64,000 nt of DNA from NCBI GenBank assembly GCA_964625945.1, contig CAZVDP010000011.1:112-64111 (forward strand), given 5' to 3'. This document shows, piece by piece, positions 1 to 64,000 of this stretch. The notes under the pieces are model-generated. The model saw nothing but the letters and a program-made list of their open reading frames with translations. It was not told the origin of the DNA and ran no database searches. Each line of letters opens with the position of its first letter. Positions within the stretch are counted from its first letter, which is position 1. This stretch comes from an uncultured Dehalococcoidia bacterium (lineage in GTDB: Bacteria; Chloroflexota; Dehalococcoidia; Lucifugimonadales; UBA1127). The translations under genes and the position numbers were made by a program.

Positions 1-1
1 C

Positions 2-109
2 ACTTCCAAGGCAGGGACTGCCCGGAAGAAAGAAGCGGCAGCGCCCAAGGCAAAGAGTGACGCTCCAAAAACTCGAACGAGAGCGAAAGTTAAAGCAGAC
101 GAAAACTAA
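2..109 (+). CDS. 3' end of a CDS truncated by the window edge; basic Lys/Ala/Arg-rich C-terminal tail, product unknown
   Basis: Open frame from the window edge reads ...TSKAGTARKKEAAAPKAKSDAPKTRTRAKVKADEN, then TAA at 107-109. Absent from the ORF track because it has no start in the window. Confidence 0.3.
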   Translation, partial: TSKAGTARKKEAAAPKAKSDAPKTRTRAKVKADEN

Positions 110-239
110 GAACATGTGAAGTGGGGGGTCCCTAATAACGGTAAGCTCAAAAGGGAATCTCCCTATTAAAGCAATGGCTTCCTTTGCGCCTTATGTCGGG
201 TCCGTTCGCATAACCACTTCTGTTGTGAAGGAGATACAG

Positions 240-1511
240 ATGTCAACTGATAAGAGACACGGCGATGTGAAAGATCCGTCGTTGGCCCTAGACGGGATAG
301 CTCACATTCAATGGGCTGCTCGAGAAATGCCGGTGTTAAATCTTATCCGCTCGCGATTTAGTCGCCAAAAACCCTTGGAAGGACTCCGTGTTGCTTGCTG
401 CCTACACGTAACCTCGGAAACAGCCAATCTTGCTCTGGTGTTAAAAGCTGGAGGCGCTGAAGTCTCTCTATGCGCCAGCAACCCACTGAGCACTCAAGAC
501 GACGTTGCAGCTGCACTAAGCCAGGAGCTCGGGGTCCCAACTTTTGCTATAAACGGGGAAGACACAGACACGTACTACAAGCATATGCACGCTGTCCTAG
601 ATCAGCGACCTCACATCACTATTGATGACGGCGCAGACCTCGTTAGCACTTTGCACCGAGAACGCCGAGAGTTGCTCCCTGACGTAATAGGTGGCACTGA
701 GGAAACAACGACGGGCGTGATCAGGCTACGCAGCATGGCTGATCAGGGTGCGCTTCTTTATCCAATGGTAGCGGTGAATGACGCCGACACAAAACACATG
801 TTTGATAATCGCTATGGCACGGGACAAAGTGCTGTAGACGGCATTACGCGTGCCACAAATGTCCTATGGGCTGGGAAACAAGTGGTTGTAGTAGGTTACG
901 GATGGTCAGGTCGAGGCGTGGCCTCACGCGCCCGCGGCCTCGGATCTCATGTAATTGTTACAGAAGTAGACCCCATCAAAGCCCTCGAGGCCGTGATGGA
1001 CGGGTATCAAGTAATGCCAATGCTTGAAGCAGTTTCCCGTGCTGATATTATCGTTACGGTTACAGGCGACATCCATGTTGTGGATGGTCACCATTTCGAT
1101 CGTATTAAGGACGGAGCATTAATCGCAAACGCTGGTCACTTCGATATCGAAATTAACATTCCTTCTCTTACAGAGAAAGCACGATCAATTCGGACGGTCC
1201 GTCCTCTCGTGGACGAATACACCTTGGAAGACGGCAGGCGAGTGTACTTGTTAGCGCAGGGAAGGCTCATTAACCTAGCAGCGGCCGAAGGACATCCCTC
1301 CAGCGTGATGGACATGAGCTTCGCTGGCCAGGCCCTAAGCGCAGCTTATATTGCCCAGTCAAAAGGTCAACTAAAACCAGGAGTGCATGAAGTCCCTCGC
1401 GAACTAGTTACAGAGATCGGCACGTTAAAGCTCGAGGCCCTCGGGATTACCATTGACGCCCTGACCGACGAGCAGAAATCATACCTGTCTAGCTGGGAGA
1501 TCGGAACCTAG
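240..1511 (+). CDS. ahcY: adenosylhomocysteinase (S-adenosyl-L-homocysteine hydrolase)
   Basis: Track ORF 174..1511. Family-typical segments [38 protein letters not shown], and the NAD fold [12 protein letters not shown]. Likely true start is ATG 240 (M23), preceded by GAAGGAG at 227-233 with a 6-nt spacer. Confidence 0.95.
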
Positions 1512-1544
1512 CCCCTACTAAAATTCGACCTAGAAGGTGACGTT

Positions 1545-2771
1545 ATGCCTGCAAACAGCATGAGTTTCTTTGAAGCGCCTAGTTACCTATTCACGTCTGA
1601 ATCTGTAACGGAGGGTCATCCTGATAAGCTCTGCGACCAAATCTCTGACACAATTTTGGATGCATACTTGGCACAGGATCCATTCGCCCGAGTGGCCTGT
1701 GAGGCGGTGAGTACTAGGGGGCTTGTGGCCGTTGTTGGGGAAATCACGTCTTCAGGCAATGTAGACTTGGGGACCTTAGTGCGCGAGGTGTTGAAGGATG
1801 TCGGCTATACGAAAGCCGAATATGGGATTGGGCACGATACCTGCGGAGTAACAATCGCGGTCCAAAAACAATCGGAGGAAATTGCTCAGGCAGTCGGAAT
1901 CAATCAGGACAACCCCGATACCCGAGGAGCCGGAGATCAGGGCATGATGGTGGGCTTTGCCTGCCTAGAGGAGATTGACGGGTCACCAATGAACACTGAA
2001 TTCATGCCACTGCCGATATATCTCTCACATAAGCTTTGCCGGCAACTAGCGCTTGTTCGGAAAGAAGGGATAATCCCGTACCTACGTCCGGACGGCAAAT
2101 CACAAGTCACTATTGAGTATGCCCAAGGAAAACCGAAACGAATTCATACTCTAATTGTAAGTGCTCAACACGACCCGGGAATCACGGAAGAGCAAATTCG
2201 AAGAGACCTGATAAGAGAGGTCGTCGCCCCAGTAGTGCCAACTGAACTACTAGATGACCAAACAATTATCCACACTAACCCATCGGGGAGTTTCGTTGTC
2301 GGAGGACCAAATGGAGACGCTGGGTTGACAGGAAGAAAGATTCTAGTCGACACCTATGGCGGAACCGCTCGACATGGTGGCGGAGCGTTTTCAGGAAAGG
2401 ACCCAACAAAAGTGGATCGCTCAGGGGCATATGCAGCTAGGTATGTAGCGAAAAACATCGTCGCAGCAGGATTAGCAACGCGCGTCGAAGTTCAAATCTC
2501 ATACGCTATTGGCGTAGCCGACCCTATTTCGGTCTCGGTCGAAACATTTGGCACAGCAAGGTTTGACGAGCGCCTTATCGAAGATCTAGTAGCAAAACAT
2601 TTTGACCTGCGGCCTGGAGCCATCATCCGGGATTTAGATCTTCGCAAGCCAATATATCGAGCGACATCTAGCTATGGTCACTTTGGGCGCGACGATATCG
2701 CGCTGCCTTGGGAGAGAACCGACAAAGCCGAGCAACTCTCCAAGGACGCTAGAGCCCACGCCTCAGCATAA
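1545..2771 (+). CDS. metK: S-adenosylmethionine synthetase
   Basis: Motifs [43 protein letters not shown]. Lies 33 nt after ahcY on the same strand, so probably one operon. Confidence 0.97.
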
Positions 2772-2799
2772 GTACGTGTTCTAAAATTGCGTTCTCGGG

Positions 2800-4236
2800 A
2801 TGATGCCGGTGTTAGAGTCAATCATAAAGTTCGGAACGGACGGTTGGCGAGGTCTGATCGCAGAGGATTTCACCTTTGATAACGTTAGGATCTGTGCTCA
2901 AGGAGTCGCGTCCTATCACAAACGATTAGGGCTAGGAAACTCCCCGGTAGTAGTTGGATATGACACTCGATTTGGGTCCGAGAATTTCGCTCGTGCCGTC
3001 GCTGAGGTCTTAGTTGCCAACGAAATCCCCACACTGCTCTGCACAAGCGCTACACCCACACCTGTCGTCAGCTGGAACATTCTTAGCCACCAAGCAGCAG
3101 GCGGAGTCATCATTACCGCAAGCCACAACCCAGCTGAATGGAATGGGTTTAAATATCGAACCAGCTATGGAGGGAGTCCGTCGCCTGAAATCATAACCGC
3201 ACTAGAAGAAGAGATCGGTATTGCCGAACCCTTAGGTAAAACCCCCACGAAAGAACCCTTGGCCGACAAGAGGCAACAAATAACCAACCTCGACGGGAAG
3301 GATTCCTACGTCAACCATTTAAGAACAATCACCGATCTGGGACCGATACGAGGTGCTGGGTTATCTCTGGTAATTGATGCCATGCACGGAGCTGGCGCAG
3401 GTTTCCTCAGCACCCTTTTGGACGGTGGATCCACTGAAACGCGAGAACTACGCAGTGAAAGAAATCCCTCATTCCCAGGGATGCATAATCCTGAACCAAT
3501 AGCTAATAACCTTAGGATGCTCTCAACAGCAGTGGGTAACTCTGCGGCCGATGTCGGCTTGGCACTAGATGGAGACGCAGACCGCCTAGGAGTAATCGAT
3601 AACAATGGAAACTACATAACATCGCTACAGATATTCGCTCTACTTGCATACTACTTGCTCGAAGTAAGAAACATTCGAGGTCCAATTATAAAATCCATCA
3701 CATTAGGAAACATGGCGCTCAAGCTGGCCCATATCTACAATGTCCCCATATTCGAGACAGGTGTTGGGTTCAAACACATCGCACCCATGATGGTTGGGCA
3801 AGATGCAATTCTTGGCGGTGAAGAGAGCGGAGGATACGCTTTTCGCGATCACCTCCCCGAGCGTGACGGTATCCTGAGCGGCATTCTGTTACTCGACTTA
3901 ATTGCTCGGACCGGAAAAAGTTTGTCTGCTCTTCTCGAAGAACTCTACGGGCTAATCGGTCCACATCACTATGATAGAGTTGACCTGAAGTTCGACCGCC
4001 AAGATAGACAAACGTTAATATCTCGTCTGAACGATTGCCCTCCGAAGATTCTTGCGGAGACGCGAGTCACGAAAATTGACCATGTTGATGGGATACGCTT
4101 CCATTTAGAAGATGGGGCTTGGGTCATGCTTCGCTTCTCTGGTACGGAGCCCCTACTCCGAGTTTATGCAGAGGCAGAGAATCTCGAACGCGTAGGGAGA
4201 ATCTTGCGAGACGCCCAAGACTTTGTTGGAATTTAA
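2800..4236 (+). CDS. alpha-D-phosphohexomutase family (phosphoglucomutase/phosphomannomutase)
   Basis: N-terminal FGTDGWRG, phosphoserine loop TASHNPAEWNGFK, Mg loop LDGDADRLG, sugar loop GEESGG. Confidence 0.85.
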   Translation: MMPVLESIIKFGTDGWRGLIAEDFTFDNVRICAQGVASYHKRLGLGNSPVVVGYDTRFGSENFARAVAEVLVANEIPTLLCTSATPTPVVSWNILSHQAAGGVIITASHNPAEWNGFKYRTSYGGSPSPEIITALEEEIGIAEPLGKTPTKEPLADKRQQITNLDGKDSYVNHLRTITDLGPIRGAGLSLVIDAMHGAGAGFLSTLLDGGSTETRELRSERNPSFPGMHNPEPIANNLRMLSTAVGNSAADVGLALDGDADRLGVIDNNGNYITSLQIFALLAYYLLEVRNIRGPIIKSITLGNMALKLAHIYNVPIFETGVGFKHIAPMMVGQDAILGGEESGGYAFRDHLPERDGILSGILLLDLIARTGKSLSALLEELYGLIGPHHYDRVDLKFDRQDRQTLISRLNDCPPKILAETRVTKIDHVDGIRFHLEDGAWVMLRFSGTEPLLRVYAEAENLERVGRILRDAQDFVGI

Positions 4237-4337
4237 GAACGCCTCCAGATTGACGAGACACTTAGATGTTGATTTCCGTTGTCCGGCCTGAGACAATTGA
4301 ATAACATACGTTATGGGAAACTGGGAGTAGGTGCGCA

Positions 4338-4541
4338 ATGGGATTCTTGAGGGGTATAGGGCTTCCAGAGTTGCTAATAATCCTGACGATCGTGCTTTTG
4401 CTTTTTGGGTCGACGCGTCTTCCACGCCTTGCTTCATCCATGGGAAAGGCGATCAGGGAGTTCCGGAAAGCAACAGATGACGGAAAGCCCAAGAGAGGCA
4501 CCTCCAAGCGAACTAAATCAAAGGCCACGCCGCCCAAGTGA
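4338..4541 (+). CDS. tatA: twin-arginine translocase subunit TatA/E
   Basis: 67 aa. One N-terminal TM helix (LPELLIILTIVLLLFGSTRLP), then an amphipathic basic tail: the typical TatA architecture. Confidence 0.85.
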   Translation: MGFLRGIGLPELLIILTIVLLLFGSTRLPRLASSMGKAIREFRKATDDGKPKRGTSKRTKSKATPPK

Positions 4542-4667
4542 GCCCTACTAAAATAGTCTTATATGAGAGTAACTATATCCTCGCATTCTAGGCATAATCT
4601 CTAGATTCAGCGTTACCGTAGGCGACTAAAAGCATATGCCTGTCGATTGTCCAGTAGGAGCAAGCTC

Positions 4668-5591
4668 TTGGAACAAGACTATGGCCTCCCTCTATTAGAG
4701 GCAGCTCACCAAACTGGCATATTTATTGCGCCAGGTGACTTCCCAAGAGAATCCACTGCAATTGTTAATGGACTAAACCTGCACTACCTCGACTGGGGAA
4801 ACCCCAGACACCCTGCTATTGTGTTCATCCATGGGTATGCCCAAAATGCTCACACTTGGGATTTTAGTGCTCTCGCTCTGCGAAATAATTTTCACGTTAT
4901 CGCTATCGACCTGCGCGGACACGGGGAATCGGATTGGTCCTCTCAAAACGATTACAGCATCCAAGCGTATCTGAGCGATCTAACAGAAATGATCAGGCAC
5001 TTAGGACTGCACTCTGTAACCCTTGTGGGTCTTTCGCTAGGAGGCACCATCGCATATTCATTCGCGGCGCTACACCCCGAAAAGATAGACCGATTGGTTG
5101 TGGTCGACACTGGTCCAGAACTAAATACTCGTGGACGGGGACGAATACGGCGGTTCACGAGCAAGTTAGACATCCTGGATTCCTTTGATCTGTTTGTCGC
5201 CCGCGCCATGAAGTACAATTCTCGCCGCCCAGAGTGGCAAATACGTGGCAGCTTGCGTCACAGCCTGAGGAAGCTGCCTGACGGAAGATGGACATGGAAA
5301 TATGACCCCGCACTGAGAGATCCTAAACTGATCGCTCCCAAGAGACCTCAAACTTCTGAGGAACGCTGGACTCTGTGGGAAAGTATCAAGTGCCCTACGT
5401 TGCTAATTAGAGGGGAGCAGAGCGATCTACTGGATAGAACCGTGGCGGAGCGGATGAAGCACACGCTCCCCGGTAGCCAATTTATTGAGGTCGCTGGTTC
5501 AGGCCACCTCGTTCCTGGTGATAAACCTTTGGCTTTCCAGTCCTCACTACTTCGATTCCTCAAGATGGATTCCTGTCTAGATATTCCCTGA
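4668..5591 (+). CDS. alpha/beta-fold hydrolase
   Basis: Track ORF 4647..5591. HG oxyanion motif (FIHGYAQNAHTW), nucleophile elbow GLSLGG, C-terminal GSGHL. Start is uncertain; TTG 4668 sits 7 nt after AGGAG. Confidence 0.7.
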   Translation: MEQDYGLPLLEAAHQTGIFIAPGDFPRESTAIVNGLNLHYLDWGNPRHPAIVFIHGYAQNAHTWDFSALALRNNFHVIAIDLRGHGESDWSSQNDYSIQAYLSDLTEMIRHLGLHSVTLVGLSLGGTIAYSFAALHPEKIDRLVVVDTGPELNTRGRGRIRRFTSKLDILDSFDLFVARAMKYNSRRPEWQIRGSLRHSLRKLPDGRWTWKYDPALRDPKLIAPKRPQTSEERWTLWESIKCPTLLIRGEQSDLLDRTVAERMKHTLPGSQFIEVAGSGHLVPGDKPLAFQSSLLRFLKMDSCLDIP

Positions 5592-5679
5592 TCGTCTGGA
5601 CATTTCTCTGTCGACAATGGTAGCCGCCGGACGTATAATCGCGTATTCGTTCACCATCAATCCTGTTTCGGAGGACTCT

Positions 5680-6141
5680 GTGAATATAGACGTTGGCGCC
5701 AAGGCCCCTGATTTCACCCTGAAATCCGACCAGAATCAAGACATCTCTCTGGCGTCCTACTGCGGATCAAAGATTGCCATCCTCGCATTCTTTCCTTTTG
5801 CGTTTACGGGTGGCTGAGCACATGAACTAACTTCTTTTCGGACTCGCCACAAGGAGTTCGAAGAGCTAAATGCTCAAGTCTTGGGCATCAGCGTGGATAG
5901 CCGGCACTCTCTCAAACAATTTGGTAGCGGCTTGGGAGGCTTGCCCTTTCCCTTAATAGCAGACTTCTTCCCCCATGGAGCAGTCGCGAAAGATTATGGG
6001 GTTTTTAATGAAGAGAATGGCGCATCCCGACGTGCTGTCTTCATCGTTGACAAGAGTGGAGCAGTGCAATGGGCAAAGGTGTACTCAAGCCCACCAGACA
6101 TGGATGAATTGCTACAAGCTATCCGGCACTTGGTTGAGTGA
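5680..6141 (+). CDS. AhpE/1-Cys-type peroxiredoxin with in-frame TGA (5815-5817) at the peroxidatic Cys position; probable selenocysteine-containing peroxiredoxin
   Basis: Track ORFs 5617..5817 and 5881..6141 share one frame and are separated only by TGA 5815-5817 plus 21 open codons. Read-through gives VNIDVGAKAPDFTL...AILAFFPFAFTGG-U-AHELTSF...FPLIADFFPHGAVAKDYGVFNEE...RAVFIVDKSG. The likely start is GTG 5680, after GGAGG at 5670-5674. Confidence 0.8.
5829..5858 (+). promoter_or_regulatory. candidate bacterial SECIS hairpin downstream of the in-frame UGA
   Basis: AACUUCUU (5829-5836) pairs with AAGGAGUU (5851-5858): 8 bp including one G.U. The 14-nt loop UUCGGACUCGCCAC carries GG at 5840-5841, 25 nt from the UGA. 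Found by eye only. Confidence 0.4.
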
Positions 6142-6198
6142 CGCGATAAGAAGACATCGGTTACCGAGGCAAACCAATTAGAGTAGCACGGGGATCAC

Positions 6199-7428
6199 CT
6201 AAAGCCGTCGCGCTTGGGGCATGATCAGACTAATTACGAAAATTAGAATCAGACAAATCGACCCCATAAGGATCAAAGCCGAAGACGCTCCGGCAGCATC
6301 AGCAATAAATCCGGCCAGCGCACTCCCAAGTGGCATAAGCGCGTGATCTAAATGATATGCACTCATAACCCTCCCTTGAAGCGGTACAGGCGTGATCTTC
6401 AAGATAAGTGTATTCCCGGACGTCATGAATAAGGACTGGCTCGCGCCAATCAGTACCATCACAACGAATGCTAACCCAACCCAAGGGACAGATCCCAACA
6501 CTATCAATAGGGATCCAAACAACACCCCCCCACCTACTAGTAACCATCCTTTTCTTTTAACATCTCCCATGGAGGCAACTGCCAATCCGCCGGATAAAGC
6601 GCCGAAGCCAGCCGCGGACAGCAACAGTCCATAGCCACCTGGGCCAATTCCAAACACGGTGTCAGAAATTACCGGGAGCAGCGTGTTGTAGGGCATAGCG
6701 AAGGTAAATACTACGAGAGAGGTAAGAATTAACGACAAGATATTCCGACTATGGATAACATAGCTGATGCCCTCAAGTAATTGTTTCTTAGCGCCTCCTG
6801 TAATCAAGCTGCGCCCTTCTGAACCTCTCAAGAGCAAAGTCGTGACGACAACGAGCAAGAAAATGGTTGCCGCCGCGGCATAGGCAAATCGGACGTCTCC
6901 TCCATCCTTCCAAATGAGCAACCCGCCAAGGGCTGGACCAAGCACGCGCGTGGAATTGGTCGCGACATGATTCAGTCCCATCGCATTTAGCAAGAGATGC
7001 GATGGGACAAGGCGCGGGACAAGCGACTGCCGCGCTGGCTGATTGAACGCCATCGAGCATCCCATGAGTCCAGCCGCGACATACACATGCCAGATTTCAA
7101 CACGTCCCGATACCACTAATAGGAACATCCCTAGATATCCTGCGAAGCTGACGGTCTGACAGCATAATAGGACGACTTTCTTATTGAACCTATCAGCGGC
7201 CAATCCCGCTGGAAGAGCTAAGAAAACTTGCGGCAGAGAACGAACAAGGTTAGTGAGGCCAATGTCTAACGCCGAACCGGTTAGCTTCCATACGAGCCAG
7301 TTCCTAGCAATGTTCTCCATCCACATCGCTCCGGACCAGCCCAGCATGCCAACCCAGACCAGACTAAAATCACGATATTTCAACGATAAGAAAATATCTC
7401 TCAGTGGTTTGCGCGGAGCATCAGACAC
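6199..7428 (-). CDS. MFS transporter
   Basis: Track ORF 6199..7473. About 12 hydrophobic segments and an MFS-like N-terminus (YRDFSLVWVGMLGW). GTG at 7428 overlaps the upstream gene's TAG by 1 nt (TAGTG), which suggests the coupled start. ATG 7473 is the alternative. Confidence 0.8.
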   Translation of the reverse strand: MSDAPRKPLRDIFLSLKYRDFSLVWVGMLGWSGAMWMENIARNWLVWKLTGSALDIGLTNLVRSLPQVFLALPAGLAADRFNKKVVLLCCQTVSFAGYLGMFLLVVSGRVEIWHVYVAAGLMGCSMAFNQPARQSLVPRLVPSHLLLNAMGLNHVATNSTRVLGPALGGLLIWKDGGDVRFAYAAAATIFLLVVVTTLLLRGSEGRSLITGGAKKQLLEGISYVIHSRNILSLILTSLVVFTFAMPYNTLLPVISDTVFGIGPGGYGLLLSAAGFGALSGGLAVASMGDVKRKGWLLVGGGVLFGSLLIVLGSVPWVGLAFVVMVLIGASQSLFMTSGNTLILKITPVPLQGRVMSAYHLDHALMPLGSALAGFIADAAGASSALILMGSICLILIFVISLIMPQARRL

Positions 7429-8159
7429 TACGATTCTCCACAGTTTTCGGGTGGCAAAATGTGTCCCAGCCAAACACGCAATTCCCCTAGAAGAGCTCTG
7501 CTGATTTCATGCCCAAAGGCATCTTCTCTGTAATCCGGAATAAAGCCGAGTCGCTCTAAAAAGGTCCGAGCCTGCCTCGCGCTATCAACGGACACAAGTT
7601 CGTCTCGAACCCCATGGGAAATGAAGACGCGTTGCGAGCGTTTTGAGCTGGTCTTCCCGCCACCCGAATTACTCTTTTCGATTGGAGGGATACGTGCTTC
7701 CAAAGTTTCGAGATCTGGAAGTACGCTGCTTAATGCGACCAGCCCGCGAAACATCTCGGGCCTAGCGAGACCATACCGATAGGTCATCCCTCCTCCCTGA
7801 GAAAATCCGATCATCACAGCATTGCCATCAAGGACTTCAAATTTTGAGAACACCTCGTCAACAAACACTCCCAGCATCTCCTCAGCTTTCCACGCAAATT
7901 CTTCTGCAGCTGAACCTCCTGGTGGGGTCCATCCGAAGCCAACTCTACCGTCTGGGAGGCGCAACTTAAGGGGGGCATTTGGGGCGACGTAAGTATATCT
8001 GTTTTCCCCTAGGAGAGGAGCCAGGCCAGCCAAGTCCCCCATATGAGACCCGAATCCGTGTAGGAGAATAATTAATGGGGTCGCTGTACTCGGAACATGT
8101 GAATCTGAGGATACTACCAGATAGTCTAGTGATTGCCCTTTATAGGATTCCGTCTTCAT
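7428..8159 (-). CDS. phospholipase/carboxylesterase-type alpha/beta hydrolase
   Basis: Track ORF 7428..8219. ILLHGFGSHMGD and nucleophile elbow GFSQGG. Likely start is ATG 8159 (MKTESY...), 5 nt after AGAGGTG. Confidence 0.7.
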   Translation of the reverse strand: MKTESYKGQSLDYLVVSSDSHVPSTATPLIILLHGFGSHMGDLAGLAPLLGENRYTYVAPNAPLKLRLPDGRVGFGWTPPGGSAAEEFAWKAEEMLGVFVDEVFSKFEVLDGNAVMIGFSQGGGMTYRYGLARPEMFRGLVALSSVLPDLETLEARIPPIEKSNSGGGKTSSKRSQRVFISHGVRDELVSVDSARQARTFLERLGFIPDYREDAFGHEISRALLGELRVWLGHILPPENCGES

Positions 8160-8351
8160 CACGACACCTCTTTGGAGGTTGAATCTAGCCGAAGTTCCAC
8201 AACTTGCACCATCGATCACGAGATGTTAGCCTGCCGCTAGCGAAAGGAGGTGAGAGTCGATGAATGATAGTAGCTCCTGTACCAACCCGGCTCTTCCGCC
8301 ACAAGGAGACTCCATCTCGTAGCGAGCCTCATCGTGGTTGTGAATCCGAGA

Positions 8352-8383
8352 TTGAAAAGGGGCTCATATGAGCCCCTTTTCAA
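8352..8383 (-). terminator. intrinsic terminator-like perfect 32-nt palindrome just after the aminotransferase stop
   Basis: ttgaaaaggggctcatatgagccccttttcaa. GC stem GGGGCUC/GAGCCCC flanked by A- and U-runs, so it could act in both directions. Confidence 0.6.
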
Positions 8384-8384
8384 T

Positions 8385-9575
8385 TTAACCAGGTAGCCCA
8401 TGTGCACGTGCCGCCAGACTTAACCCATGCAATGCTCCCTCAAGTACTCTCTCTTCAACCGAATAGGAAATTCGGAAATGGCCCGGTCCTCCAAATCCCA
8501 CACCAGGCGTAACCAACACACGGTGACTAATCAGTTCTTGTGCAAATGCAACATCATCCGCAATGGGTGCTTTCGGGAAAAGATAAAAAGCGCCCTGAGG
8601 GTGGACAAATTGATACCCCATATCCTCGAGGCTTCTACAAAGCCGGTCACGCTGCGTTTGGTACCAGCCGACATCGACGTTAAGGTCTATCGAGGCTTGT
8701 ACGGCACGCTGCATCATTGCAGGAGCATTGACGAAGCCAAGTACACGAGTGGAGTATGTTAGTCCTTCAATCAATTCTAACTTCCCATTGAAGTCAGGAT
8801 GTACAGCAATGTAGCCAATGCGTTCCCCTGCTAATGAGAGATCTTTTGAAAATGAAGTTGCTACGATGGTGGGAGAGTAGAAAGGATAAACGTACGGATA
8901 TTCCAGTCCATCGAAAATTATCCTTGCATAAGGCTCATCACTAATGAGATAGATGAGCGTATTCAGCTTCTCCGAGAGTTTCGAAAGTAACGCACCTAGG
9001 CTTTTCAACATCTCGGGGGAGTAAACTACCCCCGTTGGGTTATTTGGTGAATTGATGATGATCGCCCTGGTTGCGGAAGTAACTTCTTCCTCAATCACAC
9101 CTAGATCCAATTGAAAGTCCTTGCCGGTAGGAATTGCGCGAACGCTACCCCCATGATTCCCTGCATACGCTATATACTCCCAAAAGAACGGCGCTGGGAC
9201 CAATACTTCCTCTCCAGGATTGAGGATCGTCTTAAAAATAACATTCAGGGCACCCCCGGCCCCGGACGCCATGATAATCTCATTCTCCGTGAAAGAAAGA
9301 CCAGTTTCTCGCGCCAAACGGGATGCCACAGCCATCCGAGTTTCCTTGATTCCTGCATTCGGCATGTACCTATGCATGCCAGGAATAGGTGCTTCAGCCA
9401 ATCTTCGGAGTTCTTGATGGAACTCTTTAGGTGGTTCTAGTACAGGATTACCTAACGAAAGATCAAAAACTTGATCGTCACCAAACTGTTTCTTCATCTC
9501 AAGCCCCAACTCGAACATACGCCTAACCCACGACGAGGCTTCTAGGGCCTTTCGAACGCTCTGAGAAATAGACAC
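8385..9575 (-). CDS. class I/II pyridoxal-phosphate-dependent aminotransferase (aspartate/aromatic-type)
   Basis: Track ORF 8385..9599. NSPNNPTG and the PLP-lysine motif SFSKDLSLAGERIGY. GTG 9575 follows AGGAGGA with a 5-nt spacer. Confidence 0.85.
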   Translation of the reverse strand: MSISQSVRKALEASSWVRRMFELGLEMKKQFGDDQVFDLSLGNPVLEPPKEFHQELRRLAEAPIPGMHRYMPNAGIKETRMAVASRLARETGLSFTENEIIMASGAGGALNVIFKTILNPGEEVLVPAPFFWEYIAYAGNHGGSVRAIPTGKDFQLDLGVIEEEVTSATRAIIINSPNNPTGVVYSPEMLKSLGALLSKLSEKLNTLIYLISDEPYARIIFDGLEYPYVYPFYSPTIVATSFSKDLSLAGERIGYIAVHPDFNGKLELIEGLTYSTRVLGFVNAPAMMQRAVQASIDLNVDVGWYQTQRDRLCRSLEDMGYQFVHPQGAFYLFPKAPIADDVAFAQELISHRVLVTPGVGFGGPGHFRISYSVEERVLEGALHGLSLAARAHGLPG

Positions 9576-9750
9576 GATGTTCCTCCTACTCTTCAACAAT
9601 CCTTATAAAGACCGTACGGTTAGATTTTCTGGCAGCCGCTTTATTAATCAAAAATGTTTAGAATAAAGGTGCGCCCTTCTAGCTCTAATGAGTCAATTGC
9701 TACTGGGATTATATAATACAAAACAATTCTAATTAATACGGAACAGGCTC

Positions 9751-10590
9751 ATGTCCTACACACTATATATTGTGGGCACTCCTATCGGGAATCTAGAGGA
9801 TGTGTCTCTGCGCTGCTTACGCATCTTGAGCGATGTCTCGTTGATCGCTGCGGAAGATACGCGTGTAACTAGAAAACTGCTCTCCCGTTACGATATCCAT
9901 ACACCTCTCACCAGCTTCAATCAACGTAACTGGAAAGGCAAGATGCCAAAGCTCCTCGAAGTACTAAAAACAGCAGATATTGCATTAGTTACTGACGCCG
10001 GCACTCCAAATATCAGTGACCCAGGCCACGAATTAACTACTGGTGCAGTTCGAGACGGAGCGCAACTTTCCGTAATTCCTGGCCCTTCTGCGCTTACAGC
10101 AGCAGTCTCTCTCTCCATGCTGCCATCAGACCGATTCATCTTCATCGGCTTTCTCCCACGAAGAACAACCCAGCGGCAGCGCGCTCTCATGGAACTTTCG
10201 GATCAACGAATCCCCATCGTTGCATTCGAATCACCGCATCGGCTGCTTGCCTGCATGAAAGATATCCTCAGCACGCTTGGCGACCGCCCGATAACGGTAT
10301 GTAGGGAACTTACCAAGGTACATGAAGAAGTATACCGCGGTACCGTCAGTGAAGCCTTACTCCACTTCAGTCATCCCAGAGGTGAATTCACTTTAGTCAT
10401 CCAAGGTGCCACAAATCTCAGACAGAGTCCGAATATTGACGCTGCGCAGCAAGCCCTGCTCGACTTATCACTGAGAGGGATGAGCGCAAAAGACTCGGTT
10501 GCACAAGTCTTCCCGTTGACTTCACTTTCCCGACGCGATCTCTACAAGCTCTGGCTGGCACTCCCGCGTCCGGAAGAGAGGAGCATCTAA
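9751..10590 (+). CDS. rsmI: 16S rRNA (cytidine1402-2'-O)-methyltransferase
   Basis: N-terminus LYIVGTPIGNLEDVSLRCLRIL...IAAEDTR is typical of the RsmI tetrapyrrole-methylase fold. Confidence 0.9.
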   Translation: MSYTLYIVGTPIGNLEDVSLRCLRILSDVSLIAAEDTRVTRKLLSRYDIHTPLTSFNQRNWKGKMPKLLEVLKTADIALVTDAGTPNISDPGHELTTGAVRDGAQLSVIPGPSALTAAVSLSMLPSDRFIFIGFLPRRTTQRQRALMELSDQRIPIVAFESPHRLLACMKDILSTLGDRPITVCRELTKVHEEVYRGTVSEALLHFSHPRGEFTLVIQGATNLRQSPNIDAAQQALLDLSLRGMSAKDSVAQVFPLTSLSRRDLYKLWLALPRPEERSI

Positions 10591-10593
10591 GGT

Positions 10594-11337
10594 ATGTCCT
10601 CCCCTGGAATGTTTCTAGCCAAACGGTTAAAAGCGCGCGCACTCCAAAAGCTAATCGAAGAACCAAGTGAGTTGCATGCGGCAGGACATACACTTTATCG
10701 AAAGCCTGGCAGCTGTATCTCTTCTAGCATCATAAGTCCAGAATTAGCTGCCTTCCTTGAACCTTACATAGCTCGCTCAGACTCGGGCGCAGTTGTTCTC
10801 TGGGATCATCCACGCGGCTATCTTATCCTGCCACCCTTCCCGGTCGAACAAGATGTCACTCTCCAGGGGTGGGACCTCGCCCCCTTGAAGGAGATAATGA
10901 GTAAACAATTAGTGATTGGTGTGATCTTAATCAGATTGGGGCGCTATGCGATCGGGGTCTATCGTGGGCAAACTCTCATTTCGTCAAAGACGGAAGGTAG
11001 ATACGTCCACGGGCGAAACCGAGCAGGAGGATCTTCACAGCGACGGTTTGAGAGACGCCGCCAAAAACAGATTGACCAACTCTTCGACAAAGTATGTCAC
11101 ATGGTCCGGAGTCACCTGGCGCCCTACGAAAAGCAACTAGAGCACCTCTTCCTAGGCGGGGAAGCCCACACTATCCGCTCTTTCCTGAAACACTGTGACA
11201 CTATCGACCAATTTACACCGCGGATCCGCCGTCCGATATTAAATATGCGCTCACCAAACCAAGCCTCCCTCGAAGAGGCAAGAACTGAGATCTGGGGAGG
11301 TCAAGTCTACGTGATATCTGAAGAGCCTCTCCCATAG
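10594..11337 (+). CDS. eRF1-central-domain-like protein (VLRF1/baeRF1-type; putative peptidyl-tRNA hydrolase or ribosome-rescue factor)
   Basis: The loop YVHGRNRAGGSSQRRFERRRQKQIDQLF resembles the eRF1 segment HGRGGQSALRFARLR and the Vms1 GxxQ loop. Starts 3 nt after the rsmI stop. Confidence 0.55.
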   Translation: MSSPGMFLAKRLKARALQKLIEEPSELHAAGHTLYRKPGSCISSSIISPELAAFLEPYIARSDSGAVVLWDHPRGYLILPPFPVEQDVTLQGWDLAPLKEIMSKQLVIGVILIRLGRYAIGVYRGQTLISSKTEGRYVHGRNRAGGSSQRRFERRRQKQIDQLFDKVCHMVRSHLAPYEKQLEHLFLGGEAHTIRSFLKHCDTIDQFTPRIRRPILNMRSPNQASLEEARTEIWGGQVYVISEEPLP

Positions 11338-11489
11338 ATCATCCTGTGGCCAGACAACGTGGTGAGATATCGCGAGGGATACCCTGTAATCGAAGCGATT
11401 CAGAACGCATAAAAGGATACGTATATAATCTGCCTGATTGACTCGCCGCATACATCCTAATCTACTCGGTGAATAAATTCTGAGGAGGA

Positions 11490-12848
11490 ATGCCAATGCT
11501 ATATGAATCGGAACAAGGAAACATCTCCATTGCACTAGCTGGCGACGCTATGATTACACGCCAGATGCGACCCTTCCGTGAGGAAAATTTCCTTAAGATG
11601 CAGAGTTTGCTACAAAATGCGGACGCGAGCATCGTGAACTTAGAGATGCTCTTCCACAACTACGAGATGAGTTGGCAAGGGAAATCTTCCTATTCATTTC
11701 AGGTGTCCTCGCCAAACAACCTTACTGACCTAAAATGGCTAGGCTTCGATGTGGTTACCACCGCGAACAATCATTCGTACGATTACTCCGAGACGGGATT
11801 CCTGGAAACATTAGCCCATTGTAAGGATCATGAATTACTACAAGCTGGAGGAGGAAACAATCTTAACGAAGCACGCGCGCCAGCGTATCTGGATACACGC
11901 GGCGGACGAGTCGCAGTAATGGCGGGAACCAGCACTTTCTCAGACGACTCTCGAGCCGGTCACGGGCGGCTTGATTTTCCGGGAAAACCTGGGGTCAACG
12001 CTCTACGTCACAACACAGTACACTACGTCCAAAAGCACGTGTTTGACGCGTTGGGAACGGCCAAGGTCGAGCTCGGTTACAGCGAGAAAGAAAGGGTTGC
12101 CCGGGAATTCGTTCCTATTGCCTCCTCTCCTCCAGTTGACCCGGCCACCGATCTTCACCTATTCGGCAATCATTTCCGGATTAGCGAACGCTACTCGATC
12201 GAAACTCAGTGTCACCGAGAAGATCTAGAGGGAATCGCTCACTGGCTACGAGGAGCCGAGAAACAGGCTGATTGGCGAATCTATGGACTGCATTGTCACG
12301 AAAGTGGCACCTCCGGGGAATTCCATGGTGGCTCAAGAATTGCGCCTCCGAAATTCCTTGAGGAATTCGCGCGCTTTACAATAGACCAAGGATGTCAAAT
12401 GTTTTTCGCGCATGGCCCTCATTTCTTGCGTGGGATCGAGATCTACAAAAACCGTCCAATCTTCTATAGTCTGGGCAATTTCATCTTCCAAAACGAGACG
12501 GTCCAATGGGTTCCGGAACCTGCATACTCTGGGCTTAGCCTAGGCCACCATGACACACCAGGAGATTGGGGTTGGGCACGTTCTGATGGCGCGAGATACG
12601 GATTCGCCGCAGATCCGGTATTTTATCGGAGCGTTCTTCCTGTTTGCACCTATTCAAATGGCGATCTGAAAGACATAAAGCTTTATCCACTAGATTTAGG
12701 TTTTCGGCGCCCAATCGGACAGCGCGGTAGACCCATGTTGGCCGGGCATACCGTTGCCCAACAAGTATTGAAGTGGTTACAAGATGTCTCTCGACCCTAC
12801 GGTACCGAGATTGCGATTAAAGGGGACGTTGGCGTAATTCAACTTTAG
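11490..12848 (+). CDS. CapA-family (PGA_cap) metallophosphoesterase-like protein
   Basis: TTANNHSYDY, and later YGLHCHE / FAHGPH metal-ligand-like motifs. RBS GAGGAGG lies upstream of ATG 11490. Confidence 0.7.
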   Translation: MPMLYESEQGNISIALAGDAMITRQMRPFREENFLKMQSLLQNADASIVNLEMLFHNYEMSWQGKSSYSFQVSSPNNLTDLKWLGFDVVTTANNHSYDYSETGFLETLAHCKDHELLQAGGGNNLNEARAPAYLDTRGGRVAVMAGTSTFSDDSRAGHGRLDFPGKPGVNALRHNTVHYVQKHVFDALGTAKVELGYSEKERVAREFVPIASSPPVDPATDLHLFGNHFRISERYSIETQCHREDLEGIAHWLRGAEKQADWRIYGLHCHESGTSGEFHGGSRIAPPKFLEEFARFTIDQGCQMFFAHGPHFLRGIEIYKNRPIFYSLGNFIFQNETVQWVPEPAYSGLSLGHHDTPGDWGWARSDGARYGFAADPVFYRSVLPVCTYSNGDLKDIKLYPLDLGFRRPIGQRGRPMLAGHTVAQQVLKWLQDVSRPYGTEIAIKGDVGVIQL

Positions 12849-12887
12849 TCGTCCGCACCCGCGGCGTTACAACGCAGAAGCCAACTC

Positions 12888-12926
12888 TAGGATATTAGCT
12901 TAGACAATATCTAAGCTAATATCCTA
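12888..12926. terminator. 17-bp perfect inverted repeat between convergent genes (possible bidirectional terminator)
   Basis: taggatattagcttaga / caata / tctaagctaatatccta. The right arm is the last 5 codons plus the stop of the minus-strand amidohydrolase. The stem is AT-rich. Confidence 0.5.
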
Positions 12927-14110
12927 TCTCCATACAGCTTCACGGAATTGTCCCACAAAATCTTCCGCTTGGAGGATTCCGGAATATCCTGTTCTAATAA
13001 ACTCTCAACTGCACGGTCAGGATCTGGAGCATCATCATGAGGGTAATCAGTGTTCCATACAATGTAGTCCTCACCGACTAGCAGTACGGAGGCTTTTAAT
13101 CCGAATTCATCACCATCACAAGCCACAAAGCCTTGCCGTTTAAAATACTCACTTGGTTTAAGAGGAAGAGCCTCGGAATCAAACCACATACCTTGTCGGC
13201 TATTTCTTAGGCAGTGGTCATCGAGTCGACCAAGCCAGAACGGAAGCCAGCCCGCGTTACCTTCTAGAAGCGAAATGCGCATTTTGGGAAACTTCTCTAA
13301 GAGTCCCAGCAGTACCATGTGCCCTAAGGAAATCATATTTTCAAAAGAGAACCCCATCGCATGTTCCAGTGCCACTTCCGGGCCCGAGACCATATGACGA
13401 GGTTGATATCGGGTGCCCACATGCGGATCTCCACTACGGACACCGTGGAAAGACATAGGGAAATCCAGTTCCTCTGCTAACGCCCAGAAGGAATCATAGT
13501 CGGCGTGGTTCCAAGGCCGCCCTTTCGCAGGTCTAGGAACCACTACTGTCACCGCGCCTAGTTCCTCGATAACTCTACGCGCTTCCTTAACAAGTCCCGG
13601 AATATCATGTTGATCCGGCATAACTCCAACCATTTTGAGTTTTGAAGCGTCAGTATCCGCAAAGGACCTAGCCCAATTGTTGTAGGCACGCGCACAAGCC
13701 CAGAGAAGATCCTGATCCGCGCCTTCAGTAATCGCTCGCATCGGAAGAGGAAAATTGTCGATCAGAACTTGTTTATCCCATCCATAGCGGTCCATGTCGA
13801 AGACTCGACTTTCGGCCGAAAATTCCGCTTCGAATGCCTCACCGAATTTCTGGGGGATGAAATCCTCTACCTTCTGAACAGCCTTGCGCTTGTTGTCACC
13901 GCCCTGAATTGTTCCCTTTCTTCGGGTACCTTCCGGGAATAGTTCCCCTGGGAGAAACCACATGCCTTTCCCGCCAGACCATTCCCATTCTTCTCGAGGC
14001 CCCACTTTGGGGCGCCTGTCGTAATACTCGGACTCCATAAAGTCACTCCATAAATCATAAGGCTCAGCAATGTGTGCATCGGCATCAAGGACTTTATACG
14101 TCTTATACAT
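12911..14110 (-). CDS. amidohydrolase-2 (ACMSD-like) family metal-dependent hydrolase/decarboxylase
   Basis: N-terminal VLDADAHIAEP, C-terminal WNTDYPHDD; TIM-barrel amidohydrolase_2 signature. Confidence 0.75.
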   Translation of the reverse strand: MYKTYKVLDADAHIAEPYDLWSDFMESEYYDRRPKVGPREEWEWSGGKGMWFLPGELFPEGTRRKGTIQGGDNKRKAVQKVEDFIPQKFGEAFEAEFSAESRVFDMDRYGWDKQVLIDNFPLPMRAITEGADQDLLWACARAYNNWARSFADTDASKLKMVGVMPDQHDIPGLVKEARRVIEELGAVTVVVPRPAKGRPWNHADYDSFWALAEELDFPMSFHGVRSGDPHVGTRYQPRHMVSGPEVALEHAMGFSFENMISLGHMVLLGLLEKFPKMRISLLEGNAGWLPFWLGRLDDHCLRNSRQGMWFDSEALPLKPSEYFKRQGFVACDGDEFGLKASVLLVGEDYIVWNTDYPHDDAPDPDRAVESLLEQDIPESSKRKILWDNSVKLYGDRILA

Positions 14111-14201
14111 TGGATATCCTCCTTAGGCAAAATGACAATTCGCACTGTAGGGCTGCAAGCACGCCATGTCAAGAATCGCCGCGAGCCGCTACCGTCGGAT
14201 A

Positions 14202-14210
14202 TGTTAGAAT
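14202..14210 (+). promoter_or_regulatory. candidate extended -10 promoter element for metG
   Basis: TGTTAGAAT (TGnTAnAAT pattern) 65 nt upstream of the metG ATG. No good -35. Confidence 0.3.
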
Positions 14211-14274
14211 CTCTTCTCAAGACCGAGGCCTCCGCCCGCGAGTCACGACTCTAAAATTTCGAGGCGCAGTGAGA

Positions 14275-15981
14275 ATGAAGGAACGTGTATTAATAGGTGT
14301 GGCGTGGCCCTACGCTAACGGCTCTCTGCATATTGGCCACATTGCGGGGGCGTACCTTCCCGCTGACATCTTCGCCCGGTACCATCGCTTGAACGGCAAT
14401 CATGTGCTCATGGTTTCAGGAAGCGACCAACATGGAACACCCATCACAATACGTGCTGAACAAGAAGGCGTAACTCCCAAGGAACTGGTCGCAAAGTATC
14501 ATGCGGAGTTCGTTGAGATATGGGACCGTCTGGGAATTTCTTGGGACTGCTTTACATCGACAGGAACGGATAACCACCGGGAAGTAGTCCACGACATCTT
14601 CACTAAGTTATACAAGCGTGATTATATTCGCGCTGAAACAACTAGCCATCCATACTGCGAGCAGGATCGTCGCTTCCTCCCGGATCGCTACGTCGAAGGA
14701 ACCTGTCCAAATTGCAACTATCACCTAGCTAGGGGTGACCAATGTGAGAAATGCGGCCAGCCCAGAGACCCAGAGGAGTTGATTGATTGGCGCTGCCGAA
14801 TCTGTGGGACGGCTCCGATTCTCCGCGAGTCAGAGCATTTCTTTTTGCGTCTGAGCATGCTGAGAGATGTGCTAATCCCGTGGGTTAAGCAGGCTGACGG
14901 CCGCTGGAGAGCAAACGTCCATCGCTTCACGCTTAACTGGATCACAAGCGAACTAAAGGATCGACCGATTACGAGGGATATCGATTGGGGCGTGTCCGTA
15001 CCCTTAGATGGCTATCAAGACAAGCGGATCTATGTTTGGTTCGAAGCGGTCATCGGCTACTTGTCAGCTTCAATCGAATGGGCTAAACAACAACGGAAAC
15101 CTGATGAATGGAGACGATTCTGGCAGGACCCAGCCTGCAAATCTTATTACTTCATAGGCAAGGATAACATCGCTTTCCACGCAATCATCTGGCCAGCGAT
15201 GCTGATGGCATATGGTTCCTATGATCCGAAGGGTAAGAAAGGGGAATACAACTTACCATTTGACATTCCTTCCAATGAATTTCTCACCCTCCAAGGCGAG
15301 AAGATCTCAACATCACAGAATTGGGCTGTTTGGGTCTCGGATTACCTCGAGCGTTTTGAGCCAGATCCGCTCCGATTTTACTTCTCGGCCAACATGCCCG
15401 AGTCAGGGGATGCCGACTTCTCATGGGCAGAGTTCGTACGTAGAAATAATGATGAACTGGTCGCGACATACGGCAACTTGGTCCATCGAGTCCTAACTCT
15501 GATAACTCGTTACTTTGAGGGGATTGTTCCTAGAGCCCAATCCCTATCTCACCAGGACACAGCACTGATGGAGCTTGCTACAGTGACCCTCGGAGCCGTA
15601 AGCGATAGTTTGGCAAAATGTCGGTTCCGAGAAGCTATCTCGATCGCTATGAGGCTGGCATCCGAGACAAACCGGTACCTCGACAAAAAGGCTCCGTGGC
15701 ATGAGGTCAAAGAAGACACAGCTCTCGCTGCTAACACATTGTGGACTGCTCTTAACTCGATCTCCACCTTGAAGACGGTCCTTTCACCATTCCTGCCATT
15801 TACTAGTAGAAAACTCCATGCTATGGCCGGATTCCCAAAAACCATCGAAGAAATCGGCTGGGAAATCCAACCCCCCCAGGTAGGCCAGGTGATCTCCAAC
15901 CCTACCCCGCTGTTCTCGAAAATCGACCCCGCAGTAGTGGAGCGCGAAGAACAACTGCTTGCCACGCGTAGTGGCCGATGA
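14275..15981 (+). CDS. metG: methionyl-tRNA synthetase
   Basis: Track ORF 14074..15981. The conserved region begins at ATG 14275 (MKERVLIGVAWPYANGSLHIGHIAG). Zinc knuckle CPNCNYHLARGDQCEKCG and a KMSKS-like KISTS. Confidence 0.95.
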   Translation: MKERVLIGVAWPYANGSLHIGHIAGAYLPADIFARYHRLNGNHVLMVSGSDQHGTPITIRAEQEGVTPKELVAKYHAEFVEIWDRLGISWDCFTSTGTDNHREVVHDIFTKLYKRDYIRAETTSHPYCEQDRRFLPDRYVEGTCPNCNYHLARGDQCEKCGQPRDPEELIDWRCRICGTAPILRESEHFFLRLSMLRDVLIPWVKQADGRWRANVHRFTLNWITSELKDRPITRDIDWGVSVPLDGYQDKRIYVWFEAVIGYLSASIEWAKQQRKPDEWRRFWQDPACKSYYFIGKDNIAFHAIIWPAMLMAYGSYDPKGKKGEYNLPFDIPSNEFLTLQGEKISTSQNWAVWVSDYLERFEPDPLRFYFSANMPESGDADFSWAEFVRRNNDELVATYGNLVHRVLTLITRYFEGIVPRAQSLSHQDTALMELATVTLGAVSDSLAKCRFREAISIAMRLASETNRYLDKKAPWHEVKEDTALAANTLWTALNSISTLKTVLSPFLPFTSRKLHAMAGFPKTIEEIGWEIQPPQVGQVISNPTPLFSKIDPAVVEREEQLLATRSGR

Positions 15982-16979
15982 GAACCTCTCACGACAGGGC
16001 ACGTTCACTTCAAGAAGCTTTCGCGCGATTCGCCCCATTGGTGCGCAAGGACCTTACAAAGGTAAGAAGGAATCTTGACGTCTTACCCAAAACTGCTCCC
16101 CATCTACTCAAGAAAATTTTGGAACATTCGGTCATGTCTCCTGGCAAGTTGATGCGCCCTGCTCTCGTCATCTTGGGCACTCAGCTTCATGCAAAGCCGA
16201 ATGCAGGAACAATCCTAGTTGCAACAGGAATGGAATTACTACATATCGCCTCACTCATCCACGACGACACGGTAGACGAAGCCGCCCTCCGACGCGGTCG
16301 AAAAACTGTCGCACGTACATGGGGATCACAATTAGCAGTACTCACCGGAGATTATGTTTTCGCCTCAGCGGCTAAGTTCGTCTGCGACACAGGTAGCATA
16401 CAACTTGTCCGCCGTTTTGCTGAGACGATAATGGATCTTTCTAGCGGGGAACTTATGGAACGGTTCTCGGCTTTCAACCCGAATCAGAAGTGGCCCGACT
16501 ATCAAGATCGAATCTTTAAGAAGACCGCTTCATTATTTGCCGCATCGGCTGAGTCTAGTGCGCTCCTGCATAATGCTTCATTAGAAACAATCTCTGCCCT
16601 GAGATCCTACGGAACAAACATGGGAATGGCCTTCCAAATCGTCGACGATATTCTTGATTTTACTGGAGCATCAGATGCGTTCGGGAAACCCGTCGGGCAA
16701 GATCTGGCAAACGGAACCCTGACCCTTCCATCGATCCTATTACTCGAGCAATATCCAAAACAAAACCCGATCAAAGCCTTATTTGCCCAAGAGGACATTG
16801 AATCCAATCTACGCTGGGCCTTGGAGATGGTTAATAACTCAACTGTCATCAAGGATTCTTACACGGTGGCAAATCATTACAGGGACAAAGCAATAAAGTC
16901 GCTGGATCTGTTCCCGGATTTACTACCAAAGGAAGCTCTAATCGAGATGGCGGAATACGCCCTGTCGCGCGATAGGTGA
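15978..16979 (+). CDS. polyprenyl diphosphate synthase (hepta/octaprenyl-type)
   Basis: Two Asp-rich motifs, LIHDDTVDEAALRRG and FQIVDDILD. The ATG overlaps the metG TGA (ATGA). Confidence 0.9.
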   Translation: MRTSHDRARSLQEAFARFAPLVRKDLTKVRRNLDVLPKTAPHLLKKILEHSVMSPGKLMRPALVILGTQLHAKPNAGTILVATGMELLHIASLIHDDTVDEAALRRGRKTVARTWGSQLAVLTGDYVFASAAKFVCDTGSIQLVRRFAETIMDLSSGELMERFSAFNPNQKWPDYQDRIFKKTASLFAASAESSALLHNASLETISALRSYGTNMGMAFQIVDDILDFTGASDAFGKPVGQDLANGTLTLPSILLLEQYPKQNPIKALFAQEDIESNLRWALEMVNNSTVIKDSYTVANHYRDKAIKSLDLFPDLLPKEALIEMAEYALSRDR

Positions 16980-17046
16980 CCGGATAACAAGCTGTTCCGA
17001 TGGGATCTTATCTATAACCGCTAACCTCTGGCAGCTACTCGAACTA

Positions 17047-18621
17047 TTACCCTTCCCACACCACCTGCCCATTGATAACTGTCGCTAGGACCTTATTTTC
17101 ATTCCATTGTCCGATGTTAGTATCAAAAGGATCTTGATTAAGAACAACCATATCTGCTAGCATCCCAGGCCGAATACTGCCCATGAAGTGTGACGCACCA
17201 GCAGCCCTCGCTCCTCCTTGGATCGCTATTCGGATAGCTTCTTCTACGCCAACCCCTTCATTGGGTGAACCAAGCATATTGCCAGCCTGAGTTCGTCGAG
17301 TCACCGCAGAGTACAACTCTACGAGCGGGTTCGGCATTTCAACAGGTGAATCTGACCCGAATGCAAGATCGAGTCCAGCGTTGTGTAAAGATCCTATCCT
17401 GTAGAGCCATTGGTGATCGTCAGCAGGGATCGCCCTTTGGTACCGCTCGCCGGAGTAATAGATAAACCCAGGATTCGTGACCACCATTGCCCCTGCCTCA
17501 CGAATTTCCCGAAAAGATTCCGGCGGTAACTCCGAAGCGTGTTCTATGCGGTGTACGACTTTCCCGTGGGCCGGGTTCGCATGATCTTTCAGAGCTTTTG
17601 CGACGGCGTGAACTGTATGAGCTTCTACAGCATGGATGGCGACCGGGAATCCATGTCTTTGAGCAGCTGACAGGGAAGATAAAAGTTCCACCCCCGGATC
17701 GGGCATTATTTCGCCCGTAATAGTGCTCATCACGATTTTTGCATGTCCCAGCCACAATTTAGGCGACCCGCCACCATACATTAATCCCCGATCTACAAAG
17801 TCATTAAGGTTTTGTATTCCAGGCAGAAATACGACTCTCGAGGCAATCTTATCATTCTGTATAAACGAGGATAATAGGTCCCAACGAGAAGTATTGTTTA
17901 ATGCCGACGCGTCTTGGACAGTCGTAAGACCATGGGACAGCAACCAAGAATCAGCGAATTCGATTCCTCGTGTTAATTCTGAGCTAGACAGGCGCGGAAT
18001 ACGACTATCGATGTATTCATCCATCTCAAACAAGAGGCCAGTAGGCTGCCCGTCTTGGTCTCGTTCGATCCTTCCGTCAATCGGGTCAGGAGTTTCGCCA
18101 CGAATCCCTACCGCTCGTAATCCAGCGCTGTTGAGAACCATGGCATGTCCCGAACGATGGGTCAATTTCACCGGGTTCACAGGCGTCACTGAGTCCAAGT
18201 CATTTCGGTTTGGATGGCGGCCCTCCGTCAACGCGCTGTCATCATAGCCCCATCCCCGAATCCAAACTCCCGGCGGGGTGCGTTTGACTAGGTCTGAAAC
18301 CGTATAACTTAATTCCTTGAGTGACGTAACGGCGGTCGCCGTGCAGTCCAACGAAATGAGCCGGGAAGCGAGGCCGAGAAGGTGGAGATGTGCGTCATGA
18401 AAGCCTGGAAGGACGGTCGCTCCTCCAGCATCTAATACCTTTGTTCCTGGTTTTCTCAGTCCGGATACCTCATCCTGACGCCCGAGATAAACGATCACCC
18501 CTTTCTGAACACCAATCAGCCCAACATGCTTTTCAAGCGAAGGCCCCAGTGGGTAGACAACTGCGTTATGGATAATCAAATCGAGGGGCTCCAAAGCGGC
18601 CCTCCAGAACGAGGTCAACAC
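17047..18621 (-). CDS. amidohydrolase-3 family (YtcJ-like metal-dependent hydrolase)
   Basis: GFHDAHLHL metal motif, typical length, and the C-terminal GSIRPGMLADMVVL motif of this family. Confidence 0.75.
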   Translation of the reverse strand: MLTSFWRAALEPLDLIIHNAVVYPLGPSLEKHVGLIGVQKGVIVYLGRQDEVSGLRKPGTKVLDAGGATVLPGFHDAHLHLLGLASRLISLDCTATAVTSLKELSYTVSDLVKRTPPGVWIRGWGYDDSALTEGRHPNRNDLDSVTPVNPVKLTHRSGHAMVLNSAGLRAVGIRGETPDPIDGRIERDQDGQPTGLLFEMDEYIDSRIPRLSSSELTRGIEFADSWLLSHGLTTVQDASALNNTSRWDLLSSFIQNDKIASRVVFLPGIQNLNDFVDRGLMYGGGSPKLWLGHAKIVMSTITGEIMPDPGVELLSSLSAAQRHGFPVAIHAVEAHTVHAVAKALKDHANPAHGKVVHRIEHASELPPESFREIREAGAMVVTNPGFIYYSGERYQRAIPADDHQWLYRIGSLHNAGLDLAFGSDSPVEMPNPLVELYSAVTRRTQAGNMLGSPNEGVGVEEAIRIAIQGGARAAGASHFMGSIRPGMLADMVVLNQDPFDTNIGQWNENKVLATVINGQVVWEG

Positions 18622-18642
18622 CTCATGCAGAAAGAAAGAGAA

Positions 18643-19548
18643 TTAACGGGAACCAGTTAGATTAACGATTTGTGCGGCAGCTGCCTGTTCATCAGCATGG
18701 TATGAACTCCTTACAAGAGGACCTGATGCCACGTGACGAAATCCAAGACGCATTCCGTCTCGCTGAAGCTCTGCGAATTCATCCGGATGGTAGTACTTCG
18801 CAAGAGGGAAGTGAACGGCAGACGGACGCAAATATTGGCCTATAGTGAGAAGCTGACAGCCGGACGTCCTGAGGTCCGTCATTGTTTCCCGGATCTCATC
18901 GACTGTCTCCCCTAGTCCCACCATCATCCCGGACTTAGTCGGTATATCTGGGGCCATCAAGGAAGAAAGTTCTAGGAATCTCAAAGATCTCTCGTAGTTG
19001 CCTTGCGGCCTGACTCTGCCATAAATTCTTCTGACCGTCTCAATATTATGGTTTAACACATCAGGACGCGCTTCTAGAACGGTCGCGAGTGCTTGTTTAC
19101 TTCCCCTGAAGTCAGGAGTGAGCACTTCAATCTTACATGTCGGCAGATAAAGCCGGATTCTCCGTATACATTCGGCGAAGATTTCTGCGCCCCCATCAGG
19201 GAGATCGCCGCGGTTCACGGAGGTAATCACCACATACCGCAAACCTAGATGCTCCACGGTTCTAGCTAGCCTCTCAGGTTCTCCCAAGTCTAGAGGAGAA
19301 GGACGGCCAGTCTTAACGGCACAATAATGGCATCTCCATGTACACGTATCACCGAGGATCATGAACGTCGCGGTTAGGCGGTCCCAACAGTCTCCGATAT
19401 TGGGGCAGCGAGCTTCTTCACAAACAGTATGTAAGTCTCCGTCCCGAATCAGGCTCTGCAATTGATGGAAGTTGCCCCCTGCAGGCATTGGCACCTTCAG
19501 CCACTCGGGGAGCCGTCGATGTGTTGACGCATTCTTTTGAGCAGACAT
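18643..19548 (-). CDS. lipA: lipoyl synthase
   Basis: Track ORF 18643..19710. The conserved part begins at ATG 19548 (MSAQKN...RLPEWLK). Motifs CEEARCPNIGDC and radical-SAM CTWRCHYC. The longer ORF would overlap gltX. Confidence 0.95.
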   Translation of the reverse strand: MSAQKNASTHRRLPEWLKVPMPAGGNFHQLQSLIRDGDLHTVCEEARCPNIGDCWDRLTATFMILGDTCTWRCHYCAVKTGRPSPLDLGEPERLARTVEHLGLRYVVITSVNRGDLPDGGAEIFAECIRRIRLYLPTCKIEVLTPDFRGSKQALATVLEARPDVLNHNIETVRRIYGRVRPQGNYERSLRFLELSSLMAPDIPTKSGMMVGLGETVDEIRETMTDLRTSGCQLLTIGQYLRPSAVHFPLAKYYHPDEFAELQRDGMRLGFRHVASGPLVRSSYHADEQAAAAQIVNLTGSR

Positions 19549-19588
19549 GGATAATATGATACCAGACGTAATGCATATTCCTCTAGGG

Positions 19589-19617
19589 TTGGGGATGATG
19601 TCAGCCGCTGGTACAAT
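19589..19617 (+). promoter_or_regulatory. candidate sigma70-type promoter of gltX
   Basis: TTGGGG (19589-19594), 17-nt spacer, TACAAT (19612-19617) with an upstream TG. About 18 nt before the gltX ATG region, which carries GGAGGAG. Confidence 0.4.
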
Positions 19618-19634
19618 GGGCTTGGAGGAGTAGC

Positions 19635-21119
19635 ATGAACGACCCCGTGCGTGTCCGGTATGCGCCAAGCCCCACCGGAGAACCCCATCTCGGCAACATT
19701 CGAACCGCACTGTTCAATTGGCTATTCGCTCGCCACCACGGTGGGAGGTTTATCGTAAGGATTGAAGACACCGATCAACAGCGTTATATCCCACAAGCTA
19801 TACCTGCTATCTTAGATGCGTTGACCTGGCTTGGGCTGACGTGGGACGAGGGCCCTAACCCAGATTCCGCGGAAGATATCGGACCTTTCGCCCCATATAC
19901 TCAATCGGCACGACTAGAGCACTATCATCAGATTGCAACGGGACTCCTATCAAGGGGCCTCGCTTATCGGTGCTACTGCACACCTGAGCGACTGGCACAA
20001 ATGCGCGAGGAACAGCGCACAGGTGGCCTGGAAGTCGGGTATGACCTCCGCTGCAGAACCTTGTCTGATAAAGAACTCCGGCATCTGAGCCAAGCCTCTG
20101 TGAGCCATGTAATTCGGTTTAAGGTGCCTTCAACCGGGATAACAACGGTGAACGACCTAATCCGCGGCCACGTGGCATGGGAGAACAAGCTCTTAGACGA
20201 CTTCGTTATCCTAAAATCCGATGGGTTTCCAACGTATCATTTAGGCGTCGTCACAGACGATCATCTCATGAAAATCTCCCATGTGCTACGCGCTGAAGAA
20301 TGGCTTCCATCAACGCCGAAACACCTTCTGCTATATGCCGCCATGGACTGGACTCCTCCACATTTCGGACACCTTCCAATGCTCTTAGGCCCGGATAGAA
20401 GCAAGCTTTCCAAGCGACATGGGGCAACATCGACGCTGGCCTACCGCGAACTGGGATTTTTACCAGAAGCGACCTTAAACTTCCTCGCTCTCCTCGGTTG
20501 GTCACTTGACGATCAAAGTGAAGTGATAACCCGAGAGACCATTGTTTCAATGTTTTCCTTAGAGCGAGTGAATCGTTCTCCAGCAATTTTCAACATCGAT
20601 AAACTCTCTTGGATGAATGGAATCTACATACGCAAATTATCTATAGGCGGGCTGGCCGACAGATTGCTGCCGTTTCTGGAGCAACCTGAAGCGGATGGTG
20701 GACTCCCTGACAAAATTCGACGCCCAATTGATCGGGATTACCTCATGTTAATTACACCACTGATCCAAGAGCGTCTCAAAACTCTGGCCGAGGGCCCACT
20801 ATGGGTCTCCTTCTTCCTCGAAGATGAAGTGAATCACGACCCAGCCATATTAGTCCAAAAGGGAATGGACCTGAACCATACTAAAAAGATCCTAGAAACC
20901 ACCCTGATCCGCTTAGAGGCCTTGTCAAGCTGGGACCCCTTTGTTCTAGAGGACACCCTGCGATCGCTAGCCGACGAACTAGGTTTGAAGCCTGGGATAC
21001 TGTTTGGTGCACTCCGAGCAGCAGTGACGGGACGGATCGCAACGCCTCCATTATTTCAAACACTGAGTGTCCTAGGACGCGATCGTTCTCTAGATCGTCT
21101 GAAGGCGGCAACTGTTTAA
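19635..21119 (+). CDS. gltX: glutamyl-tRNA synthetase
   Basis: RYAPSPTGEPHLGNIRTALFNW (HIGH-like) and KLSKRHG (KMSKS). Confidence 0.95.
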   Translation: MNDPVRVRYAPSPTGEPHLGNIRTALFNWLFARHHGGRFIVRIEDTDQQRYIPQAIPAILDALTWLGLTWDEGPNPDSAEDIGPFAPYTQSARLEHYHQIATGLLSRGLAYRCYCTPERLAQMREEQRTGGLEVGYDLRCRTLSDKELRHLSQASVSHVIRFKVPSTGITTVNDLIRGHVAWENKLLDDFVILKSDGFPTYHLGVVTDDHLMKISHVLRAEEWLPSTPKHLLLYAAMDWTPPHFGHLPMLLGPDRSKLSKRHGATSTLAYRELGFLPEATLNFLALLGWSLDDQSEVITRETIVSMFSLERVNRSPAIFNIDKLSWMNGIYIRKLSIGGLADRLLPFLEQPEADGGLPDKIRRPIDRDYLMLITPLIQERLKTLAEGPLWVSFFLEDEVNHDPAILVQKGMDLNHTKKILETTLIRLEALSSWDPFVLEDTLRSLADELGLKPGILFGALRAAVTGRIATPPLFQTLSVLGRDRSLDRLKAATV

Positions 21120-21164
21120 CTGCCGTCGGCATCCTTTCCCCATTGACAGTTTGACGATACCGCA

Positions 21165-21941
21165 TCAAATTAGTGATCGCGACTGACCACCATCAACTGT
21201 AATACTGGCCCCGGTAATCATGTTCGCAGATTCCGAACACAAGAACGCCACAGTCTCGCCCACTGGCTCAGGCCATCCAAAGCGCCCCATAGGAAGATTG
21301 CGATCAATGAATTGTTCTACAACTTCAGGAGTGTTATTCCGTGTGAAACGATCCCAACTCCCTCCTTGAAATCGAATCGATCCGGGTGCAATTGTATTCA
21401 CTAGAACGTTGTTCGGAGCGACTGTTAGGGCGATATTTTTGGAAAACGCAATCACTGAGGCCTTCGCCGCCATGTAAGAAGGCGCCCCCCCGTATTCACG
21501 ACCGAAGACCGAAGAAATGTTAACAATACGCCCCCATTTGCGATCAATCATCCCCGGCAACACCAAGCGAGTAGTGCGAACCGTAGACAGAAGATTTAGA
21601 GCTATTGTATCTATCCAATCTTGATCGGTAGCCGAATCAAACTCGCGACCGCCTACCGTACCTCCAACATTATTTACTAAGATATCTATCTCCCCTAGAT
21701 GAGACACCGCTTCGCTATATAGATCGCGACACCCGTCAGGCGTAGCAACATCTGCGAGTATACCTACACATTCATTATTAAATCCCCGTAATTCGGCGAC
21801 GGCTGAATCTAGTTCTTCTTTGCTACGCGCACATATCGCTACTTTGCAGCCTTCTCGCGCTAACGCCAGAGCCGATTGACGCCCTAACCCGCGGCTCCCT
21901 CCTGTCACGATCGCAATTCTTCCCGCAATACCTAAATCCAT
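21165..21941 (-). CDS. short-chain dehydrogenase/reductase (SDR) family oxidoreductase
   Basis: Track ORF 21165..21986. TGGSRGLG cofactor motif, NNVG, catalytic SYMAAKAS (YxxxK). ATG 21941 follows AGGAGAGG. Confidence 0.85.
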   Translation of the reverse strand: MDLGIAGRIAIVTGGSRGLGRQSALALAREGCKVAICARSKEELDSAVAELRGFNNECVGILADVATPDGCRDLYSEAVSHLGEIDILVNNVGGTVGGREFDSATDQDWIDTIALNLLSTVRTTRLVLPGMIDRKWGRIVNISSVFGREYGGAPSYMAAKASVIAFSKNIALTVAPNNVLVNTIAPGSIRFQGGSWDRFTRNNTPEVVEQFIDRNLPMGRFGWPEPVGETVAFLCSESANMITGASITVDGGQSRSLI

Positions 21942-22066
21942 TTTGCCTCTCCTACATTGAATCTCAGTTCGACATGCGAACAACAATCTGCTTAGGCGCT
22001 AATGACTGTGCTTTAGAACCTCATCGGCTTAGCCGTAATCATTAAGAAAGAAGATAAGCTACTTTA

Positions 22067-22142
22067 TGGCGTCCCAGGCAGGATTCGAACCCGCGACCCG
22101 CTGCTTAGAAGGCAGCCGCTCTATCCACTGAGCTACTGGGAC
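22067..22142 (-). tRNA. tRNA-Arg (anticodon UCU), CCA encoded
   Basis: Hand-folded cloverleaf: acceptor GTCCCAG/CTGGGAC, D stem GCTC/GAGC, anticodon stem GCTGC/GCAGC with loop CTTCTAA, T arm GCGGG-TTCGAAT-CCTGC, discriminator G, CCA. Confidence 0.95.
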
Positions 22143-22167
22143 GTGCAAGGATTCTCACGAGTGAGAA

Positions 22168-22196
22168 TGATACCTACCCCCTCGTCGGGGCGTCAA
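22168..22196 (-). promoter_or_regulatory. candidate promoter for tRNA-Arg
   Basis: Minus strand reads TTGACG (22196-22191), 17-nt spacer, TATCAT (22173-22168). About 25 nt upstream of the tRNA 5' end. Confidence 0.35.
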
Positions 22197-22248
22197 CACG
22201 GCGCCTAAAACCAATTCCCCTTAATCCCAGCAGGGGTGGCTCTAGGTA

Positions 22249-23244
22249 TTACTCGCAGCCTTGTTTTCCTAGTGCTTCAACCAGAGCTGCAGCGGTCCGC
22301 TCGGGATCATGTACCCACGGAGAATTCTTATCGGCTAAAGGACGCAGCGCAAGACAGCGGGTTAGCTCCATGCATATCGTTCGATCTACCTCCACTGCTG
22401 GACTACCAGCACAGGGATGATTAGAGCCAATCGGCGCAGGTAAGGCCTCAGCATCAGCAAGTACGACGTCAAACGGGTCCTTTGACCGTAGATATTCCAA
22501 AATTTTTAGGAGGAAATCAGAGAGCCGGTAACCTTCGGTTTCACCAGGCTTGATTACTAAGTTTCCTATGAACACTTTCTTGGCCTGACTTTCTGCAATT
22601 GCTTCAGCAATACCATTGACTAGTAAGTTAGGTAGCACGCTAGTAAAGAGATCCCCTGGACCAAGAACAACAGCATCAGCGGAACGAATAGCTTGAATTG
22701 CTCTTGGGTTAGCCGTCACAGTGGGCTGTAACATAATCCCTCTGAGGCCAACTGGGTTTGAACCTCTTTGGTCAATTGACGCTTCCCCTTCAAGCAAGCT
22801 ACCGTCGTCAAGGATCCCGACGAGGTGGGTACTCGCTAGGGTTACAGGAAGAATCGACGCATTAACCCCCAGCAGTTGCGCGGCGATGCCTATCCCAGCC
22901 TCCAAAGAACCAAACTTGTCTGTTAACGCGGCCAAAAGCAGATTTCCCAAGCTATGATTGCCTAAATCAGTATTGCCCTGAAAGCGATACTCCATCAGAT
23001 CGCGCAACGGCCCAACCTCGCGTTCAGGGTTCGACATAATCGTAAGACAGCGCCTTAGATCCCCCATGGCTGGAATACCAAATTCCTGACGTAAGCGCCC
23101 GGTACTCCCTCCACTATCCATTACAGTGACCACCGCAGTGAGATTGGGCGTGTATTCTTGCAAGCCCTTTAAGACGGCCGGACATCCAGTACCGCCTCCT
23201 ATCACTACGATGTGCGGAGCATTGTTTACTCTAGATGCGTTCAC
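22249..23244 (-). CDS. yvcK: YvcK/CofD-superfamily protein (gluconeogenesis factor-like, UPF0052)
   Basis: VVIGGGTGCPAVLKGL ... VVTVMDSGGSTGRLRQEFGIPAMGDLRRCL matches the YvcK-type pattern. Confidence 0.8.
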   Translation of the reverse strand: MNASRVNNAPHIVVIGGGTGCPAVLKGLQEYTPNLTAVVTVMDSGGSTGRLRQEFGIPAMGDLRRCLTIMSNPEREVGPLRDLMEYRFQGNTDLGNHSLGNLLLAALTDKFGSLEAGIGIAAQLLGVNASILPVTLASTHLVGILDDGSLLEGEASIDQRGSNPVGLRGIMLQPTVTANPRAIQAIRSADAVVLGPGDLFTSVLPNLLVNGIAEAIAESQAKKVFIGNLVIKPGETEGYRLSDFLLKILEYLRSKDPFDVVLADAEALPAPIGSNHPCAGSPAVEVDRTICMELTRCLALRPLADKNSPWVHDPERTAAALVEALGKQGCE

Positions 23245-23266
23245 AATGTTTAAACTACTTCCGTGG

Positions 23267-25057
23267 TCAATGTACGGTGACGCTCTTCGCTAAGTTCCTA
23301 GGACGATCAATGGGGCAACCCCGCTGTAGTGCACAGTAATAGGCTAAAATCTGCAAGGCAACCGACATTAAAAGAGGTGCAAGACGAGAGTCCGTTTGTG
23401 GCAGCAAGATCACTTGATCCGCAAGCGCGTCAACCTCTTGGTCTTGAGTATCAGTAATCACAACAATCGGCGATCCACGAGCTTTGACTTCTTTGATGGT
23501 GTTTAAGAGGCGCGTATAAGATCCCTCAGCGGATAACAGCACGATTACTGGTGTATCCGAGCCGAGAAGAGCGAAAGGCCCATGCTTTAACTCCCCAGCT
23601 GGATACGCTTCGGCATGGATGTACGCAATCTCCTTTAGTTTCAAAGCGCCTTCCATTGCAACGGGGATTTGAGATCCTTTCGCTATCAGGAAAGCACTTG
23701 CGTTAGGCGAAACGCGCTCCGCGGCGCGCATCAGTTCGCGATCAAGGGCTATTACTTCTTCAAGTTTTCTAGGAATCAGGCTGAGCTGTTCTATGAGTGG
23801 CCCTAAACCGTCGGAATCCGGTGGATATAGCTCTAGCCCTAGTAGTACAAGTGTAGTCAATTGGGCAAGAAAGGTTTTTGATGCGGCGACGCTGATCTCT
23901 GATCCTGCTTGTGTCTCTTCAATCCGATCCACGACTCTTGCAAGGCTACTCTGCGGATTATTAGTCACGGCGATAGTAGAATAACCCGCCTCGTGGGCGA
24001 GACGTGCTAACTCTATAGTATCAGCTGTCTCCCCAGATTGAGAAACAAGAATAGCCCAACGGTTTTCACCAGGGGATTCTCTAGGCTTGACTTCAGAAGC
24101 GATAGCCGAGAAAGCGCGAGGAGCCCCTAGGAGCGAGAAGAATCCGGCACCAAACTGCGCTGCATGAAACGCTGTGCCACAGCCAGCAAACAGTAGACTG
24201 TCAACAGGTTTGCCAGCAATGCTGACTGATCTGGACGCAAATTCTTCCCCCTGCTTGACACGGTCCGCGAGGATAGCCCTGACAATTCGCGGCTGTTCGT
24301 GGATTTCTTTCAAGAAATAGTGGTCGTATATCCCTTTATCCAGATCTCCGGCACTCCAAGTAACACGGTGAACCTTCCGTGAGGCCGGAATCTCGTTGTG
24401 CCAAACATTGACTTCTTGGCTTGATACTGTAGCAAGATCTCCATCCTCAAGATACGCGACCTTTTTGGTTAGGCCAAGTAGAGCAGGGACATCTGAAGCA
24501 ATGACATTCTCTCCATTTCCCAAGCCAATTACTACAGGGCTTTCACGGCGTGCTGTCACCAAAACCTCACTGTCACTGCTAATCACAAGTAACGCATAAG
24601 TCCCTTCCATCTGTTTAAGTGCCTTCGCGACGGCTGCTGGAAGATCGCCATCATGATATTTTTCAATTAGGTGTGCGACCACTTCGCTATCGGTCTCTGA
24701 AGAGAACTCGTGCCCCTCATCCCGCATCTGTTCCCGTAGATGAAAGTAATTCGAAATGTCACCGTTATGAACGATTGCGATTTTGCCGCTGCAATCGACG
24801 TGGGGATGGGCATTCATGATAGAGGGATTTCCAACTGTGGCCCAGCGCGTGTGTCCAATACCCTGAACTCCATCCATCTTCGGGACCTTCGGGTCAAGGC
24901 GCTCAACGAACCCGGCGGTCTTGAAAACTTCCAGTCCGTTGCGGGTTTTGATCGCTATCCCACAAGAATCGTACCCGCGGTACTCGACGCGTCGAAGTCC
25001 ATCCAGTAGCAATCCTCTCGCGTCCCTTGAACCTACATAGCCTACAATTCCGCACAT
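23267..25057 (-). CDS. glmS: glutamine--fructose-6-phosphate aminotransferase
   Basis: N-terminal MCGIVGYVG (Ntn Cys), two SIS domains, C-terminal PRNLAKSVTV. Confidence 0.97.
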   Translation of the reverse strand: MCGIVGYVGSRDARGLLLDGLRRVEYRGYDSCGIAIKTRNGLEVFKTAGFVERLDPKVPKMDGVQGIGHTRWATVGNPSIMNAHPHVDCSGKIAIVHNGDISNYFHLREQMRDEGHEFSSETDSEVVAHLIEKYHDGDLPAAVAKALKQMEGTYALLVISSDSEVLVTARRESPVVIGLGNGENVIASDVPALLGLTKKVAYLEDGDLATVSSQEVNVWHNEIPASRKVHRVTWSAGDLDKGIYDHYFLKEIHEQPRIVRAILADRVKQGEEFASRSVSIAGKPVDSLLFAGCGTAFHAAQFGAGFFSLLGAPRAFSAIASEVKPRESPGENRWAILVSQSGETADTIELARLAHEAGYSTIAVTNNPQSSLARVVDRIEETQAGSEISVAASKTFLAQLTTLVLLGLELYPPDSDGLGPLIEQLSLIPRKLEEVIALDRELMRAAERVSPNASAFLIAKGSQIPVAMEGALKLKEIAYIHAEAYPAGELKHGPFALLGSDTPVIVLLSAEGSYTRLLNTIKEVKARGSPIVVITDTQDQEVDALADQVILLPQTDSRLAPLLMSVALQILAYYCALQRGCPIDRPRNLAKSVTVH

Positions 25058-25468
25058 ACGACCGTCAGCATCCTCATATTTTCTTCCGAGGCGTTATTCT
25101 TGATTAGCACTTGCTCTTTATAAAACCGGCCCGGCCGCACCAATTCAGTACAGGGAACCGGGTTAGCTCATCGCCTACAACTCTCTATTTCGGTTTGGAT
25201 AACTTCCTGTGAGTCATTCATAGGCTAATACTAGTGTATCACCACAGACCCCCGATCTTCACAACAATGTGCTTCAGATGCAGCTTTGTAAGCTTGTTTT
25301 GGATTTCCGGTTTATCCAAGTCGGAGATCAGGTCCGCTGAAAACTGAAGAAGCCAACCGTTATCGATGGCCGGAATTGTGTCGACGCGCAAGACGCAATC
25401 CGCTCCGGCCTGTCATACGACGAAACGGGCACTGAGCCTTCACTAGGACCAGTGCAAGTGCTCCATGA

Positions 25469-26272
25469 TCAGGCGGCGGTCCTAGCGCTTTCCTCACTTG
25501 CGAACCATCTGAAAAAGATGATCGCTAATACCGCTATAAGGACGATGCCCGACGCACTCTTCATAATGAGTCCGCCTATCTGCTGATCAGTCAAAACAGA
25601 AATACCCCAAATTCCAGTTCCTTTAGCGTAAAAGCTGTAAAGTGGCTCACCGGCAAAGGTGATGATTGCACCAAGGAACCCCATTGGGATGGACTGTGCA
25701 AATAGATACAACATTTGTACAGAAGGATGCGGTCGGGGCAACTGTTCCAGCGACCCTAAAAGCGGCCACCACGCGATGAGTCCAACAATCATGAAGCTGA
25801 CGTGCTGTGAGATATGCACGTTGTGGTTCTCAAGGGCCAGATCGTACAAAGGGGGGAGGTGCCAACCCACTAAGGCGACATTGAATAGAATGAAAGCTCC
25901 GAGAGGATGTACACATATCCTCAAAACTCTCATCATCCCCTTGTGCTTCAGGGCCGGCCATAAAAGTGCACCCGGAGCACCAAGCAGGATCAGTGGCGGC
26001 ATCACAAACTGGAGCATGAGATGTTGAATCATATGCGCACTGAACAGATAGCCCTCAGCCAGGTCATGTAGCGGCCCTTGTACGGCTAAAAACACCGTTG
26101 TGAAGCCCATAAATGTCATCACGAGACGCCACGGTTCGACAGGCAACTTCCGAGATTGGCGCCACAGTCGCGCAAGCCCGTAGAGGTAAGCAGAGGCCAA
26201 CATTAGCAGCCCGACTATTACGCTAGGATGAAGCTCCCAATTCGTCCAAGAGAAACTGTTCGGGAACACCAA
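25469..26272 (-). CDS. ctaG: caa3-type cytochrome c oxidase assembly factor CtaG (membrane)
   Basis: Polytopic membrane protein with FSAHMIQHLMLQFVMPPLILLGAP, characteristic of the Caa3_CtaG family. Last gene of the cox operon. Confidence 0.75.
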   Translation of the reverse strand: MVFPNSFSWTNWELHPSVIVGLLMLASAYLYGLARLWRQSRKLPVEPWRLVMTFMGFTTVFLAVQGPLHDLAEGYLFSAHMIQHLMLQFVMPPLILLGAPGALLWPALKHKGMMRVLRICVHPLGAFILFNVALVGWHLPPLYDLALENHNVHISQHVSFMIVGLIAWWPLLGSLEQLPRPHPSVQMLYLFAQSIPMGFLGAIITFAGEPLYSFYAKGTGIWGISVLTDQQIGGLIMKSASGIVLIAVLAIIFFRWFASEESARTAA

Positions 26273-26307
26273 AATAGCCCAGGCCTTCCATACTACACAT
26301 TAGCAAT

Positions 26308-26598
26308 CTAACTGAGCAGGCTGAACAATCCCAATAAAGCCAGCATGACAAACGCTGCCAGAAAGAGACAACCTACAAAAAACCATGAGAGTAAGCGATG
26401 GTCAAATTTCAAATGCATGTAGAACATCACAACCAGCGCGAACTTAGCAGCCGATAGAATCATAAAGATCGGGAACAGAAGCGCACTCAGCGCGTCGACA
26501 TACAAGATCGCCACTTCTACAACAGTAACCGCAGCAAGAATACTTGCGACTTTCAGATAGGTCAGTGGGGTAGGATGCCCTGTACCACTCTTTCCCAT
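26308..26598 (-). CDS. prokaryotic cytochrome c oxidase subunit IV
   Basis: 96 aa, 3 TM helices, N-terminus HPTPLTYLKVASILAAVTVVEV typical of COX4_pro. Position within the cox operon. Confidence 0.65.
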   Translation of the reverse strand: MGKSGTGHPTPLTYLKVASILAAVTVVEVAILYVDALSALLFPIFMILSAAKFALVVMFYMHLKFDHRLLSWFFVGCLFLAAFVMLALLGLFSLLS

Positions 26599-26647
26599 GT
26601 CATTTCCTTGAACGGAATTTAGGTCGCCTCTCTAGGCCTCAACCTAG

Positions 26648-26860
26648 TTATACATCATCCTTGACCATACGGATCGCTAAGAAAGCTATAGCTGGTACCA
26701 GCAGGACAAGCGCTACGCCGACAATCACTGCTCCCCATTCACCGAGTCCTGTCTCGTTCAAAGCAATGAACAAGCCACCGATTCCCCCACCCCACAGGAC
26801 AACCAACACGATTGACGTAATAGGGAGAAAGAAGATTAAAGGTATGCGAAAGATACGCAT
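26648..26860 (-). CDS. small 2-TM membrane protein of unknown function within the cox operon
   Basis: 70 aa. The ATG lies 2 nt after the ctaE TAG (tagtaATG). Two hydrophobic helices. No family recognised. Confidence 0.4.
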   Translation of the reverse strand: MRIFRIPLIFFLPITSIVLVVLWGGGIGGLFIALNETGLGEWGAVIVGVALVLLVPAIAFLAIRMVKDDV

Positions 26861-26862
26861 TA

Positions 26863-27474
26863 CTAAGAAACTCCGATCAGATAGATAAGTGTGAAAATCA
26901 CGATCCAGACGATGTCGACGAAATGCCAGTAAAGCGCGGCCATATCGACATTTAGCGCGTGGTCTTTCGTCAGATCACGTTTGAATGAAATCCCAATGAG
27001 AGAGAGTAACCAGATCACGCCAATGGTCACGTGCGCCCCATGAAACCCCGTTAATGTGAAGAAGGTCGATCCAAAGAGATTGGTCCGGGGCGTTAGGTGG
27101 TAATGCTGCGAGAACTCATAGAACTCAAACACCTGAAATCCGAGGAATGTAGCCCCCAGAATCGCCGTCCCAAGTAGCCATATCCGAAACGCCTTAACGC
27201 GCCCATGGCTAATAGCGTTATACGCCAAGACCATCATGAAGCTGCTGATCAGCAACACGAAGGTGCTTGCCGAGGTGACTGGAATGCTGAAAACGTCCGT
27301 CGGGGTCGGACCTACAACGCTTTTCCCGGCGTAAATTAAGTACGTAACTATCAGGGAGCCAAAGAACATGCAATCCGAGGCTAGAAATAGCCAGACTAAC
27401 ATCTTCCGGTGGTCTATTCCGGTCGACGTCACTTCCTGATGGACACTTTCAGTCGCAGTCACCCGTTGCGCCAA
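26863..27474 (-). CDS. ctaE: cytochrome c oxidase subunit III
   Basis: 5-TM heme-copper oxidase subunit III pattern (FFTLTGFHGAHVTIG, YWHFVDIVW). TTG start after AAGGAGG. Confidence 0.9.
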   Translation of the reverse strand: MAQRVTATESVHQEVTSTGIDHRKMLVWLFLASDCMFFGSLIVTYLIYAGKSVVGPTPTDVFSIPVTSASTFVLLISSFMMVLAYNAISHGRVKAFRIWLLGTAILGATFLGFQVFEFYEFSQHYHLTPRTNLFGSTFFTLTGFHGAHVTIGVIWLLSLIGISFKRDLTKDHALNVDMAALYWHFVDIVWIVIFTLIYLIGVS

Positions 27475-27490
27475 CTAAGGCCTCCTTAAT

Positions 27491-29386
27491 TCACCCGTGT
27501 ACTTCATCGGCTGCGGGTTCAAGTGCCCACCCGTAAATACCAATGAGTGTCAGAGCCAAACCTAGCACGGATAGGATTGGCGCATGCCCGAATCCAAAGT
27601 CGTAGATAAATCCAAACGAACCTATAAATAAACCAACCGAAGCAACTAGAGGATAGTAAGAAAGCCCGGGAAGATGGATGCCACGCTTGTGGGCTCCCTC
27701 AGGACCATACGATTCGCCCTTCCCGTCCTCGTTCTGAAGGGAGGCCCCTGTTCCCTGCACCGTCGCGGAACCCTCTGGGTATTTCTGTTCCCAAAACGCG
27801 TCTCTGCTATGAACCTGTGGGATCTCTACAAAGTTATAAATCGGCGGGGGTGATGGTATCGACCATTCCAGGGTCCGGCCGTCCCACGGGTCATTGCCCG
27901 CAAGCTCACCTTTCCGAATACTGCGGAGCATATTGTGAAGAAAAACCAGCATTGAGAAGGCTATGAGAAAGGCACCCACGGTCGCCATCATATTGCCTAA
28001 CTCCCAGCCCATCCCCTCTTGGTAGGTATAGACCCGTCGTGGCATCCCATCGAGGCCCACGATGTGCATGGGGAAAAAGGTAATATTGAACGCGATCATA
28101 GTAGACCAGAAGTGCAGTTTCCCAAGCCCCTCATGCATTAAGCGTCCAGTAAACTTCGGGAACCAGTAGTATATGCCGGTGAATAGGGCGAAAATGCTTC
28201 CCCCAAAGAGCACATAGTGAATGTGGGCGACAATAAAATACGTGTCTTGCTGCTGGGCGTCGCTTGGAGCGATAGAGTGCATCACGCCGCTCAAACCCCC
28301 AATGATAAACATCGAAATGAACCCGAGAGCGAATAGCATAGGTGTATTCAATTTTATTGACCCGCCCCACAAAGTCGCCATCCAGTTGAAAATCTTGACC
28401 CCTGTGGGGATCGCTATACTCATCGTGGTGAGTGTAAATATCGTATTTGCAACCGTACCTAAACCCACAGTAAACATGTGATGGCTCCATACCATCCAAC
28501 CCATGAATCCAATAACAAGCCCAGAGAAAACAACAACAGGGTACCCGAACAACGGCTTTCTGGAAAACGTAGGTAAAACCTCCGATACGATCCCCATCGC
28601 TGGCAATATCAGGATGTAGACTTCTGGGTGTCCAAAAACCCAGAACAAGTGTTGCCACAATACGGGACTTCCGCCAGCCTCGGGATTGAAAAAGTTCGTG
28701 CCATAAAACCGATCAAAGCCCAGCTCGATAAGGCCCACTGTGATAACCGGGAAAGCCGTAATTATAAGAAACATCGTAATCAAGCTCATCCATATGAAGA
28801 CTGGCATCCGCATCAGACTCATGCCTGGCGCCCGCATGTTGACGATCGTAACGATGAAGTTCAATGCCGCTGCAGTTGATGAGACCCCAAGCACAGCAAG
28901 GCCCAAGACATAGAAATCCATCCCTTGGTCCGGCGAGAATGTCGTACTGGTCAGGTTCGCATAAGCAAACCACCCTGCCGCAGGCGACGAGCCAGCGAGC
29001 CAACCCCAGTTCAGGAGCAGGCCGCCACCCAGAAAAGTCCAGTAACTAAATGCGTTAAGACGGGGGAAGGCCACGTCCCGTGCCCCGATCATCAATGGGA
29101 TCACAAAGTTGAAGAAAGCTGCTCCTAGTGGCATCACGCCCAGGAAGATCATTGTGAGAGCGTGCATCGTGAAGAGTTGATTGTAGAGATGGGGCTCAAT
29201 TAGTGCCTGCTCAGGCTGCGCGAGCTGGAGGCGCATGATCAGTGCCTCTACACCCCCGATAAGGAAAAACACAAGTGCTGTGGCGCCATAGAGGATCCCT
29301 ATCCGCTTGTGATCCACCGTGGTAAGCCAACCCCATATGCCTCGATAGCCCGTCGGGCGTGCGAACGCGCCAGCTAAGGTCACCAT
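27491..29386 (-). CDS. ctaD: cytochrome c oxidase subunit I (with a 2-TM C-terminal extension)
   Basis: WFFGHPEVYILILP-type motif (VFGHPEVYILILP), WSHHMF, AHIHYVLFGG. RBS GGAGGA. Confidence 0.97.
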   Translation of the reverse strand: MVTLAGAFARPTGYRGIWGWLTTVDHKRIGILYGATALVFFLIGGVEALIMRLQLAQPEQALIEPHLYNQLFTMHALTMIFLGVMPLGAAFFNFVIPLMIGARDVAFPRLNAFSYWTFLGGGLLLNWGWLAGSSPAAGWFAYANLTSTTFSPDQGMDFYVLGLAVLGVSSTAAALNFIVTIVNMRAPGMSLMRMPVFIWMSLITMFLIITAFPVITVGLIELGFDRFYGTNFFNPEAGGSPVLWQHLFWVFGHPEVYILILPAMGIVSEVLPTFSRKPLFGYPVVVFSGLVIGFMGWMVWSHHMFTVGLGTVANTIFTLTTMSIAIPTGVKIFNWMATLWGGSIKLNTPMLFALGFISMFIIGGLSGVMHSIAPSDAQQQDTYFIVAHIHYVLFGGSIFALFTGIYYWFPKFTGRLMHEGLGKLHFWSTMIAFNITFFPMHIVGLDGMPRRVYTYQEGMGWELGNMMATVGAFLIAFSMLVFLHNMLRSIRKGELAGNDPWDGRTLEWSIPSPPPIYNFVEIPQVHSRDAFWEQKYPEGSATVQGTGASLQNEDGKGESYGPEGAHKRGIHLPGLSYYPLVASVGLFIGSFGFIYDFGFGHAPILSVLGLALTLIGIYGWALEPAADEVHG

Positions 29387-29460
29387 GAGATTCCTCCAGT
29401 GAGTCTCTCTCCAAAAACGTTCATCTTCTAATGCTTCTCGTTTCCGATCGTAGTGATGAC

Positions 29461-30516
29461 CTAGTCCAGACTCCGCAAAAATGCCACCAAAACTTCAATT
29501 TGCTGTTCATCTAAAGCCAAAGCCGGGTTCGCATAGACTGGAGCTTCCTTAAACATCAGATTGTCTGGCTTCAACTTGTCAGGGTCCCTCAGCCAATCCT
29601 CAAGATTCTCGGCGGTGTTGTCCAAGAGGCCTGCCGCTAGCGTCGTTCGGCTAGCGAAATGTGCCAGATTGGGGCCTGTCCGCACGCGAGGGGTCGAACT
29701 TTCTGTCTCAAGATCCGTAACACCGACAATATGACACAGGGTACAAGCGCCTGCGCCGCGAAATACCGCGAGCCCTTCGACGACCGCAGCTTGATCCGAC
29801 GCAGTAGCGGGCGCCTGCTGGCCGGCAACCCAGTCGGAGAAATCTGCGTCCGAGTGAGCGATCACCCTGAACCTCATCAGGGCATGCGATGTCCCACAGA
29901 GTTCGGCACATTGGCCGAGGTAGGTCCCTTCTGAATTGGGATCAATAGTAAAAGTGGGAAGTCGATTCACGTAGCCCGGAACCATGTCAACTTTCCCTGC
30001 AATCTTCGGGACCCAAAAGCTATGTAAAACGTCCTCAGATTCTAACTGAATGCTAACGGGTCGCCCGACAGGGACGCGGAGTTCGTTAGCAGTCACGAAG
30101 CCGTGATCGGTATACTGAAATTCCCACCACCACTGGTGCGCAATCGCTCGGACATGAAGTGCGTCAGCCGGCGGCTCCTTATCCAATTCCCAAAGCGTGG
30201 ACACGGTTGGGACTGCCAGTCCTGCCAGTAGGATCACAGGAGCGATCGTCCAGGCGATTTCTAAGCGGGTGTTACCATGGGTCTGCACTGGGAGGGTATC
30301 CTGGCCTGGCTTCTTGCGGAATCGAATGATCGTGTAAAGAAGCGCTCCTTGAACCACCACCATCACGAAAATGGCGGCCCCTGTAACCCAGAGGAGAAGG
30401 TCAAGCTGTTTAGCTGCCACATCAGCAACTGGATTAAACGTTGACTGCGTTTGCGTTTTCGAACATGCAGTCAACAGAAATACACCTAGTAAGACGAATG
30501 CGAAGCGTGTTATCAC
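29461..30516 (-). CDS. coxB: cytochrome c oxidase subunit II with fused C-terminal cytochrome c domain (caa3-type)
   Basis: CuA site HSFWVP...CAELCGTSHALM. Heme-c motif CTLCH in the C-terminal domain. Confidence 0.93.
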   Translation of the reverse strand: MITRFAFVLLGVFLLTACSKTQTQSTFNPVADVAAKQLDLLLWVTGAAIFVMVVVQGALLYTIIRFRKKPGQDTLPVQTHGNTRLEIAWTIAPVILLAGLAVPTVSTLWELDKEPPADALHVRAIAHQWWWEFQYTDHGFVTANELRVPVGRPVSIQLESEDVLHSFWVPKIAGKVDMVPGYVNRLPTFTIDPNSEGTYLGQCAELCGTSHALMRFRVIAHSDADFSDWVAGQQAPATASDQAAVVEGLAVFRGAGACTLCHIVGVTDLETESSTPRVRTGPNLAHFASRTTLAAGLLDNTAENLEDWLRDPDKLKPDNLMFKEAPVYANPALALDEQQIEVLVAFLRSLD

Positions 30517-30656
30517 CGCGCACCTCTTGCGCGCTTAACGGAATTGTTGGCATTTTGAGGGGAAGATTGTGGAATTTTACACATATTCTGCAGCGCCCCA
30601 CGATACCAGACAGCAGGAATCCCGTCAAGATGTTCCTGGTTATGCTAGACTAGCTG

Positions 30657-32513
30657 GTGGACGACTACATGGGACATCTGCCAATACAAAATCGACACCG
30701 AGCCCCCAAGCAGAGCTCTAACCCCACACACGGATATCCTCAAATTTATAAACACAATCGAAACAACGGGCTCGCAATCTTGGTCTCGGCTGCCATCATC
30801 TCCGTGTTAGCCCTCATAACCTTGGGTGGAACTGTCCGCGTCACTGAGTCAGGCCTCGGATGCCCCGACTGGCCCCTCTGCCACGGCAGCCTGATTGCAC
30901 CTGCGGGCTTCCACACATGGATAGAGTTCTCGCACCGGCTGGTCGCTACCGTCGTGGCATTCTTCGTTTTTTCAGCTACCGTCTTTGCCTACAAGATCAA
31001 TCGCGGCCCCTCACACACTCGGGCAGCGTTGCTGTTGGCTTCTATTTTGGTAGTGGTCGAGATTTTAGTCGGTGGATTGACCGTCCTGACTGAACTGCCC
31101 CCGGCCACGGTAACACTCCATCTAGGCATCGCACAGATTATTTTTTCGTCCTTAATTCTCGCGCTTGTCCCTCTTTTATTGATAAGACCTACGCCACTCC
31201 CAGTAGGATCGCCACTACTACGATGGGCTACTCTCTCAATCGTTATGACTTTAGTCACTACACTCGTCGGCTCCTACGTAGTTGGAGCAGGCGCTTCTGG
31301 AGCTTGCCCCGATTGGCCTTCATGCGGCGCACTCGATAACATCCTCGCGTGGAAGCATATGGCTCATCGGTTTCTGGCTATCATTTTGGTTCTGGCAGTC
31401 GGGGGATTCGTATGGGTTGCTTGGTCTTACAGACATTCCAAACAGATCCGCCGCATCAGCCTAGTCGCTTCCGTATTTTTACTCGCACAGATCGCGATGG
31501 GAGCGGCGATCCCATGGAGCGACTTCGGGGCATTGCCTCGAATATTACACCTTACGCTTGCAACCACATTGCTGGGCTCATTGGTGGCTGCATTTTACCT
31601 AGGTTGGTCAGCTGAGCATCATTCCCTTCCTTCTGAAGCACCACGCCTTCAGGATCAATTGCTTGACTACCTGCGGCTCACGAAACCACCAATCATTGTC
31701 CTGTTGATGATCACCGCGTTCGGCAGTATGTTCCTCGCTGCTAAGGGCGTCCCTCAACCGAGTGTGATGCTGACTGTGCTTATTGGCGGAAGCATGGCAG
31801 CCGGTGGAGCTAGTACTTTGAACCATGTCCTAGAGAGAAACAGTGACGCCATGATGCGAAGAACAAGACGGCGCCCAGTCGCTTCCAATAGGGTGACTCC
31901 GGCTCGAGCGACGGTATTTGGACTGGGGCTAAACTGTGTTGCTTTTATGATATTCGTAGTTGGCGCGAACCCATTGAGCGCGTTTTTATCGATAGCTGCC
32001 AGTGCATTCTACGTTATTATCTATACGCTATGGCTCAAACGCTCAACACACCAGAACATTGTCATTGGGGGTGCAGCAGGTGCGCTGCCCCCTGTAATTG
32101 GCTGGGCAGCAGTAACAGGAAGTGTCGACCTGAATGCACTTTACCTGTTCTCCATTATTTTCTTCTGGACTCCCCCACATTTCTGGGCGCTAGCGTTGCT
32201 CATTAAAAGCGACTACGCGCTTGCGAAAATTCCAATGCTCCCCGTAGTGAAGGGCGAAGCAACAACCATCAGGAGCATTCTCTTGCATTCAATTCTTCTC
32301 GTTACCATAAGCCTTTTATTTACAACTCTAGGAACGGTTGGAATTATCTATCTGGCTACCGCGTCTGTCCTCGGATCTGGATTGCTCTGGTTGTGCTGGC
32401 GATTGTTGCGTGATGGTGGCGTACGTGCCGCGCGACGTCTCTATCTCTACTCTCTCTTATATCTCGCTCTACTTTTTGGGTGCATGATCCCTGATAGCAT
32501 CTTGGCCATATAG
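30657..32513 (+). CDS. ctaA-ctaB: fused heme A synthase (CtaA/COX15) and protoheme IX farnesyltransferase (CtaB/heme O synthase)
   Basis: The N-terminal half has the CtaA Cys pairs GLGCPDWPLCHG and SGACPDWPSCG. The C-terminal half, from about LDYLRLTKPPIIVLL, is UbiA-type CtaB. The start is ambiguous (GTG 30657 or ATG 30669). Confidence 0.9.
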   Translation: MDDYMGHLPIQNRHRAPKQSSNPTHGYPQIYKHNRNNGLAILVSAAIISVLALITLGGTVRVTESGLGCPDWPLCHGSLIAPAGFHTWIEFSHRLVATVVAFFVFSATVFAYKINRGPSHTRAALLLASILVVVEILVGGLTVLTELPPATVTLHLGIAQIIFSSLILALVPLLLIRPTPLPVGSPLLRWATLSIVMTLVTTLVGSYVVGAGASGACPDWPSCGALDNILAWKHMAHRFLAIILVLAVGGFVWVAWSYRHSKQIRRISLVASVFLLAQIAMGAAIPWSDFGALPRILHLTLATTLLGSLVAAFYLGWSAEHHSLPSEAPRLQDQLLDYLRLTKPPIIVLLMITAFGSMFLAAKGVPQPSVMLTVLIGGSMAAGGASTLNHVLERNSDAMMRRTRRRPVASNRVTPARATVFGLGLNCVAFMIFVVGANPLSAFLSIAASAFYVIIYTLWLKRSTHQNIVIGGAAGALPPVIGWAAVTGSVDLNALYLFSIIFFWTPPHFWALALLIKSDYALAKIPMLPVVKGEATTIRSILLHSILLVTISLLFTTLGTVGIIYLATASVLGSGLLWLCWRLLRDGGVRAARRLYLYSLLYLALLFGCMIPDSILAI

Positions 32514-32635
32514 ACGATGAAGGCGCCTTAGAGACTAATAGGAGCTAAATAACTTTCCCCGCTCAGTTTGTAACGTGGCACGTATGCGTCATCGACCAGA
32601 GATCACCAGCGCAGACCCACGTGCCATCGCTGTGC

Positions 32636-33583
32636 CTATTTACGTGCTATTGCCCTTCGGGCAGCATCAGCAACATGGCTGGCAGTTAACCCATACTTTT
32701 CTAGCAACTGTTCTGCCTTGCCTGACTCAGCATACTGCCTCACGCCGACGGTTTCTATTGGAACGGGACAAGCGTTCCCTACAACACTAGCAACAAGACT
32801 TCCTAACCCACCATGCACATAATGTTCTTCCACTGTAACAAGCGCGCCAGTAGCTCTAGCGATACGGGCAATCGCCCCGTCATCGATCGGGTGGAGCGTA
32901 TGAATATTTAATACCGCAGCAGAGATGTCTTCGTTAGCTAGCACATTTGCCGCTTCGAGGGCTGTAGAAACCATTGACCCACACGCAAGGATGCCCACAT
33001 CCGTCCCATCTTTCAACGCTTCAGCTTTGCCCAATTCGAACTCACAAGCCCCCCGGTGGACCATGGGTGTCGCAGGGCGAAAGAGTCGGATGTACACAGG
33101 TCCTTTCAAATCTGCGGCCGCACGGACTGCAAGAGCTGTCTCCTCAGCGTCCGATGGTGTGATCACAGTCATGGTCGGCAGGCTTAACATTAGAGCGAGG
33201 TCTTCGATGCTCTGGGCGGAGATACCATCTTCTCCAGTAAGAAGGCCCGCGTGCGTGCATACCAATTTGACATTTAGAGACGGCTGGGCGACCCCTAAAC
33301 GTATTTGATCAAATGCTCTTCCCGTACCAAACACAGCGAAAGTCGAGCAGAACGGGATCTTTCCTGCAGCTGCTAGCCCTGCTGCCGCACTAATCATGTT
33401 CTGTTCTGCAGCCCCGAAATCAAAAAACCTTTCAGGGAACGCCTTGCCGAAAAGGTGTGTGAAAGTGGAAACATTGAGATCGCCGCCCAGAACCACTATC
33501 TTGGGGTTCTCCTCGCCCAACTCAACTAAAGTCTTTCCATATTGCTCTCGCGTAGAGGCCGTCTCCCATTGGATCACTTTCAT
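32636..33583 (-). CDS. transketolase, C-terminal (pyrimidine-binding) subunit
   Basis: 315-aa Transket_pyr plus C-terminal domain pattern. Immediately downstream of the N-terminal subunit gene. Confidence 0.9.
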   Translation of the reverse strand: MKVIQWETASTREQYGKTLVELGEENPKIVVLGGDLNVSTFTHLFGKAFPERFFDFGAAEQNMISAAAGLAAAGKIPFCSTFAVFGTGRAFDQIRLGVAQPSLNVKLVCTHAGLLTGEDGISAQSIEDLALMLSLPTMTVITPSDAEETALAVRAAADLKGPVYIRLFRPATPMVHRGACEFELGKAEALKDGTDVGILACGSMVSTALEAANVLANEDISAAVLNIHTLHPIDDGAIARIARATGALVTVEEHYVHGGLGSLVASVVGNACPVPIETVGVRQYAESGKAEQLLEKYGLTASHVADAARRAIARK

Positions 33584-33595
33584 TTCTCCCCTAAC

Positions 33596-34444
33596 CTAAA
33601 ACTCTACTCCTAGCTCCTGCAAGGCTTGTTCTAGTTGTTCTGGATTGGGAGCCTTACCATGGAAGTCGGGATTGTTTTCCATGAAGCTGACTCCTTTGCC
33701 CTTCACGGTATGTGCGACAATCACGGTCGGTTTCCCGCTTGCTTGTTCTGCTTCGTCAAAAGCTGAAAGAAGGTCCGCAAAATCATGCCCATCAACCTCC
33801 CGCACGCTCCACCCAAAGGCCCTCCACCGATCCGATAAAGGCTCTAGACTCATTACTTCACTGGTAAATCTATCATTCTGGATACGGTTTCTGTCCACGA
33901 TTGCGGTGAGCCTATCTAGCTTGTAAAAAGGTGCCGCCATGGCTGCCTCCCAAACCTGGCCCTCATTCAACTCCCCGTCTCCCATGAGTACGAAGACCCT
34001 CGCTGGGCGTGCATCAAGCCGATTAGCCAATGCTACGCCTATCCCGAATGAGAGGCCTTGCCCCAACGATCCAGACGACATCTCCACACCAGGTGTACCA
34101 AGCTTCGCATGTCCCTGTAGCCGACTATTGATCTGACGGAATGTACTCAGTTCCTCGACAGGAAAATAGCCGCTTCGAGCGAGCACCGAATACAGGACTG
34201 GGCATGCATGCCCTTTGCTCTCAATAAATCGATCTCGCTCTAACCATTCCGGTTCTTGAGGATTGTGTCGCAGGACCCGGAAATACAGAGCGACGAGAAT
34301 CTCCACTGCGGAGAGCGACCCTCCCGGGTGCCCACTTGCAGCATTTGCCGTCATTGTTACGATATCTTTTCTGACTTCGCGGGCGACTACCCTTAAGTCA
34401 TTAAGAGTGTCGTCGGTATAAGGCGAATGACGTACATTATCCAT
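33596..34444 (-). CDS. transketolase, N-terminal (TPP-binding) subunit
   Basis: GHPGGSLS and the TPP motif LMGDGELNEGQVWEA. Confidence 0.9.
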   Translation of the reverse strand: MDNVRHSPYTDDTLNDLRVVAREVRKDIVTMTANAASGHPGGSLSAVEILVALYFRVLRHNPQEPEWLERDRFIESKGHACPVLYSVLARSGYFPVEELSTFRQINSRLQGHAKLGTPGVEMSSGSLGQGLSFGIGVALANRLDARPARVFVLMGDGELNEGQVWEAAMAAPFYKLDRLTAIVDRNRIQNDRFTSEVMSLEPLSDRWRAFGWSVREVDGHDFADLLSAFDEAEQASGKPTVIVAHTVKGKGVSFMENNPDFHGKAPNPEQLEQALQELGVEF

Positions 34445-34493
34445 GCGGTCCCATCTTTCAATCTGTGTGATTTCCGTACCGTGCCCAGACTGG

Positions 34494-34522
34494 ATTATAG
34501 GTGCACGCTTCCAGCCTGTCTA
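34494..34522 (-). promoter_or_regulatory. candidate sigma70-type promoter of the split-transketolase operon
   Basis: Minus strand reads TAGACA (34522-34517), 17-nt spacer, TATAAT (34499-34494). About 50 nt upstream of ATG 34444. Confidence 0.4.
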
Positions 34523-34557
34523 GAAAAAGCACCGAAAGCAATGACGCTAGCAAACCA

Positions 34558-35046
34558 CTACCGCACTCGACTCACCGCGAGCGCCCCGGCAACAATAACC
34601 CCCGCGATAGTGTAGAGATTCTGAGGCGCCAGATACGGCGTAGAGGCCTCGAATCCAATATAGACCATGAGGACACTTCCGAAGGCTAGGGCGCGAAACG
34701 CTTTTCTAGTTTCAAGCCTACCAATCGCGTTAATTACATCACCGATTATGTGTCCCGCCGCCAGCAAGCCTACGAACAAGATAATCCAACTGAAACTATG
34801 TGGAACAAATTGGGCGGCAACGCCCAGCAAGAGGCCGATGCCCAAACCGATCCCAATGCCGGCAACTAAGCCGAGCATATAAGTTTTTCCGACAAGCCTG
34901 AGAGCCATAATTGGATTTCGAGCACCTGCGCAGGAAGGACATCGCGAGCCCACGATTGTAACAACATTGCACTTCACGCAGATTGGCCGGTCACACTTAC
35001 CGCATTTGAGCAGCGTTTCAACTCGACGATGAGCAGCACAATACAC
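34558..35046 (-). CDS. B-box-type zinc-ribbon membrane protein, function unknown
   Basis: N-terminal Cys cluster CAAH...CGKCDRPICVKC...CPSC, followed by about 4 TM helices. Confidence 0.5.
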   Translation of the reverse strand: MYCAAHRRVETLLKCGKCDRPICVKCNVVTIVGSRCPSCAGARNPIMALRLVGKTYMLGLVAGIGIGLGIGLLLGVAAQFVPHSFSWIILFVGLLAAGHIIGDVINAIGRLETRKAFRALAFGSVLMVYIGFEASTPYLAPQNLYTIAGVIVAGALAVSRVR

Positions 35047-35063
35047 GCGTTTTCCTTCTCCTG

Positions 35064-35735
35064 TTAATCTGTATTCTTGGCCCTGTTACTCAACCAGGCA
35101 TCTCTGCGTGCAACATCCCGATCATAGGCCAGTCTATACAGGAAAAGACGGACATGTCCGCTCTTTGGCATTGGTTTCTCCCAATTACTTGTTAGTCTCT
35201 TTATCAGCACCAACAGTAAGAGGCCAGTCAATAGCCATGTGACTTCACGGGGTTGGCGAAGCCAGATCGAGAGGGGGATCGTAGCTGTCATGCCGATAAT
35301 CATCCATAAGGCCAAGTTTCGTAGAAACAACCAGCCTATAACGCCCACAACAATTGAACCCATCAACAATTGTTGCCAAAGACCGAATCCGACATACGCG
35401 CCCATCGCAGTAGCAACGCCTCTACCCCCCGTGAATCGGATGTATGGCGACCAGTTGTGCCCAACTACTGTAGCCAACCCTAACGCGGCCTGATAGCCCA
35501 AGCTTAATCCGAAAAGTTTCGCCAAGACAATCGGGAGCGTTCCCTTCACAAAGCCATCAAACAGGCCCACAGCCAACCCGCTACGCAGCCCTATCTGCCG
35601 GATATAGTTGGATGCGCCGACATTACCCGTGCCATGCCTTCTCAAATCAATTCCGGACTGGACACGAGCGGCTAAATATGCAGTGGGGATTCCCCCGAGA
35701 AGATAAGCTACGATTATGACGACTAACTGCTCCAC
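35064..35735 (-). CDS. plsY: glycerol-3-phosphate acyltransferase PlsY
   Basis: AYLLGGIPTAY...HGTGNVGASN... motifs of the PlsY family; polytopic. Confidence 0.9.
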   Translation of the reverse strand: MEQLVVIIVAYLLGGIPTAYLAARVQSGIDLRRHGTGNVGASNYIRQIGLRSGLAVGLFDGFVKGTLPIVLAKLFGLSLGYQAALGLATVVGHNWSPYIRFTGGRGVATAMGAYVGFGLWQQLLMGSIVVGVIGWLFLRNLALWMIIGMTATIPLSIWLRQPREVTWLLTGLLLLVLIKRLTSNWEKPMPKSGHVRLFLYRLAYDRDVARRDAWLSNRAKNTD

Positions 35736-35778
35736 AACTTGAGACCCTCCTCAGTTGCAATACGCGGACAGCCTCGAG

Positions 35779-36615
35779 CTAGGAAATCAGAGACTTCAAA
35801 CGCTTGATAGAAGCCATCGGCGGCCCAACAGTACCAGGAAGCATCTCGTCGGAGGACTCCATCGCGTGATAATCGGTCCCGCCACAAGGAATTAGATCAT
35901 ACTGATAGGACAATCGCTGGAGCCAAGACACTTCCTCAATGGTGTAATCCTTGTAGTAAACTTCCATTCCCGCTAAGCCTTCGCGCTTCAGCATAGGGAG
36001 ATGTTTTTCTAGGTTTGAAACATAGCGCGCGGGATGTGCCAGAACGGGAACCCCTCCTACGGACCGAATCATGTTAATCGCCTTTTCCGTTGTAAGTTTG
36101 GTCCGGCCAACATATGCCATTCCTTCATCCCCGAGATATCGATCAAAGGCTTCCTGGACAGACTGAAAGTAGCCTTTCTCGACTAAAGCCCACGCTATGT
36201 GAGGTCTAGCGATCGCCCCTCCTTGAGCAAGTTCGATGACGCGTTCCCATTCAATTTGGAATCCAATTCGGATCAGATTCTCAACCATCCCCCTAGCTCT
36301 TTCCAGGCGTCCGTCCCGAAAGGTCATTAAGGAACTCTGAAAAGCAGAATTATCGATGTCTAAAAAGTACCCCAACATATGTACATCCCCATCCTCAGCG
36401 GGAAGCACGGCACCCAGCTCGATGCCGCAAATTAACTCAAAGCCAGGGTGGCGTTGAGCCTCAAGAATTGCGGCGCGGAGACCTTCTGTAGAATCGTGAT
36501 CAGTGATCGCAGCTACTTTCACGCCTCTCTCCACAAGAAGTCTGATTAACTCCTCGGGAGCGAGCCGTCCATCCGACGCGGTAGTGTGCAAATGCAAATC
36601 AACTAGTGCAGGCAT
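35779..36615 (-). CDS. PHP-domain phosphoesterase (TrpH/YciV-like)
   Basis: VDLHLHTTASDGRLAPEELI, ITDHDS, and C-terminal GGTDYH metal motifs. Confidence 0.8.
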   Translation of the reverse strand: MPALVDLHLHTTASDGRLAPEELIRLLVERGVKVAAITDHDSTEGLRAAILEAQRHPGFELICGIELGAVLPAEDGDVHMLGYFLDIDNSAFQSSLMTFRDGRLERARGMVENLIRIGFQIEWERVIELAQGGAIARPHIAWALVEKGYFQSVQEAFDRYLGDEGMAYVGRTKLTTEKAINMIRSVGGVPVLAHPARYVSNLEKHLPMLKREGLAGMEVYYKDYTIEEVSWLQRLSYQYDLIPCGGTDYHAMESSDEMLPGTVGPPMASIKRLKSLIS

Positions 36616-36626
36616 TTAAACGTCGT

Positions 36627-36665
36627 GACCCCTCAGACGCATGGAAACAATCCGTCTGAGGGGTC
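36627..36665 (-). terminator. 13-bp GC-rich hairpin downstream of rny (terminator or RNA-stability element)
   Basis: gacccctcagacg / 13-nt loop / cgtctgaggggtc. No clear U-tract follows on the minus strand. Confidence 0.45.
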
Positions 36666-36679
36666 AACTCCTTATCGAA

Positions 36680-38227
36680 TTACTTGGCAACCTCAACGGA
36701 TCGAGTCTCTCTAATGACCATGACCTTGATTTGGCCAGGATACACGAGCTTGACTTCAATCTGTTTGGCTATATCGCGAGCTAGCTTAGGAGCTGCTATC
36801 TCATCAACCTGATCAGGTTTCACCATCACGCGAACTTCCCGTCCAGCCTGAATGGCATAGCACCGATCTACGCCTGGGAAGTCACTGACCACTTCTTCAA
36901 TGGCGGCCAACCGTTTCACGTACGCTTCAAGGGTATCCCGGCGCGCACCCGGTCTAGCAGAGGTGATTGCGTCTGCCGCAACAACAATGAACGCTTCTAC
37001 AGATCCCTTGTCCTCATCATGGTGTTCCTCAATCGCCTGTCGAACCGGATCTGGAATTTGGTATTTGGCTGCCATCTCTGCACCAATTTCTGCGTGAGGC
37101 CCTTCCACTTCATGCGTAAGCGCTTTCCCAATATCATGTAAAAGTGCTCCCGCTTTCGAAACCTGGATATCGGCGCCTAACTCAGATGCTAACATGCCAG
37201 CGATCAAGCTTGCTTCTACACTATGTTGGAGGACGTTCCCTCCATAGCTGGTCCGATATTTCAACCTTCCCAGCAAGCTAATGAGGTCTGGGTGTAGACC
37301 TCGAACACCGGCATCGAAGATCGCTTGATCCCCTGCCTCCCTGATAACTTGGTCAACTTCTTTTTCTGCGCGTTCAACAGCTGTCTCTACACGCGCAGGG
37401 TGTATACGCCCATCTTTTATCAACTGTTCGAGAGCTACTCTCGCAACTTCCCGCCTGATCGGATCGAAGCACGAGATAGTAACTGCTTCTGGCGTATCAT
37501 CGATAATCAGGTCCACCCCTGTGGCCTGCTCAATTGCGCGGATATTCCGACCCTCGCGCCCGATAAGACGGCCCTTCATCTCATCGCTAGGTAGTGAAAC
37601 ACTGGTGACGGTAGACTCTGAGACGACGTCTGAAGCTAGCCTTTGTATAGCCAGTGCGATGTACTTGCGCGCCTTGTCATCAGCTTCTTCTCTATATCGA
37701 GCGTCAAGATCATAGTAATGCCGTGCAAGTTCGTGCTGACTATCGATTTCGGCTTGCTGCAGGATGGAGTCTTTTGCTTCTTGGCGAGTCAACGCCGCCA
37801 CAACCTCCAACTCCTTCAGCTGCTTCTCTTTCAAGTCATCTACTTCAGTTTGTGCCTCTTCAAGGCGTTGCTCTCTATCTCCTAGACCACGCTCCCGGCC
37901 TTCTATCGAATCCACTCGCCGGTCAAGATTTTCTTCTCTTTGCGTGAGGCGATTCTCCTGTCTCTGCATTTCCCGCCGTCGATCCCGGAGTTCCGACTCT
38001 GCGCTCGAACGGACTTGAATCGCTTCCTCTTTCGCATCAAGCAGTACTGTTTTCTTTTCCTGCTCAGCCTGGTCTACAATCAGAGCCGCTTTGGCTTCTG
38101 CCTCCGTCAGATGCCTTCCACCGAGCATTTTCCGGTAGAAGACACCGATCAATGTTCCCGCTCCTAAGGCCACGAGGACGGAAATTACCAGAATTAGGGC
38201 CAGTGTTATTCCTGACACTGGTATCAC
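36680..38227 (-). CDS. rny: ribonuclease Y
   Basis: N-terminal TM anchor, Glu/Arg-rich coiled coil, KH (GRLIGREGRNIRAIE), HD (LLHDIGK). Confidence 0.95.
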   Translation of the reverse strand: MIPVSGITLALILVISVLVALGAGTLIGVFYRKMLGGRHLTEAEAKAALIVDQAEQEKKTVLLDAKEEAIQVRSSAESELRDRRREMQRQENRLTQREENLDRRVDSIEGRERGLGDREQRLEEAQTEVDDLKEKQLKELEVVAALTRQEAKDSILQQAEIDSQHELARHYYDLDARYREEADDKARKYIALAIQRLASDVVSESTVTSVSLPSDEMKGRLIGREGRNIRAIEQATGVDLIIDDTPEAVTISCFDPIRREVARVALEQLIKDGRIHPARVETAVERAEKEVDQVIREAGDQAIFDAGVRGLHPDLISLLGRLKYRTSYGGNVLQHSVEASLIAGMLASELGADIQVSKAGALLHDIGKALTHEVEGPHAEIGAEMAAKYQIPDPVRQAIEEHHDEDKGSVEAFIVVAADAITSARPGARRDTLEAYVKRLAAIEEVVSDFPGVDRCYAIQAGREVRVMVKPDQVDEIAAPKLARDIAKQIEVKLVYPGQIKVMVIRETRSVEVAK

Positions 38228-38339
38228 CTTCCTTTCCGTCCAAAATATGTTAACGTTCCGAAGTCGGCCTCCGGGTTAAAATCATGATAACGACGCCCTC
38301 GCGAGGGTGTCAACTAAAGTGCTGCCCAGACCCCTGTGT

Positions 38340-39302
38340 TCACGCTGACAGCGGGAGTTCCGTCCCCAGCCCTTTTTCGAGCGCTTGTTTGTATACGTAC
38401 GCGGCAGCAGCGACGTCGCTGATCCCTATACCATGGGCAGAGAAAAGAGTGATTTCCTCATTGTTGTTTCGCCCGGAGACCCGCCCTGAGGTCACTTCCC
38501 AAAGTTCATTTACTTCTTCCCAGCGGACAGCTCCGCTTTCTATCGGGAAGAGCAGGTCACCAGAGTATCGCTTAGCTTCTTCAATGCTATCCACAACCAC
38601 CGTGCCTGATCGCTTGATAACTTCATCGTCAATTTCCCTACGGGTCCAGGCGTTTGCACCGCAGGCATTAATGTGCATACCCGCCTCAAGCCATTTTCCG
38701 AATAGAACCGGAGCGGGAGCAGTAGTCATTGTGACGATTATGTCGGCCCCGGCGACACACTCTTCAGGACTTTGTGATGCCTGGACTTCAACGCCGAGAA
38801 GAGCTGTCATTTCTTCGGCAAACTGTTGCGAGCGTTCAGGAAGGATATCAAAGGTTCGCACTTGCCGGATATCACGCACTGCACAAACCCCTTCTAGTTG
38901 TGCCCTTGCTTGAACACCTGTCCCGATAATGCCCACAATAGAAGAATCTTCCCGGGCCATTTGCTTGGTAGCCACCCCTGTCAACGCCCCAGTTCGAAGC
39001 TGAGAGCATCGGCCACCTTGCAACAAGGCAAGCAAGTCTCCTGTTTCACTATCGTGGAGAACCGTGATAAAACGTGATCCGCCTGGGAACCGCGCTGTAT
39101 AGATCTTCACGCCAACTACCTTGGTATCAAAAAGAGCACCAGGCATCACGTGGTGGAATCCAACCGGAGTGCGAATATGGGTCCGATGCTGACTCCAAGT
39201 CCGACCACGTGCAGCCTGATCCAACAAATCTTCCATGACGATTATGCAATCGTTCATATCCATGAGGGAATTAACTTCGGAATCTGTCAACAGAAGTGGC
39301 AT
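38340..39302 (-). CDS. ornithine cyclodeaminase / mu-crystallin family protein
   Basis: Family-typical length and Rossmann segment VGIIGTGVQAR. RBS GGAGGA. Confidence 0.8.
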   Translation of the reverse strand: MPLLLTDSEVNSLMDMNDCIIVMEDLLDQAARGRTWSQHRTHIRTPVGFHHVMPGALFDTKVVGVKIYTARFPGGSRFITVLHDSETGDLLALLQGGRCSQLRTGALTGVATKQMAREDSSIVGIIGTGVQARAQLEGVCAVRDIRQVRTFDILPERSQQFAEEMTALLGVEVQASQSPEECVAGADIIVTMTTAPAPVLFGKWLEAGMHINACGANAWTRREIDDEVIKRSGTVVVDSIEEAKRYSGDLLFPIESGAVRWEEVNELWEVTSGRVSGRNNNEEITLFSAHGIGISDVAAAAYVYKQALEKGLGTELPLSA

Positions 39303-39416
39303 CTCAATCCTCCAACTAGACTGGCGGTCAGTATAGCATGTGATTCCCCAGCAACGATCATTGAACCACAGGAACGTTTCAGTGATGCTGGTGTGCTTTT
39401 AGCAAAAGTCCATCCC

Positions 39417-40301
39417 TCAATTCGAAACCTCAACGCCTCCCAAGCGTTCCAAGAGTTGCACGTAGGCCTGCGTCCCTTCTTCTCCCAAACCTTCACGCGT
39501 CATGGCAACATACCCTTGGTGAACCAACGTTGTAGTTAGTAGCGGGAGTTGCATTTCCAAGGCAGCTTCCTGTATCAGTCGTAAGTCTTTCGCTTGCATT
39601 CGAACCTTGAATCCTGGAGCAAAGTCTCTTTTTAGAATACGCGCTCCGAGGTTTTCCAATTGCCAAGAGTTGGCAGCTCCTCCCGTGACGGCATTAAAGA
39701 CAGCCGTCAAATCCACACCAGACTTCGCGGCGAACACCAGGCCTTCCGCGACCGCAGCGAGTGTCCCGGCAACGATAATCTGATTCACAAGTTTCGCTAC
39801 CTGACCCATCCCCGTGCCGCCACAATAAGTACTGCGCTGCCCGAGCGTGTCAAACACAGGTAACGATCGATCGTATATCTCTCTTTGCCCTCCGACCATA
39901 ATCGATAATGAACCCTGTTGAGCCCCCCAGACGCCGCCACTTACCGGAGCGTCTAGCATATGCACTTGCCTCTCAGACAAGCGTTTAGCGATTGTCCGGG
40001 TAACCGAAGGAGATATGCTACTCATGTCGATAACGATCGAATCTGGTCGCGCTCCTTCGAGAATCCCTTTCTCGCCCAATACCACCTCTTCGACATCGGG
40101 GGAATCGGTAACCATCACAATCGTGATCTCCGCTCCTTCGGCTGCTTCCATAGGAGATTCTGCTTGGACTGCTCCGGCGGTGATTAAAGCGCTGGCTCGT
40201 TCTGGCGTTCGATTCCAAACATGCACCCTATGTCCCGCCTTGATAAGATTTTGAGCCATAGGGGTGCCCATTAATCCTAATCCAACAAATCCGATATTCA
40301 T
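39417..40301 (-). CDS. NAD(P)-dependent 3-hydroxyisobutyrate/2-hydroxy-3-oxopropionate dehydrogenase-family oxidoreductase
   Basis: Track ORF 39417..40316. MNIGFVGLGLMGTPMA dinucleotide fold. ATG 40301 follows GAGGAGG with a 6-nt spacer. Confidence 0.8.
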   Translation of the reverse strand: MNIGFVGLGLMGTPMAQNLIKAGHRVHVWNRTPERASALITAGAVQAESPMEAAEGAEITIVMVTDSPDVEEVVLGEKGILEGARPDSIVIDMSSISPSVTRTIAKRLSERQVHMLDAPVSGGVWGAQQGSLSIMVGGQREIYDRSLPVFDTLGQRSTYCGGTGMGQVAKLVNQIIVAGTLAAVAEGLVFAAKSGVDLTAVFNAVTGGAANSWQLENLGARILKRDFAPGFKVRMQAKDLRLIQEAALEMQLPLLTTTLVHQGYVAMTREGLGEEGTQAYVQLLERLGGVEVSN

Positions 40302-40486
40302 CACTATCCTCCTCAAGGGAATGATGGCCTCACTTTACCACAGGGGCTCGCCATGTCTCGCAAGTAGTCGCTGCCGCTTAGCCATATGCCTTCAGTGCAA
40401 GTTCCCGGCCCACAGGTCTAGGTTGTTCGCTGATCGGTTCTCCGTTAGTATCTCGCCACGGGAACAACTTCTTCCAAGGAGGTAAC

Positions 40487-41941
40487 ATGGCGGACGTACT
40501 GATTACTGGAGGGACGATAATCACAATGGACCCGCTTCGATCAGTGATTGCTGACGGTGCTGTCGCAATTGAAGCTGATCGCATTATCGCTGTAGGGTCG
40601 AGAGAAGAGGTTGTTAAGTCCCACAGCGCCACCACAGTTATCGACGCGCGGCAAAAGGTTGTTCTCCCCGGACTGATTGATACCCATGGTCATGCAGGCC
40701 ACGGGTTAGTCAAGACCTTAGGCGGCGGCTATAGCGACGTTTGGGCTAGGAGCGCGGATAAGATCTACGCTGAATTCACTACAGAGGAATTTTGGTACGC
40801 CGAGTCGCTGTTGACGAACCTAGAGCGCCTGAAATTCGGGGTTACTTGCGGGCTAACGTTTTTCGGAGGTGGCACCATGGTGATGAGGAGTGACGATCCT
40901 GGGTTTGGGGATCGTCACTGCGAGGCGCTGTCCCAAGTGGGTATCAGAGAGTTCCTGGTTGTCGGAGCCAGTAATCCCCCATACCCCCGCAACTACACCA
41001 TCTGGGGAGATTCGGGTCCAAGCAACCGTAGTGTGAGCTTTGAAGACCAGCTGGCCACGACAGAGACATTGATTAATCGCTGGCACACGCAGGCTTCTGG
41101 CAGGCTTCAGGTTGCTGTCATGCACCCCGTCTACAAACCTGGAGCGAGAACCGGAGAGAAGAGCAGCCTCGAAATAATCAAGAGCCAAGCGAAGGCGGCA
41201 CGAAGCTTGTCCAAGAAACACGATCTTCTGTTTACCCAAGATGGGCATTCGCGAGGCACTGTACAGTTTGCCCACCAAGAACTCGACATTCTTGGTCCTG
41301 ACGCCCTATTGTCCCACTCCACTGGCCTTACTGATGAAGAGATTCGCATCTGTGCGGAAACTGGAACTGTTATCGTTCACAATCCTAGCTCGGCGGCCTC
41401 CTATGTAGCTCGCTGCCCAGTACCGGAACTTATAGAGGCCGGTGTTACCGTGACGCTCGGTTCTGATGGCACAGCCCCTGATAGAAGCTACGATATGTTT
41501 CGTCACATGTTCCAGTGCATGCGCCATCACCGTGCTCATTACCGCGACGCCAACTACATGCCTCCAGGCAAAGTGCTCGAAATGGTGACTATCGACGCTG
41601 CACGAGGCTTAGGGATGGAGGGCGAGATTGGGTCTATAGAAAAAGGCAAAAAAGCAGATCTGATTCTTATCGATATGTTCAAGCCTCACCTGTACCCGTT
41701 CGACATGCCAGTGCACCGAGTTGTCAACTTCGCGAACGGCAATGATGTGGACACCGTAATGGTAGATGGCGTAATTCTGATGGAGCACCGGAAGGTCTTC
41801 TCTGTGGACGAGACCAAGGCCCTTCAGATGGCACAACGTGAGTCAGATTTGATGCTTGACCGGTCCGGTTTCCAAGCCCTTACAGAAATACCTGAAGGTT
41901 TTTGGGGTCGCGCGAGGTTGCCAGAACGTTGGCTTCCGTAA
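40487..41941 (+). CDS. amidohydrolase (chlorohydrolase / MTA-SAH-deaminase-like subgroup)
   Basis: N-terminus ADVLITGGTIITMD and metal motif PGLIDTHGHAGH. RBS AAGGAGGT. Confidence 0.8.
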   Translation: MADVLITGGTIITMDPLRSVIADGAVAIEADRIIAVGSREEVVKSHSATTVIDARQKVVLPGLIDTHGHAGHGLVKTLGGGYSDVWARSADKIYAEFTTEEFWYAESLLTNLERLKFGVTCGLTFFGGGTMVMRSDDPGFGDRHCEALSQVGIREFLVVGASNPPYPRNYTIWGDSGPSNRSVSFEDQLATTETLINRWHTQASGRLQVAVMHPVYKPGARTGEKSSLEIIKSQAKAARSLSKKHDLLFTQDGHSRGTVQFAHQELDILGPDALLSHSTGLTDEEIRICAETGTVIVHNPSSAASYVARCPVPELIEAGVTVTLGSDGTAPDRSYDMFRHMFQCMRHHRAHYRDANYMPPGKVLEMVTIDAARGLGMEGEIGSIEKGKKADLILIDMFKPHLYPFDMPVHRVVNFANGNDVDTVMVDGVILMEHRKVFSVDETKALQMAQRESDLMLDRSGFQALTEIPEGFWGRARLPERWLP

Positions 41942-42043
41942 TGCTCAATCGATCGCGACCAAGCATGCTTGATACGCCTCCATCTCACCGGATGTAGCTC
42001 TTTCACTATGCTCGGATCCATCTTGAAAGAGCTCGCCATGATA

Positions 42044-42073
42044 TTGACCAGTTATTCTGAGCCTCAATATAAT
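42044..42073 (+). promoter_or_regulatory. candidate sigma70-type promoter of purF-purM-purH
   Basis: TTGACC (42044-42049), 18-nt spacer, TATAAT (42068-42073). About 70 nt upstream of the purF ATG. Confidence 0.45.
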
Positions 42074-42143
42074 TGTCTTGGTAACCCATGCGATACTGGC
42101 GAGACATCGCGCGCCTAAAACCTGGCTGCCCTTGGAGGGATAA

Positions 42144-43544
42144 ATGAATGATCAACCCCAAGAGGCCTGTGGGATCGTCGGCATTTACTCTCCGGAAGGT
42201 AATGCAGCAAGAACGGCCTTCTTCGGCTTGTTCTCGTTACAGCACCGTGGACAAGAAAGTGCTGGTATCGGCACTAATGACGGCCACAATTTCCACCTCC
42301 ACACTGAGATGGGGCTCCTGAACCAAGCATTTCACGAGTTCGATCTCCACAGACTGCCCGGTGACTTCGCCATAGGGCACACACGCTACTCAACAACCGG
42401 TGAAAGTAGCAAGGCCAACGCACAACCGATTGCCGTCCAAGGACTCCATGGCCAGATCCTTCTTGGGCACAATGGCAACTTGATAAACGCTCTAGACTTG
42501 CGGCGAGAAATGGCGACTAGTTGGGACTGCAACTTTGCTACCTCCACCGATTCTGAGGTGATCGCCCAAATGCTCGTGAACGCTCCGGGTAAGAATTGGG
42601 GAGAACGCATCTCCTACCTATTCCGAAAACTTCAGGGGGCATACTCTTTAGTCGTTTTACTGGATGACGGAATCCTAGCGATCAGGGACCCATTAGGAGT
42701 CCGCCCTCTTTGCATCGGCCAATTGGGCGACGGCTGGGTTGTCGCTTCAGAGAGTTGTGCCTTGGATAACCTTGGTGCACGCTTTATGCGAGAAGTCGAA
42801 GCCGGAGAAGGGGTATTTATAGGCGCCCAAGGGCCCGAAACCCTTTACCAAACCCAAGAAGGCCAAAAGGGTCACTGCGTATTTGAAACCATCTACTTCG
42901 CTCGCCCAGATAGCAACCTAGAGGGAAAACTAGTGTACGTATCCAGACAAGAAATGGGGCGCCAACTAGCGAGAGAGCATCCTGTCGATGCTGATGTGGT
43001 AATCGCCATACCCGACTCAGCAAACCCTGCAGCCGTGGGCTACGCGCAAGAGTCCGGCATCGCGTACCGTGAAGGCCTCGTCAAGAACCGATACGTCGGG
43101 CGTACTTTTATCGAGCCTGACCAGCGAATTAGAGATATTGGGGTCCGCCTTAAATTTAACCCCCTCCCCGCAGTGCTTGAAGGCCAGCGAGTGGTCGTAG
43201 TTGACGACAGCATTGTGCGTGGGACTACGACGCCGCATGTTGTCAATCTGATACGTCAAGCTGGCGCTCGAGAGGTGCACCTAAGGGTCTGTGCCCCTCC
43301 CATAATCTCTCCCTGTTATTTCGGAGTTGACTTTGCAACACGTGCCGAACTGATCGGGGCGAACATGACAATCCCAGAAATTTGTCAGTTCGTCGGTGCC
43401 GATTCTCTTGGCTATCTGACACTAGATGGACTGTTCAAAGCAATAGACGCTTCACCAACAAACTACTGCTATGGGTGTTTCTCAGGAAGATACCCCATTG
43501 ATATCCAATTGGACCTTGACAAGCTGATTCTGGAGAAAGCCTAG
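42144..43544 (+). CDS. purF: amidophosphoribosyltransferase
   Basis: Ntn Cys in EACGIVGIY, PRPP loop VVVVDDSIVRGTT, Fe-S Cys context CYFGVD. Confidence 0.95.
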   Translation: MNDQPQEACGIVGIYSPEGNAARTAFFGLFSLQHRGQESAGIGTNDGHNFHLHTEMGLLNQAFHEFDLHRLPGDFAIGHTRYSTTGESSKANAQPIAVQGLHGQILLGHNGNLINALDLRREMATSWDCNFATSTDSEVIAQMLVNAPGKNWGERISYLFRKLQGAYSLVVLLDDGILAIRDPLGVRPLCIGQLGDGWVVASESCALDNLGARFMREVEAGEGVFIGAQGPETLYQTQEGQKGHCVFETIYFARPDSNLEGKLVYVSRQEMGRQLAREHPVDADVVIAIPDSANPAAVGYAQESGIAYREGLVKNRYVGRTFIEPDQRIRDIGVRLKFNPLPAVLEGQRVVVVDDSIVRGTTTPHVVNLIRQAGAREVHLRVCAPPIISPCYFGVDFATRAELIGANMTIPEICQFVGADSLGYLTLDGLFKAIDASPTNYCYGCFSGRYPIDIQLDLDKLILEKA

Positions 43545-43579
43545 TCGGACCCATGGATTTCTAGGCATCACTATAGGGA

Positions 43580-44617
43580 ATGCGAGCAATGAGCACTACT
43601 AATTACGATGACGCCGGCGTGAATCGGTCTTCTGCAAACCGCGCCAAGCAGCGTATCTTCGATTTGGCACGCGGCACATTTACGCCCGGCGCCATCGGAG
43701 ACATCGGCTTTTTCGGCTCGGCCTTTCAGGTACAAGGGTTCGACGACCCGATCCTGATTTCTCACACAGACGGGGTTGGAACCAAAACACGTGTGGCAGG
43801 CCTAATGGGGAACTTTGACTCCATCGGCGTGGACATCGTCCATCACTGTGTTAACGACATTTTGACATGCCGGGCACGTCCTTTGTTTTTCCTCGACTAC
43901 ATTGGGCTAGGGTCCATGGTGCCTGAAACCGTTGAAGGAATCGTTGAAGGGATCACGAAAGCCTGTAAAGCTGTCGGGTGTGCATTGATCGGTGGTGAAA
44001 CTGCCGAGTTGGCCGACATTTATCACGCGGGTGATCTCGACCTTGTCGGTTTCATTGTAGGGGCCGTTGAAAAGACAGACCTTCCTCAAATTGACAACGT
44101 TTCTAGCGGCGATGTGCTCTTGGGGCTCCCTTCAAGCGGACTGCACACGAACGGCTTCACTCTGGTTCGCAAAGTTTTCAATATTGATAACGATCCTTCA
44201 GTGCTTCGCGCACACGTCCCTGAACTGAACGGCTCTCTTGGCGAATGCCTGCTTATCCCACACCGTTGTTATTACAATGACCTCTCACCGGTGCTACGTG
44301 AAATTAAAGCCATGGCCCATATCACGGGCGGAGGCTTTTTCGATAACATCGCCCGCTGTTTACCCGTAGACGTATCCGCGTCCATCGACGCCTCCACCTG
44401 GGAAGTCCCTCCACTCTTTCGGCTCATACAAGAGCGGGGAAAGGTGACTACCGAAGAAATGTTCAGCGTGTTTAATATGGGCGTCGGAATGGTCCTAATC
44501 GCTGCTCCCGAGGACGTCGCTGCGATCCAAGAATCGGTCGCCGAAGCCTGGGTTATTGGCGAGGTTGTCGCGCGTGACGGGGGCGATGCCGTGTCGATTG
44601 AGAAAGTGAGGGAGTAG
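43580..44617 (+). CDS. purM: phosphoribosylformylglycinamidine cyclo-ligase
   Basis: YDDAGVN, SHTDGVGTK, GGETAE motifs. ATG 43589 is an alternative start. Confidence 0.95.
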   Translation: MRAMSTTNYDDAGVNRSSANRAKQRIFDLARGTFTPGAIGDIGFFGSAFQVQGFDDPILISHTDGVGTKTRVAGLMGNFDSIGVDIVHHCVNDILTCRARPLFFLDYIGLGSMVPETVEGIVEGITKACKAVGCALIGGETAELADIYHAGDLDLVGFIVGAVEKTDLPQIDNVSSGDVLLGLPSSGLHTNGFTLVRKVFNIDNDPSVLRAHVPELNGSLGECLLIPHRCYYNDLSPVLREIKAMAHITGGGFFDNIARCLPVDVSASIDASTWEVPPLFRLIQERGKVTTEEMFSVFNMGVGMVLIAAPEDVAAIQESVAEAWVIGEVVARDGGDAVSIEKVRE

Positions 44618-46143
44618 TGAAGGCAGTACTCAGTGTTTATCGTAAACACGGCATTGTAGAGCTTTCCAAAGAGTTAACAAAAGCCGGCGTCGAGCTAGTG
44701 AGTACTGGAGGAACTTTCTCCAAGATCGCAGATGCGGGGATCAAGGTCACACAAATTTCGGACCTGACAGGCTTCCCTCAACTCTTGAGCGGCCGCGTCA
44801 AGACATTGCATCCCAAAGTGCATGCTGGAATTTTGGCTAGGCGTGAGTCTCGGGAACATATGGCCGAACTTGCAGAACATTTTATCGAGCCAATAGATAT
44901 TGTCGCGGTCAACCTCTACCCATTCGAGGATACCCTACAAGATCCCTCGGCAGCCTTGCCCGATCTTCTAGAGAACATTGATATTGGGGGACCAACGCTG
45001 GTCCGAGCCGCCGCAAAAAACTTTCCTTCGGTAGTAGTCTTAGTAGATCCACAAGACTACAGTTGGGTAGCAGAACACTTCATTGACGGAACCCTAACCC
45101 TCGAACATCGCCGCATGCTCGCCGCGAAGGCTTTTCAGCATGTTGCCCTATACGACACCTTAATTGCGCAATGGCTTGCCGAACCCAGTCGACACGGTTT
45201 CAGCGATGAAATGACTTTTGCTTTTCGCAAGTCGGCTGATCTTAGATACGGAGAAAATCCACACCAAGGCGCCGCATTGTACGCCTCAATCCCGCATTCC
45301 ACCGGGATTGTTGGCGCGACACAGCTTCACGGGAAAGACCTCTCCTTTAACAATCTGCTTGATGCAGATGCGGCGTGGCAGGCTGCTTCTGACTTCCCGC
45401 AGGAAACTGTAGCAATAGTCAAACACACGAACACTTGCGGCATCGCTGCCCACCCTGATCTAGCTGAAGCCTATCGGCGAGCACATGCCGGTGATCCAAT
45501 CTCCGCCTACGGCGGCATCGTCGCGTTCAACCGGACTGTTACAGCCCCCGCCGCGGAGGCTATGCGAGGAGTATTTTACGAGGTGGTTATTGCTCCAGAC
45601 TTCGACGACAATGCCCTCCTAATTCTCCAAAAAAGACGGGGGCTACGGATCCTTAAGATGGGCGACGGCTCTCGAGATCACAGGCAGAACCGATCCTTGC
45701 GCCCAGTAAGCGGTGGGATCCTGTTGCAGGACACGGACCACATGGTCGACGAATCAAGCAGTTGGTCTGTAGTAACATCGAAACAACCTACCCCGCAGCA
45801 ATTTGATGACCTGGCTTTTGCTTGGCGTGTAGCAAAACATATCAAATCGAATGCAATTGTGTTGGTAAAAGAAAAAGCGCTGATTGGGATGGGTGCAGGC
45901 CAGCCGAACAGGCTGACTAGTGTTCACCTCGCTCTCAAAACAGCCGGGGATCGTGCAAAGGGTTGTGTCTTAGCCTCGGACGCATTCTTTCCTTTCGCCG
46001 ACGGTGTCGAACTAGCTGTTGCAGGAGGAATAGAAGCAGTAATACAGCCTGGCGGATCAATCCGTGACTCTGAGATCGTCAGCGCTGCCAATTCAGCTGG
46101 GATTTCTATGGTGACCACTGGGGTCCGCCACTTTCTCCACTAG
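44617..46143 (+). CDS. purH: bifunctional AICAR transformylase / IMP cyclohydrolase
   Basis: MGS-like N-terminal domain (VSTGGT), GRVKTLHPKVHAGIL, C-terminal AICARFT domain ending GVRHFLH. The GTG start shares its G with the purM TAG. Confidence 0.97.
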   Translation: MKAVLSVYRKHGIVELSKELTKAGVELVSTGGTFSKIADAGIKVTQISDLTGFPQLLSGRVKTLHPKVHAGILARRESREHMAELAEHFIEPIDIVAVNLYPFEDTLQDPSAALPDLLENIDIGGPTLVRAAAKNFPSVVVLVDPQDYSWVAEHFIDGTLTLEHRRMLAAKAFQHVALYDTLIAQWLAEPSRHGFSDEMTFAFRKSADLRYGENPHQGAALYASIPHSTGIVGATQLHGKDLSFNNLLDADAAWQAASDFPQETVAIVKHTNTCGIAAHPDLAEAYRRAHAGDPISAYGGIVAFNRTVTAPAAEAMRGVFYEVVIAPDFDDNALLILQKRRGLRILKMGDGSRDHRQNRSLRPVSGGILLQDTDHMVDESSSWSVVTSKQPTPQQFDDLAFAWRVAKHIKSNAIVLVKEKALIGMGAGQPNRLTSVHLALKTAGDRAKGCVLASDAFFPFADGVELAVAGGIEAVIQPGGSIRDSEIVSAANSAGISMVTTGVRHFLH

Positions 46144-46215
46144 CCTGCCAGCACGCGGCCATCCCCAGGAGAATGATTCAAATTCTCGCATTATATAGTG
46201 GTCGTTTAGTAGGAA

Positions 46216-46998
46216 ATGGATCTAATCGTCATTATGGACAATCACTTGGACATCAAGAATGTTACCCTAGACGTTGTCCTTCCCGTTTACAACGAAGAAG
46301 CTGCGTTGCCTCTTGGTGTGCAAACGCTCCATTCCTTTCTCTCGACCAGCGCTTACACGGATTGGCGGATCACAATAGTAGATAACGGCTCAACTGATAA
46401 TACCCAAAAAGTTGCGCGTGCTCTAGTCGAGAAATACCCTCAGGTTCACGCGATTTTTCTGACCGAGAAAGGGAGGGGGCGGGCGCTAAAGGCCGCCTGG
46501 TTGCGCAGCGACGCTAAAGTCCTCTCCTACATGGATATCGACCTTTCCACGGACCTAGATTCTTTGCCCCAGATGGTTGATGCCATACTGCATCAAGGAT
46601 ACGATATGGCTGTAGGGTCCAGGCTGGCTGCAGGCGCAAAAGTTACGAGGACAATCCGGCGAGAAATGATTTCTCGCTGCTACATGCTTCTTATAAAATC
46701 CCTGTTCCGCATCCACTTTTCAGATGCCCAGTGCGGGTTCAAGGCGCTCAGTCAAGGGGCCGCGAGGGCCCTTCTCCCTCACATCCTTGATAATGAATGG
46801 TTTCTTGACACCGAACTTTTAATTACAGCAGAAAAAAGTGGGTTCAGGATCAAAGATGTTCCGGTTACTTGGCTTGAGGACCCGGACAGCCGCGTGGCGA
46901 TTATTCAAACAGCTTGGCGAGACCTTAAGGGATTATGCCGCCTACGGTTCGGCGGGTTAGCCCAAGCAGCACGCCCGGACTCAACGACTCTAGAATAG
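46216..46998 (+). CDS. family-2 glycosyltransferase (polyprenol-phosphate glycosyltransferase-like)
   Basis: VVLPVYNEE, DNGSTDNT, DxD-like YMDIDLS. Confidence 0.8.
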   Translation: MDLIVIMDNHLDIKNVTLDVVLPVYNEEAALPLGVQTLHSFLSTSAYTDWRITIVDNGSTDNTQKVARALVEKYPQVHAIFLTEKGRGRALKAAWLRSDAKVLSYMDIDLSTDLDSLPQMVDAILHQGYDMAVGSRLAAGAKVTRTIRREMISRCYMLLIKSLFRIHFSDAQCGFKALSQGAARALLPHILDNEWFLDTELLITAEKSGFRIKDVPVTWLEDPDSRVAIIQTAWRDLKGLCRLRFGGLAQAARPDSTTLE

Positions 46999-47007
46999 CG
47001 GAGAGAT

Positions 47008-47847
47008 CTATCCTTCTAACGCCCTCAGGTCTGTTAGGACTTGCATATTCTCTTCAAGTGTAAACCCGTCTACCACGGGCTCTTGCGCTCCAGTAGTCCC
47101 GTCCACCGCGCCCTCTTGCGCCATCTTCCTTATCATCCGTGCATGATTAGTCGTACTTGGCAATAATCGCTTTCCAGTTAAACGCGATAGAGCTGCGACA
47201 ACGCCATATCCGCCCCAGTTCGAGACTGCCGCTAATACCAAGTGGGTCGCAGCAACATCGCAGGGATCTTTAACCAGTGTGGGCACAGAAGGAATTACAT
47301 CATAGAGTGTGCCCATCCCGACTTCGTTGCCACCGTCGCCGATACCAATGGTCGCCTGGTGGTCCGTAAACAGCGCGTCAAGTTTTCCTGTCCATTCAGA
47401 AATATCTTGCCCTCGCATATTCAGGTATTCGCCGTTACGAGTCCTCCCACACCGCTCAATCGCGATCAGTAAATCTGGTTGCACATCATCTAGGATACGA
47501 GCGGCTCGTTTTTGACTCTCTTCCCAGTCTAGAATCGGGAAAGTAAAGACATTGCCTTCGGCGACACCGCCCGCTGTCATAATAGGGGCAGTATGTGCAT
47601 CAGTCACATATGCCACATGACTCCCGAGCGACTCAATAGCCTGCCCGAGCACTATGGCTCCGGGAGGGCCATCTGTTTCAGGGGCTCCTGCAGAGAGGAT
47701 ATAAAACCCGGTAGCAATAAGAACTTTTCCGGGATGGTCTAAAACAAACTGGGCTGCTTGAGTACAGAAGTCATCTGGTACAGACCCGCGAAGTTCGGCA
47801 ATGCCTCTACGATCCCCCCGTAAAACGATATCTTCAATGGCCCCCAT
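47008..47847 (-). CDS. DUF4392 / D-glutamate-cyclase-like domain protein (tentative)
   Basis: Track ORF 47008..47955. ATG 47847 follows GAGGAGG with a 6-nt spacer. ATGFYI...ETDGPPGA and IGIGDGGNEVGMG resemble my recollection of DUF4392 proteins. Confidence 0.45.
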   Translation of the reverse strand: MGAIEDIVLRGDRRGIAELRGSVPDDFCTQAAQFVLDHPGKVLIATGFYILSAGAPETDGPPGAIVLGQAIESLGSHVAYVTDAHTAPIMTAGGVAEGNVFTFPILDWEESQKRAARILDDVQPDLLIAIERCGRTRNGEYLNMRGQDISEWTGKLDALFTDHQATIGIGDGGNEVGMGTLYDVIPSVPTLVKDPCDVAATHLVLAAVSNWGGYGVVAALSRLTGKRLLPSTTNHARMIRKMAQEGAVDGTTGAQEPVVDGFTLEENMQVLTDLRALEG

Positions 47848-48104
47848 GCTTTTCCTCCTCGCAAAGTATGCCTTAGTTCCATTTCCCGGTGCCACGCATT
47901 TTTCGACTGACCCTGGTTGAGTTCGAGCCGTAAGGCGCTCGGGCTGGGCCGGCACCCCTCACCACAAAGTGTATGGCAAGTCGCGGGACAACACAGGATT
48001 TGGTCACACACTAGGGATCACGCGCTAAACACAACTTGCCGACGCCAAGCGGATAATGAAAGGACAGTAGGTGAAGGTTCCTAGCTTATCCCCTGCGAAT
48101 CTAC

Positions 48105-48488
48105 TTAGTGGCTGGCTCCGCACGCGCACCCGCCGCCGCCGCCACTGCCGCAGCCGCCACTGCCGCAACCGCAGCCACCGCTGCCGCAACCACCACCACT
48201 GCTAGGCATGTTCGGGTTTGTAATAATAAAACCGCTGCGAGTGAAATCGTCGACATAGTCTATCTGAGCGCCTTCCATAATGGGCGCTGCATCCCCGTCG
48301 ATCAAAATACGGACTCCATCGTATTCATTAACTACATCGTCCGCACTTGGTTCGCTCTCCAGGGTCAACATATATTGGGCACCATGTCCAGATGGAACCA
48401 TAATGACCCGAATCGCTGAGCCTGGAGTCTGCTCTTCTTCTAAAATAGTCCTGAGTTTTTCTACAGCAGGTGCCGTCACATCAATCAT
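48105..48488 (-). CDS. atypical A-type (IscA/HesB-like) Fe-S carrier homolog with a Gly/Cys-repeat C-terminal tail
   Basis: The core aligns to the IscA pattern (...VRILIDG...IDYVDD...GFIITNPN), but SGHGAQY replaces SGCSGMAY. The tail is SSGGGCGSGGCGCGSGGCGSGGGGGCACGASH. Confidence 0.6.
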   Translation of the reverse strand: MIDVTAPAVEKLRTILEEEQTPGSAIRVIMVPSGHGAQYMLTLESEPSADDVVNEYDGVRILIDGDAAPIMEGAQIDYVDDFTRSGFIITNPNMPSSGGGCGSGGCGCGSGGCGSGGGGGCACGASH

Positions 48489-48652
48489 AGTATTCCTTCC
48501 TCACGTACAGCCCAAGATTTAGAAGCATGGCACTATAAAAAGCAGCGCTAGCTTAACAAAGTAGTCAATCGTGGTCAAGCCTTGAGACAGTGAGGCTGTC
48601 TTGTAACTCATAGCGTCTCTTGATATCCTGTACCCCTTGAAAGGAGTCGTCT

Positions 48653-48928
48653 ATGAGCCTGCGTTTCCGACTTTATGGCTGGTTCTTCGATCGTCCGGGT
48701 CTAGTGGTCCGTTGGATGGCTACCAATGCAATCATCCTATTAGCGGCGGCTCTTTTTACTGTACTTCTTGATCTAGCCTGGGGATCGCTCGATATGCGTT
48801 GGGGCTTGACAGTCTGGTTCTCGTTTGTGCTGGGCTTCAGCGCTATGGTGATATTCAACGTGGTGGCGAATCTTATGGGTCTCGGCTACGAACATTCCCA
48901 AGGTAAGCCCCGCGTTCGTCGTTCATAA
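48653..48928 (+). CDS. small membrane protein, unknown function
   Basis: 91 aa, 2 TM helices. RBS AAGGAG 7 nt upstream of the ATG. Confidence 0.4.
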   Translation: MSLRFRLYGWFFDRPGLVVRWMATNAIILLAAALFTVLLDLAWGSLDMRWGLTVWFSFVLGFSAMVIFNVVANLMGLGYEHSQGKPRVRRS

Positions 48929-49096
48929 CCATCGGCCAGCGTTCCAGACAAGCATTGATACTGTTACTCGCTTAGCAGCAATTGGGACAACCGATTCTTG
49001 CTCGTTTTCGCAAGTGAGCCTCCACTAACCTTATTCCCTTCCCGTCGTTATTACTACATGAACAAAACGATCCTGATGCTGTGAACAGGGAGACTC

Positions 49097-50320
49097 ATGA
49101 AAGTAAATGGTACTCCTGAACCCGTCCGACGGTTTCTGAATTCGAAAATGGGTTTCATCTTGGTTGCACTAATCGCAATCCTAGCCAATCCCAGCTGTAC
49201 GCTTGAAGCTGAAACACCGGACTCAACCTCTCAAACCATTAGCGCGGCCTCTGAAAGTGCTTCATTAGATCCAGGCACCAACAGGCAACAACAAATTGTT
49301 GCAGCACAAGAGACCGTATTGGCAACGATTTACCGAAATTCCCTTGCATCGGTCGTCCACATCCAAGTCACGCGTCGCGGTTCTTCAAGCACCATGCAAA
49401 CGCCTTACGACAGCCCGCTGCGCCTTGGCTCCGGCTCGGGTTTCGTCTGGGATCAACAGGGACACATCGTAACCAACTATCACGTGGTTGCGGAGGCGCG
49501 CGACATAAGTATTCAGTTCGCAGATGGGACTGACGTAGTTGCCGAAGTTATCGGAGGAGACCCTGATTCGGACCTCGCCGTCCTCCGCGTGTCTATGCCG
49601 GAAGACAGGCTATATCCCTTGCAATTAGGGACAAGCGAAACTCTGCGCGTCGGACAGCTAGCCGTCGCAATCGGAAATCCCTTCGGACAAGAGTTCACCA
49701 TGAACAGTGGGATTGTGAGCGGTCTCGGCCGCTCGATCAGAGGAGGCACCAGTCCTTACACAATCCCTAAAGTAATCCAAACAGATGCGCCGATAAACCC
49801 CGGCGACTCAGGGGGCCCTCTCCTTGACCGCACCGGGCGCGTGATCGGTATTAACACCCAGATCATAACTCGTAGTGGTGCAAGTTCAGGTATCGGCTTG
49901 TCGATACCTGTAGACCTTGTCAAAAGAATCGTTCCCTCATTGATTACCGATGGGGTCTATACCTACCCGTGGCTGGGGGTAAGTGGTGTATCCGTCCGCG
50001 GCCAGTTGGCGGAGGCTCTTGGCCTCCCTCGAGATACTCGCGGCACACTCATCATCGAGACTATCCCTGATGGCCCTGCCCAATTAGCGGGTCTTCAAGG
50101 TGCGTCCGGTGTGAAGCGCCTTCAAGACATAGATTATCCGGTCGGGGGAGATCTGATTACCGCGATCAACGGAGTGCCTGTCAATCAGATAGAGGACCTC
50201 ATCGTGTATTTGATAGAAGAAACCGTGCCAGGTGACTCAGTGACTGTCTCCATTACTCGCGAAAACGAGAGCCTTGATTTGCAGGTCTTGCTGCAACCTC
50301 GGCAGCGAGTAGTCCCATAA
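49097..50320 (+). CDS. htrA: HtrA/DegP-family serine protease with PDZ domain
   Basis: Catalytic triad context TNYHVV / DSDLAVLRV / TDAPINPGDSGGPL. N-terminal anchor and C-terminal PDZ. Confidence 0.9.
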   Translation: MKVNGTPEPVRRFLNSKMGFILVALIAILANPSCTLEAETPDSTSQTISAASESASLDPGTNRQQQIVAAQETVLATIYRNSLASVVHIQVTRRGSSSTMQTPYDSPLRLGSGSGFVWDQQGHIVTNYHVVAEARDISIQFADGTDVVAEVIGGDPDSDLAVLRVSMPEDRLYPLQLGTSETLRVGQLAVAIGNPFGQEFTMNSGIVSGLGRSIRGGTSPYTIPKVIQTDAPINPGDSGGPLLDRTGRVIGINTQIITRSGASSGIGLSIPVDLVKRIVPSLITDGVYTYPWLGVSGVSVRGQLAEALGLPRDTRGTLIIETIPDGPAQLAGLQGASGVKRLQDIDYPVGGDLITAINGVPVNQIEDLIVYLIEETVPGDSVTVSITRENESLDLQVLLQPRQRVVP

Positions 50321-50351
50321 ACCCTGCTACTGGCCTTACCAGGCGCAAAGG

Positions 50352-51260
50352 CTAAATTTGTCTAGGAAGTTTTTCTCGCAAGAGCCTGATGTGGTCTGGA
50401 CCGAGCCCACAGCACCCACCTATCACCTGAGTGCCTGAGGCTACCCATTTGCGAGCGTACTCAAGATACGCCTCCGGACTGATGATATCCTCCCATAGCC
50501 AGTTCGGCATTGCCCATCCCCCAGAGTGCGCGTACGCTCCCATTGGGCCTTGCCAGGAGTCGCGTACCGCTGCAAGGGCCGGCCCGACATCCTCCGGTTG
50601 AGTGTGCATCACAGAAACCAGCGAGAAGCCTATTTCCGCTAGAGATAGAAGCTCTCCTTGGACTGCCTGTTGTGTGTCGTGAAGCGTGACAAGTCCTTCG
50701 TCCGAATTGAATTCGCAACCAAGCCCTAACCATACAGGAAGGCCGGTACCAGCCGCAGCGGTTAAAGCAGCTCGCGTGTAACCAAAGTGGTCCACCATCT
50801 CAAGTAACAGGATGTCTACGCCTGAAGTGGCCAACAGTTCAGCCTGCTCCGTATAGGCCGCTTCGATTTCTTCATGCGTAGGAAGGTTTGATGCATCGTC
50901 GCCTGGAGGCCACGATGACAATGCTCCAGCTATCAGCACCTCCCTTGAAGGCTCTGAAATCTGCAACGCTTCCTTTGCCAGGCGCACAGAGTCACTAGTG
51001 AGCTCTATTGTCAAATCCCCTAGGCCTGCTTGCTCTAGGATATACCGGGCCGTAGAGAACGAGTTAGTCGTGATAATATCTGCGCCAGACCGAATATAAT
51101 CGACATGTACTTCTCGAACTTGGTCCGGATGAGTGGACAATGCCGCGGCGCTCCAAGCGGTCCCATGCATTGGCACCCCTCGTAGCTGGAGCTCTGTGGA
51201 TATTCCCCCATCTAAGATCAACACTTCGCCTGCGGCGAGGCGCCTATTCAGTCGTGACAT
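50352..51260 (-). CDS. mmuM: homocysteine S-methyltransferase family protein (Hcy-binding domain)
   Basis: Track ORF 50352..51275. LILDGGISTEL and Zn-ligand GGCCGLGPDHI. Overlaps the upstream LLM gene by 17 nt (start 51260) or 32 nt (start 51275). Confidence 0.8.
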   Translation of the reverse strand: MSRLNRRLAAGEVLILDGGISTELQLRGVPMHGTAWSAAALSTHPDQVREVHVDYIRSGADIITTNSFSTARYILEQAGLGDLTIELTSDSVRLAKEALQISEPSREVLIAGALSSWPPGDDASNLPTHEEIEAAYTEQAELLATSGVDILLLEMVDHFGYTRAALTAAAGTGLPVWLGLGCEFNSDEGLVTLHDTQQAVQGELLSLAEIGFSLVSVMHTQPEDVGPALAAVRDSWQGPMGAYAHSGGWAMPNWLWEDIISPEAYLEYARKWVASGTQVIGGCCGLGPDHIRLLREKLPRQI

Positions 51261-52356
51261 TTCCCCCCTCTGCATCGCGGATCAATCTGGGCTGACACAC
51301 TTCCAAGATTTCGCGTAACGGGGCTAGCCCTTTCCGAGTCGGCACAATTCGCACAATGGCCGTGTCTAGCCCGTCGGCTAGCGACCGTATCGCGGCCGGC
51401 GCTCCCTCCGGACGGCCAAAGTATCCCACTGTTCGTGCCAAGTCAGCAGGAAATTCCTCAACGAGATTTTCGATCGAAGCACCTTTATCGCGAAGTCTCT
51501 CAGCGTGCGCCAACGTATCCCCGAATCCCATACGAATGAAGTGAGCGGGGTACCCTTGCTTGAGGTCCGACGGCCCGGCGCCTGGTCGGCGTAAAGCATA
51601 CCCAAGCAAAGCTCGGACAAAGGATCTTCGTGCGAGATCTTCGTCTTGATCGATTGAGACGCGTATATAGCAGACGGTTTTCACTTCATGTTCGTTTCGT
51701 CCTGCAGTTCTCACCCCCTGCAGTAACCGCGCTCGGCTCCAACGGACCTGTTCCGTCGTACACCAGTTGAGGGCAACGCCGTCTGCTATCTCTCCAGCCA
51801 GCCGTAACATCCTCGGACCCAGGGCCCCCAAATACACCGGGGTTGCAGGAGGCGGCTCGAGACCGAGCCGGAATTTTTGCGGACGAGCTGCGCCGACAGA
51901 GTAGGTAACCCGTTGGCCGGCCAGCAGTTCTTTTAAACTCCATATATAGTTCCGAGTTAAATCAACTGGGTCTTGTTGTTGGCCATCTCTCAGGCAAGCT
52001 TCTTTCAGCATTGATATTGAGCCCGTCCCCACTCCCAAAACAAATTGTCCCCCTGTGATCCCACTGGCTGTGCCAGCGCTCATCGCCATTGCCAAAGGCG
52101 TTCGTAATGTCATTGGGGAAACAGCAATCCCGGTCGAAATGCCTAGCGGCGTGACTTCCTTGGTCGACGCCCAACGCGTGGTACACAACTGAAACGCATC
52201 TAGACCATTTGATTCTGGAGTCCATACACTCGCGTAGCCTAGCTGTGCAGCTAGAGAAGCCGCACAAGCTTCGTCGGCCCAAGTTAAGCCTAACGTCCCG
52301 TCTATGCCAATACCGATATCCATCGCTATACCCTCTCGAAGAGCTGCCCACGTCAT
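51244..52356 (-). CDS. LLM-class (luciferase-like) flavin/F420-dependent oxidoreductase
   Basis: PVYLGALGPRMLRLAGEIADGVALN resembles the conserved segment of Mer/F420-dependent LLM enzymes. ATG 52323 (MDIGIGIDG) is an alternative start. Confidence 0.8.
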   Translation of the reverse strand: MTWAALREGIAMDIGIGIDGTLGLTWADEACAASLAAQLGYASVWTPESNGLDAFQLCTTRWASTKEVTPLGISTGIAVSPMTLRTPLAMAMSAGTASGITGGQFVLGVGTGSISMLKEACLRDGQQQDPVDLTRNYIWSLKELLAGQRVTYSVGAARPQKFRLGLEPPPATPVYLGALGPRMLRLAGEIADGVALNWCTTEQVRWSRARLLQGVRTAGRNEHEVKTVCYIRVSIDQDEDLARRSFVRALLGYALRRPGAGPSDLKQGYPAHFIRMGFGDTLAHAERLRDKGASIENLVEEFPADLARTVGYFGRPEGAPAAIRSLADGLDTAIVRIVPTRKGLAPLREILEVCQPRLIRDAEGGNVTTE

Positions 52357-52464
52357 CCTAGCAGACCCCCTCCGGATTACAAGGCGATGTCCTTCTTGAC
52401 AGGATCAGTCCCTTCTAGATACCATCCCTCTGCCCTGCTGACTCTTCCAAGAAAGGTTCATCTA

Positions 52465-53601
52465 GTGGTGCCACAAACCTCCCCTGGACTTCTAAGGACT
52501 CCCCTTTACCATAACCACCTTGTAGGCGCCGCTCAGATGGTTCCTTTCGCCGGCTGGGAGATGCCTTTACGATACACATCGATGCTCACGGAGGCTCGAG
52601 CGGTAAGGGCAACCGCTGGCGTTTTCGACGTATCACACATGGCCCGACTTGAAATTAGCGGCCCGGATGCTAGCGCGTTCCTCGAGAATGTCCTGACCTC
52701 TCACGTCACGGGCCTTCAACCAGGTCGGGCCGCGTACGGGTTTCTGCTTAACCTTAATGGTGGCATTATCGATGATGCTGTGGTGCTTCACCTTGCAGGT
52801 AAGTCCCCTCATGCTCCATTTCTATTGGTCTGTAACGCTTCTTCTCGCGAGGCCGTGCTGGGCTGGCTCCAACTGCAACGATCAGCCTACACAAGACTCG
52901 AGATCACGGATTCAACTGCCGCGACGGCGATGATTGCTATCCAGGGCCCAGAGTCTCTGGAAATCCTCGCTAGGATGACCGTCACAAACCTTAGCGAGAT
53001 GCGCCCTTTCGGTGGAACTCGCACGTCCCTCTCCTTGCCTGACCAGCGGATCGTTGACGCCATTGTTAGCCGCACCGGGTACACCGGTGAGCTAGGCTTC
53101 GAGATAGTCCTTGCTGCTGAAGCCGCAACGAGCTTATGGAACAGCCTTATTGCTGCAGGCGCCCTCCCTTGCGGTTTGGGAGCGAGAGATATCTTGCGAT
53201 TGGAAGCTGGGCTGATGCTGTCCGGAACCGACATCGGCCCGAAGGTGACCCCGTTTGAAGCAGGGCTGGATCGGTTCATCTACCTTGATAAAGAAGTCTT
53301 CATTGGGCGGCAGGCGCTACTTCGCCAGCGGACACGCGGTATGCAGACACGCTTGGTCGGATTCCACATGCTCGCGAAAAGCATCCCGCGTAAGGGCCAG
53401 TCTATACTCTTCGCAGGTCTCCCGATCGGAGAGGTCACCAGCGGCGGCTACTCTCCCTCTCTTGACATAGCCATAGGGCTAGGCTATGTTTCGATCGAGC
53501 ATTCTAACCGTGGCACGGATTTGATGATCGATATGCGCGGCCGCGAGGTGCCAGCCCGGGTTGTGAAGCTCCCATTTTATCGCCGGCCCAAAACCCTGTG
53601 A
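52465..53601 (+). CDS. gcvT: glycine cleavage system T protein (aminomethyltransferase)
   Basis: Track ORF 52387..53601. The conserved N-terminus LLRTPLYHNHLVGAAQMVPFAGWEMPLRY begins shortly after GTG 52465 (AAAGG 8 nt upstream). The start is uncertain. Confidence 0.93.
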   Translation: MVPQTSPGLLRTPLYHNHLVGAAQMVPFAGWEMPLRYTSMLTEARAVRATAGVFDVSHMARLEISGPDASAFLENVLTSHVTGLQPGRAAYGFLLNLNGGIIDDAVVLHLAGKSPHAPFLLVCNASSREAVLGWLQLQRSAYTRLEITDSTAATAMIAIQGPESLEILARMTVTNLSEMRPFGGTRTSLSLPDQRIVDAIVSRTGYTGELGFEIVLAAEAATSLWNSLIAAGALPCGLGARDILRLEAGLMLSGTDIGPKVTPFEAGLDRFIYLDKEVFIGRQALLRQRTRGMQTRLVGFHMLAKSIPRKGQSILFAGLPIGEVTSGGYSPSLDIAIGLGYVSIEHSNRGTDLMIDMRGREVPARVVKLPFYRRPKTL

Positions 53602-53640
53602 CGCGCAAACTTAACGCTTGAACTCCTGCGGAGGGAAACT

Positions 53641-54036
53641 GTGGCTGAGAACCCTGATTCTTTTCTTTACACAACCGAGCATGAATGGGTAGACATCAGA
53701 GTTGATGGAACAGCCGTAATTGGCATAACCGCGTTTGCCCAAGAACAGCTTGGGGACATCGTCTACCTCGACCTCCCCAGTCCCGGTTCAACCCTGACGC
53801 AATTCAGCAAGATGGGCGAGATTGAGTCAGTGAAATCCGTTTCTGATCTCCTCTCCCCAATACATGGCGAAGTGACTGAGGTCAATGAGGCCGCGGTGAA
53901 GAGCCCTGAACTTGTAAATGAAGCCCCCTATGCTACCGGTTGGCTACTGCGCGCGAAGCTGACCGACCCCGATGATGCCAGTCGTCTCCTGAGCAGAAGC
54001 GAATATGACACCCTGGTAGCAGGCTTGGACCATTGA
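53641..54036 (+). CDS. gcvH: glycine cleavage system H protein
   Basis: Lipoyl-lysine motif GEIESVKSVSDL. GTG start after GGAGGG. Confidence 0.95.
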   Translation: MAENPDSFLYTTEHEWVDIRVDGTAVIGITAFAQEQLGDIVYLDLPSPGSTLTQFSKMGEIESVKSVSDLLSPIHGEVTEVNEAAVKSPELVNEAPYATGWLLRAKLTDPDDASRLLSRSEYDTLVAGLDH

Positions 54037-54043
54037 GGAGAAG

Positions 54044-55381
54044 ATGAAACCATCAGTGTCACATCCGTATTTGCCCGCGACCGATGCCCAACGACAAGAA
54101 ATGCTTGGCTCTGTCGGCGTAGATACCGTCCAAGACCTTTTCCAGGATATTCCTAGTCGGTTTCGCTCTCCATCGCTCGACCTTCCGGCCGCCCTATCCG
54201 AACTCGAACTCCGGCAAGAACTCGAGGAAATTGGGTCGGCCAATGCCGTCTCTGGAAAATATATGTCGTTCCTTGGCGGGGGCGCATACCATCATTTCAT
54301 CCCAGCCGTAGTCAGGGCCATGGTGAGCCGCGGCGAGCTTCTGACATCCTATACGCCATACCAGCCAGAGGTCAGCCAGGGAACTCTTCAAGCTACCTAC
54401 GATTTCCAGACTTTAATATGCCTTCTGACAGGAATGGACGTCGCTAATGCTGGTATGTATGACGGCGCCACAGCCCTCGCGGAGGCTGCGCTAATGTCCT
54501 GCCGTGTCACTGGAAGAGACTCCGTGGTAGCGTTAGCCAATGTAAACCCTAGATACCTCGACGTTGTACAAACTTACTGTGCGCCCCAAGGCATCACCGT
54601 TAACATTATCCCCCCGGATTCACCGGCGACGGGGCCTGAAGATGCATGCCTGCTCCTCCAATACCCAGATTTCCTCGGGGGAATAGCTAGCATGACTGGC
54701 CTCGCCAACTCCGTTCATGCTAGTGGCGGACTCTTAGTCGCATCGGTCAATCCCCTCGCCCTCGGCCTTCTGAAGCCGCCCGGTGAATCCGGGGCAGATA
54801 TTGTTACGGGAGAATGTCAGCCGTTAGGTATCCCGCTAAGCTTTGGCGGCCCGTATGTTGGCCTTTTTGCTTGCCGCGAAGAGCACGTGCGCCAGATGCC
54901 AGGTCGCGTGGTAGGGCGGACTCAAGATCAAACGGGAAAACCTGGTTTCGTTCTAACGTTGCAGACTCGCGAACAACACATTCGAAGAGCACGCGCCACT
55001 TCCAATATTTGCACCTCGGAGGCACTTATCGCTACAGCCAGCGCCGTCTACCTTGCGGCCCTCGGACCGTCCGGCCTACAACAGGTTGCTGCTCTGTGCT
55101 ACCACAAGGCGCATTATACTGCTTCATTGATCAAGCAAATTCCCGGCTACTCGGTAGTCCTGCCAGACGACACGGACTGGTTCCATGAATTCGTCATCCA
55201 GGGCCCCTCAGCACCAGCCGACCTCAATAAACGCTTATTCGAACGCGGAATTCTCGGGGGGATCGATGTGAGCCCTCTGGTTCCGGGTGGCCTCTTGCTT
55301 TGTGTGACGGAAATGAACTCCCGGAGAGAAATCGACGCTCTTGTACAGGCCCTCGCGGAGATAGCTTTGGAGTTACAGTGA
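54044..55381 (+). CDS. gcvPA: glycine dehydrogenase (decarboxylating) subunit 1
   Basis: Family-typical YTPYQPEVSQGTLQ and TREQHIRRARATSNICT. Confidence 0.95.
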   Translation: MKPSVSHPYLPATDAQRQEMLGSVGVDTVQDLFQDIPSRFRSPSLDLPAALSELELRQELEEIGSANAVSGKYMSFLGGGAYHHFIPAVVRAMVSRGELLTSYTPYQPEVSQGTLQATYDFQTLICLLTGMDVANAGMYDGATALAEAALMSCRVTGRDSVVALANVNPRYLDVVQTYCAPQGITVNIIPPDSPATGPEDACLLLQYPDFLGGIASMTGLANSVHASGGLLVASVNPLALGLLKPPGESGADIVTGECQPLGIPLSFGGPYVGLFACREEHVRQMPGRVVGRTQDQTGKPGFVLTLQTREQHIRRARATSNICTSEALIATASAVYLAALGPSGLQQVAALCYHKAHYTASLIKQIPGYSVVLPDDTDWFHEFVIQGPSAPADLNKRLFERGILGGIDVSPLVPGGLLLCVTEMNSRREIDALVQALAEIALELQ

Positions 55382-55394
55382 GAAGGGTATCACA

Positions 55395-56852
55395 ATGAAC
55401 CGTAATTCTGTCCTTGGACAATCCTTAATGCAGCAAAGCGTTCCAGGGCGCGTCGGCGTCCGCGTTCCAAGCCTCGACGTTCCTTCTCAACCTCTTCCAA
55501 GCGCGGCACTGTTACGGGATGACCTCGCTTTGCCCGAGTTATCTGAACTTGACCTCGTCCGGTACTTCACTCACTTATCTCAGGCGAATTTCTCAGTTGA
55601 CACAAATTTCTACCCCCTTGGTTCCTGTACGATGAAATATAACCCGAAGGTCAACGACGAGCTCGCCGGACTGCCAGCCTTCGCATCCTTGCACCCCCTA
55701 CAACACCCAGAGTCCGCACAAGGGGCCCTCTCCTTACTGTCCCACCTCCAAGACTACTTGTGTGAAATAACTGGGCTTGCGGGCTGCAGCCTCTCCACTT
55801 TAGCCGGAGCGCATGGCGAATTGGCTGGAGTTTTGATAACAAAGGCGTTTCATCAAATCAACAACCAGGGCCATCGGGATTTAATGTTGATTCCTTCGAG
55901 TGCTCATGGGACAAATCCCGCCTCGGCATCAATGGCTGGCTATAGAGTTCAGGAGATCCCCTCAAACGCCCGCGGCGACATGGATCTCGATGCGCTCCGA
56001 CTAGCGGCAACGCCCGATCTGGCTGGCTTGATGATCACCTTGCCCAGCACACTAGGCCTCTTTGATCCTTCAATAGCGGAGATTTGTGATGTGGTTCATG
56101 CCGCTGGCGGTGTCGTGTATGGGGACGGGGCAAATATGAACGCCCTCTTGGGACAAGTCAAACTTGGCGCGCTAGGCTTTGACATTGTTCATCTCAACCT
56201 ACACAAAACCATGAGCACGCCGCATGGAGGCGGGGGACCAGGTGCAGGGCCGATTTGCGTAACAAGCGACCTTGTTCCCTTTCTCCCCACCCCGATCGTT
56301 GCGCATGAGAAGGGTGCTACCCCTCCGTATCGATTTGCGACCCCATCACGCTCTATTGGGCCTATTGGCGGCTTTCATGGTAACTTCGGCGTTCTTCTCA
56401 GGGCCTACGCGTACATCCGTGCCCTCGGCGCGGACGGGCTCCGACAGGTGAGTGAGGACGCTGTGCTGAATGCCAATTACATCAAGGCTAACTTACAGAA
56501 CACATATGACCTAGCGTACGATCGTCCGTGTATGCACGAGGCCGTTTTCTCGGCCCGCGCCCAGAAAGCTTTGTCCGTTCGGGCAATGGACATTGCTAAG
56601 CGGCTGATTGACTACGGCATTCACCCTCCTACAATGTATTTTCCGCTTATCGTAGACGAAGCGCTAATGGTTGAGCCCACCGAAACCGAGAGCAAAGAGA
56701 CTCTCGACTTTTTCATAGCAGCGATGGAATCGATCGCACAGGAAATACTGACGTCCCCTGATATCGTAAAGCACGCGCCTCACTCGACGCCGGTTGGGCG
56801 GCTTGACGAGGCACTAGCGGCTCGGAAGCCTGACCTGCGCTGGCGGCCCTAA
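55395..56852 (+). CDS. gcvPB: glycine dehydrogenase (decarboxylating) subunit 2
   Basis: PLP-lysine context HLNLHKTMSTPHGGGGPG. Confidence 0.95.
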   Translation: MNRNSVLGQSLMQQSVPGRVGVRVPSLDVPSQPLPSAALLRDDLALPELSELDLVRYFTHLSQANFSVDTNFYPLGSCTMKYNPKVNDELAGLPAFASLHPLQHPESAQGALSLLSHLQDYLCEITGLAGCSLSTLAGAHGELAGVLITKAFHQINNQGHRDLMLIPSSAHGTNPASASMAGYRVQEIPSNARGDMDLDALRLAATPDLAGLMITLPSTLGLFDPSIAEICDVVHAAGGVVYGDGANMNALLGQVKLGALGFDIVHLNLHKTMSTPHGGGGPGAGPICVTSDLVPFLPTPIVAHEKGATPPYRFATPSRSIGPIGGFHGNFGVLLRAYAYIRALGADGLRQVSEDAVLNANYIKANLQNTYDLAYDRPCMHEAVFSARAQKALSVRAMDIAKRLIDYGIHPPTMYFPLIVDEALMVEPTETESKETLDFFIAAMESIAQEILTSPDIVKHAPHSTPVGRLDEALAARKPDLRWRP

Positions 56853-56891
56853 CATGGAACTGTAGACTCTCTGAGGATTAAGGAGGCACCC

Positions 56892-59228
56892 ATGACTTCA
56901 GTCCAAAACAATCAAGAGCACGATTTCCAGTCAGCCCTCCCAGACACCACAAGCACATTCTCCGTAGATGGGCTGCACGGGCCGGTCACGATTGTCCGTG
57001 ATCAGTATGGTATACCGCATGCTCAGACCAATTCCGTCCACGACGCATTTTTTGCCCAAGGCTTCATGACCGCGCAAGATCGCCTGTGGCAAATGGAATA
57101 CGACCGCCGACGGGCGTATGGGCGGTGGGCGGAATATGCTGGGCCGAGTGTAATTGCTCAGGACATCACCATGCGGCGCTTTCAAATCGGCCAGTCGGTC
57201 CAGGAAGATTACCGCGAATTGAATACAGAAACTCGTGAGATGTTAGTAGCCTACACAGAAGGCGTTAATGCCTTTATCACAACAACGAAATCCTTGCCCA
57301 TTGAATACCAGCTTGTGGGAGGAGCGCCCGAACCATGGTTGCCACAAGACTGCCTAGCTGTTTTCAAAGTTCGTCACATTCTCATGGGCTCCTTCGAGGG
57401 AAAACTTTGGCGTGCTCGCCTTCTTAAATATCTGGGCGCCGACAACGCTGCACGGTTGCTCCCTGGTTACCAGCCGGGACATCTGGTCGTCGTCCCTCCC
57501 AAAGGGGTGTTTGATGGTCCGATTGCAAATGCCTTGGAGGAGATGGGCAAGAGTTTAGAGACGATTAACTGGATGGATGTTCCGGATTCCGGAAGCAACA
57601 ACTGGGTCGTGTCTGGGGACCGGACGGCCAGTGGCAAGCCGCTGCTTGCTGGTGATCCACACAGGCCTTTAGATGTAGCGAATGTTTACTACCAGAATCA
57701 TATCAGCTGTCCAGAATTCGACGTGATCGGTTTATCCTTCCCAGGGATGCCTGGCTTCCCGCACTTCGGCCATAACTCCGATGTGGCATGGTGTGTCACA
57801 CATGCCATGGCAGACTATCAGGACCTTTACCTAGAACGGTTCCAAGACGGGAATCCAACAACTTACGAATTCAAGGGTGAATGGAAACCAGCGACCGTCC
57901 GGAGTGAGCAGATTGCCGTACGCGGCGGTGACCCCGTCGAGGTTTCTGTGACTGTGACGCATCATGGCCCAGTGATTGCCGGCGACCCCTCCACTGGATA
58001 TGGGATTGCTTTCCGCTATACGGCGACTTCCGGAGCGAATCACGGAGCGGAAGCATTGCTCCCAATGCTCCGTACCAAAACCGTGGATGAGCTTGAAGAC
58101 ACCATGCGTGTGTGGGTGGATCCGTGTAATAACTTCGCCTTCGCAGATATTCAGGGGAATATTGGCTACCTAACGCGTGGACAGATACCAGTCCGGCCGA
58201 TGGCCAACGCTTGGTTGCCGGTCCCCGGTTGGAGTGGAGAGTATGAATGGGATGGGTTCATTCCTTTTGAGTCGCTGCCACGGGTCCGGAACCCCGAGAA
58301 TGGTTACATCGTTACTGCCAACAACCGGATTCCGTCCTCCGACTACCCGTATTATATCAACCTAGATTTCGCTCCCGAATTCAGAGCACGTCGTATCCTT
58401 GACCGCCTAGAGGCTCTTCAGAATGCGACGGTAGCGGATATGGCGTCGATCCACGGCGACCGCCTGTCCATCCCTAACCGAAGGTACGCCCAACTGCTTG
58501 CCAAGGCTCCCGTTAATCACCCGCTGGCGGAACACGTCCAACACCTTCTGGCCAATTGGGACGGCGTGATGCGCCCAGACAAGATAGAGCCCACGGTTAT
58601 AGCGGCCACACGCACACACTTAGATCGACTCATTCTCGTGCCCTTGCTTGGTGATTTAGCCGAGGAAGCTTTTACTGCTTCGGGGCGCGGCGGAGCAGCG
58701 CATCTTGGTCGCTTATCAATGCTGTTGCTCGAAGCAACGAACAGTCCTGACTCATGGATGTTACCCCCTGAGACAGGTTGGGAAGCGATGCTTGGGAAAG
58801 CCCTACACAGTGGCCTCACATACCTGACAGATCGTCTTGGGGCAGATGTTTCGAACTGGACTTGGGGTGCAGTCCATGCGACTCGCCCGCGCCACACCCT
58901 TTCAGAAACTGTGCCTGCTCTGTCCAGCTTGCTTGACCCGCCTTCAATCGAAATGGGAGGGGGAGGCGAGACACCCCATGCAGCAGGCTACTCGCCATCC
59001 GATCTGTTCACAGTTACAGGCCTGTCAGTAGCTCGCTATGTCTTCGATCTTGCTGACTGGAACGCCTCGCGGTGGGTGATCCCCTTGGGTTCCTCTGGTC
59101 ACCCCGGGAGCGCCCACTACGCTGATCAGGCGCCAATCTGGGGCAATATTGAGTTGATACCAATGCTTTACACCTGGGACCGAATCACCAGTGAAGGAGA
59201 ATCCAGCCAGGTTTTGCAACCCCGATGA
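56892..59228 (+). CDS. penicillin acylase family (S45 Ntn-hydrolase) protein
   Basis: GIPHAQ, FFAQGFMTAQDRLWQM, autoprocessing site GSNNWVVSG. No obvious N-terminal signal peptide. Confidence 0.85.
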   Translation: MTSVQNNQEHDFQSALPDTTSTFSVDGLHGPVTIVRDQYGIPHAQTNSVHDAFFAQGFMTAQDRLWQMEYDRRRAYGRWAEYAGPSVIAQDITMRRFQIGQSVQEDYRELNTETREMLVAYTEGVNAFITTTKSLPIEYQLVGGAPEPWLPQDCLAVFKVRHILMGSFEGKLWRARLLKYLGADNAARLLPGYQPGHLVVVPPKGVFDGPIANALEEMGKSLETINWMDVPDSGSNNWVVSGDRTASGKPLLAGDPHRPLDVANVYYQNHISCPEFDVIGLSFPGMPGFPHFGHNSDVAWCVTHAMADYQDLYLERFQDGNPTTYEFKGEWKPATVRSEQIAVRGGDPVEVSVTVTHHGPVIAGDPSTGYGIAFRYTATSGANHGAEALLPMLRTKTVDELEDTMRVWVDPCNNFAFADIQGNIGYLTRGQIPVRPMANAWLPVPGWSGEYEWDGFIPFESLPRVRNPENGYIVTANNRIPSSDYPYYINLDFAPEFRARRILDRLEALQNATVADMASIHGDRLSIPNRRYAQLLAKAPVNHPLAEHVQHLLANWDGVMRPDKIEPTVIAATRTHLDRLILVPLLGDLAEEAFTASGRGGAAHLGRLSMLLLEATNSPDSWMLPPETGWEAMLGKALHSGLTYLTDRLGADVSNWTWGAVHATRPRHTLSETVPALSSLLDPPSIEMGGGGETPHAAGYSPSDLFTVTGLSVARYVFDLADWNASRWVIPLGSSGHPGSAHYADQAPIWGNIELIPMLYTWDRITSEGESSQVLQPR

Positions 59229-59302
59229 CACACGAAGTGGCATCCAACCAGCGCCTGAGTCGTTGACAGGCAAATTGATAGCTACCTAGAATTAAAGATC
59301 CA

Positions 59303-59377
59303 GCGGGCGTGACGCAGTGGTAGCGTACTTGCTTCCCAAGCAAGCTGTCGTGGGTTCGAATCCCATCGCCCGCTCCA
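59303..59377 (+). tRNA. tRNA-Gly (anticodon CCC), CCA encoded
   Basis: Hand-folded: acceptor GCGGGCG/CGCCCGC, D stem ACGC/GCGT, anticodon stem CTTGC/GCAAG with loop TTCCCAA, T arm GTGGG-TTCGAAT-CCCAT, discriminator T, CCA. Followed by CTTTTT. Confidence 0.95.
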
Positions 59378-59730
59378 CTTTTTATATCTACCGCCCAGTG
59401 GACCGCGCTATCAACTTGACGAGGGGCTGTTCGGTCCCGTCATCCCTGGCAACCAAGTCAAACCGGTCGGGGGAGTCGAGGAAGCCTTGTCGTTTCTCCT
59501 GCCGAGGGAAATCAATTTTTTCAAAACGGTAATCACGTAATCGTGGCCCCTTTACCAAAAATGGCACGTATCCCTTAAGGATTGCTTGGACCACAGTGAG
59601 AACGGTTCCCACGAGGCATCCAAGCCAGACACAGATCTCTGTTGGGGATCACGGGGGGTTGCGGGTAAAGACAGGGGAGTGCTTGGGCCTCCAAGCACGT
59701 TGTCCTCCCACAACGCCCGTTTGCCAGCCA

Positions 59731-59766
59731 GCAAAGAGCCCCACGAGTAATCCTGGGGCTCTTTGC
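59731..59766 (-). terminator. 13-bp hairpin just downstream of the minus-strand membrane-protein gene
   Basis: gcaaagagcccca / cgagtaatcc / tggggctctttgc. Begins 19 nt after the stop at 59785. Confidence 0.5.
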
Positions 59767-59784
59767 ATAAGAGCGTATCGGCTG

Positions 59785-60396
59785 CTACGCGCTCTTCGCC
59801 CTGATACTAAGGCCCCCCAGCACCAGGTTGGTCAGCATGAATCCTATCCATCCGGCGAACCCTAGCGTGTCCGCATCGACAAAGCTACCAAGAAGCAGAA
59901 TGCCTCCTGCGATGACCGCTAAAGCAGCCGCGCCAACGTGGAAATTCTTGGCTAGGGCGATACCTGCTCCAAGCATAAGTACTAAGACGCCCATTGCAAG
60001 CTGGAACGCCCCCTCCATCGCAAGAGAAACGCCTGCGAGAGTCACTCCGCCTGCGGCCGACGTGGCCTCAGCAATGCCGTACTCGAGACCCAAGTTCATT
60101 ACCAAGCCGGCGACCATTGCCATGCCGAGTACCGTTGCAACGTTTCCGTAAAAGGATCCCGCACCGCCTGCCATAGCCATGCTTCGAGTTATATTTAGAA
60201 CTCCTATAAATACAGCTAACATCCCGCCGTATCCCAAGAGTATCCCTACCTTGGCAGTGCTCGCGTCCGCCATAATTGCCTGTGCTCTCTCCACAGCGCC
60301 CGTTTGTCCGTCATCAGGGTAAAAACCAAACCATCCGACAAAGGACACAATCGTACCGAGCACGAGCAATAACCCTGTTTGCATACTTGATCCCAT
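59785..60396 (-). CDS. Gly/Ala-rich polytopic membrane protein, unknown function
   Basis: Track ORF 59785..60459. ATG 60396 follows AAGGAGG with a 6-nt spacer. About 6 hydrophobic helices. Confidence 0.45.
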   Translation of the reverse strand: MGSSMQTGLLLVLGTIVSFVGWFGFYPDDGQTGAVERAQAIMADASTAKVGILLGYGGMLAVFIGVLNITRSMAMAGGAGSFYGNVATVLGMAMVAGLVMNLGLEYGIAEATSAAGGVTLAGVSLAMEGAFQLAMGVLVLMLGAGIALAKNFHVGAAALAVIAGGILLLGSFVDADTLGFAGWIGFMLTNLVLGGLSIRAKSA

Positions 60397-60578
60397 GACA
60401 TACCTCCTTAATTCATCCGAAACCATAGTTTTTCGTTTTCCATTCCAAGGCGCCGCCAATCACAACCGGACCTGTTCTTTCGTCGTGATTACCCGCCGCA
60501 GGTAATCCGATCGATAAGCAGTGGCCGCTACACAGTTGTCCGCAGTGCGTTGTTAGAAAGACCGGCGCGAATTCGCGA

Positions 60579-61109
60579 TCAGCCGACTTGAATCTCTTGT
60601 GGCTGTTCCTCGAGACTGTCAAGGCCTAGCCGGATGCTGTTGAGCACTCCAGATAGTTGCATCTCTAGGCGCGCCAGGACATCTTGAGCGTATCGGTTGG
60701 ATTCCCTTACTTGCGAATCGCCAAACGTTTGTGCCTTGTTTGTGAGGTCATGCGCGCTACGTTGAGCATCTTGGAGCAATGCATCAGCTCTACGCTTGGC
60801 ATCTGTGAGCAGTTCGTCTGATCGCTTCTCTGCATCAACCACGATCTTGCTTTCATTGATCTTGTTGCGAGACTCGTCTTCCGCAGATGCCTTAATGCGT
60901 CGCGCATCTAGTAACGACTGGTTGATAATCGCCTCGCGCTGTGACAGCATGTCTTGGGCATCCTGAACGTCTTTCGGAATGGCCAAGCGGAGTTGATCAA
61001 CCATCTCCATCATCCGGCCCAAATCTACCACCACTTTTTGCGTGGCCGGAACTCGGGCGCTGGATCCTAAGGTCGTCTCGAGTTTATCCACCAGAGTCAA
61101 AATTTCCAT
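60579..61109 (-). CDS. coiled-coil protein of unknown function (type often auto-annotated as ATPase/ATP-synthase-b-like)
   Basis: 176 aa, highly charged heptad-like sequence (DAQDMLSQREAIINQSLLDARRIKASAEDE...). Directly downstream of coaD on the same strand. Confidence 0.4.
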   Translation of the reverse strand: MEILTLVDKLETTLGSSARVPATQKVVVDLGRMMEMVDQLRLAIPKDVQDAQDMLSQREAIINQSLLDARRIKASAEDESRNKINESKIVVDAEKRSDELLTDAKRRADALLQDAQRSAHDLTNKAQTFGDSQVRESNRYAQDVLARLEMQLSGVLNSIRLGLDSLEEQPQEIQVG

Positions 61110-61133
61110 CCTTCTCCTTTCATCTACCTGGCC

Positions 61134-61619
61134 TTATGGGCCAATCTCACGCAACTTGGTAGCAAGTGCTGCGGCCACATGCGGCGGAACAAGGTCGCGC
61201 ACGTCTGCCCCAAGCTGGGCTATCTCCTTAACGCGTGCCGAACTCAAGAATTGCCATTGCAGATTGCTCATCATGTAGACAGCCTCCACATCGGCAGCAA
61301 GGTTTTTGTTCATGAGAAACATCTCGAACTCGTTTTCAAAGTCTGATCCAGCCCGTAGGCCGCGGATAATCAGCCCGGCCCCAGCTTCGCGTGCCACATC
61401 AACCGTAAGACCGTTAAAGGTCGTCACTTCAACGTTATCGAGTGTATTCACGGCCCCTCGAAACAACGCGACTCTTTCCTGGGCCGTGAAAAGGACATTT
61501 TTGGGCGGAGCTTCGTACACTGCCACAATCACCCCATCAAAAATCCTGCTCGCTCGGTGCACGATATCAATATGGCCATTTGTGACCGGGTCAAAACTGC
61601 CTGGATATACTGCTTTCAC
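61134..61619 (-). CDS. coaD: phosphopantetheine adenylyltransferase
   Basis: MKAVYPGSFDPVTNGHIDIV; typical length of 161 aa. Confidence 0.95.
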   Translation of the reverse strand: MKAVYPGSFDPVTNGHIDIVHRASRIFDGVIVAVYEAPPKNVLFTAQERVALFRGAVNTLDNVEVTTFNGLTVDVAREAGAGLIIRGLRAGSDFENEFEMFLMNKNLAADVEAVYMMSNLQWQFLSSARVKEIAQLGADVRDLVPPHVAAALATKLREIGP

Positions 61620-62170
61620 TGACTAGGTGCTCCTTTGCGATACATGGCCAAGGCGGTGTCACCATAAACACGGCCCTGGAGCTGGCGTAAATCGGCGGTG
61701 GCTCCAGGGGGGTCGTACCGTTTTCCATGCTCCAGAACTATAACGCCGTCATTTCGGAGGAGTCGGGACACCTTGTTAAGATCTGGCACTTTGGCGAGCT
61801 CGCTATAAGGCGGATCCATAAGGATTACTTCATAGGGTCCAGATAGGCTCAGACAAGCCGCCTCTACCGACATCTTGTACACCCGCGCCTTGGGTATGAG
61901 CCCCAAAGCTTCAAGGTTTTCCGAAATCATCGCACACTGTCGCGGGAGGTGCTCAACGAAGTCGGCCCTCGCAGCACCTCGACTGAGCGCTTCGATGCCT
62001 AGCGCACCTGTCCCAGCATAGAGATCGAGTATCGAAGAGCCTGGAAGATCTGGAGCAAGCATAGAGAATAAGGCGCTTCTTACGCGACTAGAGGATGGTC
62101 GTGTGCTCTTGCCAGGGGCAACTTTCAGGGCACGGCCTCGTGCCGTTCCGCCTACTACTCGTACGGTCAT
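61616..62170 (-). CDS. rsmD: 16S rRNA (guanine966-N2)-methyltransferase
   Basis: Track ORF 61616..62188. VVGGTARGRAL, DLYAGTGALGIEALSRG, DPPY. Overlaps the coaD start by 4 nt. Confidence 0.9.
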   Translation of the reverse strand: MTVRVVGGTARGRALKVAPGKSTRPSSSRVRSALFSMLAPDLPGSSILDLYAGTGALGIEALSRGAARADFVEHLPRQCAMISENLEALGLIPKARVYKMSVEAACLSLSGPYEVILMDPPYSELAKVPDLNKVSRLLRNDGVIVLEHGKRYDPPGATADLRQLQGRVYGDTALAMYRKGAPSQ

Positions 62171-62341
62171 TCCTATCGTGCTCCTCAACGACTAATGGGT
62201 GTCGTCGGGAATTCCTGACAGTTATGATTAACATAACCGTTAATAAGGCGAGAGTGTACCAGTACTCCTTGTCCTTGTAAACCCCTTATCGGATCTGGCC
62301 TTTTTGACTCGGTCAGTACTAGCAATAGGTATACTGGGAGG

Positions 62342-63439
62342 ATGAACACTCGGCAATTTCTTTTTGCGATAGCCACTCTAGTCACTTTGTCAGCCTCCTG
62401 CATGGGCCCTGACACCCCCTCACTCCAACTCGATGCGTCTAGCGCCGAGGTTGGCGGGGATGCAGGCATAGATTGGCCACCAGCGCCAGATTTTGCGGGG
62501 ATCAAGACGTGGCTCAACTCTCCGCCGCTTTCACTCGCTGGACTCAAAGGCAAGATAGTAGTTGTCGACTTTTGGACCTATAGCTGTGTCAACTGTATTC
62601 GGACGCTTCCGTATCTCCGAACTTGGCATGAAGCATATTCTGACCTCGGATTGGTGATAGTTGGCGTGCATCGCCCTGAATTCGACTTCGAGAAAGTAGA
62701 GAGCAATGTTCAGGAAGCCTTAGCCAGAGAGGGGATCACATGGCCCATCGCTCTAGATAACGAGTCGGCGACGTGGGACGCGTACCATAATCGCTACTGG
62801 CCTCGCAAATTCCTCATTGACCACCTTGGGCGGATCCGCCGTGATGTCATTGGCGAAGGGCAATACGCGGAAACTGAAGTCTGGATCCGCGAGCTCCTAA
62901 CGGAATCCGGAGTGGACGTTTCTCAAATCCCCCTCGGGCCCTCGGCAGGCCCTGCTCCGGTGAGACATCGTATTACTCGAGAATTGTATGCTGGGACGCG
63001 CTGGGCTCTCGGGAACTATATAGGGAACGCTCCATTTTCATCTGCAACAGGGTTCTCTGAGCCCGACATCTATCGTGACGATGAATTCTATTTGCATGGG
63101 GATTGGCGCTTAACTCCCGAGAGCGCTATACATGCCCGGGAAACATCGGGGTTTGATGATTTCTTCTCGCTGGTTTACAGGGCTGCTTCGGTAAATGTGG
63201 TTGTCGCCCCTGGCCGCGCCTTACCGGTGACGCTGCTCGTGACCCATGCCGACGATCCCATCCCGATAGCGCTTAGAGGAACAGACGTTGTTTTGGATGA
63301 CAGTGGCCAAACCGTCCTCATTGTAGATAGGCCTCGGATGTACAGCGTTATCGCTGCCGCAAATGTTCACACGGGGAAGCTACGGGTTTATGCTAAATCC
63401 GAGGGACTAACCCTCCACACATTCACCTTCGGGCGATAG
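62342..63439 (+). CDS. secreted/lipoprotein-like thioredoxin-fold (redoxin) protein with a DipZ-C-terminal-like extension
   Basis: N-terminal signal-like LFAIATLVTLSASC. Redox motif VVDFWTYSCVNCIRTLPYL (CxxC). About 200-aa C-terminal extension. Confidence 0.7.
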   Translation: MNTRQFLFAIATLVTLSASCMGPDTPSLQLDASSAEVGGDAGIDWPPAPDFAGIKTWLNSPPLSLAGLKGKIVVVDFWTYSCVNCIRTLPYLRTWHEAYSDLGLVIVGVHRPEFDFEKVESNVQEALAREGITWPIALDNESATWDAYHNRYWPRKFLIDHLGRIRRDVIGEGQYAETEVWIRELLTESGVDVSQIPLGPSAGPAPVRHRITRELYAGTRWALGNYIGNAPFSSATGFSEPDIYRDDEFYLHGDWRLTPESAIHARETSGFDDFFSLVYRAASVNVVVAPGRALPVTLLVTHADDPIPIALRGTDVVLDDSGQTVLIVDRPRMYSVIAAANVHTGKLRVYAKSEGLTLHTFTFGR

Positions 63440-63455
63440 AAGGACAGGGATTCTC

Positions 63456-64000
63456 ATGACCGTAAGTCTATCGGTTGCGTTCGTCGCTGGACTTAAGACC
63501 TTGGTTACCCCCTGTACGCTGGCGTTAGCACCAGTTTTCCTTCTAGGGTCACTCGGCAGTTCGTTCTCATTGCAGCCTCTCGGCAAGGAGGGGGTTCGCT
63601 TTAGGTTCCTCGTGGCGGGGGCGACTTTGTTCATCTTGGGGTTCTGCTTTGCGTTTGTCAGCTTGGCATTGCCTGGTTCATTAGCCGAGAGAATCGTGTC
63701 AGGTACCTCCAGCTCTGTCAGCGGCATTGTTGGGGTCCTCGTTATCGGCTATGCTCTGGCGTCCATGCTCCGCCCTTCGTCCCTTAGTTGTATCCCCCAC
63801 AAACGCTTGCTCGCTCTTTCCGTTGCCTATCTTCTCGGGTCAATTTTCGCGGTTAGCTGGATCCCTTGTGTTGGGCCTACTCTTGGCACAATCCTGTCAA
63901 TCGGCCCTGCTTCTGGAAGCGCGATGGCGAAAATCGCCTTGCTCTTCTCCTATTCCTTGGGGATGATGGCACCTTTTTTTGCAACCACTGTCTTCCTGAA
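63456..64000 (+). CDS. ccdA: CcdA/DsbD-family cytochrome c biogenesis thiol-disulfide transporter (5' part, truncated by the window end)
   Basis: My own translation from ATG 63456: MTVSLSVAFVAGLKTLVTPCTLALAPVFLL...AVSWIPCVGPTLGTIL..., with the two membrane-embedded Cys typical of CcdA. Not in the track because there is no stop in the window. Confidence 0.75.
   Translation, partial: MTVSLSVAFVAGLKTLVTPCTLALAPVFLLGSLGSSFSLQPLGKEGVRFRFLVAGATLFILGFCFAFVSLALPGSLAERIVSGTSSSVSGIVGVLVIGYALASMLRPSSLSCIPHKRLLALSVAYLLGSIFAVSWIPCVGPTLGTILSIGPASGSAMAKIALLFSYSLGMMAPFFATTVFL

What the first reader, a model, noticed from the sequence alone, without database searches (positions are those of the whole stretch)
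5617..6141. Peroxiredoxin with in-frame UGA exactly at the peroxidatic cysteine: probable selenoprotein split by ORF calling
Seen in the sequence: track ORFs 5617..5817 and 5881..6141 are in the same reading frame, and a single TGA (5815-5817) is the only interruption. Reading through gives one 153-residue protein: VNIDVGAKAPDFTLKSDQNQDISLASYCGSKIAILAFFPFAFTGG[TGA]AHELTSFRTRHKEFEELNAQVLGISVDSRHSLKQFGSGLGGLPFPLIADFFPHGAVAKDYGVFNEENGASRRAVFIVDKSGAVQW... Established knowledge: AhpE-type and 1-Cys peroxiredoxins carry the catalytic Cys in F-(P)-x-x-F-T-x-x-C-x-x-E (M. tuberculosis AhpE, as I recall it, reads FFPLAFTGICQGEL). The TGA occupies exactly that Cys position, and the family-conserved block continues after it, which a decaying pseudogene would not be expected to preserve. 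TGA is otherwise used as a normal stop here (tatA, the 4668..5591 hydrolase, and this gene's own terminator). An 8-bp hairpin (5829-5836 / 5851-5858) with GG in the apical loop, 25 nt from the UGA, fits the general geometry of bacterial SECIS elements. Sec-peroxiredoxins are already known from metagenomic selenoproteome surveys, so the family is not new. This locus would nevertheless be mis-annotated as two fragments or a pseudogene.
Basis: partly seen in the sequence, partly recalled or inferred. Interest (0 to 1): 0.7.

Follow-up and report, generated by a model that had tools for sequence, protein, structure and literature searches.

The report
Selenocysteine peroxiredoxin gene split by UGA
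This is one intact gene for an AhpE-like peroxide-detoxifying enzyme whose catalytic cysteine is replaced by selenocysteine (encoded by an in-frame UGA followed by a conserved RNA hairpin); the enzyme family is already known, but gene callers routinely cut it into two fragments.

Summary
Window 5680..6141 (+) is one 153-codon AhpC/TSA peroxiredoxin gene (GTG start, GGAGG 5 nt upstream). Its only interruption is TGA 5815-5817, which aligns exactly with the peroxidatic Cys45 of M. tuberculosis AhpE. The same TGA sits at the same codon in at least 120 species-level genomes, mostly Acidobacteriota and Chloroflexota, and in several metagenome contigs. Every complete copy is otherwise intact. dN/dS is as low downstream of the TGA (0.06-0.28) as upstream. 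A 12-bp hairpin (5834-5845/5854-5865, loop GCCACAAG, 28 nt after the UGA, -16.1 kcal/mol) meets the published bacterial SECIS model. It is conserved with compensatory changes in 32 Chloroflexota-type orthologs. The window holds no selA, selB, selD or tRNA-Sec, so Sec machinery in this genome is untested. The host is a Chloroflexota bacterium, and its class is documented to use Sec. Sec-peroxiredoxins (PxxxTxxU) have been known since 2001, and 'FTGGU' forms appear in the 2005 Sargasso Sea survey. This is therefore a new member of a known kind. Public gene calls do split or mistranslate it, and no NCBIfam selenoprotein model covers it.

The parts
5670..5674 (+). Shine-Dalgarno-like GGAGG, 5 nt upstream of the GTG start
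   Evidence: Read from the sequence. Orthologs start at the equivalent position (MAVEVGQ, MTIEIGN, MAIEAGK).
5680..6141 (+). Complete Sec-peroxiredoxin (AhpE-like) gene: 153 codons plus TGA stop, with one in-frame UGA
   Evidence: Pfam AhpC-TSA at 9e-36 spanning residues 5-131. Best PDB relatives are Mtb AhpE at 4e-33. Intact orthologs occur in at least 120 genomes.
5794..5808 (+). Codons for the active-site P39-F-A-F-T43 of the PxxxTxxU motif
   Evidence: P39 is invariant and position 43 is T or S in 31 aligned Sec and Cys homologs.
5815..5817 (+). UGA codon 46, inferred selenocysteine at the peroxidatic position
   Evidence: Aligns with Cys45 of AhpE and with Cys in 13 of 13 Cys homologs. 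TGA is conserved at this codon in all 130 loci examined.
5834..5865 (+). SECIS-type hairpin inside the coding sequence: 5' arm 5834-5845, apical loop GCCACAAG 5846-5853, 3' arm 5854-5865
   Evidence: It is the core of the minimum-energy fold of 5815-5880 (-21.7 kcal/mol, z = -3.4). The hairpin alone is -16.1 kcal/mol with 12 bp, an 8-nt loop starting with G, and 28 nt between the UGA and the loop, which meets the published bSECIS criteria. In 32 orthologs, 76-88% of cells pair against at most 58% in slid controls, and columns 30/41 show CG:13 vs GC:13.
6031..6033 (+). Codon for catalytic Arg118, equivalent to AhpE Arg116 (AhpE numbering from my own knowledge)
   Evidence: Invariant R in 31 of 31 aligned homologs. 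It aligns with the Arg in ANRGTF of AhpE.
6139..6141 (+). True stop codon (TGA), with no SECIS-like hairpin after it
   Evidence: The 66 nt from this TGA fold at only -9.0 kcal/mol.

Best explanation
Window 5680..6141 encodes a single 153-residue, 1-Sec peroxiredoxin of the AhpE-like branch of the AhpC/TSA family in a Chloroflexota bacterium. During translation, UGA 5815-5817 is recoded as selenocysteine. The hairpin 5834-5865, whose apical loop starts 28 nt after the UGA, acts as a bacterial SECIS. It is bound by SelB.GTP.Sec-tRNA(Sec), which delivers Sec to the ribosomal A site in competition with release factor 2. The product carries Sec46 in the PxxxTxxU active site with Thr43 and Arg118. 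The selenolate attacks a hydroperoxide to give a selenenic acid. Because this lineage has no conserved resolving Cys, an external thiol partner reduces it back. Shown here: gene integrity, the exact U/C correspondence, conservation of the TGA, selection on both sides of it, and the existence, consensus fit and covariation of the hairpin. Inferred: SelB binding, actual Se incorporation, the peroxidase chemistry and the identity of the reductant.
For: The TGA is the sole interruption of an AhpC-TSA domain. It aligns with the peroxidatic Cys of AhpE and of 13 of 13 Cys homologs, with the catalytic P, T/S and R invariant. All 118 complete copies have a full-length frame with that single TGA. Syntenic orthologs L001 and L002, and lineages at 50-62% identity (L003/L004/L034, L005-L009), keep the TGA while neighbouring codons change synonymously. 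In unsaturated pairs dN/dS is 0.06-0.28 downstream of the TGA and 0.02-0.15 upstream. The hairpin folds at z = -3.4 and satisfies all four published bSECIS constraints. In orthologs 87.7% of cells pair against at most 50% in slid registers, the covariation score is 0.228 against at most 0.089, 0 of 500 shuffles reach the observed value, and there is a CG/GC swap at columns 30/41. TGA is a normal stop elsewhere in the window. The host is Chloroflexota, and Dehalococcoidia MAGs with 46-49 selenoproteins are on record. Sec-Prx with a TxxU motif is an experimentally established family, and FTGGU forms were reported in 2005.
Against: No tRNA-Sec, selA, selB or selD was found in the 64-kb window or in about 1 Mb of related loci. 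The Sec-decoding capacity of this particular genome is therefore assumed, not shown. No Rfam family matches the hairpin. RNAalifold with default settings did not recover the hairpin from the alignment, probably because the lower stem has two registers. [quoted passage not shown] Part of the nucleotide conservation in the hairpin could reflect amino-acid constraint, because it lies in coding sequence. There is no experimental evidence of Se incorporation for this subfamily.
Confidence: 0.9

Rival explanations
1. Pseudogene: a Cys codon (TGC/TGT) mutated to TGA and the gene is decaying, so the two ORFs are remnants.
For: No Sec machinery is visible in the window. Gene callers treat the locus as two fragments.
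Against: The same TGA is present in at least 120 species across several phyla, with no other lesion in any complete copy. dN/dS downstream of the TGA is 0.06-0.28, which indicates translation. A conserved, covarying hairpin follows the TGA. The window copy differs by about 38% in amino acids from its nearest relatives, yet keeps the frame, the catalytic Arg118 and the hairpin.
Confidence: 0.03
2. UGA is decoded without selenium. Either near-cognate read-through inserts Trp or Cys, or termination gives a 45-residue peptide with a separate downstream product, and the hairpin merely stimulates read-through or ribosome pausing.
For: Se incorporation was not measured. Many Chloroflexota-type hairpins fall outside the canonical bSECIS loop rules. 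One public gene call translates the codon as W.
Against: Trp at the peroxidatic position would abolish catalysis, while the rest of the active site stays under selection. The U/C correspondence with Cys homologs is the standard signature of a selenoprotein (method described). The window's hairpin fits the SelB-type SECIS geometry. Sec-Prx with this PxxxTxxU motif is biochemically established. The W in P0001 fails to reproduce under table 11 and so reflects an alternative-code gene call, not a TGG codon.
Confidence: 0.05
3. Genetic-code reassignment (TGA read as Trp or Gly throughout the genome), or a sequencing or assembly error at this one base.
For: Short contigs carrying the ortholog were called with TGA read as W.
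Against: TGA terminates 16 of 53 long ORFs in the window, including tatA, the adjacent hydrolase and this gene itself. Independent assemblies from many projects show the same TGA.
Confidence: 0.01

Closest known systems
Selenocysteine-containing peroxiredoxin (Prx selenoprotein family, PF00578, PxxxTxxU). This includes the metagenomic 'Prx' selenoproteins of Zhang and Gladyshev (PMC1088965, PMC1794560, PMC5029168) and the review listing in PMC13188914.
   Same: AhpC/TSA domain, Sec at the peroxidatic position in TxxU, Cys-containing homologs, and a bacterial SECIS hairpin just downstream within the ORF. Sargasso Sea entries AACY01494158 and AACY01800057 carry the same FPxAFTGGU motif.
   Different: The window copy is a new sequence, at most 62% identical to anything found. 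It comes from an aerobic Chloroflexota bacterium. The Chloroflexota branch uses a long 12-14 bp hairpin rather than the short G-loop hairpin of the Acidobacteriota branch.
Mycobacterium tuberculosis AhpE (Rv2238c), a 1-Cys peroxiredoxin (PDB 1XXU, 1XVW, 4X0X, 5ID2)
   Same: It is the closest solved structure (E = 4e-33, 117 bits, alignment over 135 residues). The lengths match (153 aa), as do the FFPxAFTGxC/U-xxEL motif and the catalytic Arg, and neither has a conserved resolving Cys.
   Different: Sec replaces Cys45. The host is Chloroflexota, not Actinobacteria, so the mycothiol/mycoredoxin-1 reducing system described for AhpE (my own knowledge) probably does not apply. Identity is only about 45%.
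PrxU of Eubacterium acidaminophilum (NCBIfam NF040737), the experimentally verified Sec-peroxiredoxin
   Same: Sec at the peroxidatic position of a peroxiredoxin. It is the best NCBIfam hit.
   Different: The window protein scores 81.8 bits against a cutoff of 270. PrxU is a 233-position profile of the typical 2-Cys/AhpC type, whereas the window protein is a 153-aa AhpE-like protein. It is not an equivalog.
E. coli fdhF-type bacterial SECIS / bSECIS consensus model (criteria as given in PMC13188914, Fig. 2)
   Same: A stem-loop within the ORF directly 3' of the UGA, with 28-nt spacing (allowed 16-37), an 8-nt loop (3-9), a G at loop position 1, a 12-bp stem (4-16) and -16.1 kcal/mol (at or below -7.5).
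   Different: There is no sequence similarity and no Rfam match. The window hairpin has no bulge, while most Chloroflexota orthologs have a one-nucleotide bulge at alignment column 47.

Membership tests
Sec-containing peroxiredoxin (Prx selenoprotein, PF00578, PxxxTxxU) | AhpC/TSA (thioredoxin-fold peroxiredoxin) domain | tested here: met
   PF00578 at 9.2e-36, 122.9 bits against a cutoff of 26, profile positions 1-123 of 124, spanning the TGA.
Sec-containing peroxiredoxin (Prx selenoprotein, PF00578, PxxxTxxU) | In-frame UGA at the peroxidatic position of PxxxTxxU, aligned with Cys in Cys homologs | tested here: met
   P39-F-A-F-T43-G-G-U46. It aligns with Cys45 of AhpE. With Sec masked as X, it aligns with Cys in 13 of 13 Cys homologs.
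Sec-containing peroxiredoxin (Prx selenoprotein, PF00578, PxxxTxxU) | Conserved catalytic Arg | tested here: met
   R118 is invariant in 31 of 31 aligned sequences.
Sec-containing peroxiredoxin (Prx selenoprotein, PF00578, PxxxTxxU) | Bacterial SECIS stem-loop downstream of the UGA that fits the bSECIS model | tested here: met
   Spacing 28 nt, loop GCCACAAG, 12 bp, -16.1 kcal/mol, against the criteria quoted. It is conserved with covariation in 32 orthologs.
Sec-containing peroxiredoxin (Prx selenoprotein, PF00578, PxxxTxxU) | Conservation of the UGA and of the downstream reading frame in orthologs | tested here: met
   All 130 loci examined carry the TGA, and all 118 complete genome copies are intact. 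Downstream dN/dS is 0.06-0.28.
Sec-containing peroxiredoxin (Prx selenoprotein, PF00578, PxxxTxxU) | Sec-decoding machinery (selA, selB, selC, selD) in the same genome | not testable with these tools
   None is present in the 64-kb window, and the rest of the genome is not available. Sec use in the class Dehalococcoidia is documented.
Sec-containing peroxiredoxin (Prx selenoprotein, PF00578, PxxxTxxU) | Selenium actually incorporated into the protein | not testable with these tools
   This requires 75Se labelling or mass spectrometry.
AhpE subfamily of peroxiredoxins (Mtb Rv2238c type) | Closest similarity to AhpE rather than to the AhpC/Prx1, BCP/PrxQ, Tpx or Prx6 classes | tested here: met
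   The seven top PDB sequences are all AhpE (114-118 bits). The next class, 2-Cys Prx, scores 89 bits and BCP scores 76 bits.
AhpE subfamily of peroxiredoxins (Mtb Rv2238c type) | 1-Cys type: no conserved resolving Cys | tested here: met
   The only Cys is C28, and orthologs have F, L or R at that position. The C-terminal ACSR Cys of the Acidobacteriota branch is absent.
AhpE subfamily of peroxiredoxins (Mtb Rv2238c type) | Reduction by mycoredoxin-1/mycothiol | not testable with these tools
   This is a biochemical property and no partner gene is adjacent.
PrxU equivalog (NCBIfam NF040737) | Score at or above the curated cutoff of 270 bits | tested here: not met
   81.8 bits.
Thiol peroxidase Prx-SUH (NCBIfam NF045827) | Score at or above the curated cutoff of 298 bits; CxxU motif | tested here: not met
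   42.9 bits. The motif here is TGGU with no Cys three residues before U.
Prx-like thiol:disulfide oxidoreductase selenoprotein (UxxC) | Thioredoxin-like UxxC redox motif | tested here: not met
   The sequence after U is A-H-E, so there is no Cys at +3.
Any curated Rfam RNA family (including SECIS families) | Covariance-model match over 5600-6200 | tested here: not met
   No match at gathering thresholds and none at E <= 10.

The most novel reading that the evidence does not exclude
The AhpE-like 'FTGGU' peroxiredoxins may form a large, uncurated selenoprotein subfamily (at least 120 species) that current annotation models miss. Its Chloroflexota branch may use a distinct class of SECIS: a long 12-14 bp hairpin, often with a 10-nt loop lacking the canonical G. 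That would imply a SelB recognition mode different from the E. coli paradigm. It would also place a Sec enzyme at the centre of peroxide defence in aerobic Chloroflexota.
Probability: 0.3. Interest if true: 0.4.

Novelty: new member of a known kind. Interest (0 to 1): 0.3.

Why it matters
The practical value is for annotation. A functional antioxidant enzyme is recorded in public data as two short fragments, or with Trp at its catalytic residue, in more than a hundred soil and aquatic Acidobacteriota and Chloroflexota genomes. No NCBIfam selenoprotein model reaches its cutoff on it. Correct annotation changes estimates of selenoproteome size and selenium dependence in these abundant, mostly uncultured lineages, including aerobes with caa3 oxidase. 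The set of more than 120 orthologous UGA-plus-hairpin sequences gathered here could be used to refine bacterial SECIS models, because many of them fall outside the canonical loop rules. It does not reveal a new kind of system.

Tried and rejected
1. Rfam at gathering thresholds on the whole window, and at E <= 10 on 5600-6200: no SECIS or other family matched; only two tRNAs were found in the window.

2. ARAGORN on the window found only tRNA-Arg(TCT) and tRNA-Gly(CCC), with no tRNA-Sec.

3. Pfam on about 50 window ORFs found no SelA or SelB. The one AIRS-fold protein (43580-44617) lies between purF and purH, so it is PurM and not SelD.

4. tblastn with E. coli SelA, SelB and SelD, plus ARAGORN, on the window and 129 related loci (about 1 Mb) gave no hits. 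The sel genes are therefore not linked to this peroxiredoxin. This is a null result.

5. A scan of the window for other ORF pairs joined by an in-frame TGA found no other convincing selenoprotein candidate. The gcvT/gcvH junction is an ordinary stop.

6. An exact-match lookup of the window's phosphoglucomutase, intended to locate the source contig, found nothing on record.

7. RNAalifold on the 32-sequence alignment returned only a trivial 3-bp helix. I then tested explicit structures with the count of structure pairs.

9. My simplified no-bulge bSECIS scorer passes the window but only 26 of 125 orthologs. It is too strict for bulged stems, so I do not use it as a family-level test.

10. P0002, a homolog with Leu at the Sec position, could not be examined because its DNA was not retrievable.

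Full report
**Observation**

The ORF listing gives 5617..5817 (66 aa) and 5881..6141 (86 aa) on the + strand. They share a frame, and translating 5617-6141 shows a single internal stop, TGA at 5815-5817. The biologically sensible start is GTG 5680, preceded by GGAGG at 5670-5674. Orthologs begin at the equivalent position. From that start the read-through product is 153 residues, with the recoded position at residue 46. TGA is otherwise an ordinary stop in this window. It ends tatA, the hydrolase at 5591, this gene itself (6139-6141) and 16 of 53 ORFs of at least 150 aa.

**What the protein is**

With Cys substituted at position 46, the product matches Pfam AhpC-TSA over the whole domain and across the TGA (E = 9e-36, profile positions 1-123 of 124). 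Its closest solved structures are the M. tuberculosis AhpE chains (E = 4e-33, 114-118 bits). The next peroxiredoxin class scores 89 bits. In that alignment FFPFAFTGG[UGA]AHEL lies column for column on FFPLAFTGICQGEL, so the UGA is exactly at the peroxidatic cysteine.

I also aligned 18 Sec forms with 13 Cys homologs, masking Sec as X so that it could not bias the alignment. The X column is Cys in all 13 Cys homologs, and Pro39, Thr/Ser43 and Arg118 are invariant. The only cysteine in the window protein, C28, is not conserved. The protein is therefore a 1-Sec enzyme of the AhpE type.

**Is the UGA conserved?**

It is, and very widely. The protein search returned several fragments of 90-106 aa covering only the C-terminal two-thirds (P0027, P0031, P0115, P0120), and one full-length call with Trp at the critical position (P0001).

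The fetched contigs show a 44-45 aa N-terminal fragment immediately upstream and in frame, separated by TGA at the same codon. L001 is syntenic with the window: AdoHcyase, MetK, PGM, TatA and the hydrolase precede the peroxiredoxin, and an MFS transporter, an esterase and an aminotransferase follow it. Between L001 and L002 the codon before the TGA differs synonymously (GGC vs GGG) while the TGA stays. The Trp in P0001 is an artefact of a gene call made under an alternative code, because the DNA has TGA.

Most are Acidobacteriota (Bryobacterales, Solibacteraceae, Terriglobia) and Chloroflexota (Dehalococcoidia, Tepidiformaceae, Anaerolineaceae). A few are Tectomicrobia, Verrucomicrobiia, Vicinamibacteria, Myxococcaceae and others. 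Every complete copy (118) has a full-length frame with that one TGA and nothing else wrong.

In unsaturated pairs, dN/dS is 0.06-0.28 downstream of the TGA and 0.02-0.15 upstream. The downstream part is therefore translated in this frame. This rules out a pseudogene, a sequencing error and a local accident.

**The RNA element**

The 66 nt from the UGA fold at -21.7 kcal/mol (z = -3.4; 1 of 200 shuffles folds as well). The core is a 12-bp hairpin, 5834-5845 paired with 5854-5865, with the loop GCCACAAG at 5846-5853. The published bacterial SECIS model requires a 3-9 nt apical loop, a 4-16 bp upper stem, a G in the first two loop positions, 16-37 nt between the UGA and the loop, and an MFE of -7.5 kcal/mol or lower (PMC13188914).

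The window hairpin meets all four criteria: an 8-nt loop with G first, 12 bp, 28 nt spacing and -16.1 kcal/mol for the hairpin alone. As background, 61 of 2086 TGA triplets in the window pass the same simplified test, and only 7 of 2086 do so at -15 kcal/mol or lower. None of the 16 genuine TGA stops tested has a downstream fold as stable.

Orthologs show two architectures:
- The Acidobacteriota type is a short hairpin with a 3-nt GGC or GUC loop 23 nt after the UGA.
- The Chloroflexota type, to which the window belongs, is a long 12-14 bp hairpin.

In an ungapped 32-sequence alignment of the Chloroflexota type (A1), the consensus helix (columns 18-30 with 41-54, one bulge at column 47) pairs in 87.7% of cells, against at most 50% in slid registers. 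Its covariation score is 0.228 against at most 0.089, and 0 of 500 shuffles reach the observed values. Columns 30/41 split CG:13 and GC:13. By inspection of A1, that swap couples a synonymous Thr third position to an Arg-to-Ala codon change. The window's own bulge-free register pairs in 76.3% of cells.

It can be drawn but it is not the element.

Four caveats apply:
- No Rfam family matches.
- RNAalifold with default settings missed the helix.
- My no-bulge scorer passes only 26 of 125 orthologs.
- Many Chloroflexota loops are 10 nt long without an early G.

**Sec machinery and host**

The window contains only tRNA-Arg and tRNA-Gly. Pfam annotation of about 50 ORFs found no SelA, SelB or SelD, and the AIRS-fold protein at 43580-44617 is PurM, lying between purF and purH. 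tblastn with E. coli SelA, SelB and SelD, and ARAGORN, on the window and 129 related loci found nothing.

The host is a Chloroflexota bacterium. Its RNase Y is 60-66% identical to Chloroflexi, Dehalococcoidia and SAR202 MAG proteins. The window also carries the Actinobacteria/Chloroflexi-specific acVLRF1 and a full caa3 oxidase cluster, so the organism is aerobic. Dehalococcoidia MAGs with 46-49 selenoproteins are listed in BSepDB (PMC13326102). Chloroflexi and Acidobacteria were already recorded as selenoprotein-containing phyla in 2006, and Solibacter usitatus SelA and SelB sequences are in that paper's supplements (PMC1794560).

**Mechanism**

The most likely mechanism (confidence 0.9) is standard bacterial Sec insertion. 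SelB.GTP.Sec-tRNA(Sec) binds the hairpin 5834-5865 and decodes UGA46. The resulting enzyme uses the Sec46 selenolate, activated by Thr43 and Arg118, to reduce hydroperoxides through a selenenic acid. An external thiol partner then reduces it, because this branch lacks a resolving Cys.

Shown here: gene integrity, the U/C correspondence, conservation of the UGA, selection on both sides, and the presence, consensus fit and covariation of the hairpin. Inferred: SelB binding, Se incorporation, the chemistry and the reductant.

The rivals are a pseudogene (0.03), selenium-independent read-through or termination (0.05), and code reassignment or sequencing error (0.01). All three are disfavoured by the conservation, selection and stop-usage data above.

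**Comparison with what is known**

Sec-peroxiredoxin (PF00578, PxxxTxxU) is an established prokaryotic selenoprotein family. It was verified biochemically in Eubacterium acidaminophilum (Sohling et al. 2001, as cited in PMC13188914). [quoted passage not shown] The Sargasso supplement already lists peroxiredoxins with the motif FPKAFTGGuT (AACY01494158, AACY01800057). The FTGGU subtype is therefore not new.

The window protein is not an equivalog of the curated selenoprotein models. PrxU (NF040737) scores 81.8 bits against a cutoff of 270, and Prx-SUH (NF045827) scores 42.9 against 298. It also lacks the UxxC motif of the Prx-like family. By sequence it belongs with AhpE.

**Verdict**

This is a new member of a known kind. 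It is useful for annotation, because the gene is split or mistranslated in public gene calls and no NCBIfam selenoprotein model reaches its cutoff on it. It is also useful as a data set for SECIS modelling. It would not surprise a selenoprotein specialist. Interest is 0.3.

Noticed in passing
L010-L129 (for example L017, L022, L015), C-terminal about 15 residues of the Acidobacteriota-type orthologs: 80 of 130 Sec-peroxiredoxins, essentially the Acidobacteriota branch, carry a conserved C-terminal Cys in an A-C-S-R motif. The window and the other Chloroflexota-type proteins lack it. This could be a resolving Cys that forms a selenenylsulfide, which would give a 2-Cys-like mechanism in one branch and a 1-Sec mechanism in the other.
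   Followed up: partly
A1 alignment columns 31-40 (equivalent to window 5845-5854) in L028, L055, L090, L096, L101, L120, L123 and others: [quoted passage not shown] They fall outside the published bSECIS constraints even though the stem shows covariation. They may represent a distinct SECIS class.
   Followed up: partly
L003:441-893 and L004:127-579 (protein P0001): A public gene call translates the in-frame TGA as Trp (FTGGWAHEL), apparently because an alternative genetic code was applied to a short contig. This puts a mistranslated selenoprotein into protein databases.
   Followed up: yes
Protein P0002 (ENA ERZ27297709, 896-bp contig): This homolog (46% identity) has Leu at the Sec/Cys position (FAFTGGLKNQV). 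It could be an inactive paralog, an odd translation table or an error. The DNA could not be retrieved.
   Followed up: partly
window 25469-32513: A complete caa3-type cytochrome c oxidase cluster is present: CtaG 25469-26272(-), COX3 26863-27474(-), COX1 27491-29386(-), COX2 29461-30516(-), and a CtaA/CtaB fusion at 30657-32513(+). The organism is therefore aerobic, which fits a need for peroxide defence.
   Followed up: no
window 10594-11337 (+): A 247-aa protein matches acVLRF1 (Actinobacteria/Chloroflexi VLRF1 release factor) and eRF1 domain 2. This is an archaeo-eukaryotic release-factor-like protein in a genome that also recodes UGA. No link between the two was tested.
   Followed up: no
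window 62342-63439 (+): This is a second redoxin-family protein of 365 aa, with AhpC-TSA/Redoxin in the N-terminal half and a Thioredoxin_10 C-terminal domain. It has no in-frame TGA. It might be a thiol partner or an unrelated oxidoreductase.
   Followed up: no
window 5815-5820 with 5871-5876: In the window's minimum-energy fold the UGA itself is paired in a 6-bp outer helix (UGAGCA/UGCUCA) that encloses the SECIS hairpin. By inspection of alignment A1 this outer helix is not conserved in orthologs.
   Followed up: partly
window 34558-35046(-), 59785-60459(-), 60579-61109(-): Three ORFs of 162-224 aa have no Pfam match at E <= 1e-5. ORF 59785-60459 is Gly/Ala/Leu-rich and looks membrane-embedded.
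   Followed up: no
window 43580-44617 (+): This AIRS/AIRS_C protein could be mistaken for SelD in a quick scan. Its position between purF (42144-43544) and purH (44617-46143) identifies it as PurM.
   Followed up: yes
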